Origin: an uncultured Spirochaetota bacterium
GTDB taxonomy: Bacteria > Spirochaetota > Spirochaetia > SZUA-6 > Fen-1364
Reading direction: 5' to 3'
Length of the DNA stretch: 64,000 nt
Assembly (NCBI GenBank): GCA_963734545.1
Contig: CAVTHO010000008.1
Span: 812,643 to 876,642 of the forward strand
Part shown: positions 1 through 64,000 of the stretch, in pieces
How the letters are laid out: every line of letters starts with the position of its first letter
How positions within the stretch are numbered: position 1 is the stretch's first letter
Made by a program: the position numbers and the translations under genes
Notes under the pieces: generated by a model
The model's input: the letters and a program-made list of their open reading frames with translations, nothing else
Told to the model about the DNA's origin: nothing
The model's database searches: none

Positions 1-743
1 GGCAGGGAGTTGCCGAAATCCAGCATGCAGAACCCCGACTCGATCAAGGCCTCCATGAGGCTCCGCACGCCGTCCGCGGAAGCAGCCGCGATCTCTCCCG
101 CCTGCTCCTCGCACGCCCGCACGGCGCGGAGCGACCTCCCCGCGATGGATTCGTCGTACGGTTCGTCCCGTAGAAGGTGGGCCAGCCGCCAGTCCGCGAC
201 CGAGGTGTGCTTGCCCAGCATGTCGCCGAAGCCCGCCGCGATCATCTGCTGCGGAGCCGAAGACAGGACAGCGAGGTCGGCGAATATGGCGAGGGGCGCG
301 TGGGCATTCGCGGTCGTCTTCACCCCGTCGACGATCAGCGGCGCCCCGATGGATGTATATCCGTCAACCGAGGGCGCCGATGGGATGGAAATGAACGGGC
401 AGCCGGTCCTGTGACTGACGAACCGCACGATGTCGGTGATCGTCCCCGAGCCGACGGCGAGAAATGTCAGGTCGGCCCCACCGGAGGCGAGCAGGACGCG
501 AAGCACGTGTGGGGCGTCCGCAACCACCTCGCCGCCGGTGAACACGATCTTCCTCACCTCGCAGCCGATCCCGCGCAGCGCTCTCTCCACCGTCTCCCCG
601 GCCGCCCGATACGTGTGCGCGTCCGCGACCAGCAGAAGCCGACGGCGTCCGGTCTCCCGGCAGTATTGCGTCAGGCGCGGGATGGCGTCCGTGCCAATGA
701 CGATCAGGGGTCTCTGCGCGCCGGTGTGAACGTGCTCTGGCAT
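1..743 (-). CDS. araM: sn-glycerol-1-phosphate dehydrogenase, AraM/EgsA family (3' end beyond window)
   Basis: Not in the ORF track; translated by hand from ATG 743: MPEHVHTG...AVGSGTITDIVRF...PSAPSVDGYTS...AAGFGDMLGKHTSVADWRLAH...ESGFCMLDFGNSLP, the motif series of AraM-type G1PDH. Confidence 0.85.
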   Translation of the reverse strand, partial: MPEHVHTGAQRPLIVIGTDAIPRLTQYCRETGRRRLLLVADAHTYRAAGETVERALRGIGCEVRKIVFTGGEVVADAPHVLRVLLASGGADLTFLAVGSGTITDIVRFVSHRTGCPFISIPSAPSVDGYTSIGAPLIVDGVKTTANAHAPLAIFADLAVLSSAPQQMIAAGFGDMLGKHTSVADWRLAHLLRDEPYDESIAGRSLRAVRACEEQAGEIAAASADGVRSLMEALIESGFCMLDFGNSL

Positions 744-785
744 CTCCTGGGCTCCGACGGATGGTACCTCAACCCGCCGGATTGT

Positions 786-794
786 TGCTATAGT
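786..794 (+). promoter_or_regulatory. Extended -10 promoter (TGcTATAGT), leaderless arrangement
   Basis: TGnTATAGT ends 7 nt before GTG 802; no SD sequence. Confidence 0.55.
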
Positions 795-801
795 CGTTCC
801 C

Positions 802-1932
802 GTGGACACGGTAGACGTTCTCATCATCGGCGCAGGCGTGATCGGCCTGGCCATCGCTGAACGGCTGGCCGATCCGTCACGGGAGATCGTGGTCGTGGAA
901 ATGCATGACGGGTTCGGCCGGGAGACTTCCTCCCGCAACAGCGAGGTCATCCACTGCGGCATGTACTACGCGGAAGACCTGCTCAAGACCCGGCTGTGCG
1001 TGCGGGGCAATCCGCTCCTGTACGAGCTCTGCGCGCGCCAGGGAATCCCACACCGCAGGACCGGCAAGATCGTGGTCGCCACTGATGAGAAAGAGGCGGC
1101 TACGCTGCAACGGCTCTTCGCCCAGGGAAAGAAGAACGGCGTCGACGGCCTGCGACTGATCGACAGCAGGGAGATAGAGGCCCGGGAGCCGCATGTACGC
1201 GGGATCCTCGGATTGCACAGTCGTGACAGCGGAATCATCGACAGTCATCGGCTGATGGAGTACCTCGCGCACGCCGCGGTCTCCCGGGGAGCGACACTGG
1301 CGTACAATTGCGAAGTCACCGGGATTCACAGGAATGGAGGAGGCTATTCGGTCGAGGTGCGGGAGGCCAACGGCGCGCTCACCACCCTGATGACGGCCTG
1401 CGTGATCAATTGCGCCGGTCTTCACGCGGACCGGATTGCCGCTCTGGCCGGGATCGACGTCGAGGAGGCAGGATACCGCATCCGTCCCTGCAAGGGAGAG
1501 TATTTTCGCGTGTCCTCACGGCACAATGGCAGGCTCCATACCCTGGTGTATCCTGTTCCTTCATCTGTTCACCTCGGGGCGCACGCCGTCCTCGGCCTGG
1601 ACGACAGCCTGAAGATAGGTCCGAGCTCTTTCTACGTTGACGCGCTTGACTACGCGGTGGACCCTGCCCACCGGTCGGTTTTCCACCGGAAGGCCCACCG
1701 TTTCCTTCCCTTCCTGGAGCTGGATGACCTGTCCCCGGACATGTCGGGAATCCGGCCGAAGCTGTACCGGCAGGGAGAGCCCTTCAAGGATTTCGTAATC
1801 CGCGAGGAGGGCGACCGCGGGCTTCCGGGGCTCGTCAATCTGGTCGGCATGGAATCTCCCGGCCTGACCGCGTGCCTGGCCATCGCGGAAAACGTGGAAC
1901 GTCTTCTCCAAGGAGGGCCTGCACTCGTATGA
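802..1932 (+). CDS. FAD-dependent oxidoreductase, L-2-hydroxyglutarate oxidase (LhgO)-like
   Basis: GAGVIG dinucleotide motif, TSSRNSEVIHCG, KGEYF, SGIRPKL, GMESPGLT. Confidence 0.85.
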   Translation: MDTVDVLIIGAGVIGLAIAERLADPSREIVVVEMHDGFGRETSSRNSEVIHCGMYYAEDLLKTRLCVRGNPLLYELCARQGIPHRRTGKIVVATDEKEAATLQRLFAQGKKNGVDGLRLIDSREIEAREPHVRGILGLHSRDSGIIDSHRLMEYLAHAAVSRGATLAYNCEVTGIHRNGGGYSVEVREANGALTTLMTACVINCAGLHADRIAALAGIDVEEAGYRIRPCKGEYFRVSSRHNGRLHTLVYPVPSSVHLGAHAVLGLDDSLKIGPSSFYVDALDYAVDPAHRSVFHRKAHRFLPFLELDDLSPDMSGIRPKLYRQGEPFKDFVIREEGDRGLPGLVNLVGMESPGLTACLAIAENVERLLQGGPALV

Positions 1933-2729
1933 GTAGATCTCAACGCAAGGCAGGGGCGCTCGTGGATCACAATCCCGACGAGGCCTCGCGCACCGCAAAG
2001 CGCTCCGCACGGGTGCTGGGCAACGAGGCTTTCGGCTCGGTGGTCCTGAGCACCGTGGCCGGCTACGTCGACACGGCCGGCTACCTGGCGCTCTTCGGGC
2101 TTTTCACCGCACACGTCACGGGGGACCTGATCACGGCCGCCGCCACCATGGCCACCGGTCCCAATCTCGGGGCAGGCATACGCCTGGCCATGATTCCGAT
2201 CTTCATGGTGACCGTCGCCGCAATTACGCTCTTCGCGCGGGGCATCAGGCGTCGGGGCGCCGCGACGCTCGCACCGCTGCTCAGCCTGATGACGATCGCG
2301 CTCGCCCTTTTCTGCGCGGCCGGGGTGTACATCCGGCCGTACGCGAGAAACCCCAACGCGTGGGGTGTCGCCGTCATTGGAGGTCTCGGTGTCGCCGCCA
2401 TGGGGATCCAGAACGCATTGATGCGCGGCGCGCTGAAGAGCTTCTCCCAGACCACGCTCATGACGGGCAACCTGACGCAGTTCACGATCGATTTCGTCGA
2501 GTTCGTCTTTCCCGCCGCGCGCGACGATGCGCGGGAACGCGCGCGCGTCCGGCGCGAATCGGCCCGGCATGCAAGGAAATCCGGCATCCCGCTCCTGGGC
2601 TTCATGGTCGGGGCTGCCCTGGGCGCGTGGCTGACGAAGCGCTACGGGCTCCTGTGCATCGCCTTGCCGACAGGCGTGGTCGCCATCCTGAGCATCATTG
2701 CCTGGGCACGCTCGGGCAGACGCGGCTAG
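1929..2729 (+). CDS. YoaK/DUF1275 family membrane protein
   Basis: AGYVDTAGY..LFTAHVTGD, AMGIQNA, TTLMTGNLT; ATGA overlap with upstream gene. Confidence 0.85.
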   Translation: MSRSQRKAGALVDHNPDEASRTAKRSARVLGNEAFGSVVLSTVAGYVDTAGYLALFGLFTAHVTGDLITAAATMATGPNLGAGIRLAMIPIFMVTVAAITLFARGIRRRGAATLAPLLSLMTIALALFCAAGVYIRPYARNPNAWGVAVIGGLGVAAMGIQNALMRGALKSFSQTTLMTGNLTQFTIDFVEFVFPAARDDARERARVRRESARHARKSGIPLLGFMVGAALGAWLTKRYGLLCIALPTGVVAILSIIAWARSGRRG

Positions 2730-4117
2730 AACGAGACTTTTGCCCCCAGGGTCACGAAAAACATGTTGTTGCGCAGGGCACCGCTGCTCGTCGGAGAGAT
2801 CGTGTATTCCGTGTTGTTCGGTCCGAGATACGAGCCGAGCTGCAGGGAAAGCTCGAAATTGTTGACAGGGTCATATGCGAGACCGATCATCGCGATGCCG
2901 GACAGGTCGGACAGATTGCTCAGTCCGCTCACGCTCAGTGTCATATCGCTGAGGATGAACTTGTTCACGGTCACGAAGAGCGCCGCGTAGTATTTCCCGT
3001 AGTAACCCGGCTGAAAGTAGCCATTCAGGAACGTGGCGAGCCCTGCGGAACCGAGCTCCTGGAACATGTGCGCGTCGTATCCGGCGCCGTTGTAGAAGAA
3101 CTCGACATTCACCGAGATCCGATCCTGCACGTCGAACGCATCGAATGTCCGGGACAGCCCCACGTCCACCTTCGGAACAACCTGGTTGCGAATGGAGGTG
3201 GCGGTCACGCCGTCCACGTCCAGCCTCTTCTGATTGTCTCCCCACGAGAGGCTCGCCTCAGCCGTGAGATTCATGCTCCAGAAGAACGGTGCCGTCAGGT
3301 CGACCCCCCAGACGGGGAGCTTCCCCGACTTGAGCCAGCCGGAAAAGCCGAACTCGTATGAGCCGACGAGAAACTCGGTGCGCGCGGCGAACGCGAGGTC
3401 GGTGATGTCCTGGATCGCATTGAGGTTGAGGAACGTGTAGAGGTGGAACTCCCGGGCAAAGACCACGTCGGACCGAAGACCGAAGACCCCTTCGCGCAGA
3501 GCGGTAAGGTTGGTGAAGCTCTTGTGCTCGATATTGATCAGGTCCGTGGGATTCCAGAAGTAGCCCGTTCCCCACTGGAGCACCTGCTTGCCTGCCCGGA
3601 AGTACACGGTGTTGGCCGCATTGAAGTCGACGAAGATCTCCTTCACGCCCAGGAGCGTGGTCTGGTCCTCGGAGAGGACGAACGGCGCAGGCGGCGCCGG
3701 CGGCGCAAACAGCGTGAAGTTGTGGATGACCGGTGTGCCGGCAGTCAGGTAGCCCAGATTGAGGTCCACGAAGGCCCGAAAGCTCTTCTTCAGCCGCACG
3801 TCGACCAGGAAGTCCCCCATCATCACATTGGAAAGGGTGTTGTCGCTTGCGCCGGTATTCCCCTGCACGAAATCACGCGTCATGGTGTACGAGCCTGTGG
3901 CCTGCAGAATTCCCGAAAGCCCCACCCGCTCCTTCTCGATGTCCTCCACGATGTTCTTTTTCTCCGCTGTCCCCTGAGTGGCCTCCACCGTGGAGGAGCC
4001 GAAGAACTCGTCTTCACCCGCGCTCGCGCCTGCAGGCGCCGCGGTTTCACTCTGGGCAAAGAGGCCGGGAGAGAGAAGGAGCGCGGCCAGCAGGCCGAGC
4101 GTGCAACGTTTCAGCAT
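2726..4117 (-). CDS. Predicted outer-membrane beta-barrel protein of the ABC/LolA-like locus
   Basis: Signal peptide, GKQVLQWGTGYFWNPTD motif, amphipathic beta-strands, C-terminal Phe (KVSF). Confidence 0.65.
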   Translation of the reverse strand: MLKRCTLGLLAALLLSPGLFAQSETAAPAGASAGEDEFFGSSTVEATQGTAEKKNIVEDIEKERVGLSGILQATGSYTMTRDFVQGNTGASDNTLSNVMMGDFLVDVRLKKSFRAFVDLNLGYLTAGTPVIHNFTLFAPPAPPAPFVLSEDQTTLLGVKEIFVDFNAANTVYFRAGKQVLQWGTGYFWNPTDLINIEHKSFTNLTALREGVFGLRSDVVFAREFHLYTFLNLNAIQDITDLAFAARTEFLVGSYEFGFSGWLKSGKLPVWGVDLTAPFFWSMNLTAEASLSWGDNQKRLDVDGVTATSIRNQVVPKVDVGLSRTFDAFDVQDRISVNVEFFYNGAGYDAHMFQELGSAGLATFLNGYFQPGYYGKYYAALFVTVNKFILSDMTLSVSGLSNLSDLSGIAMIGLAYDPVNNFELSLQLGSYLGPNNTEYTISPTSSGALRNNMFFVTLGAKVSF

Positions 4118-4127
4118 GACAATCCCC

Positions 4128-4901
4128 TTACTTGCTCAGGCTTTCCAGATAGGACTTGTCGAACTTGTAGTCGTCAACCTTGCTGAAGGAAATGCCGGTG
4201 ATTTCCAGCAGCGAGGTCTTCCCTTTTTCCACCTCGTCCGTGAATCTCTGCACAAGCGGAACATAGCGGCCATCGATCTCCTTGTATTGGGCGAAGAGAT
4301 CCGTTTCCATGAGGGTTCCCGAGAGGGAGTAGGACTCGCGTTTGACCTCCAGGTACTTGTCCTGCGTCAGCCACATCACCAGCCGGGGGTATTTGACGTC
4401 ATTGACCTTGGCCGTCACCTCGATCCGGTACACGGGGATCTTGCCGCCGCCGAGCGCCTGTATGGAAATGATCTCGTTGCCATTGGGGTCTATCGACGGC
4501 TTGTACAGCTCCTTGAACTTCCTCGTCTCGAAGTCGCCGGCAGTGGCGTTGGAGCCTCCGATCTTCTCGTCACGGCCGATGTGGGTGAAGGTGCGCGTGC
4601 TCCGCCGATACATCCACATGTTGTCTGCCACGCGCAGGTACCCATTGCCCCTCTCCGTTTCCGGGTCCGCCATGACGATGAGAAACGCGTCGTCCCGGTC
4701 CCGCCTGTACAGCACGCTCTGGATGACCTTGGTCCCCTGGTCGGGATCACGCGTGGTGATGTTGGCCTGCGCGGTCATGTCGCTGCGGATCTCGTAGTTG
4801 GTATCGATGTAGTCGATGATCTGCTGGACAGACGGGGTTGCCCAGAGCGCCGGAGCCAGCAGGAGGAGGGCCAGGGCAGCCCCGAGGATACTCAGTTTCA
4901 T
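4128..4901 (-). CDS. Outer-membrane lipoprotein-sorting protein (LolA-like)
   Basis: Signal peptide, ERGNGYLRVADNMWMY, GSNATAGDFE, F.K.YLE C-terminus. Confidence 0.8.
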   Translation of the reverse strand: MKLSILGAALALLLLAPALWATPSVQQIIDYIDTNYEIRSDMTAQANITTRDPDQGTKVIQSVLYRRDRDDAFLIVMADPETERGNGYLRVADNMWMYRRSTRTFTHIGRDEKIGGSNATAGDFETRKFKELYKPSIDPNGNEIISIQALGGGKIPVYRIEVTAKVNDVKYPRLVMWLTQDKYLEVKRESYSLSGTLMETDLFAQYKEIDGRYVPLVQRFTDEVEKGKTSLLEITGISFSKVDDYKFDKSYLESLSK

Positions 4902-4910
4902 GTCAGTCTC

Positions 4911-6692
4911 CTATTCAAAGTGCCGCAGCGCGTCCGCCACCCGGAGCTTCGATGCGCGGCGCGCGGTAAAGAACGCGATCAGGAAGGACACGATCACGAT
5001 GATGAGGAAATTGCCGACCAGAGCCCCGACGGTCGGAACAAAGTACAGGTGCCTGTTCACGAAGAACATGCTGAACGGGTTGTCCTTGAGGTCGAACGTG
5101 AGCGCGCCGAGCAGGGCCATGAGCCCGTAGGACAGCCCGATGCCCACGATGCACGCGAACACGGCAAGAAAGACGATTTCCATGACAAAGACGGAACGGA
5201 CATCGGACCGCTGCATGCCGATTGCCCGGTTGGTGCCGATCTCCCGGGTGCGCTCGCGGATGCTCATCCTCATGGTGTTCACGACCCCTATCAGGATCAC
5301 GAAGAAGAGGATCAGGACGGCGACGATGGAGATCGTGTTCAGACCTCTCTGCAGATCGACCACCATGCTGGCATTCTCGAACATGGTCTGGACGTCCACG
5401 CGCGACCCTTTCCACGCATCCCTGTTGAGGAGCCGCAGCTTCTGGGTCGCCTCGTCCGTCGTCTTGCTTCGCGCCAGCATCTCCCATTCAGGCAACAGGG
5501 CCTTGAAGAGAGGCGTGCCCTCGGCCGCCTTGGCGGGCTTCTTGGGGATGTTCCAGAAGTAGTTCTTGTAGAACGAGTCTTCATGCGCGAATGCGGTGGC
5601 ATCGGCAAACGGTGTCACGGTTTTCACAATGCCCGTCACGACAAACTGCGCGTCGATAGGATCAGCGGCATCGAGGGAGACATAGCGATAGTCGATCCGG
5701 GTGCCGACATCCGCTCCAAGAGACCGGGCCAGGGGCTGTGTGAGAATGATTCCGGTCTTGTCCTTCAGGAGGTCCCTGATGTCGCCCTTCACGAACTTGA
5801 GATTGTCACGGGCAATGGCCAGGGCGTCGGGGCTGGTCTCCAGCCGCAGCGCAAACACGTCGGCATTGGCCTGCCGCCCCTGCGCGCGAAGAACCGCCTT
5901 GACCCCGGCAGCTCCGGGGGCAAGCGCCTCCTGCAGCTTGTTGGCCTGCGCGATCACCTTCTGGGCATCCTGGGGATATTTCGTCACGATCTGGAGCCCG
6001 AGCGATTCGTTGGGCTTCATGTTGAGCTGTGCGCGGAGAGTATCCTGGTCCACGAAGGCAGCCATGTCCATGAACATGTTGGACGAGGGGATGAGCCCGA
6101 CGACCTTGTACTTGGGCGCCTGCGCCTGTCCATAGACCGTCTGGAACCGCACGGTGACAATGTCGTTCATCCCGACGTTCAGCTCGTTCGCCGCGTTCTT
6201 GTACAGCAATATGCCGGGAAAGACGTCCGGTTTGTAAATATCGCGCGGATGGCCGGACTCAACTTGCGTATCGTCGTAGAATTCGGCGTTCCGGCTCATG
6301 CCCACAAGGGCCACGAGACCGGTCTTCCCGTTTCCGACTATCCGGCCGAACGCGCTCACGTCCTGATCGATTGATTTGATCCCGTCCACGTTCTCCTTGA
6401 TGGTCTTGATGAACCGATCAGTGTCCCTGATTACGTCGCTGCGCCGCGTGGTGTAGGTATCCTGGATCACCTTGATGTGTCCGCTCATGTACACGAGCAT
6501 CTTGTTGAAGAGGATGTCGGTGAGACCGCTCGTGAACGAGGAGGTGACCACCAGAATGCACATGCCGACGGCGATGCCCGCGGAGAGCAGCACGTTGCGC
6601 CGGAACTGCCGGACGAGATTGCGGAAAGCGATCTTGGAGACGACGCGCGCGCTTCGCATTCGCGTCATGAAAAACCGTGCTATGCGTTTCAT
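4911..6692 (-). CDS. ABC transporter permease, FtsX/LolE/MacB family
   Basis: IAFRNLVRQFRR N-terminus, MSIRERTREIGTNRAIG, large periplasmic domain; start reassigned to ATG 6692. Confidence 0.85.
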   Translation of the reverse strand: MKRIARFFMTRMRSARVVSKIAFRNLVRQFRRNVLLSAGIAVGMCILVVTSSFTSGLTDILFNKMLVYMSGHIKVIQDTYTTRRSDVIRDTDRFIKTIKENVDGIKSIDQDVSAFGRIVGNGKTGLVALVGMSRNAEFYDDTQVESGHPRDIYKPDVFPGILLYKNAANELNVGMNDIVTVRFQTVYGQAQAPKYKVVGLIPSSNMFMDMAAFVDQDTLRAQLNMKPNESLGLQIVTKYPQDAQKVIAQANKLQEALAPGAAGVKAVLRAQGRQANADVFALRLETSPDALAIARDNLKFVKGDIRDLLKDKTGIILTQPLARSLGADVGTRIDYRYVSLDAADPIDAQFVVTGIVKTVTPFADATAFAHEDSFYKNYFWNIPKKPAKAAEGTPLFKALLPEWEMLARSKTTDEATQKLRLLNRDAWKGSRVDVQTMFENASMVVDLQRGLNTISIVAVLILFFVILIGVVNTMRMSIRERTREIGTNRAIGMQRSDVRSVFVMEIVFLAVFACIVGIGLSYGLMALLGALTFDLKDNPFSMFFVNRHLYFVPTVGALVGNFLIIVIVSFLIAFFTARRASKLRVADALRHFE

Positions 6693-6706
6693 TTCAGTTC
6701 CCTCGA

Positions 6707-8221
6707 TTAGTGCCGGTTGATTGCGTCCAGCGGCGTGATTTTCCGCGCCACCATGACCGGGTAGACAACCGCGAGCACCGTGACAATGGCCAGCCCGATG
6801 ATGCCCGTCACCAGCCCGGCAAAACCCAGCGTGGGCTGGAAGACCTCGCCACCGAACAGGAGCTCGAAGATCTCGTTTCCCCCCGAGGCGATGCGGAGGG
6901 GCCGGATGATCCACGTGACGATGACGCCGACGAGGATGCCGATGCCGCCGAAGATGAACGAGAGGGAGAAGGTCTCCGCCAGGAACATCCTGGTGATGAA
7001 GCTCTTGCGCGCGCCCACGGCGCGCATCATGCCGAACTCCTCCGTCCTTTCCAGGGCGTTCATGCTCAGCGTGTTCATGATGATGATGATGGCAACGAAG
7101 AAGAGCAGGAGCACGAATACGATGATGATCATCTGCAGGATGTCGGAGATCTGCGCCACCTGTCCGGATGCCTTCTTCCAGCTCAGCACCTTCACCGGCA
7201 GGTTATTCTCCTTGGCCAGGCTCTTCATCTTCGCCACGGACGCGTTCAGGTCCTCGCCCGGCTTCAGGAGGATGGTGACGTAGTTGTACGCCGCGTTGTC
7301 GAAGTCGATCACCCGCGTGACGGTCGGCTCCGTCTTGATCCTTTTCTCCAGCTCGGCCACGGACGTGCCGCTTGTCCCGGCGGAGAAGATGTCGCCGCCG
7401 CCGAAGAGCGCGTCCTCGTCGGCGCTCATCAGCGCCTCCTGCTTCGGGGGGAGCTTCTGGACGATGTCCCGCGCCGTGTAATATCCGAAGATCTCCCGGT
7501 AGGTCTCGATGTCCATGAAGCTGACTTCCTGCATGAGGGAGTTGAGCGACCTGAATCGAACGACACCCTTTACCGGGACGTCCTTGTTTGTCGAGTTCTG
7601 CTCTCCGAAGCCTTCCAGCGCCAGGGAGCGCCTGACGGCAAGCCTGTCCTCCTCCTTCTTGGCCTCGTCCGTGAGATTGTCCCTGTTGATCCCCGCACCC
7701 TCCGGGACGAGCCAGTACCCCTGGATCTTGTAGCGGTTCTTCCTCCCGTCCACGTTCAGAAGGATGCCATGGTCCCCATTCTTCAGCACCTTTCCCTCTA
7801 TGGCCGTGACCGGATTCCCGAACACCCTCTGAAACTCGTCGAAGTTGCAGCCGAAGGTGAGCATGAAGTCCATCTCCTGGCCGCCCAGGACGGCCACCCC
7901 GCCCCGGGTCATGGGAAGGTAGCCCTGGATGAAATCCTGCCTGTCCAGGACGGAACGGATCCTGTCGTAGTCCTTCAGGATCTTCAGCGGCTTGGCCAGC
8001 GGCGTAAACAGGACATTGTCCTTTGGCTCCTCGTCGGAGACGAGAATGATGTGCCCGGTAAAGCTCCTGACCATGTTCTGCTCGACTCCGCGCTGCATGC
8101 CGATGGCCGTGGCATTGCCCAGCGTCATGATGAGCGCGCCGAGGAACAGGATGGTCCCGATGATGATGCTCTTGGCCTTGTGCCGGAGGAGGCTCCTCCA
8201 GGCAATTTTCAGGATAAACAT
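6707..8221 (-). CDS. ABC transporter permease, FtsX/LolE/MacB family
   Basis: IAWRSLLRHKAKS, LERTEEFGMMRAVGA, YPVMVARKITPLDAI. Confidence 0.85.
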   Translation of the reverse strand: MFILKIAWRSLLRHKAKSIIIGTILFLGALIMTLGNATAIGMQRGVEQNMVRSFTGHIILVSDEEPKDNVLFTPLAKPLKILKDYDRIRSVLDRQDFIQGYLPMTRGGVAVLGGQEMDFMLTFGCNFDEFQRVFGNPVTAIEGKVLKNGDHGILLNVDGRKNRYKIQGYWLVPEGAGINRDNLTDEAKKEEDRLAVRRSLALEGFGEQNSTNKDVPVKGVVRFRSLNSLMQEVSFMDIETYREIFGYYTARDIVQKLPPKQEALMSADEDALFGGGDIFSAGTSGTSVAELEKRIKTEPTVTRVIDFDNAAYNYVTILLKPGEDLNASVAKMKSLAKENNLPVKVLSWKKASGQVAQISDILQMIIIVFVLLLFFVAIIIIMNTLSMNALERTEEFGMMRAVGARKSFITRMFLAETFSLSFIFGGIGILVGVIVTWIIRPLRIASGGNEIFELLFGGEVFQPTLGFAGLVTGIIGLAIVTVLAVVYPVMVARKITPLDAINRH

Positions 8222-8230
8222 GATCCGCCC

Positions 8231-8911
8231 CTAGTTCGCCATGAGCCCGTCTTTGATCTTCAAGACGCCGTTGGCGTACTTGAGGATGTCCGGATCGTGC
8301 GTGGAGAAGATGAATGTGGTCTTTTCGAGGACATTCAGCTCTTTCATGAGCTTCAGGATCATGTCACCTGTTTCCGAATCGAGGTTGGCGGTCGGCTCAT
8401 CCGCGAGCACGATTGCCGGACGGGTGACGAGCGCGCGCGCAATGGCCACGCGCTGGCGCTGGCCGCCGGAGAGCTCGTACGGCTTGTGGTTGATCTGGTC
8501 CTTGAGCCCCACCTCTTCGATGAGCTTCTCCGCGCGCTCGCGGATCTCTCTCTTCCTGATGCTTTCCCTCTTCATGAGGAGAAGGGGAAACTCCACGTTT
8601 TCACGCGTGGTGAGCACGGGGATGAGGTTGAATGTCTGGAAGATGAACCCGATGGTGTGCAGGCGCAGGTCGGTGAGCTCGCGGTCGGAGTGCGTGGTGA
8701 TGTCCTTCTCATGGATCTTCACCACCCCTTCGGTGGCAGAGTCGATGCACCCGATTATATTGAGAAGGGTGGTCTTGCCGCTCCCCGACGGGCCGACAAT
8801 GGAAATAAAATCCCCCTCCCGGATGGCCAGATCGACGCCGCGCAGGGCGTGGACCGTCGTCGCACCCAGTGGGTAGTCCTTCTTCACAGCCTTCAGCTCG
8901 ATCACGTTCAT
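8231..8911 (-). CDS. ABC transporter ATP-binding protein, LolD-like
   Basis: Walker A GPSGSGKT, LSGGQRQR, LADEPTANLD; SD GGAG 8 nt before ATG 8911. Confidence 0.92.
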   Translation of the reverse strand: MNVIELKAVKKDYPLGATTVHALRGVDLAIREGDFISIVGPSGSGKTTLLNIIGCIDSATEGVVKIHEKDITTHSDRELTDLRLHTIGFIFQTFNLIPVLTTRENVEFPLLLMKRESIRKREIRERAEKLIEEVGLKDQINHKPYELSGGQRQRVAIARALVTRPAIVLADEPTANLDSETGDMILKLMKELNVLEKTTFIFSTHDPDILKYANGVLKIKDGLMAN

Positions 8912-8951
8912 GATGCGCACTCCTTCCCGTTCTTTACCAATGAAACGAGGT

Positions 8952-9009
8952 CAATGAGCACTTATTGCATTGTTCTGTCAATAATATAAAGGGCAATCTG
9001 AGCATTCAA
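8952..9009 (-). promoter_or_regulatory. Sigma-70 promoter of the ABC operon with a downstream imperfect palindrome
   Basis: TTGAAT-17-TATTAT on the minus strand (8981-9009); near-palindrome CAATGAGCACTTATTG at 8952-8967. Confidence 0.5.
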
Positions 9010-9122
9010 CACCGCTCGCGCCCGATTGGGCGCCAGTTTTCCGGCTTTTTCTAGAACCGATACCCGGCGGCGGACGCCCGGGGAATCAGGGCAAGGATCG
9101 TCCGACCTGTACTTTGTTCCAC

Positions 9123-9159
9123 CCTTATTAATGGTCAGTGCGCCGAATCATTAATAAGG
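9123..9159. repeat. 11-bp perfect inverted repeat
   Basis: CCTTATTAATG-N15-CATTAATAAGG in the etfA/ABC intergenic region. Confidence 0.8.
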
Positions 9160-9229
9160 CCGGGCAATGGCCCAGTGCGGCGCATACCTCTCGGCGTTTT
9201 CGCTGGGCGCCCGCCGCGGTGCGCTCGTG

Positions 9230-10447
9230 CTACCCCGCCGATTCCAGTCTCTTCACCAGCTCCGGAACCACTTTGAACAGGTCTCCCACGATCCCGAAAT
9301 GAGCCACGTCGAAGATCGGCGCATTGGGGTCTGAGTTGATGGCAACGATCATGTCGGCGCCTTTCATGCCGGCCAGGTGCTGAATTGCTCCGCTGATGCC
9401 GCAGGCGATATAGACCTTCGGCTTCACGGTCTTCCCTGTCTGGCCCACCTGGTGGGAATAGGGGATCCAGCCCGCGTCCACCGCTGCGCGGGACGCGCCC
9501 ACGGCCCCGCCCGTTGCCAGGGCGAGCTTCTCGATGAGCGCGAAGTTCTTCGGGTCCTTGATGCCGCGGCCGCCCGACACGATCACGTCCGCTTCCACGA
9601 GGTTCACCGTGGCCGATTTCTCCTCCACGAACTCCAGGAACTCGAGCTTCGTTGCAGGAACGGGAATGTGGTTGAGCTCGATCACCTTGCCCTGCGGGTT
9701 GGAAACCTTTTCCGCGGGTGTCATCACCTTGTGGCGCACCGTGGCCATCTGGGGCCTGTGGTTCTGCGTGAGGATCGTGGCCATGATGTTGCCGCCGAAT
9801 GCGGGCCGGGTCTGGCGCAGGAGCATGGTGGCCGGGTCGATGCTGAGCTCCGTGCAGTCCGCCGTGAGACCGGTGAGTATCTTTGCCGCCACCCGGGGCA
9901 GGAGGGAACGGCCCACCACCGTGCCGCCGCCGAGGAAGATCTCGGGCTTTTTCTCCATGAGGATCTCGGACACCAGCTCCGCGTGGACGTCCTCATCGAA
10001 ATCTCCGATGCCGGGGTTGTCGATCATCCACACCTCGTCGACGCCGTAGGACAGGAGCTCATCGGTGAACTTCCTCACCCCGTTTCCCACCAGAATGGCG
10101 CACACCGGGGCAGAGAGCTCCTTCTGCAGCTCGCGCGCCACGCCGATGATCTCCGGCACCACGCTGCCCAGCTTTCCGCGCCGGTGCTCGGCCAGGATCG
10201 CGATACCGGAATACTTCTTTATGTCCTGGCCCTTGAACGTCCGGCGCGTGATGACGATGGCCTGGTAGCGCTTGCATGCCTCCACGCAGGCGCCGCAGAG
10301 CGTGCAGACACCCAGGTCGATGACGGCGGACGGCTTGTCCAGCTTCGCGCCCACCGGGCCCGAGAGCGCAATTGCGTCGTAGGGGCATGACTTCACGCAA
10401 AGACCGCAGCCGACGCAGTTCTGAACGATGACGCGGATCGGGTCCAT
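9230..10447 (-). CDS. etfA: Electron transfer flavoprotein alpha subunit with N-terminal 2x[4Fe-4S] ferredoxin domain
   Basis: CVGCGLCVKSCP and CTLCGACVEAC, GLTADCT, RPAFGGN, QVGQTGK, GISGAIQH. Confidence 0.92.
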   Translation of the reverse strand: MDPIRVIVQNCVGCGLCVKSCPYDAIALSGPVGAKLDKPSAVIDLGVCTLCGACVEACKRYQAIVITRRTFKGQDIKKYSGIAILAEHRRGKLGSVVPEIIGVARELQKELSAPVCAILVGNGVRKFTDELLSYGVDEVWMIDNPGIGDFDEDVHAELVSEILMEKKPEIFLGGGTVVGRSLLPRVAAKILTGLTADCTELSIDPATMLLRQTRPAFGGNIMATILTQNHRPQMATVRHKVMTPAEKVSNPQGKVIELNHIPVPATKLEFLEFVEEKSATVNLVEADVIVSGGRGIKDPKNFALIEKLALATGGAVGASRAAVDAGWIPYSHQVGQTGKTVKPKVYIACGISGAIQHLAGMKGADMIVAINSDPNAPIFDVAHFGIVGDLFKVVPELVKRLESAG

Positions 10448-10457
10448 GTGCGTATCC

Positions 10458-11255
10458 TTATTTCTTCCGAATGGTGATGCCGGCCGCGGCAAGCTCCGCG
10501 AGCAGGGCGCCCACTGTTTCAGCCGGTTCTCCCGTGAACTTCTTGCCCCCGGAAGGCTTGGGCGGAGTGAAGATCTTCATGACCTGCGTGGGTGAGCCGT
10601 TGAGGCCAAGCCTCTCCGTGTCCGCGCCGATGTCGGCGGCCTTCAGCACCGGGATCTCCGCCTTCTTCGCCGCCATCTTGCCTTTCAGCGACGGCAGGCG
10701 GGGAATATTGATCTCTTTCACGACGGTCAGCACGACCGGGAGCCGGGCGGCCAGACGGGCGTACCCCTCTTCCAGCAGCCGCTCGACGACAATGCGTCCG
10801 TCGACGATCTCCTCGATCTTCCTGATATCGGTGACATGGGAGATGCCCAGGTTTTCCGCGACGCCCGGGCCCACCTGTCCCGTGTCGCCGTCGATTGCCT
10901 GCCGGCCCATGAGGATGATGTCAGCGCCGCCGAGCTTTCTCACCGCGCAGGCCAGCGCGTACGCGGTTGCCAGGGTGTCCGCGCCGGCGAACGCCCTGTC
11001 GGAAACCAGACGGGCATCGTCCGCCCCGAGGCTGATGGACTCCCGAAGCGCTTCCACCGCCTGGGGCGGTCCCATCGTGATCACCGTGACGGTGCCGCCG
11101 TGCTTCTCCCGGAGGCGTACGGCCTCCTCGATTGCGTAGACGTCGAAAGGATTGATGATGGACTGCACGCCCTCCCTCACCAGGGTGTTGGTCTCGGGGT
11201 TGATGCGCACATTGGTGGTATCAGGCACCTGCTTTATGCAGACGATGACCTTCAT
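10458..11255 (-). CDS. etfB: Electron transfer flavoprotein beta subunit
   Basis: CIKQVPDT, INPFD, DRAFAGADT, DGDTGQVG, GSPTQV. Confidence 0.95.
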   Translation of the reverse strand: MKVIVCIKQVPDTTNVRINPETNTLVREGVQSIINPFDVYAIEEAVRLREKHGGTVTVITMGPPQAVEALRESISLGADDARLVSDRAFAGADTLATAYALACAVRKLGGADIILMGRQAIDGDTGQVGPGVAENLGISHVTDIRKIEEIVDGRIVVERLLEEGYARLAARLPVVLTVVKEINIPRLPSLKGKMAAKKAEIPVLKAADIGADTERLGLNGSPTQVMKIFTPPKPSGGKKFTGEPAETVGALLAELAAAGITIRKK

Positions 11256-11264
11256 GGCAGCTCC

Positions 11265-12425
11265 CTAGACTTTCGCGCGCACGCTCTCCTTGATGAGCCC
11301 GAGAGCGATCACCTCGCGCTGGATCTGGTTCGTGCCTTCGTAGATCTGCGTGATCTTTGCGTCCCGCATCATCTTTTCGACCGGGTACTCCTTCATGTAG
11401 CCGTACCCGCCGCAGATCTGCACGGCATCCGTGGTGACTTTCATCGCGGTATCGGAGGCGAACACCTTGGCCATTGCGGAGAGACGCGACACGTCCTTCT
11501 CCCCGGCGTCGATGCTGCGCGCCGCCGCGTAGCACAGCGCCCGCGCGGCCTCCACCTGCGTGGCCATGTCGGCCATCATGAACTGTACCCCCTGGAAGGA
11601 GGAGATCGGCTTGCCGAACTGCTTGCGCTCCCGGGAGTAGGCAAGGGCGTAATCCAGGGCACCCTGGGCAATGCCCAGCGCCTGGGAGGCCACGCCGGGC
11701 CGTGACTGGTCGAGGGTCTTCATGGCCACGAGAAAGCCCATGCCCTCCTTTGCAAGGAGGTTCGTTTTCGGGACCCTGCAATCCTGGAACACGAGCTCCC
11801 GGGTGGCGGATGCGCGGATGCCCATCTTGTTCTCCTTCTTTCCGAAGGTGAAACCGGGATGGTCTTTTTCCACGAGAACGGTGGAGGAGCCGCGCACGCC
11901 CCTGGCCGGATCGGTAAGGGCGACGACCGTGTAAATCGAAGCCTCCCCTCCATTCGTGATCCACTGCTTGGTGCCATTGATCACATACGAATCCCCGTCC
12001 GGCTTCGCCGTGGTCTTGATGGCGGCGGCGTCACTGCCGGCGCCCGCCTCGGTGAGCCCGAAAGCGGCAAGGATCTCTCCGGCGGCAAGGCGCGGAAGGT
12101 ACTTCTTCTTCTGCTCGTCGCTGCCGAACAGGATGATCGGGATGGTGCCCAGGCCCGAAGCGGCATACGACAGCGCGATTCCGCTGCACACCTTGGAAAG
12201 CTCCTCAACTACGAGGCACATCTCGAACATGCCTCCGCCCAGGCCGTCGTACTCGGAAGGGACGAAGACCCGGAAGAGATCGGCCTTGGCAAGTGTCTGC
12301 ACGACCTCCCAGGGGAACTCGCCGGTCTCGTCCAGCTCTGCCCTGATCGGCAAAAGCTTCTCGCGCGCTACTTGCGCGGCCAGGTCTTTGATCATTTTCT
12401 GGTCTTCGGTCAGGAAGTAGTTCAT
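11265..12425 (-). CDS. Acyl-CoA dehydrogenase (butyryl-CoA dehydrogenase-like)
   Basis: FGLTEAGAGSD, NGTKQWITN, KMGIRAS, GGYGY, IYEGTNQIQR. Confidence 0.93.
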   Translation of the reverse strand: MNYFLTEDQKMIKDLAAQVAREKLLPIRAELDETGEFPWEVVQTLAKADLFRVFVPSEYDGLGGGMFEMCLVVEELSKVCSGIALSYAASGLGTIPIILFGSDEQKKKYLPRLAAGEILAAFGLTEAGAGSDAAAIKTTAKPDGDSYVINGTKQWITNGGEASIYTVVALTDPARGVRGSSTVLVEKDHPGFTFGKKENKMGIRASATRELVFQDCRVPKTNLLAKEGMGFLVAMKTLDQSRPGVASQALGIAQGALDYALAYSRERKQFGKPISSFQGVQFMMADMATQVEAARALCYAAARSIDAGEKDVSRLSAMAKVFASDTAMKVTTDAVQICGGYGYMKEYPVEKMMRDAKITQIYEGTNQIQREVIALGLIKESVRAKV

Positions 12426-12517
12426 GGCTACCCCTCCTCTTTGGATCCCTTGTCAGGCTTCAATAGATTGGTGACTAAAAAGGTATGATATACAGTGGAC
12501 CATAGGGGCTGGTCGCG

Positions 12518-13672
12518 TCAAGAGGCGCTGACCGGCCTGCCGTAAACGCGGTAACGCTTGTAGATCCGCGCGCCCATGCGGGTCGCGAGCGCCGGCGTAT
12601 AGGGATTGTCGTCGGAGGTAAGGGAAAGGTCTGCCCACTGGTACCCTTTGGCGCGCGCCCGGCGGGCTATCTCATCGATGAGGAGGATGGCCGCGCCGCT
12701 TCCCCAGTATTCCGGCAGGATAAGGATGCTCTTGAGCGCAATGCAGCGCGGCTTGGAGCGCATCCATCGCAGTGCGCGCAGCATGTCCCATGGATACCGC
12801 AGCCCGTTGAGGTGAATGAGCACCTCGTTCACGTTCGGCACGCCGGCAAACCACCCGATGGTTTTCCCTTCGATTTCCGCGAAGAGCACGAAGTCCGGAT
12901 CCGCAATCCTGCTGAATGGCTCCAGCAGGCCTTCCACGGCCTCTCTCTCCCACGGGCGATAGTCCGGAACGTGGGCCATGGATCTGTTCAGAAGCTCCTG
13001 CACCACCTCCACCTCGTTCTGCCATTGTCCGAGGTCGGGCGTGCGGATCCGGATCCAGCCTTTGCGCCTGATGCGCTCCGCAAGCACCGCGGTGCGCGCA
13101 AGCGCCGCGGAAGCAGTGTCGAACGTGAGCTCATAGGCCAGATTGTCGCCCCGCAGCGGCGTGAAGCCGTTGTGCTCGAAGAAGTCCATGTAGTACGGCG
13201 GCGTGTGGCCGCACAGCAGCACGGGCGGACGGTCCCGTCCTTCCACGAGAACGCCGTAGCTGTCCTCATAGTCCAGGTTGAAGGGCCCTCCGAGAGTGGC
13301 GAGTCCGCGCGCGGCTGCCCACTGCGAAACCCGGTCGATCATGGCCTTCGCAATGGCTTCTTCCTTCGCGTACTCGAAAAACCCGAACATGCACTCGCGC
13401 GCGTGCATGCGCGCGTTGTACGGCTTGTCCTCCGCGGCGCAGATCGTGCCCACCGGGGTGCCGCTCTTCCACGCGATGAACTGCTCCGCCTCTCCCCTCT
13501 TGAAGAAAGCGCCGCGTGCGGGATCGAGGGCCTTGGCACGCTCGGAAAGAAGAGGCGGCACCCACTGGGGATCATCCGCGTAGATTCTCCAGGGAAACGT
13601 CAGGAAAAGCCTTTGTTCACGGCGAGTGCGGACGGGCCGGACCTCGATGCTCCCTTGCGGTGTCTGCGGCAT
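12518..13672 (-). CDS. GNAT-fold acyltransferase, YghO/bacterial ceramide synthase (bCerS)-like
   Basis: IYADDPQWVPPL, FGFFE, GPFN, YGVLVEG, PPYY, ARIYKRYRVY; about 385 aa. Start could also be 13684. Confidence 0.7.
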   Translation of the reverse strand: MPQTPQGSIEVRPVRTRREQRLFLTFPWRIYADDPQWVPPLLSERAKALDPARGAFFKRGEAEQFIAWKSGTPVGTICAAEDKPYNARMHARECMFGFFEYAKEEAIAKAMIDRVSQWAAARGLATLGGPFNLDYEDSYGVLVEGRDRPPVLLCGHTPPYYMDFFEHNGFTPLRGDNLAYELTFDTASAALARTAVLAERIRRKGWIRIRTPDLGQWQNEVEVVQELLNRSMAHVPDYRPWEREAVEGLLEPFSRIADPDFVLFAEIEGKTIGWFAGVPNVNEVLIHLNGLRYPWDMLRALRWMRSKPRCIALKSILILPEYWGSGAAILLIDEIARRARAKGYQWADLSLTSDDNPYTPALATRMGARIYKRYRVYGRPVSAS

Positions 13673-13730
13673 GACTGCCTGCATTGTACGCCATCTGTCA
13701 ATTCGACTACACTGCCACGGGAGGGATCCG

Positions 13731-14492
13731 GTGACACTCGCACAACTCGATCAGTGGCTTTCGACATTCCTCGGCATTGGCGCGCTGGAAGACATGGACA
13801 ACAGCCAGAACGGATTGCAGGTCGGCAGCGCGGCGGCAGAGGTGCGGAAAGTCGCATTCGCCGTGGACGCGTCCATGGAAAGCTTTCGCCGGGCAGTCGA
13901 GGCGGGCGCGGACACGCTCTTCGTTCATCACGGCATTCTCTGGGGCAGGCCTGCCCGGATCACGGGCGCGTTTTACGAGCGCGTGCGATTCCTCGTGGAA
14001 CACGGCCTGGCCCTGTACGCGGTGCACCTGCCCCTGGATCTGCACGCCGAGGTCGGCAACAACATCGGCATCGCCCGGCTTCTCGGCCTGAGGGACATCC
14101 AGCCATTCTGCTCGTATCGGGGCCTGAAAATCGGGTGCAAGGGGACACTGCCGGCGCCCGCGCGCCTGGAAGAGATCGTGCTCCGTCTGGGCGGGCGTCA
14201 GGGGGAGCAGATCCGGACCCTGCCATTCGGCCCCCCGATGATACAATCAGTCGGCATCGTATCGGGGGATGTGCCGAGGGAGTTCACGCAGGCGGTCGCG
14301 GAAGGCCTTGACCTGTACGTCACCGGCGAATCCGCCCACGAGATCTATCATCATTGCCTCGAAAGCCGAATCCATGTTATCTTTGCTGGTCACTACCACA
14401 CGGAATCCTTCGGTGTCCAGCTGCTCGCAGACAGGCTCGCGCGGGAAACAGGCGTGGAAACGACATATCTCGACATTCCCACGGGGTTGTAA
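13731..14492 (+). CDS. Nif3-like dinuclear metal centre protein (YbgI family)
   Basis: NGLQVG, FVHHG, HLPLDLH..GNN, TGE, AGHYHTE; SD GGAGG before GTG. Confidence 0.92.
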   Translation: MTLAQLDQWLSTFLGIGALEDMDNSQNGLQVGSAAAEVRKVAFAVDASMESFRRAVEAGADTLFVHHGILWGRPARITGAFYERVRFLVEHGLALYAVHLPLDLHAEVGNNIGIARLLGLRDIQPFCSYRGLKIGCKGTLPAPARLEEIVLRLGGRQGEQIRTLPFGPPMIQSVGIVSGDVPREFTQAVAEGLDLYVTGESAHEIYHHCLESRIHVIFAGHYHTESFGVQLLADRLARETGVETTYLDIPTGL

Positions 14493-15029
14493 ATGATTCT
14501 GAACGTCGCAAAGAGGGACATCAAGTCCAGGCTGCTCCCGCTCGTGCTCTCCGCCGGGATCATCATCCTGGACCAGCTTTCGAAGCTCGTCATCATCTGG
14601 ACCGTGCCGAAGGGCCGCGTGGTTTCTGTCATTGGCGACTTTTTTCAGATCATCCACGTGCAGAACCCCGCCATCGCATTCAGCATCGGCCACGGCATTG
14701 CCTCGGGTCCGCGCCGGACGCTTTTCAGCCTTCTCCCCCTCGCCGTGATCGCCCTCCTTTTCCTCTACTATCTCCTCACCCGTGATCCGCTCACCCGGCT
14801 GCAGAAGTGGACATTCGCTGCGCTCCTGGGCGGCGGGCTGGGCAACTATGTGGACCGCATCATCCGCCCGGAAGGGGTCGTGGATTTTCTGGACTTCAAG
14901 TTCTACGGATTTCTCGGCCTGGCCCGCTGGCCCACGTTCAACCTCGCCGATATGACAGTCGTGCTCGCCGGCATACTCCTCTTCGTGACATTCCTCATCC
15001 CCGCCCGGCCGGCAGAGGAGGCGAAATGA
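14493..15029 (+). CDS. lspA: Lipoprotein signal peptidase II
   Basis: DQLSK, NPAIAFS, GGGLGNYVDR, VVDFL, WPTFNLAD. Confidence 0.95.
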   Translation: MILNVAKRDIKSRLLPLVLSAGIIILDQLSKLVIIWTVPKGRVVSVIGDFFQIIHVQNPAIAFSIGHGIASGPRRTLFSLLPLAVIALLFLYYLLTRDPLTRLQKWTFAALLGGGLGNYVDRIIRPEGVVDFLDFKFYGFLGLARWPTFNLADMTVVLAGILLFVTFLIPARPAEEAK

Positions 15030-15301
15030 GCTCCACCGGGAAGATGGTCCTGTTTTTTCTCGGCGCAACGGTGTTCAACGTCGTTCTGATGATCGGCCTG
15101 GCCGCGCTCTTCGGAGGGCTCATCCTGCTCATTCTCGGCCCCCACGCCAATCCCAACGTGGCAATGCCGTTGATCGTCGTGGGTCTCATCGCCGCCATGG
15201 TGCTCACCTTCCTGATCTACGGCAGAGTGATGAAGTGGATCACGGTGAAGTTCGACCTGCAGAAGCACATTCCCCAGCTCTTCAAAGGCAGAAAGAAATA
15301 G
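15026..15301 (+). CDS. Small two-helix membrane protein (spirochaete-type, follows lspA)
   Basis: MSSTGKMVLFFLGATVFNV..., ATGA overlap with lspA, two hydrophobic helices, basic tail. Confidence 0.7.
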   Translation: MSSTGKMVLFFLGATVFNVVLMIGLAALFGGLILLILGPHANPNVAMPLIVVGLIAAMVLTFLIYGRVMKWITVKFDLQKHIPQLFKGRKK

Positions 15302-15304
15302 GCT

Positions 15305-15820
15305 ATGGAATTCACCCGCGTCATCTGCGAGAGGGAAAGCATACGAAGCTATGACCCGACACGACCGGTGGGGAAAGAGGTTCTGGGGAGGATCCTGGAC
15401 GCCGGGCGCATTGCGCCCTCGGCCGCGAACCGGCAGCCCTGGAAGTTTCTCGTCGTCTCCTCACGGGAGGTGCTCGCCCAGGTCCGTCGATGCTACACGA
15501 AACCCTGGTTTCAGGACGCCCCGCACGTGCTCGTCGTCACGGGAAGAACGGGTGATTCCTGGACCCGGCAGGACGGATGGAACTCCATTGAAACCGACCT
15601 GATCATCGCCATGGACCACATGATCCTGGCCGCGGAGAACGAAGGGGTGGGTACCTGCTGGATCGCCACGTTCGACCCGGTAGCGCTGCGCGCCGCGCTG
15701 GGTCTCGGCGTGGAGGACCGCGTGTACGCAATCACTCCGCTGGGGTATCCGAAGCCCGGTTTCACCAAGAAGGGGCAGAAGCAGAGAAAGAGCCTTCAGG
15801 AAGTGGTACGCTATCTTTGA
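15305..15820 (+). CDS. Nitroreductase family protein
   Basis: RESIRSY, APSAANRQPW, GVGTCWI, LGYP. Confidence 0.92.
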   Translation: MEFTRVICERESIRSYDPTRPVGKEVLGRILDAGRIAPSAANRQPWKFLVVSSREVLAQVRRCYTKPWFQDAPHVLVVTGRTGDSWTRQDGWNSIETDLIIAMDHMILAAENEGVGTCWIATFDPVALRAALGLGVEDRVYAITPLGYPKPGFTKKGQKQRKSLQEVVRYL

Positions 15821-15838
15821 GTCGGGCCGACAGCCCGC

Positions 15839-17512
15839 TCAGTATCCGTCGGATTTGGCGATGTTCTGGTCTTTCTTGTACAGGTCGTTGTACACGAAAC
15901 CGCGGTTCTTCAGATTGTCCTTGACGTGCTGGGGGAAGGGCATCATGCGCCAGAAGATCCCGCGCACGTCCTTGTCCAGCTTCTGCATTCCCTGGCTTTC
16001 CTTGTTGATCCAGAGCGCATAGTCGCGGATGAAATACTCGCGCACGTCCCCGCGCAGCTTGTGCTCGGTGAACCACTGGTAGTACTTGCCCGTGATGCCC
16101 TCTTCCATCCAGTAGTACTGCGCCTTCTCCTTGGCCACCTGCCACCGCAGGTCAGCCAGGGCGGTGAGCACCGCAACCGGAAGGTTCTTGGGATACATGG
16201 GAATGGCGATACGGCCCCGGCTGGTGGCGCGATTGAACTTTTCGAACGGCTCCCAGCAGACTCCCGTATCACCGTAGCTGGCCAGGAGGATCACGTTGGG
16301 CACGATCCGCGTGGTCTGGCTCTTGTAGGTCCTGATAAAGAGACCGGGGTCCATGGCTTCCACCTGCGCCATCTCCCGGATCACATTCTCACGGGTGCCG
16401 ATCTCCTTGATGAGGGGGCGGACGAACTGCGCAAGAAAGATGGGAAAGTGATTCCCCTGCCTTCCCACGCACATCTTTGCCATCTGCCGGATGCTGGCCC
16501 ATTCGTCTACCACGGTCCTCTGGTCTACCGTGCTTTGCGCGTCTACTCCCTCGGACTTGCGTCCCAGTGACTCCAGGTCCTTGTCGATCCGCGCAAGGTC
16601 CCCGTAGGAGGAAACGATCTGGCCGTCCAGGTTCGAGAGCTGGCGGAGCAGCTCCTGGATCTGCGCAAGCGCGGCCTTCTGTGTGGCGGAATAAGCCGCT
16701 TTCAGACCCCCGTACTCCTCGTTCCTGTCGTGGCGGATCAGCAGGTCCACCTGGCCGCGCAGCTGGGACTCCCGTTCCTCGAGCTGTGAGATCTTGGCCT
16801 TCAGGATCGTGATCTCGCTGTCCCGCTGGCCTCTTTTCTTCTCAAAGGCATCCAGGATCTTCTGCCCGGTGGCCTTCCCCTTCTGCTTGACCTCGTCGAT
16901 TGTCGAGGGCCTGACCAGGCCCTTGGAGATCCGCTCCAGCCATTCGTCGACGTACCAGACCGGCTCGCCCACCTGGTTCTCGTACACGATTCGCGAGACC
17001 ATGTCCCGCAGCTCCGGCGACAGGAATCCCGGAGAGAGAATTCCGAAGCGGAGCAGCAGCCGCTTGGGAGTGAGCAGGCCTTTGCCGGCTCGATACGCGA
17101 CCCGGGCGCCCAGTTCCCAGAAGGCGGATATGAGCTGGGCCCGGAAATGGGATTTCTCTTCCGGGTCCTCTGCCTTCATGTACTTGCCCAGCAGCTCGTG
17201 AAGCCGGGTCCCCTCCTCCCCCTCTCCCCCGAGAACCTGCTTGTAGTATTCCTTCTCCTGGAAGAACGGTTTCGGATCCTCCTGGAGCTTGGTGATGGCG
17301 GGGAAGCGCGTGCGGGTGGTGTCTACATCTTCGCCCCGTATCTTCTGCTTTTTTTCGTCGGTGAACAGGGTGTGAAAGTCGGGCTTGCCGGTGGTCTCCT
17401 GGCCGGTCTCAGGCTCCGGTTCGGCAGCAGGCCGTGCCGGCTCTATGTTGAGCAGCTCAGCGAGATCAGGATCGAGGCCGTTTTGAGCAGGCGCCCCTTT
17501 TTTGTTGTCCAT
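15839..17512 (-). CDS. Conserved hypothetical cytoplasmic protein with central coiled coil
   Basis: 557-aa ORF with coding-like codon use, heptad-rich centre, aromatic C-terminal domain (GRQGNHFP, WEPFEK, LRWQVAKE). Confidence 0.8.
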   Translation of the reverse strand: MDNKKGAPAQNGLDPDLAELLNIEPARPAAEPEPETGQETTGKPDFHTLFTDEKKQKIRGEDVDTTRTRFPAITKLQEDPKPFFQEKEYYKQVLGGEGEEGTRLHELLGKYMKAEDPEEKSHFRAQLISAFWELGARVAYRAGKGLLTPKRLLLRFGILSPGFLSPELRDMVSRIVYENQVGEPVWYVDEWLERISKGLVRPSTIDEVKQKGKATGQKILDAFEKKRGQRDSEITILKAKISQLEERESQLRGQVDLLIRHDRNEEYGGLKAAYSATQKAALAQIQELLRQLSNLDGQIVSSYGDLARIDKDLESLGRKSEGVDAQSTVDQRTVVDEWASIRQMAKMCVGRQGNHFPIFLAQFVRPLIKEIGTRENVIREMAQVEAMDPGLFIRTYKSQTTRIVPNVILLASYGDTGVCWEPFEKFNRATSRGRIAIPMYPKNLPVAVLTALADLRWQVAKEKAQYYWMEEGITGKYYQWFTEHKLRGDVREYFIRDYALWINKESQGMQKLDKDVRGIFWRMMPFPQHVKDNLKNRGFVYNDLYKKDQNIAKSDGY

Positions 17513-17522
17513 GTGAGCCTAG

Positions 17523-17596
17523 TGGAGGCGACGGGAATTGAACCCACGACCTCTTGAATGCCATTCAAGCGCTCTAGCCAACTGAGCTACGCCCCC
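17523..17596 (-). tRNA. tRNA-Ala (GGC), CCA not encoded
   Basis: GGGGGCGTAGCTCAGTTGGCTAGAGCGCTTGAATGGCATTCAAGAGGTCGTGGGTTCAATTCCCGTCGCCTCCA folds as a cloverleaf with anticodon GGC. Confidence 0.95.
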
Positions 17597-17609
17597 GGAA
17601 CACGGGAGC

Positions 17610-17639
17610 ATAATAGAGAAATACCCCTCCGCCTGTCAA
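17610..17639 (-). promoter_or_regulatory. Sigma-70 promoter of tRNA-Ala
   Basis: TTGACA-18-TATTAT. Confidence 0.7.
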
Positions 17640-17649
17640 GAACGAACGC

Positions 17650-18465
17650 CTATGTGTCCGCCGCCGCGCGCACGCCGTTGGCGAGAATGCGCAAGCCCTC
17701 ACCCCGGGCGCGGCCGCGGCCGCGCGGGAGGGTCGTTTCCCGCAAGGCCCACTGCGGGTGATTCTCTGCGTGAAGGAACGCCTCGGGGTGGGGCATGAGA
17801 CCGAAGACCCTTCCGGTGGGATCGCAGATACCGGCCACGTGCCCATCGGAACCGTTGGGATCGTCGGGGTAGCTTACATCGTTCCTGCCCGCTTCCCTGG
17901 CCGCGTAACGCACCGCAATGAGACCGCGGCCAGCGAGCGCGTTCATGGCCTCGTTCGTTCTCACCACGAACTTGCCTTCGCCATGCCGCACGGGAAGGTC
18001 CATGTCGGTGAGCCCTCTTGTCCACACGCAGCGGCTGTTCTCTTCGAACCGGACCTTGACCCAGCGGTCCTCGTATTTTCCTGAATCATTGTGGATCAGG
18101 GAAACCTCCTGCGTTCCCTTTCCCTCGAGATTGGGCAGTACTCCCATCTTGACGAGCACCTGAAAGCCATTGCAGATCCCCAGAACGAGACCCCCGCGCG
18201 CTATGAATTCCTGCAATTCATCGCCCAGCGTGCGGCGGAAGAGAGTGGCAAAAACCTTTCCCGAGCCGAGATGGTCTCCAAATGAGAAGCCACCGGGGAA
18301 AGCGAGAATCCGGAAGGTGGACAGGAGGCCCGGTTTCCCGATCAGGTCGCTCACGTGCACCCGGACGGCCTCCCCGCCCGTCCGGTCGAACGCGCAGGCG
18401 AGCTCTTCATCCGCATTGATTCCGAATCCGGTGATGATACAGACCCGCGGTCTTCTCCCTTTCAC
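17650..18465 (-). CDS. purQ: Phosphoribosylformylglycinamidine synthase, glutaminase subunit
   Basis: PGGFSFGD, LGICNGFQ, VRHGEG, PNGS, GLMPHPE. Confidence 0.95.
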   Translation of the reverse strand: MKGRRPRVCIITGFGINADEELACAFDRTGGEAVRVHVSDLIGKPGLLSTFRILAFPGGFSFGDHLGSGKVFATLFRRTLGDELQEFIARGGLVLGICNGFQVLVKMGVLPNLEGKGTQEVSLIHNDSGKYEDRWVKVRFEENSRCVWTRGLTDMDLPVRHGEGKFVVRTNEAMNALAGRGLIAVRYAAREAGRNDVSYPDDPNGSDGHVAGICDPTGRVFGLMPHPEAFLHAENHPQWALRETTLPRGRGRARGEGLRILANGVRAAADT

Positions 18466-21400
18466 GATGACGTCCCCCCGCTCCGGGACCAGAGCGCGCG
18501 GATCTCATCGACCGTCAGGGCGGCGATCTGCCGGCCCGCCGCCTCCACGCTGACCCGGGGCTCATGCGTCACCTCGCCGATCCACCCGCAGGCCACGCCC
18601 TTCATGATGCGTCTCCACCTCTTGAGACTGCGCGGGGCCACACTGACGAGAAATCGTGAGGGCGTCTCGCAGAAGAGCAGCCGCGCGGGTTCGCGGCCGC
18701 TTTCCCCGGATACGGGCAGCGCGTCCAGAAAGACCCTTGCACCGAGGTCCCCGCCCAGACAGCTCTCCGCGAGGGCTACCCAGAGCCCGCCGTCCGAAAG
18801 GTCGTGGCACGAGCGTACGAGCCCCTGCCGGATTGCGCGGTACATTGCGCGATACGATTCTCGCGCGGGACCGAGACGGACGGAGGGACAGGGTCCCCGG
18901 GCGCCTCCGCTGATTCTCTCGAAGCACGTGCCGCCGAGCTCGCCGCGCGTCTCCCCGACCACGAACAGGAGGTCGCCCGGGTTCTTGAAATCCGTGGTCT
19001 GGGCCCTGCGCACGTCCGCGATGACCCCCATGAGGGAGACCAGGAGCGTGGGGCGGATGGAAATCTTCCTGCCGCCCACGCGCGCGTCGTTCTTCATGGA
19101 GTCCTTCCCCGAAATCAGGGGAAGCTGATACGCCCGGCACGCCGCGGAAAGCCCGCGGCAGGCGCGTACGAGCTGGGCCAGCTTGAAGGGACCGTCCGGG
19201 GTCTCCGGCCCTTCCACGGGATCCGGCCAGCAGAAGTTGTCCAATGCGGACATCCGGTCGGGATCGCCCCCGAGCGCCACGTGGGCGCGCACCGCCTCAT
19301 CCACCGCGCACTGGGCCATGTCCCAGGTATCGTGGTCCCCGTACCGGGGACAGATGCCGTGCGTGATGGTGATGCCGCGGCGGGAGTCGTGCCGCACGCG
19401 CATGACGCCCCCGTCCGAGGGCGCGTCACGGCGCCGGCCGACGAACGGCTTCACCACGGAGCGCGCCTGCACCTCGTGGTCGTACGCCCGCACCCACTCT
19501 TCCCGTGACGCGATATTGGGATCCGAGATCAGCGCGCGCATGACGCGCGGGATGTCGGCGAAGGACGTATCGCCTGCCGGCGCCGGGGCCCCGCATCTCC
19601 CCTTCCGGCGGAAGGGGGAATCCACTCGGCCCGCAGTTCCATCAGCGGAAGACCGTCGTGGAGAAAGCGCAAAGGAAGCAGACCGACGAGCGTGCCATGC
19701 GCGAACACCTCCACGTCGCCGGTGTCCGTAAACTCCCCGACAATGGCTGCTTCGACATCCCGGCGCCGCGCCAGGTCGAGGAACGCCTCGACAGTGCGGG
19801 GGGGCACGGCCAGGCTCATCCGCTCCTGTGACTCGGACACGAGGATTTCCCAGGCAGCCAGCCCCGTGTATTTCAGCGGGCACGCGTCCAGATCGATGCG
19901 CACCCCTCCGCTCAGGCCCGCCATTTCCCCCAGGGATGAGGAGAGCCCGCCCGCGCCATTGTCCGTTATCCCCCGGTAGAGCCCGAGGTCCCGCGCCTCC
20001 AGGAGCATGTCGAGCATCTTCTTCTGGGTGATCGGGTCTCCGATCTGCACCGCCGAGGTGGGTGAGGTCTCGCTCAACGCTTCGGAAGAAAACGTGGCGC
20101 CGTGGATGCCGTCCTTTCCGATCCTGCCGCCGGTCATGACCGCCAGGTCTCCCGGCCGCACGCGCTTTGCGCAGGAGTCCCCGCCGCGCACGCGCGCCGG
20201 CAGGACGCCCCCGGTTCCGCAGAACACCAGGGGCTTGCCGAGAAAGCTCTCGTCGAAGAGGAACGCGCCGGCCGCCGTCGGGATGCCGGACTGGTTGCCC
20301 CCATCCACGATGCCGTGATGCACGCCGTCGAGGACCCGGCGCGGATGCAGCAATCCCGGAGGGACCTGGTCAGCCGGCGTATCCGGAAAGCCGAAACACA
20401 GCACATTCGTGTTGAACAGCGGGCGCGCCCCCACGCCCGTTCCCATGATGTCACGGTTCACCCCGACTATTCCCGTGATCGCGCCGCCGTAGGGGTCCAG
20501 AGCGGAAGGGGAGTTGTGCGTTTCCACCTTGAAGCAGACGAACGTCCGGCGGTCGAAGGCGATCACTCCGGAGTTGTCGTGAAAAACGGACCGGAGAAAC
20601 CTTCGCCGCTTTGCCACGCTCTCCGTCGTGGCCCTGATGAAGGTGCGGAACAGCGAGTGGATGGTCTCCTCGCGTCCTTCTTCGCGATAGCGGATCGTGG
20701 CATTGAAGATCTTGTGCTTGCAGTGCTCCGACCAGGTCTGGGCTATCATCTCCAGCTCCACGTCGGTGGCCGCGGTGGAAAGCCCGCGCTCCCTGCGCGC
20801 GCGCCGTGTCTCCTCGTCCATGAAGAACCGCTGCACCGCCTTCATCTCCGGAAGGGACAGGGCGAGGAGCCGCGCGCGGGAAAGCGCAAGCAGCTCCTCG
20901 TCGCGCAGACCGGCGAGCTCGATGCGCAGGACCGCCGCGGGGCTCGCCGGCACGGTGTGCGGATAGAGGCGCGCGGGGCGCATCCCCTGGGACCACTCCC
21001 GCTGCCTCATGCACGCGGCGGACTGGATGAGCGGATTGTGAAAGAAACGGGCGAGGAGGTCGGCATCCACGGAGCCTGAAGGGTCGAGCGAGACAAGGTA
21101 CTGCACGGCGGTCTGGATGACGGCGTCCGGGGGACGCCTCCCGGCAGGCATGTCCGAAGGGCCTCCCGGGCGGTGAGGGCCACGGGGTCGGTGACCCCGG
21201 GCTTCACCGTCACCTCGATGAGGTGCTCCCAGGATCCACCGAACGCCTTTTCCGCGGCATACTCGTCGGTCAGAATCTCCTGCGCAACGGCGTCCTGGAA
21301 AACATCCGCGGCAACCGCGGGGGTCAGGCCGGGAATGCCGGAGAGCAGATAGACATCGACGATCGCGACGTCGACGATGGCCGGAGAGACCGCGCGCCGA

Positions 21401-21477
21401 AGGAGCGGAAGGATCCGCCGCGCCCTGCCGTCCGGGTAGCGCCTGCGGGTGAACACCTCCAGCCGGGCGGACGACAT
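18462..21477 (-). CDS. purL: Phosphoribosylformylglycinamidine synthase PurL (two apparent frameshifts, ~21130 and ~19600)
   Basis: Three consecutive frames carry KPGVTDP, QTWSEHCKHK, ETHNSPS, DGIHGATFSS, SESQERM, YDHEVQ, DNFCWP, SGKDSM and HDLSDGG; breaks are near G/C runs. Confidence 0.9.
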
Positions 21478-21494
21478 CTCCCTCGTCGCCGCGC

Positions 21495-22784
21495 TCACGG
21501 GGCGGAGTTTTCCGGCTGGCTGAAAGCCATGGCCAGGAGGCAGATATCGTCCTGCGGGGGGTCATCGCCGAGAAACGCGCGCACCGATCCCATGACCCTG
21601 TCCACGTCCAGGCTCCCCGTCTCCTGGATGATGCGGGTGGCCTCTGCCTTCAGCCGCTCCATGCCGAAGGTCTCCTGTCCCCGGCTCGCTTCGATCACCC
21701 CGTCGCTCACGAACAGCAGGGCGTCCCCCGGCGCGAAGCTTGACCGCAGGGTCTCATATTCGTTGTCCATCACGTGCCCGATGGGGTAGTCGGAGTGATC
21801 GAACAGTTCAACGGCCCTGCCCGCCGAGAGCACGACAGGGGGGACGTGGATGCCCGCGGACGCGTACTGGAACGCGAACCCGCGGAGGTCCAGCACGCCG
21901 AGAAAAAGGGTGAGGTAGATCTCGGGGTCCCCCTGGTTGATCTCGGTGATGAAGCTGTGATTGATCGCGGTGAGGACCGCGCCGGGAGGCTTCACCACGT
22001 ACTGCCGGTTGAGCAGAATTCTCTTCACCGAAGTCTCGATGAGCTTCTTCACGTAGCTCATGACCATGGCCGCATAGATGCCGTGACCGCACACGTCTCC
22101 ACCGTACACGGCCAGGCGGTACTCGTCGATCTGGAATACGCCGGTGATGTCCCCCCCCAGCTCGTCGCAGGGAATGTACTCCGAGGCGATGGAGACCCCG
22201 GGATAGCTCTTGCGCTTTTCCGGCAGGAGGTTGCGCTGGATATTCTGCGCCAGGAGCAGCTCGCGCCGCACCTTCTCTCCCACCGCCTCGAGCTCCCTCG
22301 TGCGCTCGCGCACCTTGCGCTCCAGCACGTCTTTCTCCACGCGGAGGGTCTCCAGCCACTTGTAGTTCAATCCCTGGAGCTGGAGGATGATATTGGAGAG
22401 AACGTTTCGAGTGGTTCCGGGATAGTCCTCCAGCAGCCGGGTGAATCCCTCTGTCGTCAGGGAAAGCGTGGTCACCGGGCTGAGGGCTATGACGCTGGCC
22501 GAGTGCACCGATGCGCCGATGATCACGGCCATCTCGCCGAAGAAGTCCCCTGCCTCCAGCTCCGCAATCCCCATTTCCTCGGCGCCCGGCAGCCGCCGGC
22601 GCACCTCGACCTTTCCCTCCGCAAGGAGGTACACCCGGTCGGGGGTTTCCGACTGCCGCACGATCACCGCTCCCGTGGGAAATGTCTGCCGGGTCACCAG
22701 GTCACGCACCTTGCCGAGCTGGTCTTCCGTCATTCCCTTCAGGAGCTTGTTGTGCGTGAGAAAGCTGCGAAGCTCCAGGTCCAT
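21495..22784 (-). CDS. SpoIIE/PP2C-type phosphatase with N-terminal cNMP-binding domain
   Basis: FFGEMA cNMP fold, coiled coil, LGGD, GDVCGHG, SDGVIE, DDICL. Confidence 0.88.
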   Translation of the reverse strand: MDLELRSFLTHNKLLKGMTEDQLGKVRDLVTRQTFPTGAVIVRQSETPDRVYLLAEGKVEVRRRLPGAEEMGIAELEAGDFFGEMAVIIGASVHSASVIALSPVTTLSLTTEGFTRLLEDYPGTTRNVLSNIILQLQGLNYKWLETLRVEKDVLERKVRERTRELEAVGEKVRRELLLAQNIQRNLLPEKRKSYPGVSIASEYIPCDELGGDITGVFQIDEYRLAVYGGDVCGHGIYAAMVMSYVKKLIETSVKRILLNRQYVVKPPGAVLTAINHSFITEINQGDPEIYLTLFLGVLDLRGFAFQYASAGIHVPPVVLSAGRAVELFDHSDYPIGHVMDNEYETLRSSFAPGDALLFVSDGVIEASRGQETFGMERLKAEATRIIQETGSLDVDRVMGSVRAFLGDDPPQDDICLLAMAFSQPENSAP

Positions 22785-22856
22785 TGCTGTTGCGCCAGAA
22801 TCGCCCAGCGTTCCGGCGTTGTCAAGTGCGGCCGGGTATTGCAGCCTGCCCTTTCC

Positions 22857-22885
22857 TTGACCCGGGTGCGCACGCCACGTATCTT
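22857..22885 (+). promoter_or_regulatory. Sigma-70 promoter, leaderless arrangement
   Basis: TTGACC-17-TATCTT, then 7 nt to ATG 22893; no SD. Confidence 0.65.
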
Positions 22886-22892
22886 CTTGCTG

Positions 22893-23657
22893 ATGGCGGA
22901 TATACTCGTATTCGGGGCGCACCCTGACGATGCGGAGTTCGGGATGGGCGCAAGCATGGTCAAGTTCGCGCGGGCGGGAGCCTCCGTTGCGCTCTGCGTT
23001 CTCACGCGCGGCGAGGCGGGCACCTTCGGCACGCCGGCGCAGCGGGAAGGGGAGATGCGCGCCGCCGCGGAGATGCTGGGAGGAGAGCTGGAAATTCTCT
23101 CATTCCACGACTGCCAGATCTTCGATACCTACGAGGCCCGGCTGCGGCTGGCCGAAGCCATCCGTAAATTCAGGCCCCGGCTCGTATTTGCCCCTTATCA
23201 TACGAACCCCAGCAACCACAAGGACGGCGGCGCGCACCCCGACCACACCGCGACGGGCACCATCGTGAGGTCCGCGACGCGCTATGCGCGGTTCGCCGGC
23301 CTGAAAGACGCGCGCGGGGAGCCCTGGAACGCGGAACACATCATCTACTACATGGTGCCCCGGTCGCGCACGCCGACCCTCTTGAACGACGTGTCCGCCC
23401 ACATGGACGAGTGGGAATCGATCGCGCGCTGCCACCAGTCCCAGATGAGCCTCCGGGACGGCAAAGTGCTGGAGGGCCTGCGCAGGTTCAGGGAAGCATA
23501 CGGAAACATGCTCGGCGTGGCCCACGCGGAGGGCTTTCTCGTGGAGGAGCCGCTCGTCTTCGACCTTCCCTTTTTCATGCGCACGTCCAGCCAGCCGGGA
23601 GGCGTCGCTACCTCCGAGGCTGAAAAATCAGGAGCCCTGCCCTCCCTACGTTCGTGA
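22893..23657 (+). CDS. PIG-L family deacetylase (BshB1-like)
   Basis: GAHPDDAE, TRGEAG, HPDH, CHQSQ. Confidence 0.88.
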   Translation: MADILVFGAHPDDAEFGMGASMVKFARAGASVALCVLTRGEAGTFGTPAQREGEMRAAAEMLGGELEILSFHDCQIFDTYEARLRLAEAIRKFRPRLVFAPYHTNPSNHKDGGAHPDHTATGTIVRSATRYARFAGLKDARGEPWNAEHIIYYMVPRSRTPTLLNDVSAHMDEWESIARCHQSQMSLRDGKVLEGLRRFREAYGNMLGVAHAEGFLVEEPLVFDLPFFMRTSSQPGGVATSEAEKSGALPSLRS

Positions 23658-24735
23658 ACGAGGTCTCCTCCCACGCGACGATGAAGAGATCCCCCTGCTT
23701 CACGAAGTCCGTGTAGCGGAACGCACGCGGCAGGCCGGGAAGGTCGATGGGCCGCACAGAATCCGCGGAGTCCCGCGATGCGGACGAGGCCGTTGACGCA
23801 ATCACCCGCCCGTCGGGAATGAGTGCCAGGCGCGTCCCCTCTTCCTCGAAGACGGGGATCATCACGGCGGAATCGCTTACCGGCCGGGATCGATAGCTCC
23901 GGCGGACGGGGTTTTCACGGGACCGCAACGCGAACTGGAGCGAGGCGTCCGGGGCGAGCCTCGGTATTGATTTGCGACAGGTCTCGAAGAACGCGCCGAG
24001 GTCCGGCGGCACCCCTGCCCCGGAAATGGACGGCACCCCGAGGGCGGCGAGATAGGCGTCCCTGCTCGTGTCCTCCTCCGCCTGCGTGTCGGCGTGATAG
24101 CGCGTGTAGGCGAAGCGGGTCTCAATGGCATCCGTGTATTTCCATTCGAACGCGAACTGGTTCTCCGTTTCCGGCGCAAATCCCACGGCTTCCCAGTCGG
24201 GATTCCTCTTCTGGAACGGTGGAATGAGAAAGGAAAAATCGGACCGCGCGGGGAGAAAGGTGACGATGCTGATGCCCGAGATCGGAAGTTCCCGCTGCCG
24301 CGCGTCGTTCAGCAGCGCGTTGAAGTAGAGGTGCACGGCGAGTGTTCCCTGCCGTGGGACGAGGGTGGTGATTGTGCGGTGCGCGAAGATGAGAGGATCC
24401 GCATGATAGGCGAATACCGGTGCGCCCGCCGTGTCGAACACCAGCGCGGCCAGGCCCGTCCCATTGACCGCGCAATAGAGAGTGTCGCCGAGAAACGCCA
24501 TGTCCGCCACCCGTGACTGGACTGTCCAGGGCAGCTCGGGCACGGCGGGCGACGACCCCGGCCCGTCAACGGGCTGAAACACACCCGCCTGGAGATGGAG
24601 CCACGAAGCGCGCGCTGGGGACCCCGGCCGCGCCCCCGAGCAGGAGGCAAGCGCGGCGAGCGCGCCGGCGGCCGCCAGAAGGGCGGCTAGTACGCGCGTC
24701 CGAAGACGGCGATGACTTGGGCGGTCTTTCCGCAC
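23608..24735 (-). CDS. Hypothetical lipoprotein
   Basis: Basic N-region, hydrophobic stretch and LASC lipobox; likely GTG start 24735 overlapping the proS end (start uncertain). Confidence 0.6.
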
Positions 24736-26117
24736 ACGATGCACGGAGCGCCTGCTGTTTCGATCTTTTCCATCGGGAGAAGGCGGATAGTCGCCTTGGT
24801 CTCCTCCTTCACTTTGGCCTCGCATGCCGCGTCTCCGCACCAGCCCGCTTCGATGAATCCGCCCGGATCGTCCAGCTTTGCCTTGAGCGCGGCGTAGTCC
24901 GCGACCCGGAAGGTATTGTCCTGGCGGAACTTCAGGGCGCGCGTGTACAGGGACTCCTGGATCGCGCCCAGCAGGGCGCGCAGTTTTTCACCGGCCTCGG
25001 CCACGGGAACAAACGCCTTCTCACCCGTGTCGCGGCGCACGGCGACGAACTGGCCTTTCTCCATGTCGCGCGGACCGATTTCCACCCGCACCGGAATTCC
25101 CTGCAGCTCGTACTCGGAAAACTTCCACCCCGGCGTATTCTGGTCATCCTCGTCCAGGGTGACCCTGAACGAGGCGGCGAGGGTGTCACGCAGCTTCCGC
25201 GCGAAAGCCAGCACCGTCTCTTTCGTTTCGTTCTTGAAGATGGGAACGATCACGACCTCGATGGGAGCCAGCCGCGGCGGAAGAACGAGGCCCTTGTCGT
25301 CCGAGTGGGCCATGATGACGGCGCCGATGAGCCGGGTGGACACGCCCCAGGACGACCCCCAGACGTAGTCGAGTGTCTTCTCCTTTGTCTGGAAGGTGAC
25401 ATCGAAGGCCTTTCCGAAGTTCTGGCCCAGGTTGTGGGAGGTGCCCGCCTGCAGCGCCTTGCGGTCCTGCATCATGGCCTCGATGCAGTACGTGCGCACG
25501 GCCCCCGCAAACTTTTCCGAGTCCGTCTTCACCCCGTGCAGGACGGGCACCGCCATGTACTGCTCGGCGAACGTCTTGTACACGCCCACCATGCGCAGCG
25601 TCTCCTCCTCCGCCTCGGCCGCCGTTGCATGGGCCGTGTGTCCCTCCTGCCAGAGGAACTCCGTGGTGCGCAGGAAGAGCCGGGTGCGCTTCTCCCAGCG
25701 AATGATGTTGCACCACTGGTTGATGAGAAGGGGCAGATCGCGATAGGACTGGATCCACTTCTTGTACATGGCCCAGATGATGGTCTCCGAGGTGGGCCGG
25801 ATCACGAGCGGCTCCTCGAGCTTTTCCCCACCCGCCTCGGTCACGACCGCGAGCTCGGGAGAGAACCCCTCCACGTGCTCGGCCTCTTTCTTGATGAAGC
25901 TCTCGGGAATGAGGAGCGGGAAATACGCGTTGACGTGGCCCGTTTCCTTGAAGAGGCCGTCCAGGCCCTGCTGGATCCTCTCCCAGAGCGCGTAGCCGCG
26001 CGGGCGGATCACCATGCATCCCTTCACCGGCGCGTAGTCGGCCAGCTTCGCATTGATGACGACGTCGATGTACCACTGCGAATAGTCTGTTGCCCGGGGC
26101 GTGATTTTCTCTGCCAT
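24687..26117 (-). CDS. proS: Proline--tRNA ligase (archaeal/eukaryote-like family)
   Basis: [41 protein letters not shown]-terminal FGRAY. Confidence 0.97.
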
Positions 26118-26140
26118 GCCAGCCTCTTTGTGTGTGCGGC

Positions 26141-26169
26141 ATTCTAAGGGCGCCAGAGACTGGTGTCAA
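26141..26169 (-). promoter_or_regulatory. Sigma-70 promoter of proS
   Basis: TTGACA-17-TAGAAT. Confidence 0.75.
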
Positions 26170-26201
26170 TAAGATCCCGCTCGGGGCCCCGCGCGGGGGC
26201 G

Positions 26202-26891
26202 CTACTTCACCCGGACCGTCTCCACCATGTAGCGGATATTGTCCCCGCGGCTGTCCTGCTCCTCTTTCTGGATCAGGAAGACGAGGGAGTTGCCGTCGGG
26301 GGCGAGGATGATCTGCTTGATATGGTATGCCCTCACGCCCGGTCTCCTGTACGAGGAATTGCCGGCAGTGAGGGTACGGGTTCTGCCATCCTTCTCCACG
26401 ATGGAAATGGCGAGGCTGAACGAGGCGCTCGGGTAGGAGCCGGTCGTCCCGCTGCCCTGGATGAGACTCACCTTGTAGGATCTCCCCGACGGGAAGTCAC
26501 GGAACTCGAGGGTGTCGGCGGCCTGCTCACCATCGATGAGAACGTAGAGCAGGCGCCCGGTGAGCAGGTGGTCGATCCTGTACTTCTTCTGTGCGAGTGT
26601 ATCGTTCAGGGTGTTCAGGAGGGCCCCCACGGCGCTTGCGCCCGGCTCGACGGGCTGGTTGGAGGAGAAACGGTTCGCGCCCCGCGGCGCGTAGGCATTG
26701 GCGCGCACGTCGACTATGTACGAATCCGCCCAGGGAGTGGAGTTCTTTTCGAGAATCCCGTACTGCCCGAACATGAAGTACTTCGAATCTGATGAGAACC
26801 CGAGATTCACGAACAAAGCGATGTCGCCCGTGGAAGCGAAGCTCGCCACCGCGAGAAACAGGGCCCCGACCAGGGCAAACCGTTTTGCCAT
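26202..26891 (-). CDS. DUF2259-like secreted protein
   Basis: Signal peptide then GDIALFVNLGFSSDSKYFMFGQYG; C-terminal RYMVET. Confidence 0.75.
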   Translation of the reverse strand: MAKRFALVGALFLAVASFASTGDIALFVNLGFSSDSKYFMFGQYGILEKNSTPWADSYIVDVRANAYAPRGANRFSSNQPVEPGASAVGALLNTLNDTLAQKKYRIDHLLTGRLLYVLIDGEQAADTLEFRDFPSGRSYKVSLIQGSGTTGSYPSASFSLAISIVEKDGRTRTLTAGNSSYRRPGVRAYHIKQIILAPDGNSLVFLIQKEEQDSRGDNIRYMVETVRVK

Positions 26892-26965
26892 AGGTGCTCC
26901 TGGTTATAGTATCGTACTGCCCGGTGTATTCTATAGAGGAATTTGGCGTCCCCGACAGGCGCCCC

Positions 26966-27982
26966 CTACTGGACAGCTACCCCCAGGTGCGGCGCAAGCG
27001 CGCGCAGACGGGCCAGCAATTCCTCGAAATGAGCGAAATTGAGGCTCTGCTTGCCGTCCGACTTGGCCATTGCGGGGTCCGGATGGATCTCGATGAGGAT
27101 CCCGTCCGCCCCCGCCGCGATGGCAGCGAGAGATGCAGGGGCCACGTAGTGCCAGTCACCCATCGCGTGGCTGGGATCCACGAGAATGGGGAGATGGCTG
27201 AGACGCCTTATGACCGGGACCGCCGCGATATCCAGGGTGTTGCGGGTCTGGGTTTCGAAGGTCCGGATGCCCCGTTCGCAGAGGATGACGTGCGGGTTCC
27301 CGCCTTTCATGATGTATTCGGCCGACAGGAGGAGCTCCTCGATGGTGCCCATCATGCTCCTTTTGAGGAGGATCGGGGCGCGCGTCTCTCCGAGGGCCTT
27401 GAGGAGAGCGAAGTTCTGCATGTTCCTCGCGCCAACCTGGAAAACGCCCGAATAGCGCCCCACCAGGTCCACGTCGTGCTCCGACATGATTTCAGTGACC
27501 ACGGTGAGCCCGTGCCGCTTCGCCGCGGCGCTGAGGATCTGAAGTCCCTGCTCGCCCAGACCCTGGAATGAGTACGGCGAAGAGCGCGGCTTGAAGGCGC
27601 CGCCCCGCAGGAGCTTCAGCCCAAGGCTGCTCACCAGCTTCGCAATCGACTCGACCTGTTCCTCGGTTTCCGCCGAGCAGGGGCCGGCAACCACCGCGAA
27701 GCCCCCCAATCCGACGCTGATCCCTCCCACCTCCACGCGCGTGGGATCGGGGTGGAACTCCCGGGAGGCCAGCTTGTACGGCTTGAGCACGCGCAGGACG
27801 CTCTCGACGCCCGGCATCTGATCGAACTCGGATTCCGAAATGGCACGATCGTCGCCCGTGACCCCGCAGATCGTCTTGACGGCGCCCCGGCTCAGGTGCG
27901 GGGTATAGCCGAGGGTCCCTATCTTGTGCAGAGCGCTCTGGATCTGCTCTTCGGTGGCGTCCTTGCGGAAAATAATGATCAT
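26966..27982 (-). CDS. aroF: 3-deoxy-7-phosphoheptulonate (DAHP) synthase, type I-beta with regulatory N-domain
   Basis: AGPCSAE, RGGAFKPRSSPYSFQG, GARNMQN, CERGIRTF, DPSH, SDGKQ; start ATG 27982. Confidence 0.93.
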   Translation of the reverse strand: MIIIFRKDATEEQIQSALHKIGTLGYTPHLSRGAVKTICGVTGDDRAISESEFDQMPGVESVLRVLKPYKLASREFHPDPTRVEVGGISVGLGGFAVVAGPCSAETEEQVESIAKLVSSLGLKLLRGGAFKPRSSPYSFQGLGEQGLQILSAAAKRHGLTVVTEIMSEHDVDLVGRYSGVFQVGARNMQNFALLKALGETRAPILLKRSMMGTIEELLLSAEYIMKGGNPHVILCERGIRTFETQTRNTLDIAAVPVIRRLSHLPILVDPSHAMGDWHYVAPASLAAIAAGADGILIEIHPDPAMAKSDGKQSLNFAHFEELLARLRALAPHLGVAVQ

Positions 27983-27987
27983 GACAA

Positions 27988-28030
27988 AGTCTACAATGTT
28001 TTGACCTTTTGGCAAATAACATCGTAGTAT
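27988..28030. promoter_or_regulatory. Overlapping divergent sigma-70 promoters, both leaderless
   Basis: Plus strand: TTGACC-18-TAGTAT-6-ATG 28037. Minus strand: TTGCCA-16-TAGACT-5-ATG 27982. Confidence 0.55.
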
Positions 28031-28036
28031 GCCCGG

Positions 28037-28894
28037 ATGCGAACGCCCGCAGGAGCCGTTGCTTTCAACGCGGCGGCTGTCATCACGCTCCTGCTCATCG
28101 CCTCCGCGGCCCTTGCCCTCGCTCTCTTCCTGACCGTGCCGCGCACCGCCGAGCCCCTTCTCTCTCTTCCTGACAATACATGGTGGTTCATCTACCACGA
28201 CCCGCCGCAGGGAGGCGCGCCGGCTGCCCTCTGGCGCATCGGCGCAGCCATGGCGACGGCATGCGTTGCGGCTGCCGCGTCATTTCGCGCCTACGCTCTC
28301 TTCCGGCGGACCGGTTCGATGCTGTTTCCGGCCCTCATGCTGTTTCTCTTTTCCCTCGGCCCGGAGTGTCTTCGCGCCGGAACCGCGTACCTGTATGCGA
28401 TTGACGGCTCGATCTCCGCGGTTGTCGTTCTGACCAGGATGATCTACTGGGCCCGGTTCGTGGGCCTGCTGGGGCTGCTGCTCACGGGCCTGTACTGCAT
28501 CGACTTCAAGTACAAGAGGTATGGCGTGCTCACCGCGGTCATATTCCTCGTCTCATTCGCCATGGCCGCGTACATCCCCGTGGACCGGACGGTGTTTCTC
28601 ACGCAGCTCACCTGGAAGCTGGGAGACGAGCAGGGGGTCTGGTTCGTGAGTCTCACGATAGGCGCCCTTGCGCTTTGCACCGCTGCTGCCGCTGCCCCTG
28701 CCAAGCGGGACGGAAGATACCTCTGGCTCGCGGCCGGTCTCGCTCTCCTTCTGGTGTCGCGAGAGCTCCTCTTCTTTGGCGCGAATCCGGTGATCCTCGG
28801 AGCAGGCCTGGCCGCATTGAGCGTGGGGATCGTATTGTGTCTGCGAACGGTCTCGACGCTCTCCGCTGCCGCGGCTGAGAGAAGCGCCGATTAA
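28037..28894 (+). CDS. Hypothetical multi-pass membrane protein
   Basis: 285-aa ORF with about 8 hydrophobic segments. Confidence 0.75.
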   Translation: MRTPAGAVAFNAAAVITLLLIASAALALALFLTVPRTAEPLLSLPDNTWWFIYHDPPQGGAPAALWRIGAAMATACVAAAASFRAYALFRRTGSMLFPALMLFLFSLGPECLRAGTAYLYAIDGSISAVVVLTRMIYWARFVGLLGLLLTGLYCIDFKYKRYGVLTAVIFLVSFAMAAYIPVDRTVFLTQLTWKLGDEQGVWFVSLTIGALALCTAAAAAPAKRDGRYLWLAAGLALLLVSRELLFFGANPVILGAGLAALSVGIVLCLRTVSTLSAAAAERSAD

Positions 28895-28900
28895 GGGCGG

Positions 28901-29545
28901 CTAGGGCACGATAAGCTTTGCCGCCACCATTCCCACGCCAAAGGGGATGATGATGTTGTCGAAATTGCCCGCGGGGATCCCTTCCAGGAATGTCGCGGCA
29001 GCGGCCACGATGAGCGCATCAGCAGGATTCGAGGTGATGCCGAACGTGACAATGAAGACCGCGGCGAAGCATGCGAAGCTTCCGGCCACTGTCTTGCCGT
29101 TCAGGAACGGAATCCGCGGCCCCTTGACCACTGTGCCGACCAGGCTTGCGAAGCCGTCCCCAAAGGCGAGGGCGAAGATGGCGATGGAAGCAGCGGGAAG
29201 CGGATACAGCAGCAGGGAAAGCAGGGCACCCAGACCGAGGGTGACCGGACCCAGAACGAACCTGTCCATGTCCCTTTCACGGGCGGCAATGAGCGTCAGA
29301 TCGCTCACCACGAGCACGGGGTTGCCCTGACGGCGCGAAGCCTCGGCAAGGGAATAGAAGATGGTTCCCATGGCCAGGAGGGCTATGGTTGCCGGAAGAT
29401 TGACGGCGGCCAGAACAGGGACGAGGGCAATGAGGAGGTGAAGTGACTTCCTGACCATCTCCCCTTGAAACCTGGCGGCAACTTGAGTACCTTGTGTCTG
29501 TCGGCTTTCGGCTTGTCGTAGCAATTCCGGTCTTTCCTGCATCAT
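28901..29545 (-). CDS. CTP-dependent diacylglycerol/polyprenol kinase family (SEC59/DGK1/VTE5)
   Basis: EMVRKSLH, FGDGFASLVG, KTVAGS, FDNIIIP. Confidence 0.82.
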   Translation of the reverse strand: MMQERPELLRQAESRQTQGTQVAARFQGEMVRKSLHLLIALVPVLAAVNLPATIALLAMGTIFYSLAEASRRQGNPVLVVSDLTLIAARERDMDRFVLGPVTLGLGALLSLLLYPLPAASIAIFALAFGDGFASLVGTVVKGPRIPFLNGKTVAGSFACFAAVFIVTFGITSNPADALIVAAAATFLEGIPAGNFDNIIIPFGVGMVAAKLIVP

Positions 29546-29568
29546 GTTGTGTTCGCTGTCATTCTCAA

Positions 29569-29585
29569 TGCAATTTCGATACCAA
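29569..29585 (-). promoter_or_regulatory. Putative sigma-54 (-24/-12) promoter
   Basis: Minus strand TTGGTAT-CGAAA-TTGCA, correct GG-N10-GC spacing, with an AT-rich upstream tract. Confidence 0.6.
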
Positions 29586-29796
29586 CAATGGGCAGAATGA
29601 GCTGCTTCTAATTGTTTATAGCTGAATCAATTGAAATGTCGATTTCTTCCCGGCTTCTGATCAGCACAGGTTTGTCTACTTTCTTGCACTTTAGGCTCTG
29701 ATTTTCATATAGCGGAAGGGGCACTTTCCCGCAGTTCGCGCGGGTATTCGCGAGTCAGCGGTACCTTGGGCGGTCAGGCTGCTCAGGCGTCGCTGA

Positions 29797-29826
29797 TTGA
29801 CAGCAAACCCAGCGCCGATGTACTTT
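29797..29826 (+). promoter_or_regulatory. Sigma-70 promoter of tRNA-Val
   Basis: TTGACA-18-TACTTT. Confidence 0.65.
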
Positions 29827-29841
29827 ACCAGCAGATTTTCG

Positions 29842-29915
29842 GGGCGATTAACTCAGCGGCCCAGAGTGCTACCTTCACACGGTAGAAGTCACTGGTTCAA
29901 ATCCAGTATCGCCCA
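29842..29915 (+). tRNA. tRNA-Val (CAC), CCA not encoded
   Basis: GGGCGATTAACTCAGCGGCCCAGAGTGCTACCTTCACACGGTAGAAGTCACTGGTTCAAATCCAGTATCGCCCA cloverleaf with anticodon CAC. Confidence 0.93.
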
Positions 29916-29928
29916 TATTGAGCGAGCC

Positions 29929-31390
29929 ATGAGTGATCTGGGCGCGTACGATGCCATCGGGCTGGGCGAGCTTGTCCGCAGGCGAAAGGTTTCCCCCGCG
30001 GACCTCCTGGAGAACACGATCCGCCGCATCGAGGCGGTCAACCCGAGCCTGAACGCAGTCATCTGCACGCTCTGGGACCGGGCCCGGGCGGAAGTGAAGA
30101 AACGCACGGAAAAGGGTGCTGCCTCCGGCGAGCGCTTCCCCGGCGTTCCCTACCTGTTGAAGGACCTCCTGACGGACATGCAAGGCGCGCCATTCGCTGA
30201 CGGGTCCCGGTTCGTGCATGGCCACGTGTCCGCAATCGACAGCGAGCTCGTCGAGCCGGACTCGCAAGAGCGGTCTTGTCATCGCCGGAAGGACGAACAC
30301 GTCAGAGCTCGGCGTGCTCACCACCGCGGAGCCGCTTCTCTACGGCCCGGCGCGAAACCCATGGAACCTCAGGTTGACAACAGGGGGATCCAGCGGCGGA
30401 TCGGCAGCCGCCGTTGCGGCGGGCATGGTGCCGATGGCCCACGGCAACGACGGCGGCGGCTCCATCCGCATCCCCGCGTCCTGCTGCGGAGTGTTCGGCC
30501 TGAAGCCGACCCGGGGCCGCAACAGCCTGGGGCCGCTGTTCGGAGACTTCGCCCATGGCATCGTTTGTGAGCATGCCCTTACCCGCACGGTGCGGGACTC
30601 CGCGGCTCTGCTCGACGTCACCTCGGGCGCCGTCCCCGGTGATCCCTACGTTGCCCCGGCCCCCGCGCGGCCCTTCCTCGAGGAAGCGCGCCGAAGCCCC
30701 GGCCGGCTGAAAATCGCTTTCCTCTCTCGCGTGCCCGACGGCTGGAACGAGGAGACGGCGCTGCATCCGGATTGCGCGGCCGCCGTGCACGATGCCGCTC
30801 GGCTCTGCGAGTCCCTCGGCCATACGGTGGTGGAGGCAGACCCGGCCGCCCTTGCCTGGCCCGACCTGCCCCGGCGTTTCATCACGATTTTCTCATCCTT
30901 TGTCGGGCACTCGGTGGCGTACTGGGAGCGTACGCTGGGGAAGTCAGTGACACGGGAGGATCTGGAGCCGGTGACATGGGACTTGTACCAGGCGAGCCAG
31001 GGGATCACCAGTGCCGCCTACCTGGTAACGTGGGAGGAGCTGCAGCGCTTCTCACGCAAGGTGGCATGCTGGTACCGGGACGGCGGGTGGGATGTCCTCC
31101 TGTCCCCCACGATGCAGGTCCCTCCGACGGAACTCGGGTCCTTCGACCCGTCGCCCGGCGATCCGGGGAAATCGATCAGGCTCGCGCTGTCTTTCGTCGC
31201 TTTCACGCGCACGCAGAACATCACCGGGGATCCGGCCATGTCCGTCCCTCTCTACTGGAACAAGGACGAGGTGCCCATCGGGGTGCAGTTCGCGGCGCCC
31301 TTCGGCGCCGAGGCGACGCTCTTCCGGCTCGCCGCGCAACTGGAGAAGGCGCGGCCGTGGGCTGCGCGGAGGCCGCCCGTGCACTGCTGA
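29929..31390 (+). CDS. Amidase-signature family amidase (one apparent frameshift, ~30256)
   Basis: GVPYLLKD in the first frame; [20 protein letters not shown] and [12 protein letters not shown] in the second. Confidence 0.88.
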
Positions 31391-31429
31391 GCCGCCCCTC
31401 GAGCAGCGCCGCATAGAATCCACGCTGCT

Positions 31430-31468
31430 CCTGCAATCCTTATTGCGGGCCGCAATCTGTATTGCAGG
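31430..31468. promoter_or_regulatory. Tandem palindromes GCAAT-N4-ATTGC, candidate upstream activator sequence
   Basis: GCAATccttATTGC (31433-31446) and GCAATctgtATTGC (31452-31465), about 100-135 bp upstream of the predicted sigma-54 start site. Confidence 0.65.
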
Positions 31469-31540
31469 CCGCGCGTGTGTATCGAGCCCCACCTCTTACG
31501 CTAATTCTTTACAAATAAAGCAATTGACAAATGCCCGATG

Positions 31541-31557
31541 TTGGCATGCCCCTTGCT
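31541..31557 (+). promoter_or_regulatory. Sigma-54 (-24/-12) promoter of the lipid operon
   Basis: TTGGCAT-GCCCC-TTGCT, near-consensus TGGCAC-N5-TTGCW; AT-rich IHF-like tract at about 31501-31531. Confidence 0.75.
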
Positions 31558-31569
31558 TTGTCTCTTGTC

Positions 31570-32547
31570 ATGATGAAGAACATATTGAAGTTCCTGAAAG
31601 AGTACGTAAAGTCGATGCGGCTCTACTACTCATTCGTCACGGGCATCGCCGGCTGGATCGGCATCACCTGCTATGAGTATTCCGCCGACCTTCCGACCTC
31701 GGGAGCCGGCGCAAGAAAACTCGTCATTCTGGTACTTGCGTTCCTGGGCTGGGGAATAAACCAGATCGTCAACGACTACCTCGGTCTGCCGGAGGACCGA
31801 ATCAACGCACCCCGGCGGCCCATGGTCACAGGAGCCCTCGACCCTCGGAAAGCTCTGCTCCTCTCGTCGTTCCTCATGCTTGGTGCTGCTGTGGTCACCT
31901 GGCTTTTCCTGGAGCCCATTGCGATCGTGTTCCTCCTGGCAGGAGTCATGCTGAACGTGCTGTACGAAAAGGCGAAAGGATACGGCGTCTGGGGCAACAT
32001 CGTTTTCGGCCTGATGATCTGCATGGTGACCCTGTACGGCTTTTTCGCGATGGGCCCCGTCCATGGATTCCGCTGGCTGTCCCGCATCCTGCCGGTGCTT
32101 GCTCTCCTTTGCACGATCAACGGGCTCATGACCCTGTACACGTATTTCAAGGACTACTCCGGGGATCGACGAACCGGGAAAAGAACATTGATTGTCATCT
32201 GGGGGCTGAAGAGATCGAGGATCTGCGCCTTCGCAGGGGCCTTTCTGCCGCTGTCGGTGTTCGTTCTCCTCATGGCTGCCAACAAGCTCCCCATCCACAT
32301 TGGCGCCGAGTTCATGCTCCTCGGCTCGCTGGCCCTGGCCCTGCAGATCTGGACAGGAGCTCTCTTCTATTTGAAGCCCGTCGGAAAGGCGACGTACACA
32401 TCCCTGGGAGTCAATTTCAAGGCGTGCGTATGCGCGGAAGCCGCCCTGCTGTCACTGTTCGACCCCCTGCTGGGCGTTCAACTCTTCGTCATTTCGTATT
32501 TCGCCGTGACCTTTCTCTTCTTTCTGCACAAAAACGCCAAGGCCTAG
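31570..32547 (+). CDS. UbiA-superfamily prenyltransferase (DGGGP synthase/chlorophyll synthase-like)
   Basis: NQIVNDYLGLPEDRINAPRRPMVTG and FKDYSGDRRTGKRTL Asp-rich motifs; multiple TM helices. Confidence 0.88.
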   Translation: MMKNILKFLKEYVKSMRLYYSFVTGIAGWIGITCYEYSADLPTSGAGARKLVILVLAFLGWGINQIVNDYLGLPEDRINAPRRPMVTGALDPRKALLLSSFLMLGAAVVTWLFLEPIAIVFLLAGVMLNVLYEKAKGYGVWGNIVFGLMICMVTLYGFFAMGPVHGFRWLSRILPVLALLCTINGLMTLYTYFKDYSGDRRTGKRTLIVIWGLKRSRICAFAGAFLPLSVFVLLMAANKLPIHIGAEFMLLGSLALALQIWTGALFYLKPVGKATYTSLGVNFKACVCAEAALLSLFDPLLGVQLFVISYFAVTFLFFLHKNAKA

Positions 32548-32558
32548 AGGAGGAAGTG

Positions 32559-33776
32559 ATGATCGCGCTTCAGCCGGCACGGATCGGCGCAGTGGTACTG
32601 AAGAACAGGATAGTCCGTTCGGCAACGTACGAAGGTCGATGCGACGATCATGGATTTCCGGATGAAAGCTATCGAGACCTGTACGCGGAGCTGGCGCGCA
32701 ACGAGGTCGGAGCGATGATCACGGGTTTCACCTATATCACGCGTTCCGGCAGAGCCATGCAGCCCCGGCAAGCGGGGATCGAGAACGAGTCCAAGATTCG
32801 ATTCTACCGGGAAGTCACCCGTGCGGTGCACAGCCATGACGGCAGGATATTCATGCAGCTTGCTCATACGGGGCGGCAGACCTCGCGCCAGGCAACGGGT
32901 GAAGAAGTTGCAGGAGCCAGCGGGAAACGGTCTCGCTACTTCAATCAGAAGCCCCGGTCACTTGAAGCGCGTGAAGTCCTTCGGATCGTGGAGCAGTTCG
33001 CCGACTCCGCGGTACGCGCCATGCAGGCCGGGTTCGACGGCATACAGCTCCATGCGGCACATGGCTACCTCATTCACCAGTTCCTTTCACCCGCCATCAA
33101 CACCAGGAAGGACTTGTTCGGCATCGACAGAGAATCTCGGCTGGGAATCCGCTTCCTCGACCTGATCATCGACTGCATCAGGCAGAAGTGCGGACCGCAC
33201 TACCCCGTCCTGGTGAAGATCAGCGGCGGGGATGACGGCCGAAACGGCATGTCCGAGACTCGGCTCGTACGACTGATTCACTTCCTCAACACCAAGAAGG
33301 TGGATGCGATCGAGATCAGTTGCGGCACCATGGAACGTCCACTGGATATCTTTCGCGGCGCCAGCATTCCGCTGGACGTGATACTGCGCTGCAACCCGCG
33401 ATACAGGATTCCGGGCGCACTCCGGCGTTCTCTCTGGAAGACCCTGGCCGCGCCTTTCATTCTGGCCCGAACAAGGCCGCTCACCCCCGCGTACAATCTC
33501 CACTTCGCCGAAACGGCCAAGAGGCATTCGGACGTCCCGATCATCAGCGTGGGCGGCTTCCGCAGCGGCGGCCAGATCGAGTCGTCCCTCGCCGACGGCA
33601 AGACGGACTTCATCGGTTTGTGCAGGCCCCTGCTGTGTGAGCCTGATTTCGTACAGAGACTGAAGGAGAACAACTCCTACGTCTCGCGATGCGTCAGCTG
33701 CAACGTGTGCGCAGTTCTCTGCGACACGCGAAGTCCGACGCGATGTCATTTCGGGGAGGCAGTCCATGAGTATTGA
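32559..33776 (+). CDS. NADH:flavin oxidoreductase (Old Yellow Enzyme family) with C-terminal Cys cluster
   Basis: KNRIVRSAT, QLAHTG, GFDGIQLHAAHGYL..QFLSP, CRPLLCEP, CVSCNVC..C. Confidence 0.9.
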   Translation: MIALQPARIGAVVLKNRIVRSATYEGRCDDHGFPDESYRDLYAELARNEVGAMITGFTYITRSGRAMQPRQAGIENESKIRFYREVTRAVHSHDGRIFMQLAHTGRQTSRQATGEEVAGASGKRSRYFNQKPRSLEAREVLRIVEQFADSAVRAMQAGFDGIQLHAAHGYLIHQFLSPAINTRKDLFGIDRESRLGIRFLDLIIDCIRQKCGPHYPVLVKISGGDDGRNGMSETRLVRLIHFLNTKKVDAIEISCGTMERPLDIFRGASIPLDVILRCNPRYRIPGALRRSLWKTLAAPFILARTRPLTPAYNLHFAETAKRHSDVPIISVGGFRSGGQIESSLADGKTDFIGLCRPLLCEPDFVQRLKENNSYVSRCVSCNVCAVLCDTRSPTRCHFGEAVHEY

Positions 33777-34017
33777 AGAGCGGGTCATATCAGTGGTGCG
33801 AGAAAATCTGGAGAACGGCAGAGAGATCCCCATCACCCCGGGGAGCGAGCTGGTGAAGGATCTGGAAATCGATTCCGTGAGCGCCCTGACGATCCTTTTC
33901 GGTCTGGAAAAGGAGTTCTCCGCTTCTCTGCACGAATCGATGTTCGGCAGCTGCAAGACCGTTCACGACGTCATCGCCAGCCTCGAAAGACAGTTGCCGC
34001 AGCTGCGGGGAGGCTGA
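33766..34017 (+). CDS. Acyl carrier protein
   Basis: 83 aa, acidic, DLEIDSVS phosphopantetheine motif, LEKEF, KTVHDV. Confidence 0.88.
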   Translation: MSIEERVISVVRENLENGREIPITPGSELVKDLEIDSVSALTILFGLEKEFSASLHESMFGSCKTVHDVIASLERQLPQLRGG

Positions 34018-34018
34018 G

Positions 34019-35200
34019 ATGAGCACACCGGGTTATCTCGAGCAGCTCACGATCGACAAGAGCCTCGCGGAAACGCTGAACTTCAACCCGTATTATCAGG
34101 TCCTGCGATCCGGTCTGGGAGACCCGATCAGAGTCGGCGGCGAAGAGTTCATCAACCTCGCTTCGAACAACTATCTCGGCATCGGCAGCTCGGACAGAGT
34201 CAAGAAGGCCATGATCGACGGCGTGCAGCGATATGGCGTCTCCATGTGCGGCACTCCCATTGCAACCGGCTATGTCGATGCGTTTGCCCGGCTCGAGCGG
34301 AGACTGGCCGGGTTCGTCGGTCTGAAGGATTCCACCGTATTCCCCTCCTGCTATCAGGCGAACCTCGGCGTCTTTTCCGCCATCGCGAGGAAGGAAGATG
34401 CGATCATCTTCGACCACTATGCGCATTCGTCCCTCGTGAGCGGCATCAGGGCGGTGGGATGCAGGGCGCTGGCATTCCTTCACAACGATACTCGCCATCT
34501 GGAGAAGCTCCTGCAGAGCACATCGGGCTGCCGACAGACCTTTGTCGTGACGGAATCCGTGTTCTCAACTGAAGGGAGCATCGCGCCGTTTCGTGAGATC
34601 GTTCAATTGTGCGCCGCGCATGACGCCATTCCTGTCGTTGATGACTCCCACGGCATCGGCGTGCTCGGAAAGAACGGGCGAGGAATACTCGAGGAGCAGA
34701 ATATCGAGAGCTACCCGGGCATCTACACGGCCTCCCTGGGCAAGGCGCTCGCAAATTTCGGAGGAATGGTCGCCGGCAGCGCGAACCTGATCGAATACCT
34801 GCGGTATGCCTGCCCCGCTCTCATCTACTCCACGGCCCTGCCGCCTTCGATCCTGCTGGGAATAGAGGCGGCCCTCGACATTGTCGAAGAGGAATTCACG
34901 GTGCGGGCCCGGCGGATGTGGAGATACAAGAACCTCGTATCCTCCCGGCTTCAGGAGCTCGGCTTTTCAGTCATTGCCGGCGAGGCGCCGATCACATCTG
35001 TGGCCTGCGGCGGGCTTGCAGACACGCTGCGCTTCGCCCGGGAGCTCTACTCGCAGAAGATTCTCGCCACGCCGTTTGTCCCCCCCTCTGTCCCGCCGAA
35101 CATGGGCAGAGTCCGGCTCATCGCCGGGGCAGACCTGCAGGAGTCTTCCGTCCAGCGGGCTCTGGATGCCTTTTCCCGGATCGCAGAGGGACGATCATGA
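34019..35200 (+). CDS. PLP-dependent alpha-oxoamine synthase (serine palmitoyltransferase/BioF/KBL family)
   Basis: NLASNNYLG, DHYAHSSL, HND, TESVFSTEG, VDDSHGIG, SLGKAL (PLP Lys), PPSVP..RVR. Confidence 0.9.
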   Translation: MSTPGYLEQLTIDKSLAETLNFNPYYQVLRSGLGDPIRVGGEEFINLASNNYLGIGSSDRVKKAMIDGVQRYGVSMCGTPIATGYVDAFARLERRLAGFVGLKDSTVFPSCYQANLGVFSAIARKEDAIIFDHYAHSSLVSGIRAVGCRALAFLHNDTRHLEKLLQSTSGCRQTFVVTESVFSTEGSIAPFREIVQLCAAHDAIPVVDDSHGIGVLGKNGRGILEEQNIESYPGIYTASLGKALANFGGMVAGSANLIEYLRYACPALIYSTALPPSILLGIEAALDIVEEEFTVRARRMWRYKNLVSSRLQELGFSVIAGEAPITSVACGGLADTLRFARELYSQKILATPFVPPSVPPNMGRVRLIAGADLQESSVQRALDAFSRIAEGRS

Positions 35201-36168
35201 AGTACTTCTTCGTCCTGAATCCGGGCTCCGCGGGAGGGAAGAGCGGACGTCGGTTTTCCTCTGTGCACGAAGCTGTCACGCGTCGGCGCGTCAGGTTCGA
35301 TTTCGAGATTTGCCGCAGCCTCGACCACGCGTGCGACCTGTCGCGGATGGCAAACCGGTCAGGGTACGACGTCGTCGTTGCCGTCGGAGGAGACGGCACC
35401 ATCAATCAGGTGCTCAACGGATTCTATGACGAAAGGGGCGGGCGGATCTCGGATGCCTCGCTGGGGGTCCTGCATACGGGAACGAGCCCTGATTTCTGCA
35501 AGAGCCACGCCATCCCGTGTCAACTCGAGAGCGCCCTGGAGCTGCTTTTCGGAGGATGCACGAAGAAGATCCCTGTCGGCAGGATCACGCTGGCACGGCA
35601 GTTCGAACCGGCATTCGATGGAAAACCCGTATCGGACGACGCTCTCTTCCACACGCGGTACTTCGCGTGCTGCGCCAATATCGGCCTGGGAGCATCTGTG
35701 GCCCGCTGCGCAAACAACGGAATCAGGAAACGGCTCGGAGACTCTCCGGGCACTTTCATTGCCATCCTGAGAAGCCTGGCCCGGTTCGAACAATCCTCCT
35801 TCACGATCGTCCGTGATGGCAAAGCCCAGACCATACCCCGGCTCGTCAACCTGGCAATCGGAAAGACCTTCCACGTTGCCTCCGGCATCAAAGTCAGGAG
35901 CGAGCTGCGCGAGCATGATCGGCGCTTCTACTGCCTTGCTCTCCACGATCTGCGGATGGTCGATGTCGTGCCCTGCCTCGTGTCGCTCTACAGCGGGAGG
36001 ACGATCCAGGGCACGGGATACGCGGAGCTCGGGTACTGCTCGTCGATCCAGGTCCTGGGAAACAGCCGGTATCCCGAAGTGGAATACGACGGAGACCCCC
36101 AGGGATTTCTCCCCTGCCGCATCGAGACGGCTGCTGACGAGCTCTCCGTGATCGGAAAGCCATCATGA
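35197..36168 (+). CDS. Diacylglycerol/sphingosine/ceramide kinase family lipid kinase
   Basis: LNPGSAGG, VGGDGTINQVLNG, TGTSPDF, EYDGD; ATGA overlap with the AOS gene. Confidence 0.88.
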   Translation: MKYFFVLNPGSAGGKSGRRFSSVHEAVTRRRVRFDFEICRSLDHACDLSRMANRSGYDVVVAVGGDGTINQVLNGFYDERGGRISDASLGVLHTGTSPDFCKSHAIPCQLESALELLFGGCTKKIPVGRITLARQFEPAFDGKPVSDDALFHTRYFACCANIGLGASVARCANNGIRKRLGDSPGTFIAILRSLARFEQSSFTIVRDGKAQTIPRLVNLAIGKTFHVASGIKVRSELREHDRRFYCLALHDLRMVDVVPCLVSLYSGRTIQGTGYAELGYCSSIQVLGNSRYPEVEYDGDPQGFLPCRIETAADELSVIGKPS

Positions 36169-37193
36169 GCGTCGAGAAGAGCCTCATCGAGTTGATCGAC
36201 CACATTCTCCCGAAGGACCCGACGTGCCTGACCAAATGCTTCGAAGCAGATGCCCAGGTCATCAGGCTGGGCACCGGGACATTCGTCTTTTCGACTGATG
36301 GATTCTCGCACGAGGACCTGCTGCAGGAGAAAGATCCCTTCCGCCTTGGCTGGAACGTCGCGGTGGGCGCAATCAGCGACATCCTTGCCGTCGGCGGCGT
36401 GCCTCTGCTCTATGCGCACACGATGAGCATCGAGCCCCGGTGGAACGCGGCCTTCATTGAGAGATTTTCCAGAGGGGTGGCCAGGGCGCTGGAGTTGTCC
36501 GGGATCACCTTCATCGGGGGTGATCTCGGAAGGTCGGGAGAATGGAAGTATGCCGCCTCGGTGATCGGCACGCTGGCGGGAGAGCCGGTGCTCAGAAAGG
36601 GCGCATCCGAAGGAGACAGCATCTACCTTTCCGGCGAGGTCGGCGCCGGCAACCTGGAAGCGGCCATGAGCCTGTACGCCCGCAGGGTGGGATGTGCCGC
36701 GGCGGCGGGCAGGATCTGCGGCAGGTTCCACCTCCGCCTCTCGGAAGCCAGGCTCATGAAAAAGTACGCGACATCCGCAATCGACACCAGCGACGGCGTC
36801 TTTGACGCCCTGAGCACGTTGTCTGAGATAAATGGTACCGGCTACGTCGTGGAGAATCTGCCGTACCTCCGGCGGGGAGTCCTGCTCGCGAAGCTCCTCG
36901 CGGTGCCCCCATCCCTCCTCTTCTTCGGCGGATGCGGCGAGTACGAGCTTCTCTTCACGGTCAAGAGAGAAGAGGAGGCGGCGTTCCTGTCGGAGGCGCG
37001 GGAAAAAGGGCTGAGGTTCTACCGGCTGGGCGGAATAACCGGCGGGAAATCTCCGCAAAAGATTCTGCGGGAAAACGGCGCGCGCATCGATCTGTCACAG
37101 GTGAGCATGTCGGCCCGGGACTTCGGCACTGCGGAGGAGTACCTGGAGAAACTGCAGGCGATGGTGGAGGGACTGAAATGCCAAGGGTCGTGA
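36165..37193 (+). CDS. ThiL-like (PurM/AIR-synthase superfamily) kinase
   Basis: STD, AISDILAVGG, IGGDL, LRKGASEGD, AIDTSDG, GEYELLFT; diverged from canonical ThiL. Confidence 0.82.
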   Translation: MSVEKSLIELIDHILPKDPTCLTKCFEADAQVIRLGTGTFVFSTDGFSHEDLLQEKDPFRLGWNVAVGAISDILAVGGVPLLYAHTMSIEPRWNAAFIERFSRGVARALELSGITFIGGDLGRSGEWKYAASVIGTLAGEPVLRKGASEGDSIYLSGEVGAGNLEAAMSLYARRVGCAAAAGRICGRFHLRLSEARLMKKYATSAIDTSDGVFDALSTLSEINGTGYVVENLPYLRRGVLLAKLLAVPPSLLFFGGCGEYELLFTVKREEEAAFLSEAREKGLRFYRLGGITGGKSPQKILRENGARIDLSQVSMSARDFGTAEEYLEKLQAMVEGLKCQGS

Positions 37194-38446
37194 TCACGGG
37201 CATCGGAATCCTGACCTCGCTCGGAGTCGGGAAGGATGAGTTCATGCGGAACCTCTTTCTGCAGAAAACTCCTCTGGCAGCCATACCCGCCTCTTTTGAG
37301 AAGCATTATTCCTTTACATCCAGGTTCTATGTTCCGTTCTCGGTTCCCGCCCTGAACGACTATGGCATCCCGTCGCATCATCAATGCTTCATGCAGGACG
37401 CTCACAAGATCGCCGTTATTGCCGCGAAACTGGCTCTCTCGGACGCGGGGTTCTTGATTTCCAGTGACGGGCGATCCTTCAGAATCGAAGAGCTCGCGGA
37501 TTGCGGCGTCTGCATCGGGATGGGCTTCCTGGGGATGCGCGAGGGCTTCTCATCATACCTCGCCCACCTGGCCGGCGAGGACGGGCCGCCGTTTTCCTGG
37601 ATCTCGAAAAGCGTCCGGTTCAACAGGCTGATCATCCCGGTCATGATGCCCAATTCAGTGTCGGCATGGATTTCGATCCTGTTTCATCTCAATGGAAGCT
37701 CCTGCACCGTGAATGCCTCCTGCGCGTCGGGAACGCTGGCCATCGGCGAGGCATTCAGGAGGATAAAGGACGGATACGAGACGGTGGCCCTGGCAGGCGG
37801 GGTGGAATGCCTGAAAGACGAATGCGGCGGCGTGATGCGCGGGTTCGATGTTCTCGGAGCGCTCACCCGGGCGGAAGACGGCAGACCGTTGCCCTTTTCA
37901 GGCCGGAGAAGCGGCTTTCTTTTTTCGGAGGGCGGCGGATGCATCCTCGTCCTGGAAGAGCTCGCGCATGCGCGAAGTCGCGGCGCTTCGATATATGCTG
38001 AAATCGCCGATTTCAGGTCAAACAGCGACGCCTGCAGCATTCTCCAGATGGAGGGGAGCGGGGCGCAGATCAGGAGACTCCTGAAGGACCTGAAAGGCGA
38101 TCGGACCATCGACTATCTGAACTCCCACGGCACGGGAACGGCGGCAAACGATTCGATCGAGGCGCGAGCCATTCACGAGGTCTTCGGCAGCAGAGACGCG
38201 CAGCCGTTCATCGACGCGACAAAAGGGATACTTGGCCACACCGTGGGAGCCAGCGGAGCCATAGAGGCCGCCGTGGTGGCGCTGTCCATCAGGGAATCCA
38301 GGATTCATGGCAGTGCGGTACCTGACCCCATCCCTGATCTCAATCTCGCTTCCTGCAATCAGAGCTTGCCCATCACGTACGCCATCTCGACATCCTACGG
38401 GTTCGGAGGGCACAACGCCGGACTCCTCTTTCGGAGGTATGGATGA
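37178..38446 (+). CDS. Beta-ketoacyl-ACP synthase (FabF/FabB-type)
   Basis: RVVITGIG; Cys-His-His triad in ASCASG, NSHGTGT and GHTVGASG; SYGFGGHN. Confidence 0.92.
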   Translation: MPRVVITGIGILTSLGVGKDEFMRNLFLQKTPLAAIPASFEKHYSFTSRFYVPFSVPALNDYGIPSHHQCFMQDAHKIAVIAAKLALSDAGFLISSDGRSFRIEELADCGVCIGMGFLGMREGFSSYLAHLAGEDGPPFSWISKSVRFNRLIIPVMMPNSVSAWISILFHLNGSSCTVNASCASGTLAIGEAFRRIKDGYETVALAGGVECLKDECGGVMRGFDVLGALTRAEDGRPLPFSGRRSGFLFSEGGGCILVLEELAHARSRGASIYAEIADFRSNSDACSILQMEGSGAQIRRLLKDLKGDRTIDYLNSHGTGTAANDSIEARAIHEVFGSRDAQPFIDATKGILGHTVGASGAIEAAVVALSIRESRIHGSAVPDPIPDLNLASCNQSLPITYAISTSYGFGGHNAGLLFRRYG

Positions 38447-39497
38447 TGGACCGTGTCATGATCACCGGCGCCACCGGTTTCATCGGGAGTCACATCACCC
38501 GCGCGTTCATCGGGCATGGCGTGAAGGTGGGCTGTCTCGTGCGGCGATGCAGCGATCTCGCGAATCTCGAAGGGCTGAACGTCGAGCTGCGGTATGGGGA
38601 CATTCGGGACAGAGAAAGCCTGGTCAGCGCTTTCAAGGACTATGACGCGGTCATTCACAATGCCGCCCTCGTTGCCGACTGGGGGCCATACAGGGATTTC
38701 TACCAGACCAACGTGCGGGGCACGCTCAATGTCATGGACGGCATGCCTGCAGAACGGTATTGAGAAGATCATCATGGCAGGCTCCAACGCCGTGTATGGT
38801 GAGGAAGACTGCAGGACATCAAAGAACGAGGATTCACCTCTCAATCCCCATTACCGCTATTTTCTCGGGAGAATTGTTCCCTGCAAGCTCAACTATTACC
38901 GGGACACCAAGACCCTGGCAACGGTCCTCGCTTCGGACTACGCCCGGAAGTTCGGGCTGAACCTCACGATTCTGGATCCCGGTGTGGGTGTACGGCGAGC
39001 GGGAGCTGCATACCGGCTTCTACGAGTACCTTCGCTCGGTACAAGGCGGGATGATCGTCACGCCGGGATGCAGACGCAACAAGTTCCATGCCATTTATGC
39101 GGGAGATCTGGCAGAGGCGTATTACTGTGCGTTCCGCAAGGGAGTGAGCGGTGTCAGAAGGTTTATCATCGGCAATGAGCGAGCCGAGCGAATGTCCACA
39201 ATCTACGGGCTTCTCTGCCGTGAAGCTCGGCTCAAGCCGCCGCGAAACCTCCCCAAGTTCATTTTCTACCCGGTCGGGCTTCTCATGGAAATCCTCTGGA
39301 GCGCGCTGGGTTTCGCGGCGCCGCCGCTGCTGACCCGGGGAAGGGTGAACCTCTTCTACGACAGCATCACGTACTCCGTGGAAAAGGCGAAAAAGATGCT
39401 CGGCTTTGCGGGCACGTACTCCCTGGAGGAGGGCATCGCAAGGACCGTGTCCTGGTATCGAACAAATCACCTGCTGCAGGGGAGGGAAAAACCATGA
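38443..39497 (+). CDS. Extended SDR, NAD-dependent epimerase/3-beta-HSD-like reductase (two apparent frameshifts, ~38740 and ~38980)
   Basis: ITGATGFIG, HNAA, TNVRGT; GSNAVYG and YRDTK (YxxxK) in the second frame; WVYGE and KAKKMLG in the third. Confidence 0.85.
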
Positions 39498-40795
39498 TCG
39501 ATCCTCGAAGCGTATCCGGTCTCGCCAAGCACGTTTTCAATGCAAAATTGAAGCTTGTCATTTTCTTTCGCTTCATGCGCCCTCTGATCACAGGGGAGCT
39601 GTCTCCGGCCCGGTTCATCCTGCTCCTGAGGAGGCTGCTGTATTTCTTCTCTCGACTCCAGAGCAACAAGTTCGTTCGGATCGGGAAACAGACGCGAGTC
39701 GATCTCTATGTCCCGTTTTTTCCCACGAAGGCATTCTTCGCTGCCTGCCGCAAGTTCACGACCTTCGGTGAAAAGCTGCCCTGCACGACCGCCCTCATTT
39801 CAGTCACTTCGGCCTGCCGCTTCAACTGCAGCCACTGCTACCAGAAGATGGACCGTGGAAAGGACGTGGATATCGGACGGCTGGTTCAGGTGGCGGCAAG
39901 GCTGCAGGAGAAGGGCATTGCTTTCTTCAACATCGAAGGTGGTGAACCGTTTCTCGTGTTCGACCGTCTCAGGAGAGTATGCGCGGCAATCGATGACCGG
40001 TCGGAGGTATGGGTGAACTCCACCGGCGACGGAATGACTTTGGAACGGCTCCGGGAGCTGAAAACGCTGAATCTCACCGCCGTCATGTTCTCTCTGCATT
40101 CGCCTGTCCCTGATGATTTCAACGCTTTTCTGGGATCTGAGAGAGCCTGGGCCACGATGCTGAACGGGGTCCATCTCTGCCATCAGGCCGAGGTGCCCGT
40201 GGCGTTCAATATGTGCCTGCAGAGAGAAGGCTTCTCTGACGGGACTTTCGAGCGGCTCATGGACAAGGCCAGGGAGCTCGGGGCGTCGATCATCCAGCTC
40301 ATCAAGCCGAAGCCCTCGGGAGGATGGCTGCGCTGCGGCGTGGAGGAGTTCCGGCCGCAGGACGTCATGCGCATGAAAACCCTGGTCAGTGACTACAACA
40401 CCAGGCGCGAGTACGGAGATTTTCCCTCGATCTCAGCACAGATGCTCGAGGAAGATCCGTCGCGCTTCGGCTGCACGGCGGGAGGAACCGATCGGTTCTA
40501 TATCAACGCGAAAGGGGATCTGCAGCCCTGTGAGTTTCTGAACCTGTCTTTCGGGAATATCGCCACGGACGACTTCGACACAATCTATGACACCATGAGA
40601 AGCTGCTTCGAGAGGCCCGGCGTGAACTGGCTGTGCGAGAAATGCGCCGGCAGCGTCCTCCAGCGTGTCACGAGCCATGACCTGCACTCCCTTCCGCTCG
40701 ACCCAGGGCTCTCCAGGGAAGTCTACGGGTCCTGGGATCGGGGCAGTCCGACGGAGCTCTATGACACCATCGAGAACAGGTTGAGCCCCCGTTGA
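39494..40795 (+). CDS. Radical SAM protein with SPASM/twitch-like domain
   Basis: CRFNCSHC, GGEP, GCTAGG..FYINAKGDLQPCEF, later Cys residues; N-terminal extension. Confidence 0.9.
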   Translation: MIDPRSVSGLAKHVFNAKLKLVIFFRFMRPLITGELSPARFILLLRRLLYFFSRLQSNKFVRIGKQTRVDLYVPFFPTKAFFAACRKFTTFGEKLPCTTALISVTSACRFNCSHCYQKMDRGKDVDIGRLVQVAARLQEKGIAFFNIEGGEPFLVFDRLRRVCAAIDDRSEVWVNSTGDGMTLERLRELKTLNLTAVMFSLHSPVPDDFNAFLGSERAWATMLNGVHLCHQAEVPVAFNMCLQREGFSDGTFERLMDKARELGASIIQLIKPKPSGGWLRCGVEEFRPQDVMRMKTLVSDYNTRREYGDFPSISAQMLEEDPSRFGCTAGGTDRFYINAKGDLQPCEFLNLSFGNIATDDFDTIYDTMRSCFERPGVNWLCEKCAGSVLQRVTSHDLHSLPLDPGLSREVYGSWDRGSPTELYDTIENRLSPR

Positions 40796-40838
40796 TTGAA
40801 GCTCTCCATGCGGGCCGTTCTCCTGAAGTCAAGAGTCG

Positions 40839-43800
40839 TCAGCTGGAGCTGGCGAACGCCGAAACGAGGCCACCCACGTAATCCTTGACCGGCGGAGAGC
40901 TCCACATGCCGGATTCCTGACCGCGGCGGAGCAGCTCGAGGATCTCCGGCCCTTCTTCCACGAAGATGCGGAGGTATCCCTCAGGCTGCGCCAGCCCTAC
41001 AGCTTCGCTCAGAGCATCAAGGGCATCCCCCTGGGCGGAAGCCGAGGCCCTTGCTTTCGCCTGGAGGACGAGGATCTCGATGAGGGGACCAATGCGTCCT
41101 CCCGACCGCGCAGAGAAGGCAAGGTCATCGAGCAGGCGCGAGATGTCGGCCGAGCCCGGGTCCGTCACACCGGCAGCCAGGCGAACCCGGGCCAGGCAGA
41201 TGAGCTCCACCTCCCGATTCACAGGACTCGCCGCTTTCCCCGGCTTGTACTCGCGCATCCACGCCTCGGCAGCTGCGCTGTCCCCGCACGCGAGATACGT
41301 CTTCACCCTGTCGGCCTCGAAAATCGGCAGGAGCGTGGCATGGATGAGGGCGCGCCGCGGAAGCGATTGTACTTTCGCAAGCTCCTCCTGCGCCCGCGCG
41401 GCCTGTCCACGCGATCGGAGCACGCGCGCCAGCGACTGGCGGGTGAGATACACGTCGGAGGGCAGGCCCCACGCCTCCACGTCCTTCACCGCTTTTTCGG
41501 CAATCCTCAGCGCGTCATCAAGCTCGCCTCGTTCCCTCTTGAGCTCAGCCATCAGGGCATACACTTTGGCGATCGGCCCGCTCCCGCGCGCGTGGCGCCG
41601 CCCCGCCAGGGCATCGAACTCCTCCAGCAGGGCCAGCGCATCGCGGAGCCGGCCCTGAAGGCGGCGGAGATGCGCAAACTCGTACACCGCGCTGGCGATC
41701 GACCAGATGCTTCCGGCGGCATGGCTCGCCCGCAGAAACTCCTTGCAGCCCTCCTCGGCTTTTTCCAGCTCTCCCTGGTAGCGATAGGATTTTTCCAGGA
41801 TATAGAGGATCAAAGTCCTGGGCATATCTTCCTTCGGGGGCAGGAGCCGGTCAGCCCTGCCGGCGAGCTCGACGGCCTCCGCGGTCTCCCCTGCCATGTC
41901 GGCGAGAACGGCCCGGATGATTGCCACGGTTCCCTCGAGGGTCCGGATGCTGTCGGAATCCTTCCCGGCTTCGGAAATACTCTTCTCCGTCCGATCCAGC
42001 AGAGCCTCGGCCTCCTGCCGTCGTCCCGCCCATGCCAGGGTCCAGGCAGCGGCCATGCAGTGTCCGGGGCGTTTCTCCATCACCTCCGAGGGGATCTCCC
42101 TGCACCAGCGCTGCAACTGGCTCAGCGCACCCTGGCCGATGATATCGAAGAACCTTGCCTCGATGAGGTCCGCGGCTTTCTCGTGGGCCTCTGCCGCCAG
42201 GTATTCCTGGATCGCCTCGACGAGCTCCCCCTGTCCGGCAAACCAGTCGCCCGCCCTGATGTGGAGTGCATGAATCTTCTCGGGAAGCCGCTCGAGCTCC
42301 AGCTTGTGCCGCAGCAGGTCGGCGAAGAGGTGGTGGTAGCGAAACCAATTCCTCTGCTCGTCCAGGGGGACGAGGAACAGGTTCATCCGCTCCAATTGCT
42401 GCAGGGTCTCCTGGCATCCACGCCGTCCTGTCACCGCTTCGCACAACCCGGCGCTCATCCTGGTCATGATCGAAGTATCGAGGAGAAGCTGCTTGAGGTC
42501 TTCGTCCAGACGGGAAAACACCTCCTCGGCAAGATATTCCAGGATGTAGCGTTGAGTTCCGCTGAAAGACGCGATGAAGCCGTCCACGTCCTCCCGTCCC
42601 TGAAGGGAGAGAGCCGCCATCTGCAGCCCCGCAACCCAGCCTTCGGTCCGCTTCTCCAGCACGGCGACCTGGGCCGGGGAAAGGGACAGGGACATTGCCC
42701 GATCGAAGAATTGCTCGGCCTCGGCGGCGGTGAAACGCAGATCTTCCGCGCGAATTTCCGCAACGCGGTCCTGCGAGCGCAGGCGCGCGAGCGGAAAGGG
42801 CGGATCGGCACGGCTTGCAATGAAGATGCCGAGCGACGCAGGCCTGTGGTCGATCAGGAACCGCACCGCTGCATGGACCTCCAGCGTGTGGATGAACTGG
42901 TAGTCGTCAAGGACCAGGGCGATGCCCTTCCCCTGCTCCTCGATGGCGTTGATCAGGGCGGTCATGACGAGCTCTGCCGGGGCGGGCGGCGTGGCCCGCA
43001 GCATCTGGCTCGCCTCCTCCCCCACGCCCTCCCCGGTCCTCATGATCGAAGCTGCGAGGTGGAGCAGGAAGCGGGGGAGATCATTGTCTCCCTCATCGAG
43101 TGAGAGCCAGGCGACAGGCATCCCGGCCCGCGCAGCCAATTCAGAAAGGATTGTCGTCTTGCCAAAACCAGCCGGAGCGGATACGACCACCAGGCCGCGC
43201 GCCAGGCCCTGCTCGAGGAGGCGGATGAGCCTGCCTCTTCTGACCATTCCATCGCGAACGGGTGGAACCGAAAGCTTGGTGCCGAGCAGGCCCGGGAAAA
43301 GATCTGCGCCCTGCGCGGGCGGCTGCACCGCTCGCGGCTCTTCGATCCGGTGAGCTGCGCATTCGACTCTCCGGGCCCGGCTCGCGGTGTGTCCTTCGTT
43401 TTCTCCCGCGGTCCGATCTGACGGGACAGGATCTGGTTGTAGAGGTCCCGGGTCCCCTTTTCCGGTTCCTGGCCAAACTCTCCCCGCAGCGCCTCGGCAA
43501 ACTCCTCGTACTGCCTGATGGCGGCGCTTCGCTGACCCGAAAGCGCAAGCGTCTGTATCAGCAGGGCCTGGGCCTGCTCGTGCATCCTGTCCTGCGCAAG
43601 CCAGCGCTTCACCGACTGGAGAGCATCTTCCCAGCGCTCGGCCGCGGCGTGACAACGGGCAGATCTCTCGAGAAGCCACCCGAGCTCGGCTCTCAGGCTC
43701 TCCCTTTCCGCCACCTGCCAGTCGTCGAACCCAGGGCAGCCAGGGAGGTTGAAGCCTTCGAGGAACTCGCCCTGGAAGAGCCGTATCGCATTCACCACCC

Positions 43801-44191
43801 GCTCGAGGCACTCAGGGCACCGCTCCCCTGATTCGTGAGGATGGGCCTTTACATCCGCGACAAGCCGCCGCGCGGCACGCACGTCGATCCACAGGTCCGC
43901 GTCCGACCGCACGCTTATCCTGTCCCGCTCTGGCTCCAGCCAATCCCCGGGAATGCTCGCGTGGAGCGAGGCGAGGCTCCGCCGCAGGTTCGCAGGAGCG
44001 CGATTCTGGTCGAATTCCGGCCAGAAGAGGGCCGCCAGTTTCTCCCGCGATTGGGGATGCTCGTTCAGACTGAGATAGGCAAGAAGGGCGGTGGTCTTTC
44101 GCGTTTCGAGCCGCACGTGGCTGCCGGAGAGCTCGACTCGAGGGTGACCGAGCCAGTAGAGCCCCAGGCGCGGCCCGCTTCCCTGCTTCAC
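40839..44191 (-). CDS. SARP/BTAD plus MalT-like ATPase-TPR transcriptional regulator (one apparent frameshift, ~43350-43400)
   Basis: N-part: LLAYL..REKLAALFWP, BTAD (GEFLEGF, FDDW). C-part: TKL..P, APAGFGKT, LVLDDY, TEGWVAGL, WFRYHHLF, TPRs. Likely GTG start 44191. Confidence 0.82.
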
Positions 44192-44278
44192 AAACTGATA
44201 TTGTACACGCCGCTGCGGCACGGGACAAGACCGGGAGCATAGTGTGATAGAATGGCCTGCCGGACGAGGAGTAGAGTC

Positions 44279-46078
44279 GTGAATGAATTGCCCCCCTTCG
44301 ACGTGTACGGGGACGCAAAGGTCATCACCCGGATCTTCAACTCATTCATTGCAGTGATCCTGGTGTCGCTCATGGTGGGGATTGTCATCATCCTCGCGAC
44401 AAAGGATGCAATCCGGGCAGTGAGCATCGGCCTCAGCCTCCCCTTCGTGCTGGCAGCCGCCCTCTTCATCCGATGGAAACGCTTCGAGCGGGCGGCCGTG
44501 TCTCTGGCGGTCGTGCTCCTCGGCCTCTGCACGGCGGTCGCGACCCAGGGATTGGGCATCCACGACATCAGCAATCTGGGGATCGCATCCGTCCTTATCA
44601 TCGCGAGCATGGTGACAAAGAAGCGCACCATGGTGTTTCTCACCCTCTTTGCTGTCGCCTGCCTCGCCTGGCAGGTGTTCGGCGAGCTGGCGGGGGTGTA
44701 CCGGCCTTCGGCGCTCGTGCACAGCGTCCCCGGTGATTTCATTACCGCCTCGCTCATCATCGGGGCCACCGCTTTCATGGTCCGCCTGTTGTCGGAGGCC
44801 CTGTTTCAGAGTCATCGTCAGCTGCACAGCGAATTGCGGGAGCGGAAGAGCGCCGAGGTGCAGCGCGAGGCGTTGACTCACAAGCTCGAGCAGACGCAGG
44901 AGCAATTCCTGCAATCGCAGAAAATGGAGGCCATGGGACGACTGGCCGGCGGCATTGCCCACGACTTCAACAACGTCCTCACGATTATCGGAGGCTACTC
45001 GGAATTGCTCCGGGAGGACGTCTCTTCGACCGAACCCCAGAGGGGTTACACGGAGGAGATCGCCAAGGCTGCCCGGCGCGCCGCTGGGCTGACCCGGCAG
45101 CTCCTTGCCTTCAGCCGGAAGCAGGTGCTCCAGACCCAGGTCGTGGACTTGAACAAAGTGGTCCGCGGCATGGAGGGCATTCTTACGCGCATCATCGGAG
45201 AGGACATCGAGCTCTCCACGGTCCTTGCCCCGGGACTCGGCCGGGTGAGAGTGGACTCCTCGCAGATCGAGCAGGCTATTCTGAATCTTGCCGTCAATGC
45301 GCGGGACGCCATGACGAAGGGCGGGAAGCTGATTCTCGAGACCTCCGAAATCATCCGCAATGAAGCCGGGCCGGGCGGACAAGACGGACCGCTTCCGGGG
45401 CGCTGCGTGATGCTTCGGGTGAGTGACACCGGAGGCGGTATGACCCCCGAAGTCCTCAGCCATCTGTACGAGCCTTTCTTCACAACAAAGGAGCAGGGCA
45501 AGGGCACGGGGCTCGGTCTCTCCATGGTCTACGGCATCGTGACCCAGAGCTCGGGCTCAATCGAGGTCGACTCGACTCCGGGGCGCGGGACGAGCTTCAG
45601 GATCTTCCTGCCGATTGTTGACGAAGCGCCATTGGAGAGCCGCCCGGATGGCCCGGAGCGCGGCCCCTACCGGGGCTCGGAAAGCGTGCTGATCGTCGAG
45701 GACGAACCGGCGGTTCTCGAGTTCGCCGTACGGGTCCTGGCGGACAAAGGATACACGGTCCTGCGCGCCACGCACGCGGCAGAGGCGCTGCGAATCTGCC
45801 GCGAAAACGAGACGCCCATCCACCTCGTCGTGACCGACATGGTCATGCCGGGCGGCATGAACGGGCGGGAGCTGGCTCGCGAGCTTTCCCAAACGCGCCC
45901 GGGCGTGCCGGTGCTTTTCATGTCAGGCTACGTGGCCGACGCCATGGATGACGGCGGCGCGGCCGAGGAACCGATCCACCTGCTGGAGAAGCCTTTCACC
46001 CCCGCCTCCCTCGCGCAGAAGGTTCGCGATGTGCTCGACACCCCGAACAGACAAGCCGCAGCTCCGGAGCCTGAGTGA
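44279..46078 (+). CDS. Membrane-bound hybrid histidine kinase/receiver (CckA-like)
   Basis: TM N-terminus, AGGIAHDFNN, NLAVNARDA, EPFFTTK..GTGLGL, receiver (VEDE, TDMVMP, KPF). Confidence 0.92.
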   Translation: MNELPPFDVYGDAKVITRIFNSFIAVILVSLMVGIVIILATKDAIRAVSIGLSLPFVLAAALFIRWKRFERAAVSLAVVLLGLCTAVATQGLGIHDISNLGIASVLIIASMVTKKRTMVFLTLFAVACLAWQVFGELAGVYRPSALVHSVPGDFITASLIIGATAFMVRLLSEALFQSHRQLHSELRERKSAEVQREALTHKLEQTQEQFLQSQKMEAMGRLAGGIAHDFNNVLTIIGGYSELLREDVSSTEPQRGYTEEIAKAARRAAGLTRQLLAFSRKQVLQTQVVDLNKVVRGMEGILTRIIGEDIELSTVLAPGLGRVRVDSSQIEQAILNLAVNARDAMTKGGKLILETSEIIRNEAGPGGQDGPLPGRCVMLRVSDTGGGMTPEVLSHLYEPFFTTKEQGKGTGLGLSMVYGIVTQSSGSIEVDSTPGRGTSFRIFLPIVDEAPLESRPDGPERGPYRGSESVLIVEDEPAVLEFAVRVLADKGYTVLRATHAAEALRICRENETPIHLVVTDMVMPGGMNGRELARELSQTRPGVPVLFMSGYVADAMDDGGAAEEPIHLLEKPFTPASLAQKVRDVLDTPNRQAAAPEPE

Positions 46079-46092
46079 TTGCAGAATCCATC

Positions 46093-46707
46093 CTATGACC
46101 CGGCCGCTGCCCGGGCGTGACTACGGATAAGCTCGACAAAGTAGCGATGCATTCTGCTGTCCCCCGTCAGTTCCGGGTGGAACGCTGCAACGAGCATATG
46201 CCGCTCCCGGGCCGCAACGATCGTTCCATCCGGGAGACGGGCGAGCACTTCCACTTCAGCCCCCACTGAGGCAATGGCGGGTGCGCGGATGAAGACAGCG
46301 CGCATTGGCGGGTCTCCCAGCACCGGAACCGGGATCAGCGTCTCAAAGGACTGGAGCTGACGACCGAAGGCATTCCTGCGCATGCGAAGGTCCATGAGCC
46401 CCAGGAGAGGCTGGTCGAGCCCGCCGATGTCACGGGCAAGCACGATAGCGCCGGCGCACGTGCCGAACACTGGCATTCCCGCCGCGATGCGTTCGCGGGA
46501 CAGACCCAGCAGGCCGCAGTCATGCATGAGCTTGCCGATGGTCGTGCTCTCCCCGCCGGGAATGACGAGGCCGTCCACCTCTGACAGCTGTCGTGTCGTT
46601 CGAATCTCCACGGGCTCGACGCGCGCGAAGGATTCCGCGTTCAATTCGCGCAGAATGGCGACGTGCTCGGAAAAATCCCCCTGGAGGGCGAGGACGCCGA
46701 TCCTCAT
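46093..46707 (-). CDS. pdxT: Pyridoxal 5'-phosphate synthase glutaminase subunit
   Basis: GVLALQG, PGGEST, GTCAG, RNAFGRQ, FIRAP, FHPEL. Confidence 0.96.
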   Translation of the reverse strand: MRIGVLALQGDFSEHVAILRELNAESFARVEPVEIRTTRQLSEVDGLVIPGGESTTIGKLMHDCGLLGLSRERIAAGMPVFGTCAGAIVLARDIGGLDQPLLGLMDLRMRRNAFGRQLQSFETLIPVPVLGDPPMRAVFIRAPAIASVGAEVEVLARLPDGTIVAARERHMLVAAFHPELTGDSRMHRYFVELIRSHARAAAGS

Positions 46708-46711
46708 CGTG

Positions 46712-47593
46712 TCACCTGCCCCGGGCAGCCAGGAGCATCTCCCGGGGAATGGCGTTTATCTCGAGGCCCGGCATGGCCCCGCCCAGTCCCCGGGATACAC
46801 GGGCAATGACCGCGGGGTCCCGAAAGTGCGTCGTGGCCTGCACGATGGCCGACGCGCGCCGGGCAGGGTCCTCTGACTTGAAAATCCCTGAACCCACGAA
46901 GACTCCGTCAGCGCCCAGCTGCATCAGGAGCGCGGCGTCAGCCGGAGTGGCCAACCCGCCCGCGGCGAAGTTCACGACCGGAAGCCGTCCTTCCCGGGCA
47001 ACCTCTGCGACCAGGTCGTAGGGGGCGTTCAGGTTCTTCGCCTCGGCAGCCAGCTCTTCAGGTGACGCGGCGTGAAGGCGGCGGATCGCGCTCTGCACGG
47101 CACGCATGTGGCGCACGGCCTCCACCACGTTGCCCGTCCCTGCCTCGCCCTTGGTGCGGACCATTGCGGCCCCTTCTGACAGCCGTCGGAGAGCCTCCCC
47201 GAGGTCCCGGCAGCCGCACACGAAGGGAACACGGAAGGCGTTCTTGTCGATGTGGTGCTCCTCGTCCGCGGGGGTGAGGACCTCGGACTCGTCCACGTAG
47301 TCGATGCCGAGAGACTCCAGCACCTGCGCCTCGACGAAGTGGCCGATGCGGCACTTCGCCATGACGGGGATGGTCACGGCTTCCATGATCTGCAGGATCA
47401 GCTCCGGGTCGCTCATCCGCGCCACGCCCCCGGCAGCCCGGATGTCGGCGGGAACGCGTTCCAGCGCCATGACCGCGCATGCGCCGGCGTCCTCCGCGAT
47501 CCGCGCGTGGTCCACGGTCGCCACATCCATGATGACGCCGCCTTTCAGCATCTGCGCCAGACCCTTCTTGGTGAGCCACGTCGACTGTTCCAT
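46712..47593 (-). CDS. pdxS: Pyridoxal 5'-phosphate synthase lyase subunit
   Basis: [46 protein letters not shown]; SD GGAGG 7 nt before ATG 47593. Confidence 0.97.
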
Positions 47594-47626
47594 CTTCATT
47601 CCTCCCACGGTTGTAAGATACGCTGC

Positions 47627-47673
47627 AAATGGTATAATAAAAGATCCAATATTCGATGGATTGATTGGGCCAT
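47627..47673. promoter_or_regulatory. Candidate PdxR (MocR) operator between pdxS and pdxR
   Basis: AT-rich spacer with repeated TGG/CCA-centred motifs (AATGGTAT, GATCCAAT, ATGGATT, GGGCCATT) in direct and inverted orientation. Confidence 0.45.
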
Positions 47674-47704
47674 TAACAGGCGCGGGGAAGGGGTGAAGCG
47701 AGGG

Positions 47705-49234
47705 ATGTGGGCGGACAACCTGATTGTGGCGCTGGACAATACGAAGCGAGGGTCGCCGCGTTTTCGCCATCGGCAGGTGTTCACCCAGATTCGCGACGCC
47801 ATCCGGGACGGCACACTCCGATCCGGGGATCGGCTCCCGGCAACCCGGGAACTGGCGCGTACCCTCGGGCTCGCGAGAAACACCGTCGCGCGCGCATACG
47901 AGGACCTGCTCACTGAAGGCTATGTCGAGGGAAGGGTCGGGTCCGGCACGTACGTGTCGTTCGGTCTCGGCAGGTGGCCCCCTGGCGCGGGAAAGCCCGG
48001 AACGCGCATGGCCCCTTTGCTGCAAGAGCCGGGAAAGGGCCCATCGGGCCGGCATCTTCCCTTGCGCGGCGGACCGGCGGGCGCCGACGCTGCGTCGCTG
48101 CCGATCGACTTCCGTCCCGGCATCCCGGACTGGGATGCATTTCCCCGGGCATTGTGGCTGCGGCTCCTGGGCAGGGCGCTGCGCGCGAATGCGGCCGAGC
48201 TGCGGAGGTACGGTGAGCCCGGTGGGCACTTTCCTCTTCGGGAGGCGATTGCGCGCCACCTCGCCGTCTCACGGGGCGTCGTCTCCGAGCCGGGCCAGGT
48301 GGTGATTGTCAACGGGTCGCAGCAGGCACTCGATCTCATTGCGCGCCTGTTCGTCGGGGCCGGCGACACCGTGGCCCTGGAGGACCCCGGTTATCCCGAT
48401 GCGCGGCACGTGCTTGCCGGCCCCGGGTCCCGCCCTCTCTTCGTTCCCGTCGACGAGGACGGGATCGACGTGGGCGCACTGGAGAAGATGACGCGCGCCC
48501 GCGCTGCGCCACGGCTTCTCTACGTGACGCCCTCGCACCAGTTCCCTACGGGCGCGGTTCTGACCCTCTCCCGACGCCTGGCCCTTCTGAGCTGGGCGGT
48601 ACGCCGCAATGTCCTCATCGTGGAAGACGACTACGACAGCGAGCTCCGCTCTCCGGGGCGCCTCGTGGAGTCCCTCCAGGGCCTCGACCGCTCCCGGAAG
48701 GTCGTCTACGTCGGGACGTTCTCCACGGTCCTTTTCCCTCCGCTCAGGATCGGTTACGTGGTGCTTCCGCCCGAAATGTCGGAGCCGTTCATTCGAGCCA
48801 AGTGGCTGGCTGACCGGCAGACGCCGACTCTCGAACAACTGGCCCTTGCCGATTTTCTTCAGGAGGGTCACTTCGAGCGTCACCTCAGGCGCATGCGTCG
48901 GCGTGTCGCCGCGCGGCGGGCAGTCATGCGTGCTGCGCTCGCCCGACACCTCGGTGAATCGATCGAGATCTCCGATTCCAGCATGGGAATGCACCTCATG
49001 GTGCGGTTGACCATGGCACGCCGCGGAGTGCCTGCCGCTGAGATAGAGAAACGTGTGCTTGCCCTTTCGGCGGAACAGGGGGTCGCGGTTTACCCCGTCA
49101 GTCCCTGCTATTCACGGCCGCCTCGGCATGCCACTTTTCTTCTCGGGTATGCTGCGCTCAGCGAGGATCTCATCCGGGAGGGGGTTGAGAAGCTGGCAGG
49201 GGCGGTAGCGGCTGCTTTCAACCGCCGCCGTTGA
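47705..49234 (+). CDS. pdxR: MocR/GabR-family PLP-dependent regulator (PdxR-like)
   Basis: GntR HTH ([17 protein letters not shown]), [19 protein letters not shown]; divergent from pdxST. Confidence 0.88.
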
Positions 49235-50323
49235 GACTATCGGGGCCGATATGTGATCGTCGCACACGCCTCGGTAAGGTTTGGCGCCCTGACGTGGGCG
49301 CTGATTGCCAAGCAGGACGTCTCCGAGGCATTTGCATCCGCGAACCGGCTGACGTTTGTCCTTGCCCTCGCCATGAGCGCCGCGGCCGTGCTGGCGGCGG
49401 CCGTGACCCTGTGGGCTGCTGGCAGGGTTGTGCGGCCCGTGCTCCGTCTGGCAAGCGCGGCAGAGGCAGTCGCCGCCGGCGATCTGAGCGTCGAACCGGA
49501 GGTGCCTGCCGCGCGCCGGGACGAGCTGGGCGTCCTGGCTGAGGCATTCCACAGCATGACCGCCCAGCTGCGAGGTCTCATCTCCGGCCTCGAACAACGC
49601 GTGGACGAACGCACGGCCCAGCTCCAGGCGGCCAACCGGGAGCTGGAGTCCTTCACATACTCCGTTTCCCACGACCTGCGCGCCCCTCTGCGGGCAATCG
49701 ACGGGTATGCGCAGATCATCGAGGACGAATACCAGGCGAAACTGGATGACGAGGGCAGGCGCGTGCTCGGGATTGTGCGTGGCGAAGCGAGACGCATGGG
49801 GGACCTGATAGACGACCTGCTCCGGTTCTCCCGCCTCGGCCGACATCCCCTCCAGAAACGGATTACCGACATGACCGGGCTCGTGAGAGAGGTCTTTGCC
49901 GAACTTGAGCGGGGGGCCGCAGAGCGGCGGGTGGAACTGCGCCTCAGCGCATTGCCCGGGGTGGAGGCAGATCCGGGGCTGATCCGGCAGGTGTGGGCGA
50001 ATCTCCTCGAGAATGCATTCAAATTCACGAGCGGGAAAGACCTTGCGGTCATCGAGGTGAGCGGCAGCGTGCAGGGTGCCAACGCGGTCTACTGCGTCCG
50101 GGACAACGGGGCCGGTTTCGACATGAGACACGCGGACAAGCTGTTCGGCGTCTTCCAGAGGCTCCACCGGGAGGACGAGTTCGAAGGAACCGGCGTGGGT
50201 CTTGCCCTGGCGCACCGCATACTCGAGCGGCATGGAGGCCGCATCTGGGCCGAAGGGGAAGAGGGTCGGGGGGCCGTCTTCCGGTTTGCGCTTCCGGCAG
50301 AAAGGAGATCTCCTGATGAGTGA
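49235..50323 (+). pseudogene. 5'-truncated dCache-HAMP sensor histidine kinase
   Basis: Begins with a dCache tail (DYRG..V...WALIAKQD..EAF), then TM, HAMP (DELGVLAEAF), SVSHDLRAPL, NAFKF, GTGVGL; no TM1 and no SD. Confidence 0.65.
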
Positions 50324-50786
50324 TGCGAGAGACTCTTCGAGCCCGGGTGTCGACATCCTGCTCGTAGAGGACAATCCTTATGATGGGGATCTGACCCTCC
50401 GCGTGCTGAAGCAGAACAACCTTGCCAACCGCTTCGTGTGGGTGCAGGACGGGTCAGCCGCGCTCGAGCTCCTCCTGCCCGATCCGGGATCAGGGAAGCG
50501 CTGTCCCGACCCTCTTCCCCTGCTGATCCTGCTTGATCTGAAACTCCCCAAGGTGGACGGGCACGAGGTCCTCCGCCGACTGAAGGGAGATCCCCGAACA
50601 AGGACCGTGCCGGTCGTGGTCATGACTTCCTCCAGCGAGGAGGTCGACATCCTGAAGACGTACGACCTGGGAGCAAACAGCTACATCGTGAAGCCTGTTG
50701 ACTTCCAAAAGTTCGCGGAAGCGGTGCGACAGTTGAGCATGTACTGGCTCCTTTTGAATCAACCGCCGGGCAAAGCGGACCGCTGA
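50316..50786 (+). CDS. Single-domain response regulator (Rcp1-like)
   Basis: LLVEDN, LLDLKLPKVDG, GANSYIVKPVDF, YWL. Confidence 0.92.
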   Translation: MSDARDSSSPGVDILLVEDNPYDGDLTLRVLKQNNLANRFVWVQDGSAALELLLPDPGSGKRCPDPLPLLILLDLKLPKVDGHEVLRRLKGDPRTRTVPVVVMTSSSEEVDILKTYDLGANSYIVKPVDFQKFAEAVRQLSMYWLLLNQPPGKADR

Positions 50787-50858
50787 GAGGGGGGCCCGCG
50801 CGACGCGCGCAATCTGCAGCTTGAGTCGCGGGCCCGGCGGTGCGATACTGCTGCGCAG

Positions 50859-53312
50859 ATGGCGGCCAATCGGAAGAAGACGTCCCGGACAGGCTCGAAC
50901 GACCAGCTTCTCTCATACGAGGAGAAGCGCTTCCAGAGCATCTTTCAACACTCGGCGGTCTCACTCTGGGAGGAGGACATCTCCGCGCTTCGTGGCGCCC
51001 TGGATGCGCTGCGTGCGCGCGGCGTCGTCGACCTGCGGAAGTACCTCGACGAGCACCCGGAGTTCCTGACCGAGGCGGCGCGGATGATCACCGTGATCAA
51101 CGTCAACGAGGCCACCCTGGCGCTCTACGAGGTGGCCGACTCCCGGCAGCTCCTGGGTCCGCTGGATCGGACGCTCGACATGGAGGACCCGGTGACGCGC
51201 GCGTCTCTCCGGGACGATGTCCTCCTGATTGCGGAGGGAGGAACAAGTGCGGAGAGGGAATCCAAGGCCACCACCCCCTCCGGCCGGAAGCTCGACATCG
51301 TCATCAAGCTGTCCATCCCCGGCCGGCACGACCCCTACCCCCACATGCTCGTGAATGTCCTGGATATCACCCAGCGCAAGCACGCCGAAGCGGAGCTGCA
51401 CAGGTCCCGCCAGCTCCTGCAGCTTGTGCTCGATCACGCGCCGCAGCGCGTCTTCTGGAAGGACAGGAGCCTTCACTACCTGGGATGCAACCGGCTCTTC
51501 GCGCAGGACGCCGGCCTGTCCGACCCGGCAGAGATCGTGGGCAAGAGCGACCTGGAGCTCTCGTGGCGCAGCACCGCGGAAAGGTACCGCGCGGACGACG
51601 CATTGGTGATCTCGACCGGCGTTCCGAAGGTCAACTACGAAGAGCCCCAGACCCGCGAAGACGGGAGCCTCCTGTGGCTCCGGACGAGCAAGGTCCCGCT
51701 GCGGGAACAGGACGGACGGGTGTTCGGAGTCCTCGGCACCTATGAGGACATCACCGACCACAGACGCTCCGAGGAGGCCCTGCGGGAGAGTGAGGACCGC
51801 TACAGGACCCTGGTGGAGAATCTCGGGGAAGGCATCGCGATTGTGGACCCCGAGGAGAACTTCCTCTTCGCGAATCCTGCGGCGGAAAAGGTGTTCGGCG
51901 TCGCCCGCGGAGGCCTGACGGGACAAACACTGAGAAGGTTCATGAGCGAAGAGGAGTACCAGCGCACGCGCGTGGAGACGGGAAAGCGCCGGCTCGGCGA
52001 GAGATCCATGTACGAGCAGGAGATCATCCGGCCGGACGGGACGGTGCGCCGTATCGAGCTGACCGCGACTCCCCAGTTCGACAAGGAGGGCGGCTTTTCT
52101 CATACCCTTGGGATCTTTCACGACATTACCGACGAGCGGCGGACCGAGGAGGCCCTGCGGAAGAGTGAAGAAAGGCTCGTGCAGGCCCAGAAGCTGGAGG
52201 CTGTCGGCCGTCTTGCCGGGGGCGTGGCCCACGATTTCAACAATCTGCTCACCGTCATCCGCGGCTACGCCGACCTCCTCGATCAGCAGCTCCACGAGAC
52301 TCATCCGATGAAGGGCGATGCGAGGGAAATCAAGAGGGCCGCCGACCGGGCAGCGGACCTGACCGCGCAGCTCCTCGCTTTCAGCAGGGCGCAGGTGATG
52401 CGGCCGCGCATCCTCGACCTGAACGAGGTGGTGCGCGGGATGCTGAGCATGATCGGCCGCCTGATCGGGGAGGACATCGAGCTGCGCACGATCCTGGCGC
52501 CCGGCCTCGCGGCCATCAGGGCGGACCAGGGCCAGCTCGAGCAGGTGACGATGAACCTCGCGGCCAACGCCCGCGACGCAATGCCCGGCGGCGGCATTCT
52601 CACCATCACAACGTCCATATGCTCGTTCGGCGCCGGGGGGACGCCGGGGCACGCGGAGATGATTCCGGGCGAATACGTCACCCTCGAAGTGTCCGATACG
52701 GGCGTGGGGATCGACCGTGAGACTCTGGCCAGGATCTTCGAGCCCTTCTTCACCACCAAGGAAGTGGGGCGCGGGACCGGGCTGGGCCTCGCCACCGTGT
52801 ATGGCATCGTCAAGCAGAGCGGCGGATACATCTACTGCGCGAGCCAGCCGGGAGCCGGGACGACCTTCACCGTGTATCTTCCCCGAGTCAGCGAGGCAGT
52901 TCCGGCGAAGTCGACCACAGTGGAAGCCCGTTCCCGGCCGGGAAGCGAATCGGTGCTCGTGGTCGAGGACGAAGAGGCGATCTGCAACTTCATCCTCTCC
53001 ATCCTCAGCAGGAACGGCTACGCCGTCACCGGCGCCCGCAACGGCCTCGAGGCCATGTCGATATTCTCTTCCCGGCCCGGCGGCTTCCAGCTCGTCCTGG
53101 CGGACGTTGTGATGCCCCGCATGAGCGGCATCGAGCTCGGCCACCGGATCGCGGAGGCGGACCGGGGCGTGAAGGTCCTGTACATGACCGGGTACTCGAA
53201 ACATGCCCTTGTGCAGGCGGATTCTCCGGAGGGCGGCCTCGATATCCTGCGCAAGCCGTTCACGGCGGAGCAGCTTCTCAAGAAGGTCCGCGAGGTGCTC
53301 GACGCGGGCTGA
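50859..53312 (+). CDS. Cytoplasmic multi-PAS hybrid histidine kinase/receiver
   Basis: Three PAS/PAC units ending in [20 protein letters not shown]-terminal receiver. Confidence 0.92.
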
Positions 53313-53344
53313 GGGGTGTCACGCGCTCGTTCCGCCGAATGCGG

Positions 53345-53863
53345 CTATTGGGCCAGCAGAGGCTTCAGCATTGCCTCGAACTGGTCCCCTCTCCGGGACC
53401 CGACCACGGTGCCGGCAATCAGGCCTTTTTTATCGATGAGAATGGTAGTCGGGAAAGCGCTGATCTTCCCATACTTGTACATCAGGTCATATGAGCCCCA
53501 GATGACGGGATAGTTGATCTTGTAGTCTTTATAGAATTGCTCAACTGGCGCCTCGGCGGAAAACATTGTGGCTCCAATGACCACCAGCTTGTCCTTGAAA
53601 GCGGCCTGGAGCTTTTCAAGCGCCGGGACCTCGGTCCTGCAGGGCGGACACCACGGCCCCCAGAAATTGAGCATGACGACTTTCCCCCGATAACTGTTCA
53701 GGGAAATTGTTTCTGTATCGTGGATGTCCCTCTCGGCGAAATCAGGAGCGACACGCAAGGCCGCGGGCTGCCCGCTGCCAGCCTGATCTCCCGTCGGACC
53801 TTTATTGGCGCACGCGATCGCCGAGAGAACCAGGATCGCCACGGACAGATATCTTAGCCGCAT
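53345..53863 (-). CDS. TlpA/ResA-family thiol-disulfide oxidoreductase lipoprotein
   Basis: Lipobox AIAC, APDF, NFWGPWCPPC, FPTT; start ATG 53863. Confidence 0.9.
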   Translation of the reverse strand: MRLRYLSVAILVLSAIACANKGPTGDQAGSGQPAALRVAPDFAERDIHDTETISLNSYRGKVVMLNFWGPWCPPCRTEVPALEKLQAAFKDKLVVIGATMFSAEAPVEQFYKDYKINYPVIWGSYDLMYKYGKISAFPTTILIDKKGLIAGTVVGSRRGDQFEAMLKPLLAQ

Positions 53864-53919
53864 AATGGAAAATACGCTTTCCGCATCGATTAGCAAACTC
53901 GATTTTCCAAGCCGGCTCG

Positions 53920-53948
53920 TTGCCGGGCTGTTAGGTTGGGTGTATAAT
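53920..53948 (+). promoter_or_regulatory. Sigma-70 promoter
   Basis: TTGCCG-17-TATAAT. Confidence 0.6.
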
Positions 53949-54006
53949 CCCTGCCGCTTGAAAGATACATAACGTCATCTGAATCAGGAAAGGTCAGGGT
54001 GCCACG

Positions 54007-56058
54007 ATGTCAAGAAAGGCCCTCCTCACCGGTCTGATCCTCATCGGGTTGAGCATGTCGGCCGCGGCCCAGGACGGGAGCGGCTTCACCCTTTCACTGG
54101 ACCCCGCCGTCACTTTCCCGTTCCCCGGCAGCGCCAGCGCGTCGAGCTTCTCAACAGGGTTCCAGGGATCCGTCAACGCCGACTATGTCTTCCCGTCGAT
54201 CCCGTACCTGATTGTCGGAGGTTCCTTCGACTATGGGTATGCGCCCGGGACGACCTGGGTTCTCAGCAGCCTCGGGCTGAGCGCCGGCCCCGGGTTGCGG
54301 CTGAGACTCCTGCCCACCCTTTCCGCGATACTGTACGGACGCGGCGGATACATGTTCGGGATGCTCGGGCAGGCCTCGGCGGCCAATCCGTACGTGCGCA
54401 CGGGAGTCGACATGAGCCTGTACCTCGGGCCGACCTTTCGGCTGAGCGTCGGCGGCGAGTATGTGCACCAGTTCGCCGCCTCCCAGGCCCAGTACCAGGG
54501 TCTGGCTGCGCGGCTTTCCATCGGTTACAACTTCAGCCAGGTGAACCGGCGCTCGCGGGTGGAAATCCGTGATATCACCATCGACCCCGTGTTTCCCGTC
54601 TTCTACAAATTCTACAATGACAACAAGGTGGGGTCGGCCAGGATAAGAAACGGCGAGGACGGGCCCGTACGCAATGTCAAAGTCACTTTCTTCGTCAAGC
54701 AGTACATGGACGCGCCCAAGGAGTGCGCCATCATACCGGAGCTCAAGCAGGGCGAAGTGCGGGAGGTGCCGCTGTACGCTCTCTTTACCCGGTCCATCCT
54801 TTCCGTGCTCGAGCCCACCAAGGCCCAGGCCTCCATAGAGGTGAGCTATTCCTACGTGGAAAGCCAACGGGACGCCAGCGCCGTTTCCGTTGCAGCGATC
54901 AATCACAGGAACGGGATGACCTGGGACGACGATCGTCACGTGGCGAGCTTTGCCACGGTAAACGACCCGGCGGTGCTGTCCATCGCCAAACAGGCCGCCG
55001 GAATTGCGCGGGGTTCCGGCTTCGAGTCCTTTGATACGGCCTTCCGGCAGGCAGTCGGGGTCTTCGAGGAGATGGGGCTTTTCGGACTGCGCTACGTTCC
55101 CGACCCGAACCTGCCCTACTCGGAATCCTCCAAGAACGAGCTGGCCGTGGACTATCTCCAGTTTCCGATCCAGACTCTGCAATACAAGTCGGGGGATTGC
55201 GATGATCTGTCGATTCTCTACGCGGCCATGCTCGAGGCGGGCGGCGTGGAGAGCGCCTTCATCACGGCGCCCGGTCATATCTACGGGGCGTTCGCCCTGG
55301 GCATGAAGCCCGAGAAGGCGCTCGCGTTCTTCAGCCGGCCCGAGGACTTCATCGTGATCGACGGCAAGGTATGGGTTCCGGTCGAGATCACTCTCGTCCA
55401 GGAAGGCTTCCTGCGCGCCTGGCAGATCGGCGCCCGGGAGTGGAGGGATGCCTCCGCTTCAGGCCAGGCAAAGTTCTATGCCACCCACGACGCATGGAAG
55501 CTCTACGAGCCGGTGGCCATTTTCGGAAACGAACAGTCCGTGGAGCTGCCGAAGGCCGACAAGCTGGCTGACCGCTACACGGCCACGATGAAGGCTTTCA
55601 TCCAGAGGGAAATCGGTCCGCGGATCGACTCGCTCACCTCGGAGATCTCCGCCGCGCGCCAGGACCCGCGGCCCCTGAACAAGCTCGGCGTGCTTTACGC
55701 GCGCTACGACGTGTATGACAAGGCGGAGCAGACCTTCCGCGCCTCGCTCGCGCTGAAGGAGTCCCCGGCGGCATACACCAACCTCGGCAACGTGCTTCTC
55801 ATCAAGAACGATTTCACGGGCGCCCTGAAAGCGTACCAGAGCGGCCTGCGCCTGGCTCCCACCGATACGACCACCCTGCGCGGCCTGGTGCGCGCCACTT
55901 ACGAGCTGGACGACCGCGCCGCATCAGCCAGGTGGCTCGACAGACTGGCGCAGCTGGACAGACCCGCGGCAGACAGGCTGGCATACGTCAAGACAGGAGA
56001 AGCATCCAGCGCCCGGGCAGGCCAGGCGGGTCAGGAGGAAATGACATGGACGGAATGA
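54007..56058 (+). CDS. Exported protein: beta-barrel-like N-domain, transglutaminase-like domain and TPRs
   Basis: Signal peptide, amphipathic strands ending IGYNF, GDCDD / PGHIY / WVPVE, TPR motifs (NKLGVLY, YTNLGNV). Confidence 0.72.
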   Translation: MSRKALLTGLILIGLSMSAAAQDGSGFTLSLDPAVTFPFPGSASASSFSTGFQGSVNADYVFPSIPYLIVGGSFDYGYAPGTTWVLSSLGLSAGPGLRLRLLPTLSAILYGRGGYMFGMLGQASAANPYVRTGVDMSLYLGPTFRLSVGGEYVHQFAASQAQYQGLAARLSIGYNFSQVNRRSRVEIRDITIDPVFPVFYKFYNDNKVGSARIRNGEDGPVRNVKVTFFVKQYMDAPKECAIIPELKQGEVREVPLYALFTRSILSVLEPTKAQASIEVSYSYVESQRDASAVSVAAINHRNGMTWDDDRHVASFATVNDPAVLSIAKQAAGIARGSGFESFDTAFRQAVGVFEEMGLFGLRYVPDPNLPYSESSKNELAVDYLQFPIQTLQYKSGDCDDLSILYAAMLEAGGVESAFITAPGHIYGAFALGMKPEKALAFFSRPEDFIVIDGKVWVPVEITLVQEGFLRAWQIGAREWRDASASGQAKFYATHDAWKLYEPVAIFGNEQSVELPKADKLADRYTATMKAFIQREIGPRIDSLTSEISAARQDPRPLNKLGVLYARYDVYDKAEQTFRASLALKESPAAYTNLGNVLLIKNDFTGALKAYQSGLRLAPTDTTTLRGLVRATYELDDRAASARWLDRLAQLDRPAADRLAYVKTGEASSARAGQAGQEEMTWTE

Positions 56059-57866
56059 ATATGGGCACCCGGTCCGTCTTGCGGCGCGCTGCGGCGCGGC
56101 GCGCCGCCGCGGCCTTGTTCATCGCAGTCACGGCCCTCTTCCTGGCTCTTTCCTCCTGTTCAGACGCGCTGCTCGACGAGATGAGCCGGCTGGCAACAGA
56201 GGCGAACAAGCCGGAGATCTCCCCCCTCGACAAGACCATCATCACCGCGCATGAGACAATCACGCTCACGCTTGCGAATGCAGAGGTTGGCTCAACGATC
56301 CTGCTCCTGGGCAGCATCTGGCTGGCTGGCGCGCCACCGGCCTCGACGCTTGGGGCGGACAAAAAGATCGTATTGAACGGGGGCGCCCCCGCGGTTGCGT
56401 GGAAGGCCGGAACAGGCCTGACGCTGGGCGTGAGGGTCACCTCGGGCGGGCAGGAGACCACGTATACCTATACCTTTGACGTGTTCAAAGGTTCGTATGT
56501 GTCCAAGCATGACCTGCATGGCAACGTTACGAGTGATTCCAACGCCGGCACCTACCTCGCACCGAAGGCCACGATACAGGCGGGTATCGCCGTTGCGGCG
56601 AACCTTCATCCTGCCGTTCCCTCTGCGGTCAAGGTAGGAGAGGGGACATACTCTTCCGCGTACAATGGCGGGACCGGCACGGTCGCCGTGGACATGGTGG
56701 AGGGAGTTTCGATCTATGGCGGGTATTCCGACGGCACTTTTTCCCTGCGGGCCCCGTCAACCAACATCACTGCCATCCAGGATTCAACCTCCACCGCTGC
56801 CGGAGCAACTACGCTGAATACTCCGAACCGTGCAATCCGGGCTGCGACAGGGATTACAGGAGCCACGATCATCGACGGCTTTACGATCACCGCAGGAACA
56901 GCGGGCAACTTCGGGACCGGCCTCTTGTGCGACGCCGCGTCCCCGACTGTCCGCGCCTGCACGATCAACGGAATGGCCACCTCTGGCGCCAGCCAGTCAT
57001 TTGGCGTTCTGTGCATCAATGCTGCCTCACCTGAGATCATTGGCAGCACGATAAGCGGCGGGGAGAAGAACACGAGCGCGGGAGTCTATTCTGTCTCCTC
57101 GAGTCCGTCGATCCACGACTCGACGGTCACGGGAGGCATCGCCCCGGGGACGTCGTATGGCATCTATTCGAGCAATTCCGCCTCCAAGATTTACAACTGC
57201 ACTGTTTTCGCGAGCACGACAGCCTTCTATGCGTACGGGATCTATGTGAATGGAACCGGCCCGGCGGAGATCTATAATTGCCTTATCTCGGGTGGTACCG
57301 GAACACGACCGGTACCGTAGCGACAAATGGCTCCGCATACGGAATCTACTGCAATGCCTCCGCCCCGATCATCAAGAACAACACCATAGACTGCGGCAAT
57401 CTCTCCATCGCCGGGACGGTAAATCCTGCCTGCATATACCTCAGCAACTCGGCCTCTTCGGCGCCCTTGATCGAGAACAATATTCTTTTTGCGGCGGAAT
57501 TCATCTATCGGCTATGGGATCTACGAGGCAGGAGCGTCGGGGGACCCGGCAACGATCAAGAACAACGATTTCGTCAACATCGGCAGCGGGCTGTACTTCG
57601 ACGAAGGCACCACTGCCGTCACGCTGATCGCGACAATAAATGCGATGTCGACCGCAACGAACACGAACCTGAATGCCGATCCGCTCTTTGTCAATCAGCT
57701 GAGCAACGATTGGCACCTGACTGCCTCCTCCCCGGCGAAGGGAAGCGGTCTCGATCTTTCAGGGGAAGCGGATTTTCCGTCAAACTCCGGCGGCGTCAAG
57801 GTAGACAGATCGGGTAGCACAATTCGAACATTACCCTGGTCCATTGGAGCGTATGAGCTGGACTAG
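56055..57866 (+). CDS. Surface lipoprotein with right-handed beta-helix repeats (two apparent frameshifts, ~57303 and ~57497)
   Basis: Lipobox LSSC, P.ATIQAGI, IYGGY, IDGFTI, repeated YGIY/SP.I.N..I units, DPLFV..DWHL..SP, SIGAYE. Confidence 0.75.
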
Positions 57867-57893
57867 GGCAAGAATCATCGAAAGGGGGGACAA

Positions 57894-59975
57894 ATGTCGG
57901 TAGTCGTGGGAAGCGCTGCTCCTGACATGGCTTTGAAGAATTCTGCAGATGGACAGCCGTTGAGCTTCAAAGAATTGGATTATCCAAACAAGGTGATCCT
58001 GCTGAGCTTCATTGAGATCAAGAGCGCGAGTGACGTGTATTTCCAGAACCTTCTTGAGCTCAGGATCACGGATCCGGGCATTCAAAAAATCGCGGTCTTC
58101 TATTCAGGAAACGACCAGGGCGAGACCTTCCCTTCGTCCGGCCCGCTGGCAACTCCTTACGATCTTAGCAGCATGCAGGCGTGGATTCAGGCGAAAGCGA
58201 ACTACTACACCATCAACCAGAACGCCAACTCTATTTGGCTCTACCTCGATTCGGCATTTATCGGCAGCGGCCCGGCGGCATATCTCGCTGATTTCGCTCA
58301 GCGAACCCCGGCCCTTTTTGTCCTGAACACCGGGCATGAGGTCGTGGATGCTTTTTGCAGCGCAAGCACCGATAACGGGAATACAAAGCCGCCTATCGGC
58401 TCCAACTGGAGCAGCAACGATTTGATCAATCTGGACTGGGCCACGATTGCGAACCCGGCCAGTCCCGGCGCGCCGTGGCCGGCAGATCCAAACATGCCTC
58501 TGGTGGATAAGATCGCGAGCTATGCGGCGCAAAGGATCCAGGACCTCCTGAACACGAATCCTGTCGTGCAAGTTGGAAACGTGAACGGTACATGGGTGAC
58601 GGATTCCTCGATTCTCACCTTCTCATTTCGTGGAAAGGTCGCTCCGAACTACTACGCAAAAAAAGCCCGCGGCGCCATGAATCCCGGCAACTATCTCCTT
58701 GATGCGACCCCGGGCCTCTTTCAGTCGATTGGGCCTGCGCAGTTGCTTAACGTGAGCCAGTATCTGAACAATGCGGTCGGTGAAGTGCGAACCGCCGCGT
58801 TGCAAGGCAACATCACCGCCACGCTCACGGGGCAGAAGCCGACGTTGTCACTTGACGCAGCCCAGCTCGTCGATCTGAACGGTATTGCCTTTCAGCTCGA
58901 ACCTGCCGGTCCCCAATATGAGGTTCTTGCGAACGGCCCGATCGGATATCTTAGGGACAACCTGGAGGTGGATTTCGGCTATCCCCACAACGGAGCGCTC
59001 GCCTCCAGTCCGGACATCGTTCTCAAGCAGGCAGCGGTTGCGAATCCCCAGGCTGATCTTGGCGATACGAACCAGAACGTCTATGCCCTCTCGGACAACG
59101 CGGAGTACGGTCAGCGAAACTATGTGTATGTGCGCGCATACAACCGCGGGGCCGCGCCAGTGCCAGCAGGGACCGTGACAGGAACGGCGTATTGGGCTGA
59201 TGGCAGCACAATTCTTCTTCCCAACAGCTGGAATCCAATCGGGTCCAGCGTTTTCAACACGGTCATCGATCCCGCGCGGGGCAGGCTGGTTGTCGCTCCC
59301 GCAATCAATTTCGACAACGTGCCCGTGCCGGGACACTACTGCTTCATCGCAACCCTCGTCAGCGGAAGCGAAACCCCAGACCAGTACAGGAATACGCTTG
59401 CTTCCCAGATCACGAGCGTCTCCGACTACTATAACGTCATCCGAACGGAATACAGGACGACCTGGCGCAACTTCAACGTGGTCGACCTGGTCCAGCCTCC
59501 CCCGCCCCCACCGGCGCCGCCTCCTCCGAGCCCAGGCCCCCGGTCTCGGCCGCTCTGGTTTTTCTTCCCGGGGCTGCCAGGAAAAAAGGACTCCCGCTTC
59601 CAGCTGCAGGTCATTGCGCGCCTGACTTATGGGGGGCCGATGCCGGCCCCCAAGCACTGGCTGGCCGAAATGGCGGTTCACATCGACCTGCCTGACGAGA
59701 TGCTCCGCGTAATGCCCGGATGGGAGAAGCAGGAGCCGAAACATGAGAAGCTTGCCGGATATGCCAGATTCCCGATGAAGCCGAACGAGTCAAAGCTCTT
59801 CCCGGCCGCGACTCTCACGGCAAAGCACAAACCGAGGATCTGGATCCATGTGCCGGTTCCAGAGAAGCCGTACATGCGCAACAGCTCACTGGTCGTGCGG
59901 CATCTTTGGGAAGGGCGGGAGATCGGCCGCATGACCTGGATATTCCGGCCGATGAAGCCAGTGCCAAAGCGCTGA
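57894..59975 (+). CDS. Hypothetical multidomain protein (redoxin-like N-terminus, beta-sandwich C-part, Pro-rich linker)
   Basis: VGSAAPD..L N-terminus without CxxC; YLRDN..SSPDI..NYVYVRAYNRG..YWA..HYCFIA..WRN; PPPPPPAPPPPSP. Confidence 0.72.
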   Translation: MSVVVGSAAPDMALKNSADGQPLSFKELDYPNKVILLSFIEIKSASDVYFQNLLELRITDPGIQKIAVFYSGNDQGETFPSSGPLATPYDLSSMQAWIQAKANYYTINQNANSIWLYLDSAFIGSGPAAYLADFAQRTPALFVLNTGHEVVDAFCSASTDNGNTKPPIGSNWSSNDLINLDWATIANPASPGAPWPADPNMPLVDKIASYAAQRIQDLLNTNPVVQVGNVNGTWVTDSSILTFSFRGKVAPNYYAKKARGAMNPGNYLLDATPGLFQSIGPAQLLNVSQYLNNAVGEVRTAALQGNITATLTGQKPTLSLDAAQLVDLNGIAFQLEPAGPQYEVLANGPIGYLRDNLEVDFGYPHNGALASSPDIVLKQAAVANPQADLGDTNQNVYALSDNAEYGQRNYVYVRAYNRGAAPVPAGTVTGTAYWADGSTILLPNSWNPIGSSVFNTVIDPARGRLVVAPAINFDNVPVPGHYCFIATLVSGSETPDQYRNTLASQITSVSDYYNVIRTEYRTTWRNFNVVDLVQPPPPPPAPPPPSPGPRSRPLWFFFPGLPGKKDSRFQLQVIARLTYGGPMPAPKHWLAEMAVHIDLPDEMLRVMPGWEKQEPKHEKLAGYARFPMKPNESKLFPAATLTAKHKPRIWIHVPVPEKPYMRNSSLVVRHLWEGREIGRMTWIFRPMKPVPKR

Positions 59976-60054
59976 CGCCTCTGCGGCAAAGGAGATCACG
60001 CTGAAACAGGTGCCGGACGGCGAGCGGCCGGCACCCTCATTGTCGGAAACCGTT

Positions 60055-60903
60055 CTATCGCGCGATCGTCGGATACAACCGGGAGCCCACGGCCACGAGT
60101 AGCGCCGTGGCAAGCGCCAGGATGCCCAGGTCGGTCCCGACGCCGAAGGCACTCACGCCGCCGGAAAGCATGAGGGCGCGCAGCGCGTCCACCTGGTAGG
60201 TGAGCGGGTTGGCGTGGGAGATCACCTGCAGCCAGTGCGGCATAATCGAAATCGGGTAGATCGCATTGCTCGCGAAGAACAGCGGCATGGTCAGGATCTG
60301 CCCGATTCCCATGAATCGCTCGCGCGTCTTGACCAGGCACGCGATGACGAGGGAGAACGTGGAAAAGAACGCCGCGCCGAGCATCACGACGGCGACCACC
60401 CCGAGGAGAGAGAGAGGGTTCCAGTCCATCGACACCCCGAGGAGCACGGCCAGGAGGTAGACGATGAATCCCTGCGTGAGGCCCCGCAGGCCTGCCGAAA
60501 TCGCTTTTCCCAGGACGAGCGCAGATCTCGGGGTAGGGCTCACGAGGAACTTGTGCAGGATTCCCAGGTCCCGCTCCCAGATGATCGAGATGCCGTAAAA
60601 GATGGCGATAAAGAGCACGCTCTGGGACAGGATCCCCGGCGCCATGAAATCGATGTAGCGCATGCTCCCCGTGGGGATGGCGCGCACATGCGTAAAGACC
60701 TGGCCGAAGACAAGGAGCCAGAGCGCCGGCTGTATGGCGCGTGTGAGAAGCTCGGTCGGGTCGTGGAGGAGCTTCCGCGCCTCCATCCCGGCGATGGTGA
60801 GAGTCCTCCCGAAATAGCGCAGGAGCCAGGTGAGAGGGTCGGTGCGCAGCGGCAGCGGCTCAGCCGAGGCGGCGAGCAGACCTGCGCGTCCTTCTGGTTT
60901 CAC
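60055..60903 (-). CDS. ABC-2 type permease (DrrB-like)
   Basis: YIDFMAPGI, WERDLG, FFASNAIYP..MP.WLQ..NPLTY; GTG 60903 with SD AGGAGG. Confidence 0.9.
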   Translation of the reverse strand: MKPEGRAGLLAASAEPLPLRTDPLTWLLRYFGRTLTIAGMEARKLLHDPTELLTRAIQPALWLLVFGQVFTHVRAIPTGSMRYIDFMAPGILSQSVLFIAIFYGISIIWERDLGILHKFLVSPTPRSALVLGKAISAGLRGLTQGFIVYLLAVLLGVSMDWNPLSLLGVVAVVMLGAAFFSTFSLVIACLVKTRERFMGIGQILTMPLFFASNAIYPISIMPHWLQVISHANPLTYQVDALRALMLSGGVSAFGVGTDLGILALATALLVAVGSRLYPTIAR

Positions 60904-61657
60904 GGTATGTTCCTCCTGATTCGAGATTGCTCCCCGTGTAGTGGATGAAGACGTCATCGAGGGTGGCGTGTCGCTTTCCGATCGAGGCCTTCAGCTCCTC
61001 CGGTGTCCCCAGCGCAACAAGGCTTCCCTGGTGCATGATCGCCACCCGGTTGCACAAGGCGTCGGCCTCCTCCATCTGATGCGTGGTGAGGACGATCGTG
61101 GCCCCCGTGCGTTCCCGGAGCTCCCCGATATAGTCCCACATGGCGCGCCGCGCCGACGGGTCGAGGCCCACGGTCGGCTCATCGAGGAAGAGCACCCGCG
61201 GGTTGTGGATCATGGACTGGGCGACCTCCAGCCGCCGTATCATTCCACCGGAATACTGCCGCACGAGCTTGTCCGCTGCGTCGGCAAGCCCCATGAAGCC
61301 GAGCGCATCCTCCACCCGGGGCCGACGCTCCCTGCGCGGAACGTCGTACAGCCGCGCAAAGACAAGGAGGTTCTCCCTCCCCGTGAGCGTTCCGTCCGCG
61401 GATAGCATCTGGGGAACGTACCCGATGATCCTCCGCACCGCGCCGGCCTGGCGCACGACGTCCAGACCGTCCACGCGCGCGCTTCCCGCGCTCGGGGGCA
61501 GGAGTGTCGTGAGCATCTTGATCGTGGTGCTTTTTCCGGCCCCGTTGGGGCCGAGGAGCGCGAACATCTCCCCCCGCTCGATGACAAGGTTCAGCCTGTT
61601 CACGGCCACAAGGGTGGAGAACCTGCGCGTGAGATCTGTCAGCTCAAGTATTGGCAT
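60860..61657 (-). CDS. ABC transporter ATP-binding protein (DrrA-like)
   Basis: GPNGAGKST, YSGGM, LDEPTVGLDP, TTHQMEEAD. Confidence 0.93.
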   Translation of the reverse strand: MPILELTDLTRRFSTLVAVNRLNLVIERGEMFALLGPNGAGKSTTIKMLTTLLPPSAGSARVDGLDVVRQAGAVRRIIGYVPQMLSADGTLTGRENLLVFARLYDVPRRERRPRVEDALGFMGLADAADKLVRQYSGGMIRRLEVAQSMIHNPRVLFLDEPTVGLDPSARRAMWDYIGELRERTGATIVLTTHQMEEADALCNRVAIMHQGSLVALGTPEELKASIGKRHATLDDVFIHYTGSNLESGGTYRETRRTRRSARRLG

Positions 61658-62135
61658 GGGAACCGGACCTCCCTTCTGACCGGGGGTGCGCGCCTGCCGC
61701 GAAAACGCGCCTCAAATCGGACATCGCCCGCGTGACGGAGGAGAGCTCTTCCGCATCGAGGGAGCCGAGGAGACGGGAGAGGCTTTTCAGGGCCGCGCTG
61801 CGCGCGCGGGCAAGCGCCTGCGCGCCTTCGGCGGTGATCTCCATGGTCAGGCGGCGCCGGTCACCGGTCGACTCCCGTCGCTTGACCATGCCCCGACTGG
61901 AAAGGCCATCGATGAGCTTGCACGCGGAGGGAGGAGTAAGGCCGAGATGCGCGGCGAGCCCGTTGAGGGACGTGCCCGCCGACCTCTCTATGAACACGAG
62001 GGACCGGAACTGGGGAACGCTCAGATCGAGGGCGCGGTGACTCCGCATCTCCGTGCGGATGAATCTCATAACCGACGGCACGACATCGAGCACCTCGCGG
62101 GCGCACGCATCTGAAATCCTTGCCAATTCATTCAC
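61644..62135 (-). CDS. MarR-family transcriptional regulator
   Basis: LSVPQFRSL, LAAHLG, DRR..ITAEG; first gene of the efflux operon. Confidence 0.9.
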   Translation of the reverse strand: MNELARISDACAREVLDVVPSVMRFIRTEMRSHRALDLSVPQFRSLVFIERSAGTSLNGLAAHLGLTPPSACKLIDGLSSRGMVKRRESTGDRRRLTMEITAEGAQALARARSAALKSLSRLLGSLDAEELSSVTRAMSDLRRVFAAGAHPRSEGRSGSHANT

Positions 62136-62146
62136 CTTTCTAATAA

Positions 62147-62187
62147 TTAGATAATCTAAATCTATGACCGGTGAAGGAAATTGTCAA
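62147..62187 (-). promoter_or_regulatory. Sigma-70 promoter with overlapping MarR-type palindromic operator
   Basis: TTGACA-17-TAGATT (62159-62187); palindrome TTAGAT-A-ATCTAA (62147-62159) over the start site. Confidence 0.72.
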
Positions 62188-62273
62188 GCGCGGCAGGACC
62201 CGGGGGCGGAGGTGTCGCCATGGGGCGAGGGCTCGTGTATAATCCCTCAAAACCATCCAAGGAGGGATCCCCC

Positions 62274-63257
62274 GTGGCAGATGCTCAGGCGCGCCCGCTT
62301 GATTCCGGGCTGCGCGTCTCCCTTTTCCGCACGATGCTCCGCATCCGCGAGTTCGAGGACCTGGTCGCCGAGTCCTATCTCCGCGGCCTCACCGCCGGCT
62401 CCATGTTCCATCTTTCCGTGGGCGAGGAAGGCGTGGGGGCCGGGGCCGGCTGCGCCATGCAGGAAGGGGACGTGTTCACCACGCACCATCGCGGCCACGG
62501 GATCTTCCTGGCCCGGGGAGCAGACCCGGGGCGCATGTTCGCGGAGGTGTTCGGCCGCCGGGAAGGCTACTGCGCCGGCAAGGGCGGATCCATGCATATC
62601 GCCGACGCCCATCTCGGCCACATGGGGGCGAACGCCATCGTCGGTGCCAACATCCCCATTTCCCTCGGCGGCGGATTCTCCATGAAGTACCTGCGGACCG
62701 GCGGAACGAGCGTGGCTTTCTTCGGCGACGGCGCGCTCAACCAGGGCGTGCTGTACGAGTCGATGAACATGGCGGCCCTCTGGAAGCTGCCGGTGGTATT
62801 CCTGGTGGTGAACAACCAGTACGGGATGGGAACCCGCATCGACCGGGCCTCCGCGTGCCTGCGCTTCGTGGAGCGCGCGGAGACCTTCGGCGTGCGCGGC
62901 GCCGAGGTGGACGGCATGGATGTCGAAGCGGTCTACCGCACGGCGGGTGAGCTGTATGCCCACAGCCGCGCGGGAAACGGCCCCGCGTTTCTCATCGCCC
63001 ACTGCTATCGCTACTACGGCCATGGGAGAAAGGACCCCAGCCCCTACCGGACAAAGGAAGAGGAAGAGACGTGGAGGAAAAAGGACCCGGTCGAGGTGCA
63101 GAAGGCGCGCCTGAGGGACGAGGGCATTCTCGACGAACAGGCGGCCCCGGCGATGGTGCGTGAGGTCGCGGCGGAAATGGAGGCCGCGGTGAAGTGGGCC
63201 TCCGGCGCGAGCATGCCCGAGCCGGCCGACCTGTGGACCGGCGTCTACGCGGACTGA
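62274..63257 (+). CDS. TPP-dependent dehydrogenase E1 alpha subunit (pyruvate/acetoin dehydrogenase-like)
   Basis: HLSVGEE, HRGHG, GKGGSMH, FFGDGA...NNQYG, YRYYGH, DP. Confidence 0.92.
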   Translation: MADAQARPLDSGLRVSLFRTMLRIREFEDLVAESYLRGLTAGSMFHLSVGEEGVGAGAGCAMQEGDVFTTHHRGHGIFLARGADPGRMFAEVFGRREGYCAGKGGSMHIADAHLGHMGANAIVGANIPISLGGGFSMKYLRTGGTSVAFFGDGALNQGVLYESMNMAALWKLPVVFLVVNNQYGMGTRIDRASACLRFVERAETFGVRGAEVDGMDVEAVYRTAGELYAHSRAGNGPAFLIAHCYRYYGHGRKDPSPYRTKEEEETWRKKDPVEVQKARLRDEGILDEQAAPAMVREVAAEMEAAVKWASGASMPEPADLWTGVYAD

Positions 63258-63267
63258 GGAGGCGGCA

Positions 63268-64000
63268 ATGGCACAGATGATGTACCGCGACGCGCTCCGC
63301 GCCGCCCTGCACGAGGAGATGGCACGCGACTCCCGCGTGTTCGTGATCGGGGAGGAAGTGGGACGATACGGCGGCGCCTATGCGGTGACCAAAGGCTTGT
63401 TCGACGAGTTCGGCGCGGAGCGCCTGGTGGACGCGCCCATCAGCGAGGCCTCCACGGTGGGCCTGGGCGTCGGCGCCGCCATCACGGGCCTTCGCCCGGT
63501 GGTGGAGCTGATGTACGTGGACTTCGTGGGGCTTGCGATGGACCAGATCGCCAACCAGATGGCAAAGGTCCGCTACATGACCGGCGGCCAGGTGACCGTG
63601 CCCATGGTCCTGCGCACCCAGGGCGGCACCGGCCGTTCTGCCGGCGCCCAGCACTCGCAGAGCCTCGAGTCGTGGCTCGCGCACGTTCCCGGCCTTCGCG
63701 TGGTGATGCCCGCCACCCCGGCAGATGCAAAAGGCCTCCTGAAGACCGCCGTGCGCAGCGACGATCCGGTGGTTTTCATCGAGCACAAGGCCTTGTACGC
63801 GATGAAGGGCGACGTGCCGGACGGCGAGCACCTGGTGCCCTTCGGCGCCGCCAATACGGTGAGACCCGGCAGGGACCTCACGATCATCACGTATTCGCGG
63901 ATGGTCCATGTCGCGCTTGAAGCCGCGCAGAAGCTCGCGGCCGAAGGGATCGAGGCAGAGGTCATCGACCTCCGCACGCTCAACCCCCTGGACATGGACA
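63268..64000 (+). CDS. 2-oxoacid dehydrogenase E1 beta subunit (3' end beyond window)
   Basis: Translated by hand: MAQMMYRDALRAAL..GEEVG..DAPISE..DQIANQ..AGAQHSQ..FIEHK..IDLRTLNPLD. Confidence 0.92.
   Translation, partial: MAQMMYRDALRAALHEEMARDSRVFVIGEEVGRYGGAYAVTKGLFDEFGAERLVDAPISEASTVGLGVGAAITGLRPVVELMYVDFVGLAMDQIANQMAKVRYMTGGQVTVPMVLRTQGGTGRSAGAQHSQSLESWLAHVPGLRVVMPATPADAKGLLKTAVRSDDPVVFIEHKALYAMKGDVPDGEHLVPFGAANTVRPGRDLTIITYSRMVHVALEAAQKLAAEGIEAEVIDLRTLNPLDMD

Follow-up and report, generated by a model that had tools for sequence, protein, structure and literature searches.

The window, the whole stretch of 64,000 nucleotides that we analysed, comes from a peat spirochaete. Nine co-oriented genes occupy positions 31570-40795 of its + strand, where the original prediction, made from the sequence alone, had placed them; the list of open reading frames confirms the arrangement. 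The first gene encodes a DGGGPS/ChlG-like membrane prenyltransferase of the UbiA family (31570-32547; PF01040, 91.8 bits) and shares an ATGA overlap with the gene for an OYE-family FMN reductase (32544-33776; PF00724, 180.4 bits), which in turn overlaps by 11 nt the gene for a dedicated ACP (33766-34017; PF00550, 26.1 bits). After a 1-nt gap comes a PLP-dependent alpha-oxoamine synthase (AOS; 34019-35200; PF00155), and every later junction is an ATGA overlap: to a soluble lipid kinase with the DgkB/YegS/BmrU fold (DAGK; 35197-36168; PF00781 and PF19279), a ThiL-like ATP enzyme of the PurM superfamily (36165-37193; PF00586), a FabF-type beta-ketoacyl-ACP synthase (KS; 37190-38446; PF00109 and PF02801), an extended SDR of the HpnA/OleD/3beta-HSD-like kind (38443-39497; PF01370, matched on its pieces) and a radical SAM enzyme (39494-40795; PF04055 and PF13186). 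All nine family names given earlier were matched by Pfam above the gathering score, and none of the nine proteins reached a curated NCBIfam cut-off. The block is not a chance arrangement, since it recurs collinearly in other genomes.

Integrity and promoter of the operon

In the window, the SDR is spread over three frames (38443-38763, 38594-39178 and 38982-39497), which had been read as frameshifts in need of repair. In three public runs (X2, X3 and X6), contigs of close relatives (95-99% alike) have one base fewer at ~38739 and also one base fewer at 38978 or 38981, and removal of both extra bases from the SDR yields a single frame of 350 codons. Because both frameshifts are absent from the relatives' contigs in three runs, the SDR gene is probably intact, and the frameshifts are probably artefacts of assembly or strain. 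Other genes of the window, an amidase and a regulator, are split likewise, and the amidase is whole in congeners, a pattern that suggests assembly indels.

Upstream of the block lies a putative sigma-54-type -24/-12 promoter, TGGCATgccccTTGC at 31542-31556 (TGGCATgccccTTGCt at 31542-31557; + strand), with one mismatch to TGGCAC-N5-TTGC. Candidate starts for UbiA are ATG 31570/31573 or TTG 31585, and the start ATG of relatives aligns with ATA 31582 of the window; the promoter stands 43 nt before TTG 31585, and among the closest metagenomic relatives its distance to the start of UbiA is 42-44 nt. The window site aligns column for column with perfect TGGCAC-N5-TTGC sites in four loci (L162, L127, L153 and L110), and a genome of the same order has one perfect site 53 nt upstream of its UbiA start. 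The genome itself encodes rpoN; no enhancer-binding protein was found near the operon. The positional footprint in the closest relatives, together with rpoN, supports the sigma-54 label of the original prediction and the transcription of the operon in this lineage from this putative promoter.

Distribution of the cassette

Loci were gathered with a profile of the ThiL-like protein, which found 219, and the best 80 were examined; all counts are thus conditional on the presence of the ThiL-like gene. In these 80 loci, tblastn detected the DAGK in 76, the AOS in 72, the KS in 71, the SDR in 69/68, UbiA in 68, the OYE in 67 and the radical SAM enzyme in 66, and an HMM detected the ACP in 67. The complete set of nine is present in 49 of the 56 loci among these 80 that have enough flanking DNA, which bears out the claim that the genes are conserved together as one unit. 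The carrier loci span ~17 phylum-level names, all of them anaerobes; Desulfosporosinus lacus DSM 15449 is one carrier in culture. Flanking genes are unconserved except for lineage-specific regulators: 20 Bacillota loci have an HTH protein, and 6 Omnitrophota loci have a MarR. The block is permuted in Bacteroidales, with the kinase and the ThiL-like gene in different halves.

The operon was not found in any of 20 congeners (20/20), and it sits within a 14.7-kb segment that is absent from the nearest relative; it is therefore a horizontally acquired accessory block and not a spirochaete trait. Its GC content is 59.4%, compared to 64% for the flanks.

Families and conserved residues of the enzymes

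The AOS scored 311.6 bits against bioF, 279.7 against Kbl and 247.6 against Spt(CFB) in NCBIfam, all below the cut-offs (640 bits for Spt(CFB)). In a tree with one bona fide Spt reference and E. coli BioF, the cassette AOS proteins form a monophyletic clade (support 100) outside Kbl, BioF, bona fide Spt and the CapB-like proteins; the grouping with BioF/Kbl that the original prediction had named as contrary to its reading was not seen. A bona fide Spt is encoded apart from the cassette in one carrier genome (G041), and the window's own genome has a bona fide Kbl elsewhere, from which we conclude that the cassette AOS is a distinct enzyme. The sulfonolipid (capnine) pathway uses a cysteate synthase and a cysteate-C-fatty acyltransferase, itself an AOS (PDB 28eh), and resembles the cassette in that the AOS acts first on a fatty acyl thioester and a reductase follows; however, the CapB-like clade does not include the cassette AOS, and the own genome has a separate cysteate-synthase/AOS pair elsewhere. 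No ceramide synthase-type acyltransferase was found by Pfam and the flank survey among the nine genes or their conserved neighbours. Since this acyltransferase is missing and the AOS falls outside the Spt clade, the term 'sphingolipid-like' in the original prediction describes an analogy and not membership in that pathway.

The ACP translation contains the Asp-Ser motif ('IDSV'). The KS is 32% identical to E. coli FabF, and its triad is intact, as predicted: in an alignment with the E. coli K-12 protein, Cys178, His313 and His350 fall on the FabF motifs, and all three are invariant across 29 orthologues. The KS is missing from 4 of the 56 loci, which are otherwise intact (L004, L050, L070 and L079), as is the ACP from two of these, and all four retain the OYE. 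The earlier proposal that KS, ACP and OYE jointly build the acyl chain is not supported for the OYE, because an OYE that is kept where the KS (and in two loci the ACP) is lost seems not to belong to chain building.

The OYE lacks an NAD(P)H domain and has a C-terminal four-Cys Fe-S motif; H170, H173 and Y175, as well as C383, C386, C389 and C401, are invariant in 27 orthologues. The radical SAM enzyme combines a twitch/SPASM-type auxiliary Cys domain with a 95-residue N-terminal helical extension, and C108, C112 and C115 plus C229, C241, C327, C346 and C381 are invariant. Its AF2 model (pLDDT 92.3) retrieved SkfB, BlsE and SuiB as nearest folds in a fold search (TM ~0.5), which are generic twitch/SPASM neighbours only. 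The redox roles that we assign to these two enzymes are guesses. The best NCBIfam matches of the SDR are HpnA and OleD; its sequence opens directly with the Rossmann motif and has no export signal.

The DAGK, in which G64-G65-D66-G67 is invariant among orthologues, is by profile comparison nearest to bacterial lipid kinases, with DgkB (2QV7) as the best solved match (E 2.2e-26) and SphK1 at E 7e-6. Ceramide and dihydrosphingosine are phosphorylated by related kinases of bacteria, according to the available text of one report (PMC10331486). The ThiL-like enzyme is matched by ThiL structures (E 1e-15 to 1e-10), scores 127.4 bits against the thiL HMM, below the cut-off of 184, and forms a separate orthologous group with 45-55% identity across phyla, in which R144 and D207-T-S-D-G211 are invariant. 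The solved structures matched by the UbiA profile are O-prenylating enzymes only, DGGGP synthase (6M31, E 4.9e-11) followed by chlorophyll synthase. Counted from 31531, the invariant motifs of UbiA are N81-D82..G85..E88-D89 and D208..D212; the first Asp-rich motif has an invariant Gly in place of the canonical central Asp, a substitution that may point to an unusual diphosphate substrate.

A candidate pathway and its alternatives

No match to a characterised cluster, which would have counted against novelty, was found in the literature or NCBIfam; likewise, the literature yielded no described pathway with this gene set, and no product or assayed step. The cassette fits no described pathway and, to judge from its sequences, probably makes an undescribed phosphorylated amino-lipid. 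Among the closest known systems is the ceramide/phosphosphingolipid synthesis of Caulobacter (Spt, ACP, bCerS, CerR and CpgB), as far as the available text of two reports describes it (PMC11087976, PMC10331486). Both pair a PLP-dependent AOS with a dedicated ACP and include a ketone reductase of the epimerase fold as well as a GGDG lipid kinase of the DAGK fold. However, the cassette has neither an Spt-clade AOS nor an acyl-ACP synthetase, and adds UbiA, Fe-S OYE, ThiL-like, KS and radical SAM genes, in strict-anaerobe lineages. The original interpretation is supported for the unit, its conservation and sigma-54, but not for the role of the OYE, and its sphingolipid comparison holds as an analogy.

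What we observed is the gene set with its conservation and its intact catalytic motifs, the acquisition, and the footprint of the promoter; every chemical step and the product we infer. Our best explanation, advanced tentatively as a whole, is that the cassette is a self-contained, oxygen-independent biosynthetic block spread across anaerobic bacteria, and that its likeliest product would be a long-chain amino alcohol that bears a phosphate and is linked to an isoprenoid through the DGGGPS-like UbiA. Condensation of a small amino acid with an acyl thioester by the AOS would yield a long-chain alpha-amino ketone. The dedicated ACP would carry the acyl group, which the KS would load or extend; where KS and ACP are missing, it would come from a general acyl donor. 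The cytoplasmic extended SDR would reduce the ketone to an amino alcohol, the DgkB/YegS-type kinase would phosphorylate it, and UbiA would O-alkylate the lipid phosphate with a polyprenyl diphosphate, giving a two-tailed phospholipid with a sphingoid-like backbone. Head-group activation would fall to the ThiL-like enzyme, which would convert the phosphate monoester to a diphosphate by adding another phosphate, and the Fe-S OYE and radical SAM enzyme would carry out O2-free redox tailoring. Several results count against this route: the AOS lies outside the single Spt reference with bioF as its top HMM, neither an N-acyltransferase, a polyprenyl-diphosphate synthase nor a head-group transferase was found in the block by Pfam and the flanks, and the first Asp-rich motif of UbiA has Gly instead of Asp. 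In addition, no second protein above the thiL cut-off was found in the own genome, nor in 4 of 5 carrier genomes tested, and in these genomes the ThiL-like enzyme may therefore have a plain ThiL role.

Two steps of this route have partial parallels. Archaeal DGGGP synthase (UbiA family, 6M31) shares the second Asp-rich motif and adds a chain to a single-chain glycerol phosphate, the equivalent of what the cassette UbiA would do; however, the latter scores 70-75 bits on NCBIfam DGGGPS models (cut-offs 269-353), differs in the Gly of the first motif, and is encoded in a block with neither GGGP synthase nor G1P dehydrogenase. ThiL, the best family and structure match of the ThiL-like enzyme, shares its DxSDG motif and invariant Arg, but the cassette enzyme always lies inside a lipid-type block and scores below the cut-off (127 versus 184 bits), and carrier G041 encodes a bona fide ThiL (304.9 bits) in addition to it. 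The chemistry of ThiL (thiamine-monophosphate kinase) is phosphate to diphosphate.

That chemistry also suits an unlikely alternative, in which the amino alcohol is phosphorylated twice, to the monophosphate by the DAGK and to the diphosphate by the ThiL-like enzyme, and UbiA uses this lipid diphosphate as the alkyl donor to another acceptor. Parallels exist in the plant salvage by phytol kinase and phytyl-phosphate kinase that feeds UbiA-type enzymes, and in HMP-PP in thiamine synthesis. The residues for ThiL-type phosphate-to-phosphate transfer are invariant, the genes for the kinase and the ThiL-like enzyme are overlapping neighbours and the most constant pair in loci gathered via the latter, UbiA enzymes bind a diphosphate substrate and the altered Asp motif suits a non-standard donor, and the block has no polyprenyl-diphosphate synthase. 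However, UbiA chemistry depends on a leaving site with a stabilised cation (allylic, benzylic or anomeric), which a saturated amino alcohol would have only if the OYE or radical SAM enzyme introduced unsaturation; the nearest solved relatives of UbiA use ordinary prenyl diphosphates; and Bacteroidales separate the two kinase-type genes.

Still less probable is a heterocyclic product. The prodiginine alkyl-pyrrole modules (RedL/RedK, PigJ/PigH) share the gene logic of KS, ACP, AOS and reductase, and the cassette might similarly condense a beta-ketoacyl-ACP with an amino acid and cyclise it to a hydroxy-pyrroline or pyrrole; with serine, the hydroxymethyl would be pyrophosphorylated and coupled by UbiA. 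The cassette would then make a lipophilic pigment or signal and not a lipid of the bulk membrane. A pyrrolyl-methyl diphosphate would ionise easily and fit both UbiA and the ThiL-like kinase, the KS has a weak PigJ match (53 bits), and regulators lie beside the block in several lineages. However, the loss of KS and ACP from some loci indicates that beta-keto extension is dispensable, the UbiA profile matches O-prenylating and not aromatic C-prenylating enzymes, and the cassette proteins are free-standing, with no fused PKS and no other prodiginine genes.

That the block is an ordinary bacterial ceramide pathway with its genes rearranged, and that the additional genes only decorate the head group, is very improbable. 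Its four core enzymes would mirror Caulobacter Spt, ACP, CerR and CpgB (PMC11087976, PMC10331486, in the text available), and Spt-like genes occur in 33 Cloacimonadota MAGs with no bCerS/CerR nearby, in the available text of Ding et al. (PMC11334938). Against it stand the position and score of the AOS, the separate true Spt of G041, the missing ceramide synthase, and the SDR start at the Rossmann motif, whereas CerR is described as periplasmic (PMC11087976, available text). We give just as little credence to a cofactor route (biotin, thiamine or other) or a decayed, non-functional acquisition: bioF and thiL are the top NCBIfam matches of the AOS and the PurM-like protein, the own genome has no other ThiL above the cut-off and the window shows frameshifts in the SDR, but the scores are all below curated cut-offs, E. 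coli BioF falls outside the AOS clade, the block has no BioA, BioD, BioB or thiamine genes, and the relatives' contigs and the likewise split amidase and regulator point to assembly indels.

The conserved block and its carriers

The block at 31570–40795 of the window is real and represents a horizontally acquired copy of an orphan biosynthetic operon that is widespread and is intact in relatives. Nine consecutive + strand ORFs fill these positions, with an 11-nt overlap between the OYE reductase and ACP genes, a gap of 1 nt between the ACP and alpha-oxoamine synthase (AOS) genes, and ATGA start/stop overlaps at the other junctions. The family names assigned in the original prediction were all matched by Pfam above the gathering score: UbiA (PF01040, 91.8 versus 34.2), OYE (Oxidored_FMN), ACP (PP-binding), AOS (Aminotran_1_2), the DAGK-family kinase (DAGK_cat and YegS_C), the ThiL-like protein (AIRS), the FabF-type ketosynthase (KS; ketoacyl-synt N and C domains), the extended SDR (Epimerase, matched on separate pieces) and the radical SAM enzyme (Radical_SAM and SPASM). 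None of the nine products reached a curated NCBIfam cut-off, and thus all are nameless in the NCBI rule set of June 2026. Similarly, we found no paper describing this gene set, and matched the set to no described pathway, in the full-text literature searched, subscription journals aside; the libraries and literature that we searched give the block no name.

The ThiL-like protein has relatives at 45–55% identity in many named anaerobes. We used a profile of 23 such relatives to search one genome per species (185,579 species), which yielded 219 loci, and kept the best 80; as the ThiL-like gene served as bait, every locus count presupposes its presence. Based on tblastn with the proteins of the window, these best 80 of the 219 loci encode DAGK in 76, AOS in 72, KS in 71, SDR in 69 and 68 (searched as two pieces), UbiA in 68, OYE in 67 and the radical SAM enzyme in 66, while ACP detection was raised by use of an ACP HMM. 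Nearly all matching loci among these 80 are collinear with the window; the order is permuted in Bacteroidales, in which ThiL-KS-SDR-radical SAM is followed by UbiA-OYE-ACP-AOS-DAGK. All nine genes are present in 49 of the 56 loci (from the best 80 of 219) that have enough DNA on either side, the other 24 of the 80 being truncated loci. Among the seven incomplete loci, KS is missing in four (ACP too in two), OYE in two, UbiA in one and ACP alone in one.

Based on record titles, the carriers belong to Bacillota, Omnitrophota, Latescibacterota, Calditrichota, Thermodesulfobacteriota, Cloacimonadota, Bacteroidota, Ignavibacteriales, Fusobacteriaceae, Acidobacteriota, Verrucomicrobiota, Spirochaetes, Chitinispirillaceae, Auribacterota, Sumerlaeota, Mcinerneyibacteriota and Neomarinimicrobiota. 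The preservation of a nine-enzyme block in anaerobes of about 17 phylum-level groups points to strong selection. The flanks of the operon share no genes except lineage-specific regulators, and thus the nine genes are the unit. Direct testing is possible in cultured carriers, namely Desulfosporosinus lacus DSM 15449, D. hippei DSM 8344 and Petroclostridium sp. X23. Upstream of the copy in G025 (locus L110), a genome of the same order as the window, lie genes for another radical SAM/SPASM protein and for a glycosyltransferase of the GT28 type (L110 525–1541 and 1538–2617, - strand).

Relation to known sphingolipid loci

The known bacterial ceramide route consists of Spt, bCerS and CerR (PMC11087976) and is accompanied by the kinase CpgB (PMC10331486). 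The original prediction placed the operon close to this route, but membership in a sphingolipid locus did not hold up. The best solved relatives of the operon's AOS are Kbl (201 bits), Thermus BioF/Kbl, Sphingobacterium Spt (171) and BioF (167), and these similar scores make it roughly equidistant from all of them. It scores 247.6, 220.1 and 160.1 bits with the NCBIfam Spt models against cut-offs of 640, 500 and 670, and 311.6 with bioF and 279.7 with Kbl against cut-offs of 426.45 and 460. In a FastTree tree of 39 rows (23 of the 69 cluster AOS, sampled as every third one, and all 16 other rows), in which references were few, with one Spt (L096) and with ALAS and CqsA left out, the cassette AOS form one clade (support 100) that excludes the true Spt, E. 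coli BioF and both the Kbl and the CapB-like clades. The Kbl clade contains E. coli Kbl and the Kbl of the window's own genome, which scores 519.5 bits and is over the cut-off. The AOS is thus neither in the Spt clade nor grouped with BioF or Kbl, the latter being the outcome that the original prediction had named as evidence against itself. A Prolixibacteraceae genome with the cassette also encodes a true Spt (L096, 680.7 bits).

A search of the nine products and of the conserved neighbour families revealed no acyltransferase domain and no ceramide synthase (bCerS). The SDR is an epimerase-fold extended SDR, which is the broad fold class assigned to CerR in the original prediction; it has no signal peptide, while CerR is described as periplasmic in PMC11087976.

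In PMC11334938, Ding et al. report Spt-like genes in 33 Cloacimonadota MAGs with no bCerS or CerR nearby and suggest non-homologous replacements, and these Spt-like genes might be those of this cassette. The words operon, prenyl, radical SAM and kinase did not occur in its main text. The co-localised GGGPS/DGGGPS homologues of Villanueva et al., presented in PMC7852524, are a different type of locus.

The window's own genome encodes four AOS paralogues besides that of the operon (C9:168766-169841, C8:298349-299386, C6:294943-295944 and C7:898021-898953): one is the true Kbl, one adjoins a cysteate synthase, one lies beside a classical SDR and one is in four frame pieces. On C6, a cysteate synthase-like gene (TIGR03844, 277.6 bits, cut-off 324.9) lies directly upstream of the AOS paralogue (L087 40–1323 and 1558–2565). 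The first two genes of the sulfonolipid (capnine) pathway are a similar pair, and thus this spirochaete may make sulfonolipids.

Active sites and a candidate route

Three of the enzymes probably have new activities: the ThiL paralogue, which would act apart from thiamine metabolism; the DGGGPS-like UbiA, whose metal motif is altered; and the radical SAM enzyme, which is of the twitch type and lies in a lipid context. The ThiL-like (PurM-like) protein is closest to ThiL and retains the DTSDG motif and an invariant Arg, but it is not a ThiL equivalog (127.4 versus 184.15 bits) and has no thiamine genes beside it. A true ThiL occurs alongside the cassette in one of five carrier genomes tested; no other protein exceeded the thiL cut-off in the other four or in the window's own genome (89% complete). 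The best match in the own-genome search was the operon protein, followed by SelD (338 bits with the selD model). In UbiA, the second Asp-rich motif (D208-x3-D212) is intact, while an invariant Gly replaces the central Asp of the first (ND-x2-G-x2-ED). Only DGGGP synthase and chlorophyll synthase match the UbiA profile among solved structures, and assignment as a DGGGP synthase equivalog was rejected (72.3 and 70.3 bits versus cut-offs of 296 and 353). The radical SAM enzyme (PF13186, 25.2 versus 21.5) has a C108-x3-C112-x2-C115 motif and five further invariant Cys, and its AF2 model is confident (pLDDT 92). A Foldseek search with this model recovered only generic twitch/SPASM neighbours (SkfB, BlsE and SuiB, TM ∼0.5), the ESM Atlas returned unnamed radical SAM clusters, and SkfB is the sole PDB sequence match.

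The Cys-His-His triad of KS is not only intact, as originally described, but invariant; the fabF equivalog cut-off is missed (238.9 versus 493.75). OYE retains the His/His/Tyr active-site residues and a Cx2Cx2Cx11C motif, and has no NAD(P)H domain. The DAGK-family kinase is closest to DgkB, BmrU and YegS.

The invariant core comprises AOS and a ketone reductase, a kinase for lipid alcohols, an enzyme resembling phosphate kinases, a membrane transferase that uses a diphosphate, and two redox enzymes that are independent of O2. In the route that we infer to be the most economical, an acyl thioester and an amino acid would be converted to an amino ketone, which would be reduced to an amino alcohol and then phosphorylated by the kinase; the DGGGPS-like enzyme would join an isoprenoid through oxygen, and the ThiL-like enzyme would form a diphosphate. 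The product, judged from the enzyme families, is probably a phosphorylated amino-lipid tied to UbiA chemistry. The same kinases and transferase might be ordered otherwise, with UbiA taking as its donor a lipid diphosphate formed by the kinases. Gene fusions were rejected as a guide to the order of steps, as one ThiL-KS case was too thin: P0121, a protein of 781 aa from one NCBI contig, was the lone ThiL-like plus KS fusion in a search for longer relatives, and could reflect either a genuine joining of the two neighbouring genes or an artefact of gene calling.

In prodiginine synthesis, an alkyl-pyrrole is built with a KS, an ACP, an AOS and a reductase, and the corresponding enzymes here may likewise build such a heterocycle. 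KS and ACP are both lost in the otherwise intact loci L070 and L079, and KS alone is lost in L004 and L050; thus, KS and ACP look like a module for acyl supply that is optional. OYE is kept in all four of these loci. The original prediction had OYE act with KS and ACP in building the acyl chain, but retention of OYE where KS is lost argues that it is not the enoyl reductase of that pair.

If the amino-lipid route is extended to a full structure, the product would be an undescribed lipid class, in which a sphingoid-type amino-alcohol phosphate carries an archaeal-style isoprenoid ether chain attached by the DGGGPS-like enzyme, with diphosphate activation by the ThiL-like enzyme, made without O2 and spread by gene transfer among the ∼17 phylum-level groups of anaerobes. 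We put this forward tentatively and consider it rather unlikely as a whole. If true, phospholipids would have a backbone of a third kind, in which archaeal, bacterial and eukaryote-like chemistry are combined, and some of the orphan lipids observed in anoxic sediments and waters could derive from the cassette. A hybrid isoprenoid/amino-lipid would also bear on the ‘lipid divide’ and on O2-free sphingolipid-like synthesis in anaerobes.

Promoter, acquisition and split genes of the spirochaete copy

The original prediction of a sigma-54 operon was borne out by a conserved -24 GG/-12 GC site in the closest relatives, together with rpoN. The site in the window, TGGCATgccccTTGC (31542–31556), has one mismatch to the sigma-54 consensus and taken alone is not above chance, as the window contains 5 one-mismatch sites compared to 4.2 expected. 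In G025, a perfect site, TGGCACataaaTTGCA, lies 53 nt before the UbiA start and is followed by a strong ribosome-binding site. Among metagenome loci with upstream DNA, 5 of 50 have a site, compared to a background of ∼0.005 per locus; four of the five sites are perfect, representing three distinct sequences (L162, L127/L128 and L153) at 42–44 nt before the start, and the UbiA of L162 is 76% identical to that of the window. In an alignment of these relatives, the -24 and -12 elements are the sole conserved block upstream of the coding region. No site was found upstream of UbiA in 63 genome loci of other lineages.

The window site lies 43 nt before a TTG at 31585. The AGGAG and start ATG of the relatives align with ATGATG and ATA in the window, and thus the start of UbiA here is either TTG 31585 or ATG 31570/31573, the latter nearly leaderless. 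RpoN is encoded in the window's own genome (TIGR02395, 395.8 bits versus a cut-off of 277). We found no enhancer-binding protein (AAA+ Sigma54_activat, PF00158) in the 45 scanned ORFs of the window or the 7 ORFs flanking the L110 copy; such a protein could be encoded elsewhere. A sigma-70/terminator scan of 31300–41000 gave no + strand signal upstream of UbiA that exceeded shuffles. From these sequence comparisons, the operon is predicted to be under sigma-54 control in this sub-lineage and under HTH or MarR regulators elsewhere.

The operon is an accessory, acquired block in this genome. The ThiL-like gene was found in none of 20 same-genus genomes and in none of 4 others from the family; among 16 from the order, one (G025) has it. 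In G014, the nearest congener that shares the amidase gene upstream of the operon (93% DNA identity), the amidase is followed by 6.2 kb of unrelated DNA and then the pdxT/GntR genes, which in the window are 14.7 kb away; G014 lacks the operon, a STAND-type regulator and a hybrid kinase. The GC content of the operon is 59.4% compared to 64% on each side, and the window's AOS is closest to Calditrichaceae and Omnitrophota copies rather than the spirochaete copy L070 (FastTree). This copy indicates that the block travels as a genomic island and that its control can be switched to sigma-54.

The SDR of the window is spread over three frames. Logan contigs from four public runs were placed on 38300–39700, and three runs, from wetland and freshwater metagenomes, covered the SDR (X2, 1445 nt; X3, 1581 nt; X6, 2804 nt; 95–99% alike). 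Each of these contigs is without one base at ∼38739 and one at 38978 or 38981, and removal of both bases yields a single frame of 350 codons that terminates at the annotated stop. On the simplest reading, the lesions are single-base errors of the source assembly (10 contigs, 89% complete) or at most strain-specific; we rejected a decayed pathway, given the contigs of relatives and the similar splitting of neighbouring genes.

Upstream of the operon, the amidase gene (29797–31390) is split into overlapping ORFs at 29797–30570 and 30218–31390; the amidase is an open frame of 492–593 aa in three congeners, and the split is probably another single-base assembly error. Convergent to the operon, a regulator with BTAD, AAA and MalT-type TPR regions (40839–44221, - strand) is split into two overlapping ORFs. 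It is followed by a hybrid histidine kinase gene (44252–46078), both within the 14.7-kb segment missing from the nearest congener. The FGAM synthase gene (PurL, 18462–21565, - strand) likewise consists of two overlapping ORFs (19529–21565 and 18462–19883) with AIRS domains in each, which may reflect a further assembly frameshift.

Follow-up and report, generated by a model that had tools for sequence, protein, structure and literature searches.

The 64,000-nt stretch of DNA analysed here (the window), from an uncultured Spirochaetota bacterium, carries a tightly packed, same-strand run of genes in the order UbiA, OYE, ACP, oxoamine synthase, DAGK-type kinase, ThiL-like protein, KAS, SDR and radical SAM protein (Table 1). 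The kinase start codon (ATG at 35197) overlaps the TGA of the oxoamine synthase gene and the ThiL-like start codon (ATG at 36165) overlaps the kinase TGA, both as ATGA. The original prediction, of a DAGK-family kinase coupled to a diverged ThiL-like gene within an operon that includes UbiA and lacks thiamine genes, agrees with this arrangement, but it had overlooked the 83-aa ACP. The GC content of the run (0.58–0.61) is slightly under the 0.60–0.67 usual in the window, which is on its own too weak a sign of transfer.

Table 1. Cassette genes in the window, with the profile matches that define them.
Feature	Coordinates	Strand	Remarks
UbiA-family transferase, first cassette gene	31531–32547	+	Pfam UbiA 91.7 bits
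Old-yellow-enzyme type FMN oxidoreductase (OYE), C-terminal Cys cluster	32559–33776	+	Pfam Oxidored_FMN 180.4 bits
Acyl carrier protein (ACP), 83 aa	33766–34017	+	PP-binding 26.1 bits (cut-off 20.8)
PLP-dependent alpha-oxoamine synthase (BioF/Kbl/Spt family)	34019–35200	+	Aminotran_1_2 143.4 bits
DAGK_cat/YegS_C soluble lipid-kinase family protein	35197–36168	+	323 aa; DAGK_cat 78.1 bits (cut-off 23.6), YegS_C 28 bits (cut-off 27)
ThiL-like protein, cassette-specific, PurM superfamily	36165–37193	+	342 aa; thiL model, fold match, separate clade
FabF-like beta-ketoacyl synthase (KAS)	37178–38446	+	ketoacyl-synt 102.6 bits, Ketoacyl-synt_C 77.7 bits
Extended SDR (epimerase/3-beta-HSD type) ketoreductase, three frames here	38443–39497	+	Pfam Epimerase on pieces
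Radical SAM/SPASM protein, last cassette gene	39494–40795	+	Radical_SAM 59.2 bits, SPASM 25.2 bits

The oxoamine synthase scored 311.6 bits with bioF, 279.7 with Kbl and 247.6 with Spt, reaching no NCBIfam cut-off, and is about equidistant from solved Kbl, BioF and SPT structures, with the SLGK lysine and the DDSHG motif conserved. For the DAGK-type kinase, whose GGDGTIN and DGDP motifs are invariant in 15 rows and whose nearest solved proteins are DgkB and YegS, the NCBIfam lipid kinase models gave at most 72.6 bits, all under cut-off, and do not fix the substrate class. The NCBIfam ACP models likewise stayed under their cut-offs (up to 38 bits), and in 44 of 72 loci an ACP-like ORF immediately precedes the oxoamine synthase gene. 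The OYE has YqjM-type ene-reductases as its nearest solved proteins and a conserved C..CN.C motif near its C-terminus; the KAS scored 246.8 bits with the fabF model (cut-off 493.75) and conserves its Cys and two His. The SDR, covered by tblastn from residue 21 to 366 in three frames, has an intact orthologue in genome G019 that is nearest to HpnA (149.5 bits), SdmB and OleD; in this region, related short-read contigs carry one base fewer at 38739 and another fewer at 38978 or 38981. The radical SAM protein conserves CxxxCxxC, its only solved relative is SkfB, and an ESM Atlas search with it returned generic radical SAM/SPASM clusters only.

The ThiL-like protein combines the N-domain Pfam match and the two-domain fold of the PurM superfamily. 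The AIRS domain scored 59.2 bits, above the cut-off of 24, and the AIRS_C match was weak (19.2 bits, below 23.1; the G019 orthologue reaches 31.8 bits). Among NCBIfam models the protein is matched best by thiL (TIGR01379), which spans its full length with 127.4 bits (cut-off 184.15); SelD gave 50 bits and HypE 28, so that across the two domains no family is nearer than ThiL. The AlphaFold2 model (mean pLDDT 88.4) had the ThiL of Aquifex aeolicus (3c9t) as its top fold match, with TM scores of 0.72 and 0.79. The SelD and HypE matches (0.71–0.72) nearly equal the ThiL level, within a range of 0.65–0.72 for SelD, HypE and PurM. PDB chains matching at E ≤ 0.001 numbered 107, and among the matches listed all belong to the PurM superfamily. 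Identity to solved ThiLs is about 22–26%.

At the residue level, D29, D45, D72, D207, D210 and S209 are invariant in 14 rows, and in an alignment that included 1vqv and 3mcq the invariant Asp residues fall on those of the DV, SDV and DISDG motifs of A. aeolicus ThiL, which, following the ThiL literature, we take to be metal- and ATP-binding. With these catalytic aspartates kept, the protein probably functions as an ATP-dependent kinase. The two motifs that the original prediction had singled out, AISDILAVGG and GCGEYELL, are both present in the translation and differ from those of solved ThiLs, which read VSDVIANGG or ISDMAAMGA and GGEDYQLL or GGDDYEL at these places. A passage in PMC6416309 describes an N-terminal I-G-D-x-D (IGDD) loop of ThiL that contacts the nucleotide; the cassette family reads FE[AS]D there. 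The family also has an invariant set of its own, comprising W63, W93, W127, Y129, R144, R191 and R318. Thus, compared with ThiL (TIGR01379; 3c9t, 1vqv, 3mcq, 5cc8), the cassette protein shares the two-domain fold, the motif aspartates and the GG(E/D)YELLFT region, whereas it differs in its score under cut-off, its own clade, the FE[AS]D loop, its own Trp, Arg and Tyr residues and its lipid-type surroundings. A search for fused forms gave a single 781-aa ThiL-like–KAS protein (P0122) on one 2.6-kb contig, too slight a basis for any conclusion.

The separateness of this family was seen in a tree from a quick maximum-likelihood search, in which 28 cassette ThiL-like rows (SH-aLRT 99) and 15 canonical ThiL rows (97) were separated, on long branches of 2.9 and 2.7 changes per site. 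The thiL model also separates them, scoring 120–149 bits with the cassette copies (7 of 7) versus 253–315 bits with canonical copies. Scanning genomes gave 218 relatives of the ThiL-like protein. Among 81 loci inspected, at least one cassette neighbour was present at 79, the remaining two being too short or cut to tell, and no thiamine gene was seen beside the ThiL-like gene, whose neighbours were always cassette genes. The gene therefore belongs to an old, separate paralogous branch of ThiL-like enzymes that is found only inside the cassette, in keeping with the prediction of a diverged paralogue with a non-thiamine role.

One opposing view is that the protein is simply the thiamine-phosphate kinase of its host, carried in an unrelated operon. 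The host genome (89% complete) gave no other ThiL-like match and no canonical thiL; hundreds of family members are named thiamine-monophosphate kinase in public databases; and canonical thiL was also not found in three cassette-bearing Bacillota genomes with thiE and thiamine pyrophosphokinase (TPK), which leave room for a moonlighting role as TMP kinase there. Against this view, besides the score under the curated cut-off, the separate clade and the strict linkage to a lipid cassette, the cassette copy occurs together with a canonical thiL in genomes G019 and G031, and among 18 congeners of the host none carries the cassette protein, compared with 10 that carry canonical thiL (266–300 bits). 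Furthermore, TPK is above its cut-off in the host (G000), as it is in G032, G033 and G034, and thiE was not found in the 89% complete host genome; neither a TPP riboswitch in the window and four loci nor a riboswitch of any kind in the window was found. The separate canonical thiL for which the original prediction proposed a check was thus not found, which goes halfway to the refutation that it had named; the presence of TPK and the failure to find thiE account for the cassette protein being the sole match. Because of the separate clade, the co-occurrence with canonical thiL in some genomes and the host TPK without thiE, a thiamine role is unlikely; we hold it highly probable that the gene is dedicated to the cassette and give the host-kinase view very little credence.

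The operon as a whole, of eight to nine genes, is a conserved mobile cassette common to anaerobic bacteria of many phyla. All eight larger genes occur in 57 of the 81 inspected loci, 48 of them in the order of the window and 9 in one circular permutation; as the loci were located via the ThiL-like protein, its gene is in every one. They come from more than 12 phyla, among them Bacillota, Bacteroidota, Omnitrophota, Latescibacterota, Cloacimonadota, Verrucomicrobiota, Acidobacteriota, Thermodesulfobacteriota and Fusobacteriota. In 62 loci the kinase gene adjoins the ThiL-like gene, with a start/stop overlap in 37 of them and a gap of at most 30 nt in 19; in Bacteroidota-type loci the two lie at opposite ends of the operon. 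Inside the cassette, the OYE gene is missing from two loci (L025 and L062) and the KAS gene from four (L030, L042, L093 and L101). A predicted complex of the DAGK-type kinase and the ThiL-like protein, both supplied as alignments, scored 0.00 (mark 0.32) and counts neither for nor against an interaction. A search of sequencing runs listed no RNA run.

The nearest NCBIfam models of the UbiA-family enzyme are those of the prenyltransferase/DGGGPS group (70–75 bits) and then ChlG (55 bits), all far under their cut-offs, and its only solved relative is the archaeal digeranylgeranylglyceryl phosphate synthase DGGGPS (6m31, 42.6 bits). The first Asp-rich motif reads NDYLGLPED (ND-YL-G-LxED in the family) in place of NDIFDIEID in DGGGPS, so that Gly takes the place of the central Asp, as it does in at least 95% of 69 rows of the family, and the second motif, D-Y-x-G-D (D..GD..G), is kept. 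The Asp-to-Gly change would fit an unusual diphosphate substrate; the kinship with DGGGPS would be just as compatible with a phospholipid acceptor. None of the cassettes was found to contain a polyprenyl synthase, as the original prediction had stated for this operon; the host matches lie at three loci on contigs C3, C9 and C7 and not on C8, and two of the four other host UbiA genes are located 4–18 kb from such a synthase. Little weight attaches to the missing synthase in the operon, given the three loci elsewhere in the host.

Three known systems resemble the cassette in part. In phytol salvage, phytol kinase and phytyl-phosphate kinase act before a chlorophyll or tocopherol prenyltransferase, and the logic of two successive kinases supplying a lipid diphosphate to a UbiA-family enzyme would be the same; however, the two plant enzymes are membrane proteins of unrelated families that act on an allylic isoprenoid, whereas the cassette kinases are a soluble DAGK_cat protein and a PurM-type protein, and the chain probably comes from the ACP, oxoamine synthase and SDR. 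DGGGPS is the closest solved protein and NCBIfam model group for the cassette UbiA and has the second motif in common with it, but the match is 42.6 bits only, the first motif carries Gly, the hosts are anaerobic bacteria, and the cassette has no G1P or GGGP synthase genes. The bacterial sphingolipid pathway uses Spt, a dedicated ACP, bCerS, CerR and a DAGK-family ceramide kinase. Similarly, the cassette has an ACP beside an alpha-oxoamine synthase, an extended-SDR lipid ketoreductase and a DAGK_cat kinase; unlike that pathway, it adds UbiA, the ThiL-like protein, radical SAM, OYE and KAS. The three Spt models scored 247.6, 220.1 and 160.1 bits against cut-offs of 640, 500 and 670. According to a passage in PMC11334938, the Spt, bCerS and CerR genes co-localise; in the cassette this set is incomplete, and no ceramide synthase or N-acyltransferase was found among its nine gene families.

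A two-kinase route to a lipid diphosphate is our tentative best explanation, with a probability that falls somewhat short of even; all its substrates and the order of its steps are inferred. The ACP would bear an acyl chain, which the KAS would lengthen in cassettes that have one, and the oxoamine synthase would couple the chain with an amino acid to give an amino ketone, which the SDR would reduce to a sphingoid-like amino alcohol. The DAGK-type kinase would then phosphorylate a hydroxyl, and the ThiL-like enzyme, acting with ATP and Mg as ThiL does on thiamine phosphate, would add a second phosphate to form the lipid diphosphate. This would be handled by the UbiA-family membrane enzyme with its altered diphosphate-binding motif, and the OYE and radical SAM enzyme would tailor the product. 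A sphingoid-like amino alcohol as kinase substrate, as originally proposed, fits the ACP, oxoamine synthase and OleD/HpnA-like SDR encoded around the kinase. In favour of the diphosphate are the kept aspartates of a likely active kinase, ThiL as nearest family and best fold, the adjacency of the kinase and ThiL-like genes, the UbiA Gly and the failure to find a polyprenyl synthase in any cassette. Against it stand the activation of carbonyl oxygens by PurM, PurL and HypE of the same superfamily, the nearly ThiL-level fold similarity of SelD and HypE, the separated kinase genes of Bacteroidota-type loci and the replacement of the IGDD loop by FE[AS]D. A further objection would be chemical, as a diphosphate on a saturated primary carbon would be a poor electrophile for UbiA-type chemistry.

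As a sub-case of the two-kinase route, the amino-alcohol diphosphate could itself be the alkyl donor, its non-isoprenoid chain being transferred as an electrophile by a UbiA with a remodelled site onto a host acceptor, which would make the cassette an unrecognised lipid pathway of anaerobes. This would give a role to all three enzymes, and would suit both the Gly in the first motif and a cassette that has no polyprenyl synthase when two of the other host UbiA genes lie near one. However, to our knowledge, characterised UbiA-family donors are allylic prenyl diphosphates or PRPP; the host is able to supply prenyl diphosphates, the cassette has no acceptor-making gene, and the type of OYE points to enone reduction, which would remove allylic activation. 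We therefore regard donor use of the diphosphate as doubtful. Reciprocally, the phosphorylated amino alcohol made by the kinase could be the acceptor, like GGGP for DGGGPS, and UbiA would O- or N-prenylate it using a prenyl diphosphate of the host; the ThiL-like enzyme would act later on the head-group phosphate or on another intermediate. The nearest UbiA relatives, DGGGPS and chlorophyll synthase, transfer an ordinary prenyl group to an oxygen of a phosphorylated or carboxylated, polar-headed acceptor, so this alternative fits where the kinase makes the acceptor, and a self-contained mobile cassette could draw on universal FPP, with three polyprenyl synthase loci in this host. On this view, however, nothing would require the ThiL-like enzyme, whose gene is in every locus (the loci having been found through it), the cassette has no head-group transferase to use an activated diphosphate and the altered Asp-rich motif is left unexplained; on balance it seems rather unlikely.

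A different chemistry would follow if the ThiL-like protein acted as PurM or HypE do, phosphorylating a carbonyl or amide oxygen with ATP to drive cyclisation or dehydration of an amino-ketone-derived intermediate, with no diphosphate ester being formed. The shared superfamily and fold, the N and O nucleophiles offered by an amino ketone or alcohol from the oxoamine synthase, and a pocket that the invariant Trp, Arg and Tyr set would have remodelled are consistent with it; but ThiL is clearly highest in sequence similarity over both domains, and the cassette has no N-acyltransferase that would create an amide, which makes this option improbable. Two further candidates were set aside. A pyrrole-forming route by KAS and oxoamine synthase, as in prodigiosin biosynthesis, was rejected as a general mechanism since the KAS gene is missing inside the cassette in four loci, and prenol salvage, with both kinases acting on a free isoprenoid alcohol, was given no separate weight as there was no sign of a prenol source.

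The label thiamine-monophosphate kinase on hundreds of these proteins misleads vitamin B1 reconstructions in anaerobes. As unexplained operons go, the cassette is one of the more strictly conserved that we know, with the same gene order from Bacillota to Omnitrophota and Bacteroidota, and we know of no pathway in which an oxoamine synthase, two different kinases, a UbiA enzyme and a radical SAM enzyme work together. Our literature search, which did not extend to supplementary files, turned up no account of the cassette, nor of a ThiL paralogue with a non-thiamine role; the lipocone paper (PMC12419801) has no bearing on it. The product could be a new membrane lipid of anoxic sediments, peat and wetlands, with consequences for lipid biomarkers. 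It would also bear on the many Spt-like genes of anaerobes without ceramide synthase neighbours, described in a passage of PMC11334938. If the diphosphate does serve as donor, no earlier UbiA enzyme would have a donor that is neither prenyl nor ribosyl, its partner would act on the first non-thiamine substrate of a ThiL-type kinase, and more than 200 species would make an ether- or N-alkyl-linked lipid or cofactor of a new class. Since the cassette has cultured carriers, namely Desulfosporosinus species and Petroclostridium sp. X23, the question is directly testable.

The tightly packed plus-strand gene run at 31531-40795 constitutes an operon of nine genes. The original prediction had described within it a DAGK-type kinase coupled to a diverged ThiL-like protein, and this was confirmed by the gene junctions as well as by Pfam and thiL model matches. 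The kinase ATG at 35197 overlaps the stop codon of the upstream gene and the ThiL-like ATG at 36165 overlaps that of the kinase, both junctions reading ATGA. The kinase product (323 aa) matched DAGK_cat with 78.1 bits and YegS_C with 28 bits, and the ThiL-like product (342 aa) matched AIRS with 59.2 bits and AIRS_C weakly, below the cut-off, with 19.2 bits. Among the curated models, the ThiL-like protein was best matched over its full length by thiL (TIGR01379) at 127.4 bits (cut-off 184.15), with SelD (49.6 bits) and HypE (28.4 bits) far lower. The previously listed UbiA, kinase and ThiL-like genes were all present, and an 83-residue acyl carrier protein (ACP) had been overlooked. None of the nine genes reached an NCBIfam equivalog cut-off, which marks all of them as divergent within their families. 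The oxoamine synthase is at roughly equal distance to Kbl, BioF and Spt, an intact orthologue of the SDR is closest to the lipid ketoreductase types HpnA, SdmB and OleD, and UbiA is closest to DGGGPS and then to chlorophyll synthase.

Genes of the cassette and the two regulatory genes beside it (window positions)
Feature	Position	Strand	Remark
UbiA	31531-32547	+	cassette gene
OYE-type FMN reductase	32559-33776	+	closest to YqjM-type ene-reductases
Acyl carrier protein, 83 aa	33766-34017	+	PP-binding 26.1 bits vs 20.8
PLP-dependent alpha-oxoamine synthase	34019-35200	+	
DAGK-type kinase	start 35197	+	DAGK_cat, YegS_C
ThiL-like protein	start 36165	+	AIRS; thiL TIGR01379 best model
FabF-like KAS	37178-38446	+	
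Extended SDR	38443-39497	+	read in three frames
Radical SAM/SPASM protein	39494-40795	+	
MalT-like regulator, 990 aa	40839-43811	-	in 14.7-kb interval
Hybrid histidine kinase	44252-46078		in 14.7-kb interval

The conservation of catalytic residues was assessed on 14 diverse members of the ThiL-like family, with a mean column identity of 59%. D29, D45, D72, D120, D207, S209, D210 and the block G(E)YELLFT were invariant in all 14 rows; all of these Asp and Ser residues except D120 align to those of the ThiL motifs in the structures 1vqv and 3mcq, and D120 lies opposite Asn in 1vqv and Asp in 3mcq. The diverged motifs quoted in the original prediction were recovered in the protein, with their canonical versions at the aligned places of the solved ThiLs. 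The ThiL loop I-G-D-x-D, described as a nucleotide contact in PMC6416309, is replaced by F-E-[AS]-D in the cassette family, which also has its own invariant residues (W63, W93, W127, Y129, R144, R191, P233-Y234 and R318). A confident AF2 model (pLDDT 88.4) had A. aeolicus ThiL as its best fold match (TM 0.72/0.79), with SelD and HypE close behind. From alignment and model we read the ThiL-like protein as a probably active enzyme that depends on ATP and Mg and whose substrate pocket has been remodelled. Signature residues are likewise kept in the KAS (Cys-His-His), oxoamine synthase (PLP lysine), kinase (GGDG), SDR (YxxxK) and radical SAM (CxxxCxxC) families. The UbiA family keeps the second Asp motif, whereas its first motif, NDyLGlkED, carries Gly for the central Asp of the DGGGPS motif NDIFDIEID.

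A large protein collection yielded 593 ThiL-like relatives at E<=1e-10, many of them automatically named thiamine-monophosphate kinase, and a scan with one genome per species gave 218 loci, the best 80 of which were inspected together with the locus of G019, a relative of the host (n=81). All eight larger genes were found in 57 of the 81 loci, 48 in the window order and 9 in one circular permutation (ThiL-like, KAS, SDR, radical SAM, UbiA, OYE, oxoamine synthase, kinase); the 24 partial loci were mostly truncated by contig ends. Cultured carriers of the cassette include a Desulfosporosinus species and Petroclostridium sp. X23. The genes truly absent from inside a cassette were KAS (4 loci) and OYE (2 loci), which therefore fall outside a core of UbiA, ACP, oxoamine synthase, kinase, ThiL-like, SDR and radical SAM genes. 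An ACP-like ORF lay immediately 5′ of the oxoamine synthase gene in at least 44 of 72 loci; the shortness of the query makes this a minimum. The kinase gene stood directly 5′ of the ThiL-like gene in 62 loci, with a start/stop overlap in 37 and a gap of <=30 nt in 19, as estimated from alignment-based start positions. The only genes recurring outside the cassette were lineage-specific regulators, labelled from their sequences: an XRE-like ORF (~150 aa) upstream of UbiA in 23 loci, mostly of Bacillota (L027-L046 and others), and a MarR-like ORF (~170 aa) before the cassette in 6 Omnitrophota loci (L048, L049, L061, L068, L075 and L082). Genes for transporters, prenyl synthases or head-group transferases did not recur beyond the cassette among the inspected loci. 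The same 6 Omnitrophota loci carry a small membrane protein gene after the radical SAM gene. One metagenome protein (P0122, 781 aa, on a 2.6-kb contig) joins ThiL-like and KAS parts in a single chain (AIRS, AIRS_C, ketoacyl-synt N and C) and could be a genuine fusion or else the result of a read-through gene call.

The possibility that the ThiL-like protein is the true thiamine-phosphate enzyme was weighed by genome comparison. The original prediction was to fall if this protein were the only ThiL of its genome and also phosphorylated TMP efficiently, and the first half was borne out: in the host assembly (89% complete, 10 contigs) no separate canonical thiL was found, no thiL-model match exceeded the cut-off, the best match was the ThiL-like protein itself, and it was followed by SelD and PurM, whose identities were each confirmed with 338.9 bits. 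The comparative evidence nevertheless points the other way. Canonical thiL (266-300 bits) was detected in 10 of 18 same-genus genomes, with fragments in two more, and the paralogue in none of the 18. Its sole orthologue among 30 relatives (49% identity) is in G019, a member of another family in the host's order, which carries a canonical thiL (297 bits) besides the cassette copy. Among five further cassette-bearing genomes, canonical thiL was present in G031 (253 bits) and, in two adjacent pieces, in G035, and only the cassette copy in G032, G033 and G034. These three genomes and the host have thiamine pyrophosphokinase (TPK) above the cut-off. The three also have thiE, and their cassette copy may have a side activity on TMP; thiE was not found in the 89% complete host assembly, so the host probably makes no TMP. 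No riboswitch was detected in the window and four loci searched, and a quick maximum-likelihood tree separated 28 cassette proteins (support 99) from 15 canonical ThiLs (support 97) by long branches. We thus consider a thiamine-phosphate role very improbable. No canonical thiL was found in the congeners G006 (97% complete) and G017 (92%) either, so, with 10 of 18 congeners having one, the thiamine diphosphate route seems to differ among members of the genus.

Above the level of family membership, we infer the functions of the cassette. The combination of ACP, oxoamine synthase and SDR follows the logic of sphingoid-base synthesis, and lipid alcohols are substrates of DAGK_cat kinases. The ThiL paralogue would then add a phosphate to the phosphomonoester made by the kinase, giving a diphosphate, as ThiL does on TMP. 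By this analogy, such a two-kinase route explains most economically why a ThiL paralogue would stand beside a DAGK-type kinase, and we give it somewhat less than even chances. That UbiA uses this diphosphate as its donor, as originally proposed, would give a role to all three enzymes and would fit the altered UbiA diphosphate motif, but it requires an activated carbon, and the OYE suggests enone reduction and not a retained allylic system; we regard it as unlikely. An acceptor model, in which UbiA would prenylate the phosphorylated base, agrees with the kinship of UbiA to DGGGPS and with the three polyprenyl synthase loci of the host, but gives the ThiL-like step no evident purpose, and it is somewhat unlikely. 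A carbonyl activation of the PurM/HypE type by the ThiL-like enzyme is compatible with the fold and seems distinctly improbable. Full-text searches of the open literature gave no account of the cassette, nor of any ThiL paralogue with a non-thiamine role; section 20 of PMC11334938 mentions anaerobe Spt-like genes that lie beside neither bCerS nor CerR, for example in 33 Cloacimonadota MAGs.

One extra base near 38739 and another near 38978-38981 put the SDR gene of the window into three frames. The G019 orthologue aligns without loss across residues 21-366. In each of three short-read wetland metagenomes, contigs (95-99% alike) lack a base at 38739 and a second at either 38978 or 38981, and near relatives therefore carry an intact gene. 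The additional bases in the window stem either from faulty assembly or from mutation in very recent time. The amidase gene upstream of the cassette (29797-31390) lies in two overlapping frames, one ORF matching Pfam Amidase positions 1-85 and the second one positions 83-444, which looks like another single-base frameshift, and a polyprenyl synthase at G000:C7:705991-706552, in the same host assembly, is split alike. These two cases favour assembly errors for the SDR bases and suggest that the assembly is indel-prone.

Two flanking stretches, the amidase (29927-31412) and the region 46097-49235, have counterparts of 92-93% identity in G014, the closest congener. The distance between these flanks is 14.7 kb in the window (31412-46097) and 6.2 kb in G014 (locus L110, on contig G014:C28), whose intervening segment gave no match of >=200 bp to the window; thus the cassette, the MalT-like regulator and the hybrid histidine kinase are located in a variable island, which is consistent with horizontal spread. 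The multi-pass membrane proteins encoded just upstream, at 28037-28894 (+) and 28901-29545 (-), had no Pfam or NCBIfam match. A tRNA gene lies at 29842-29915, ~1.6 kb upstream of the cassette, and its 3′ end is the exact point at which synteny with G014 is lost: the upstream flank is found on G014:C8, whereas G014:C28 carries the amidase.
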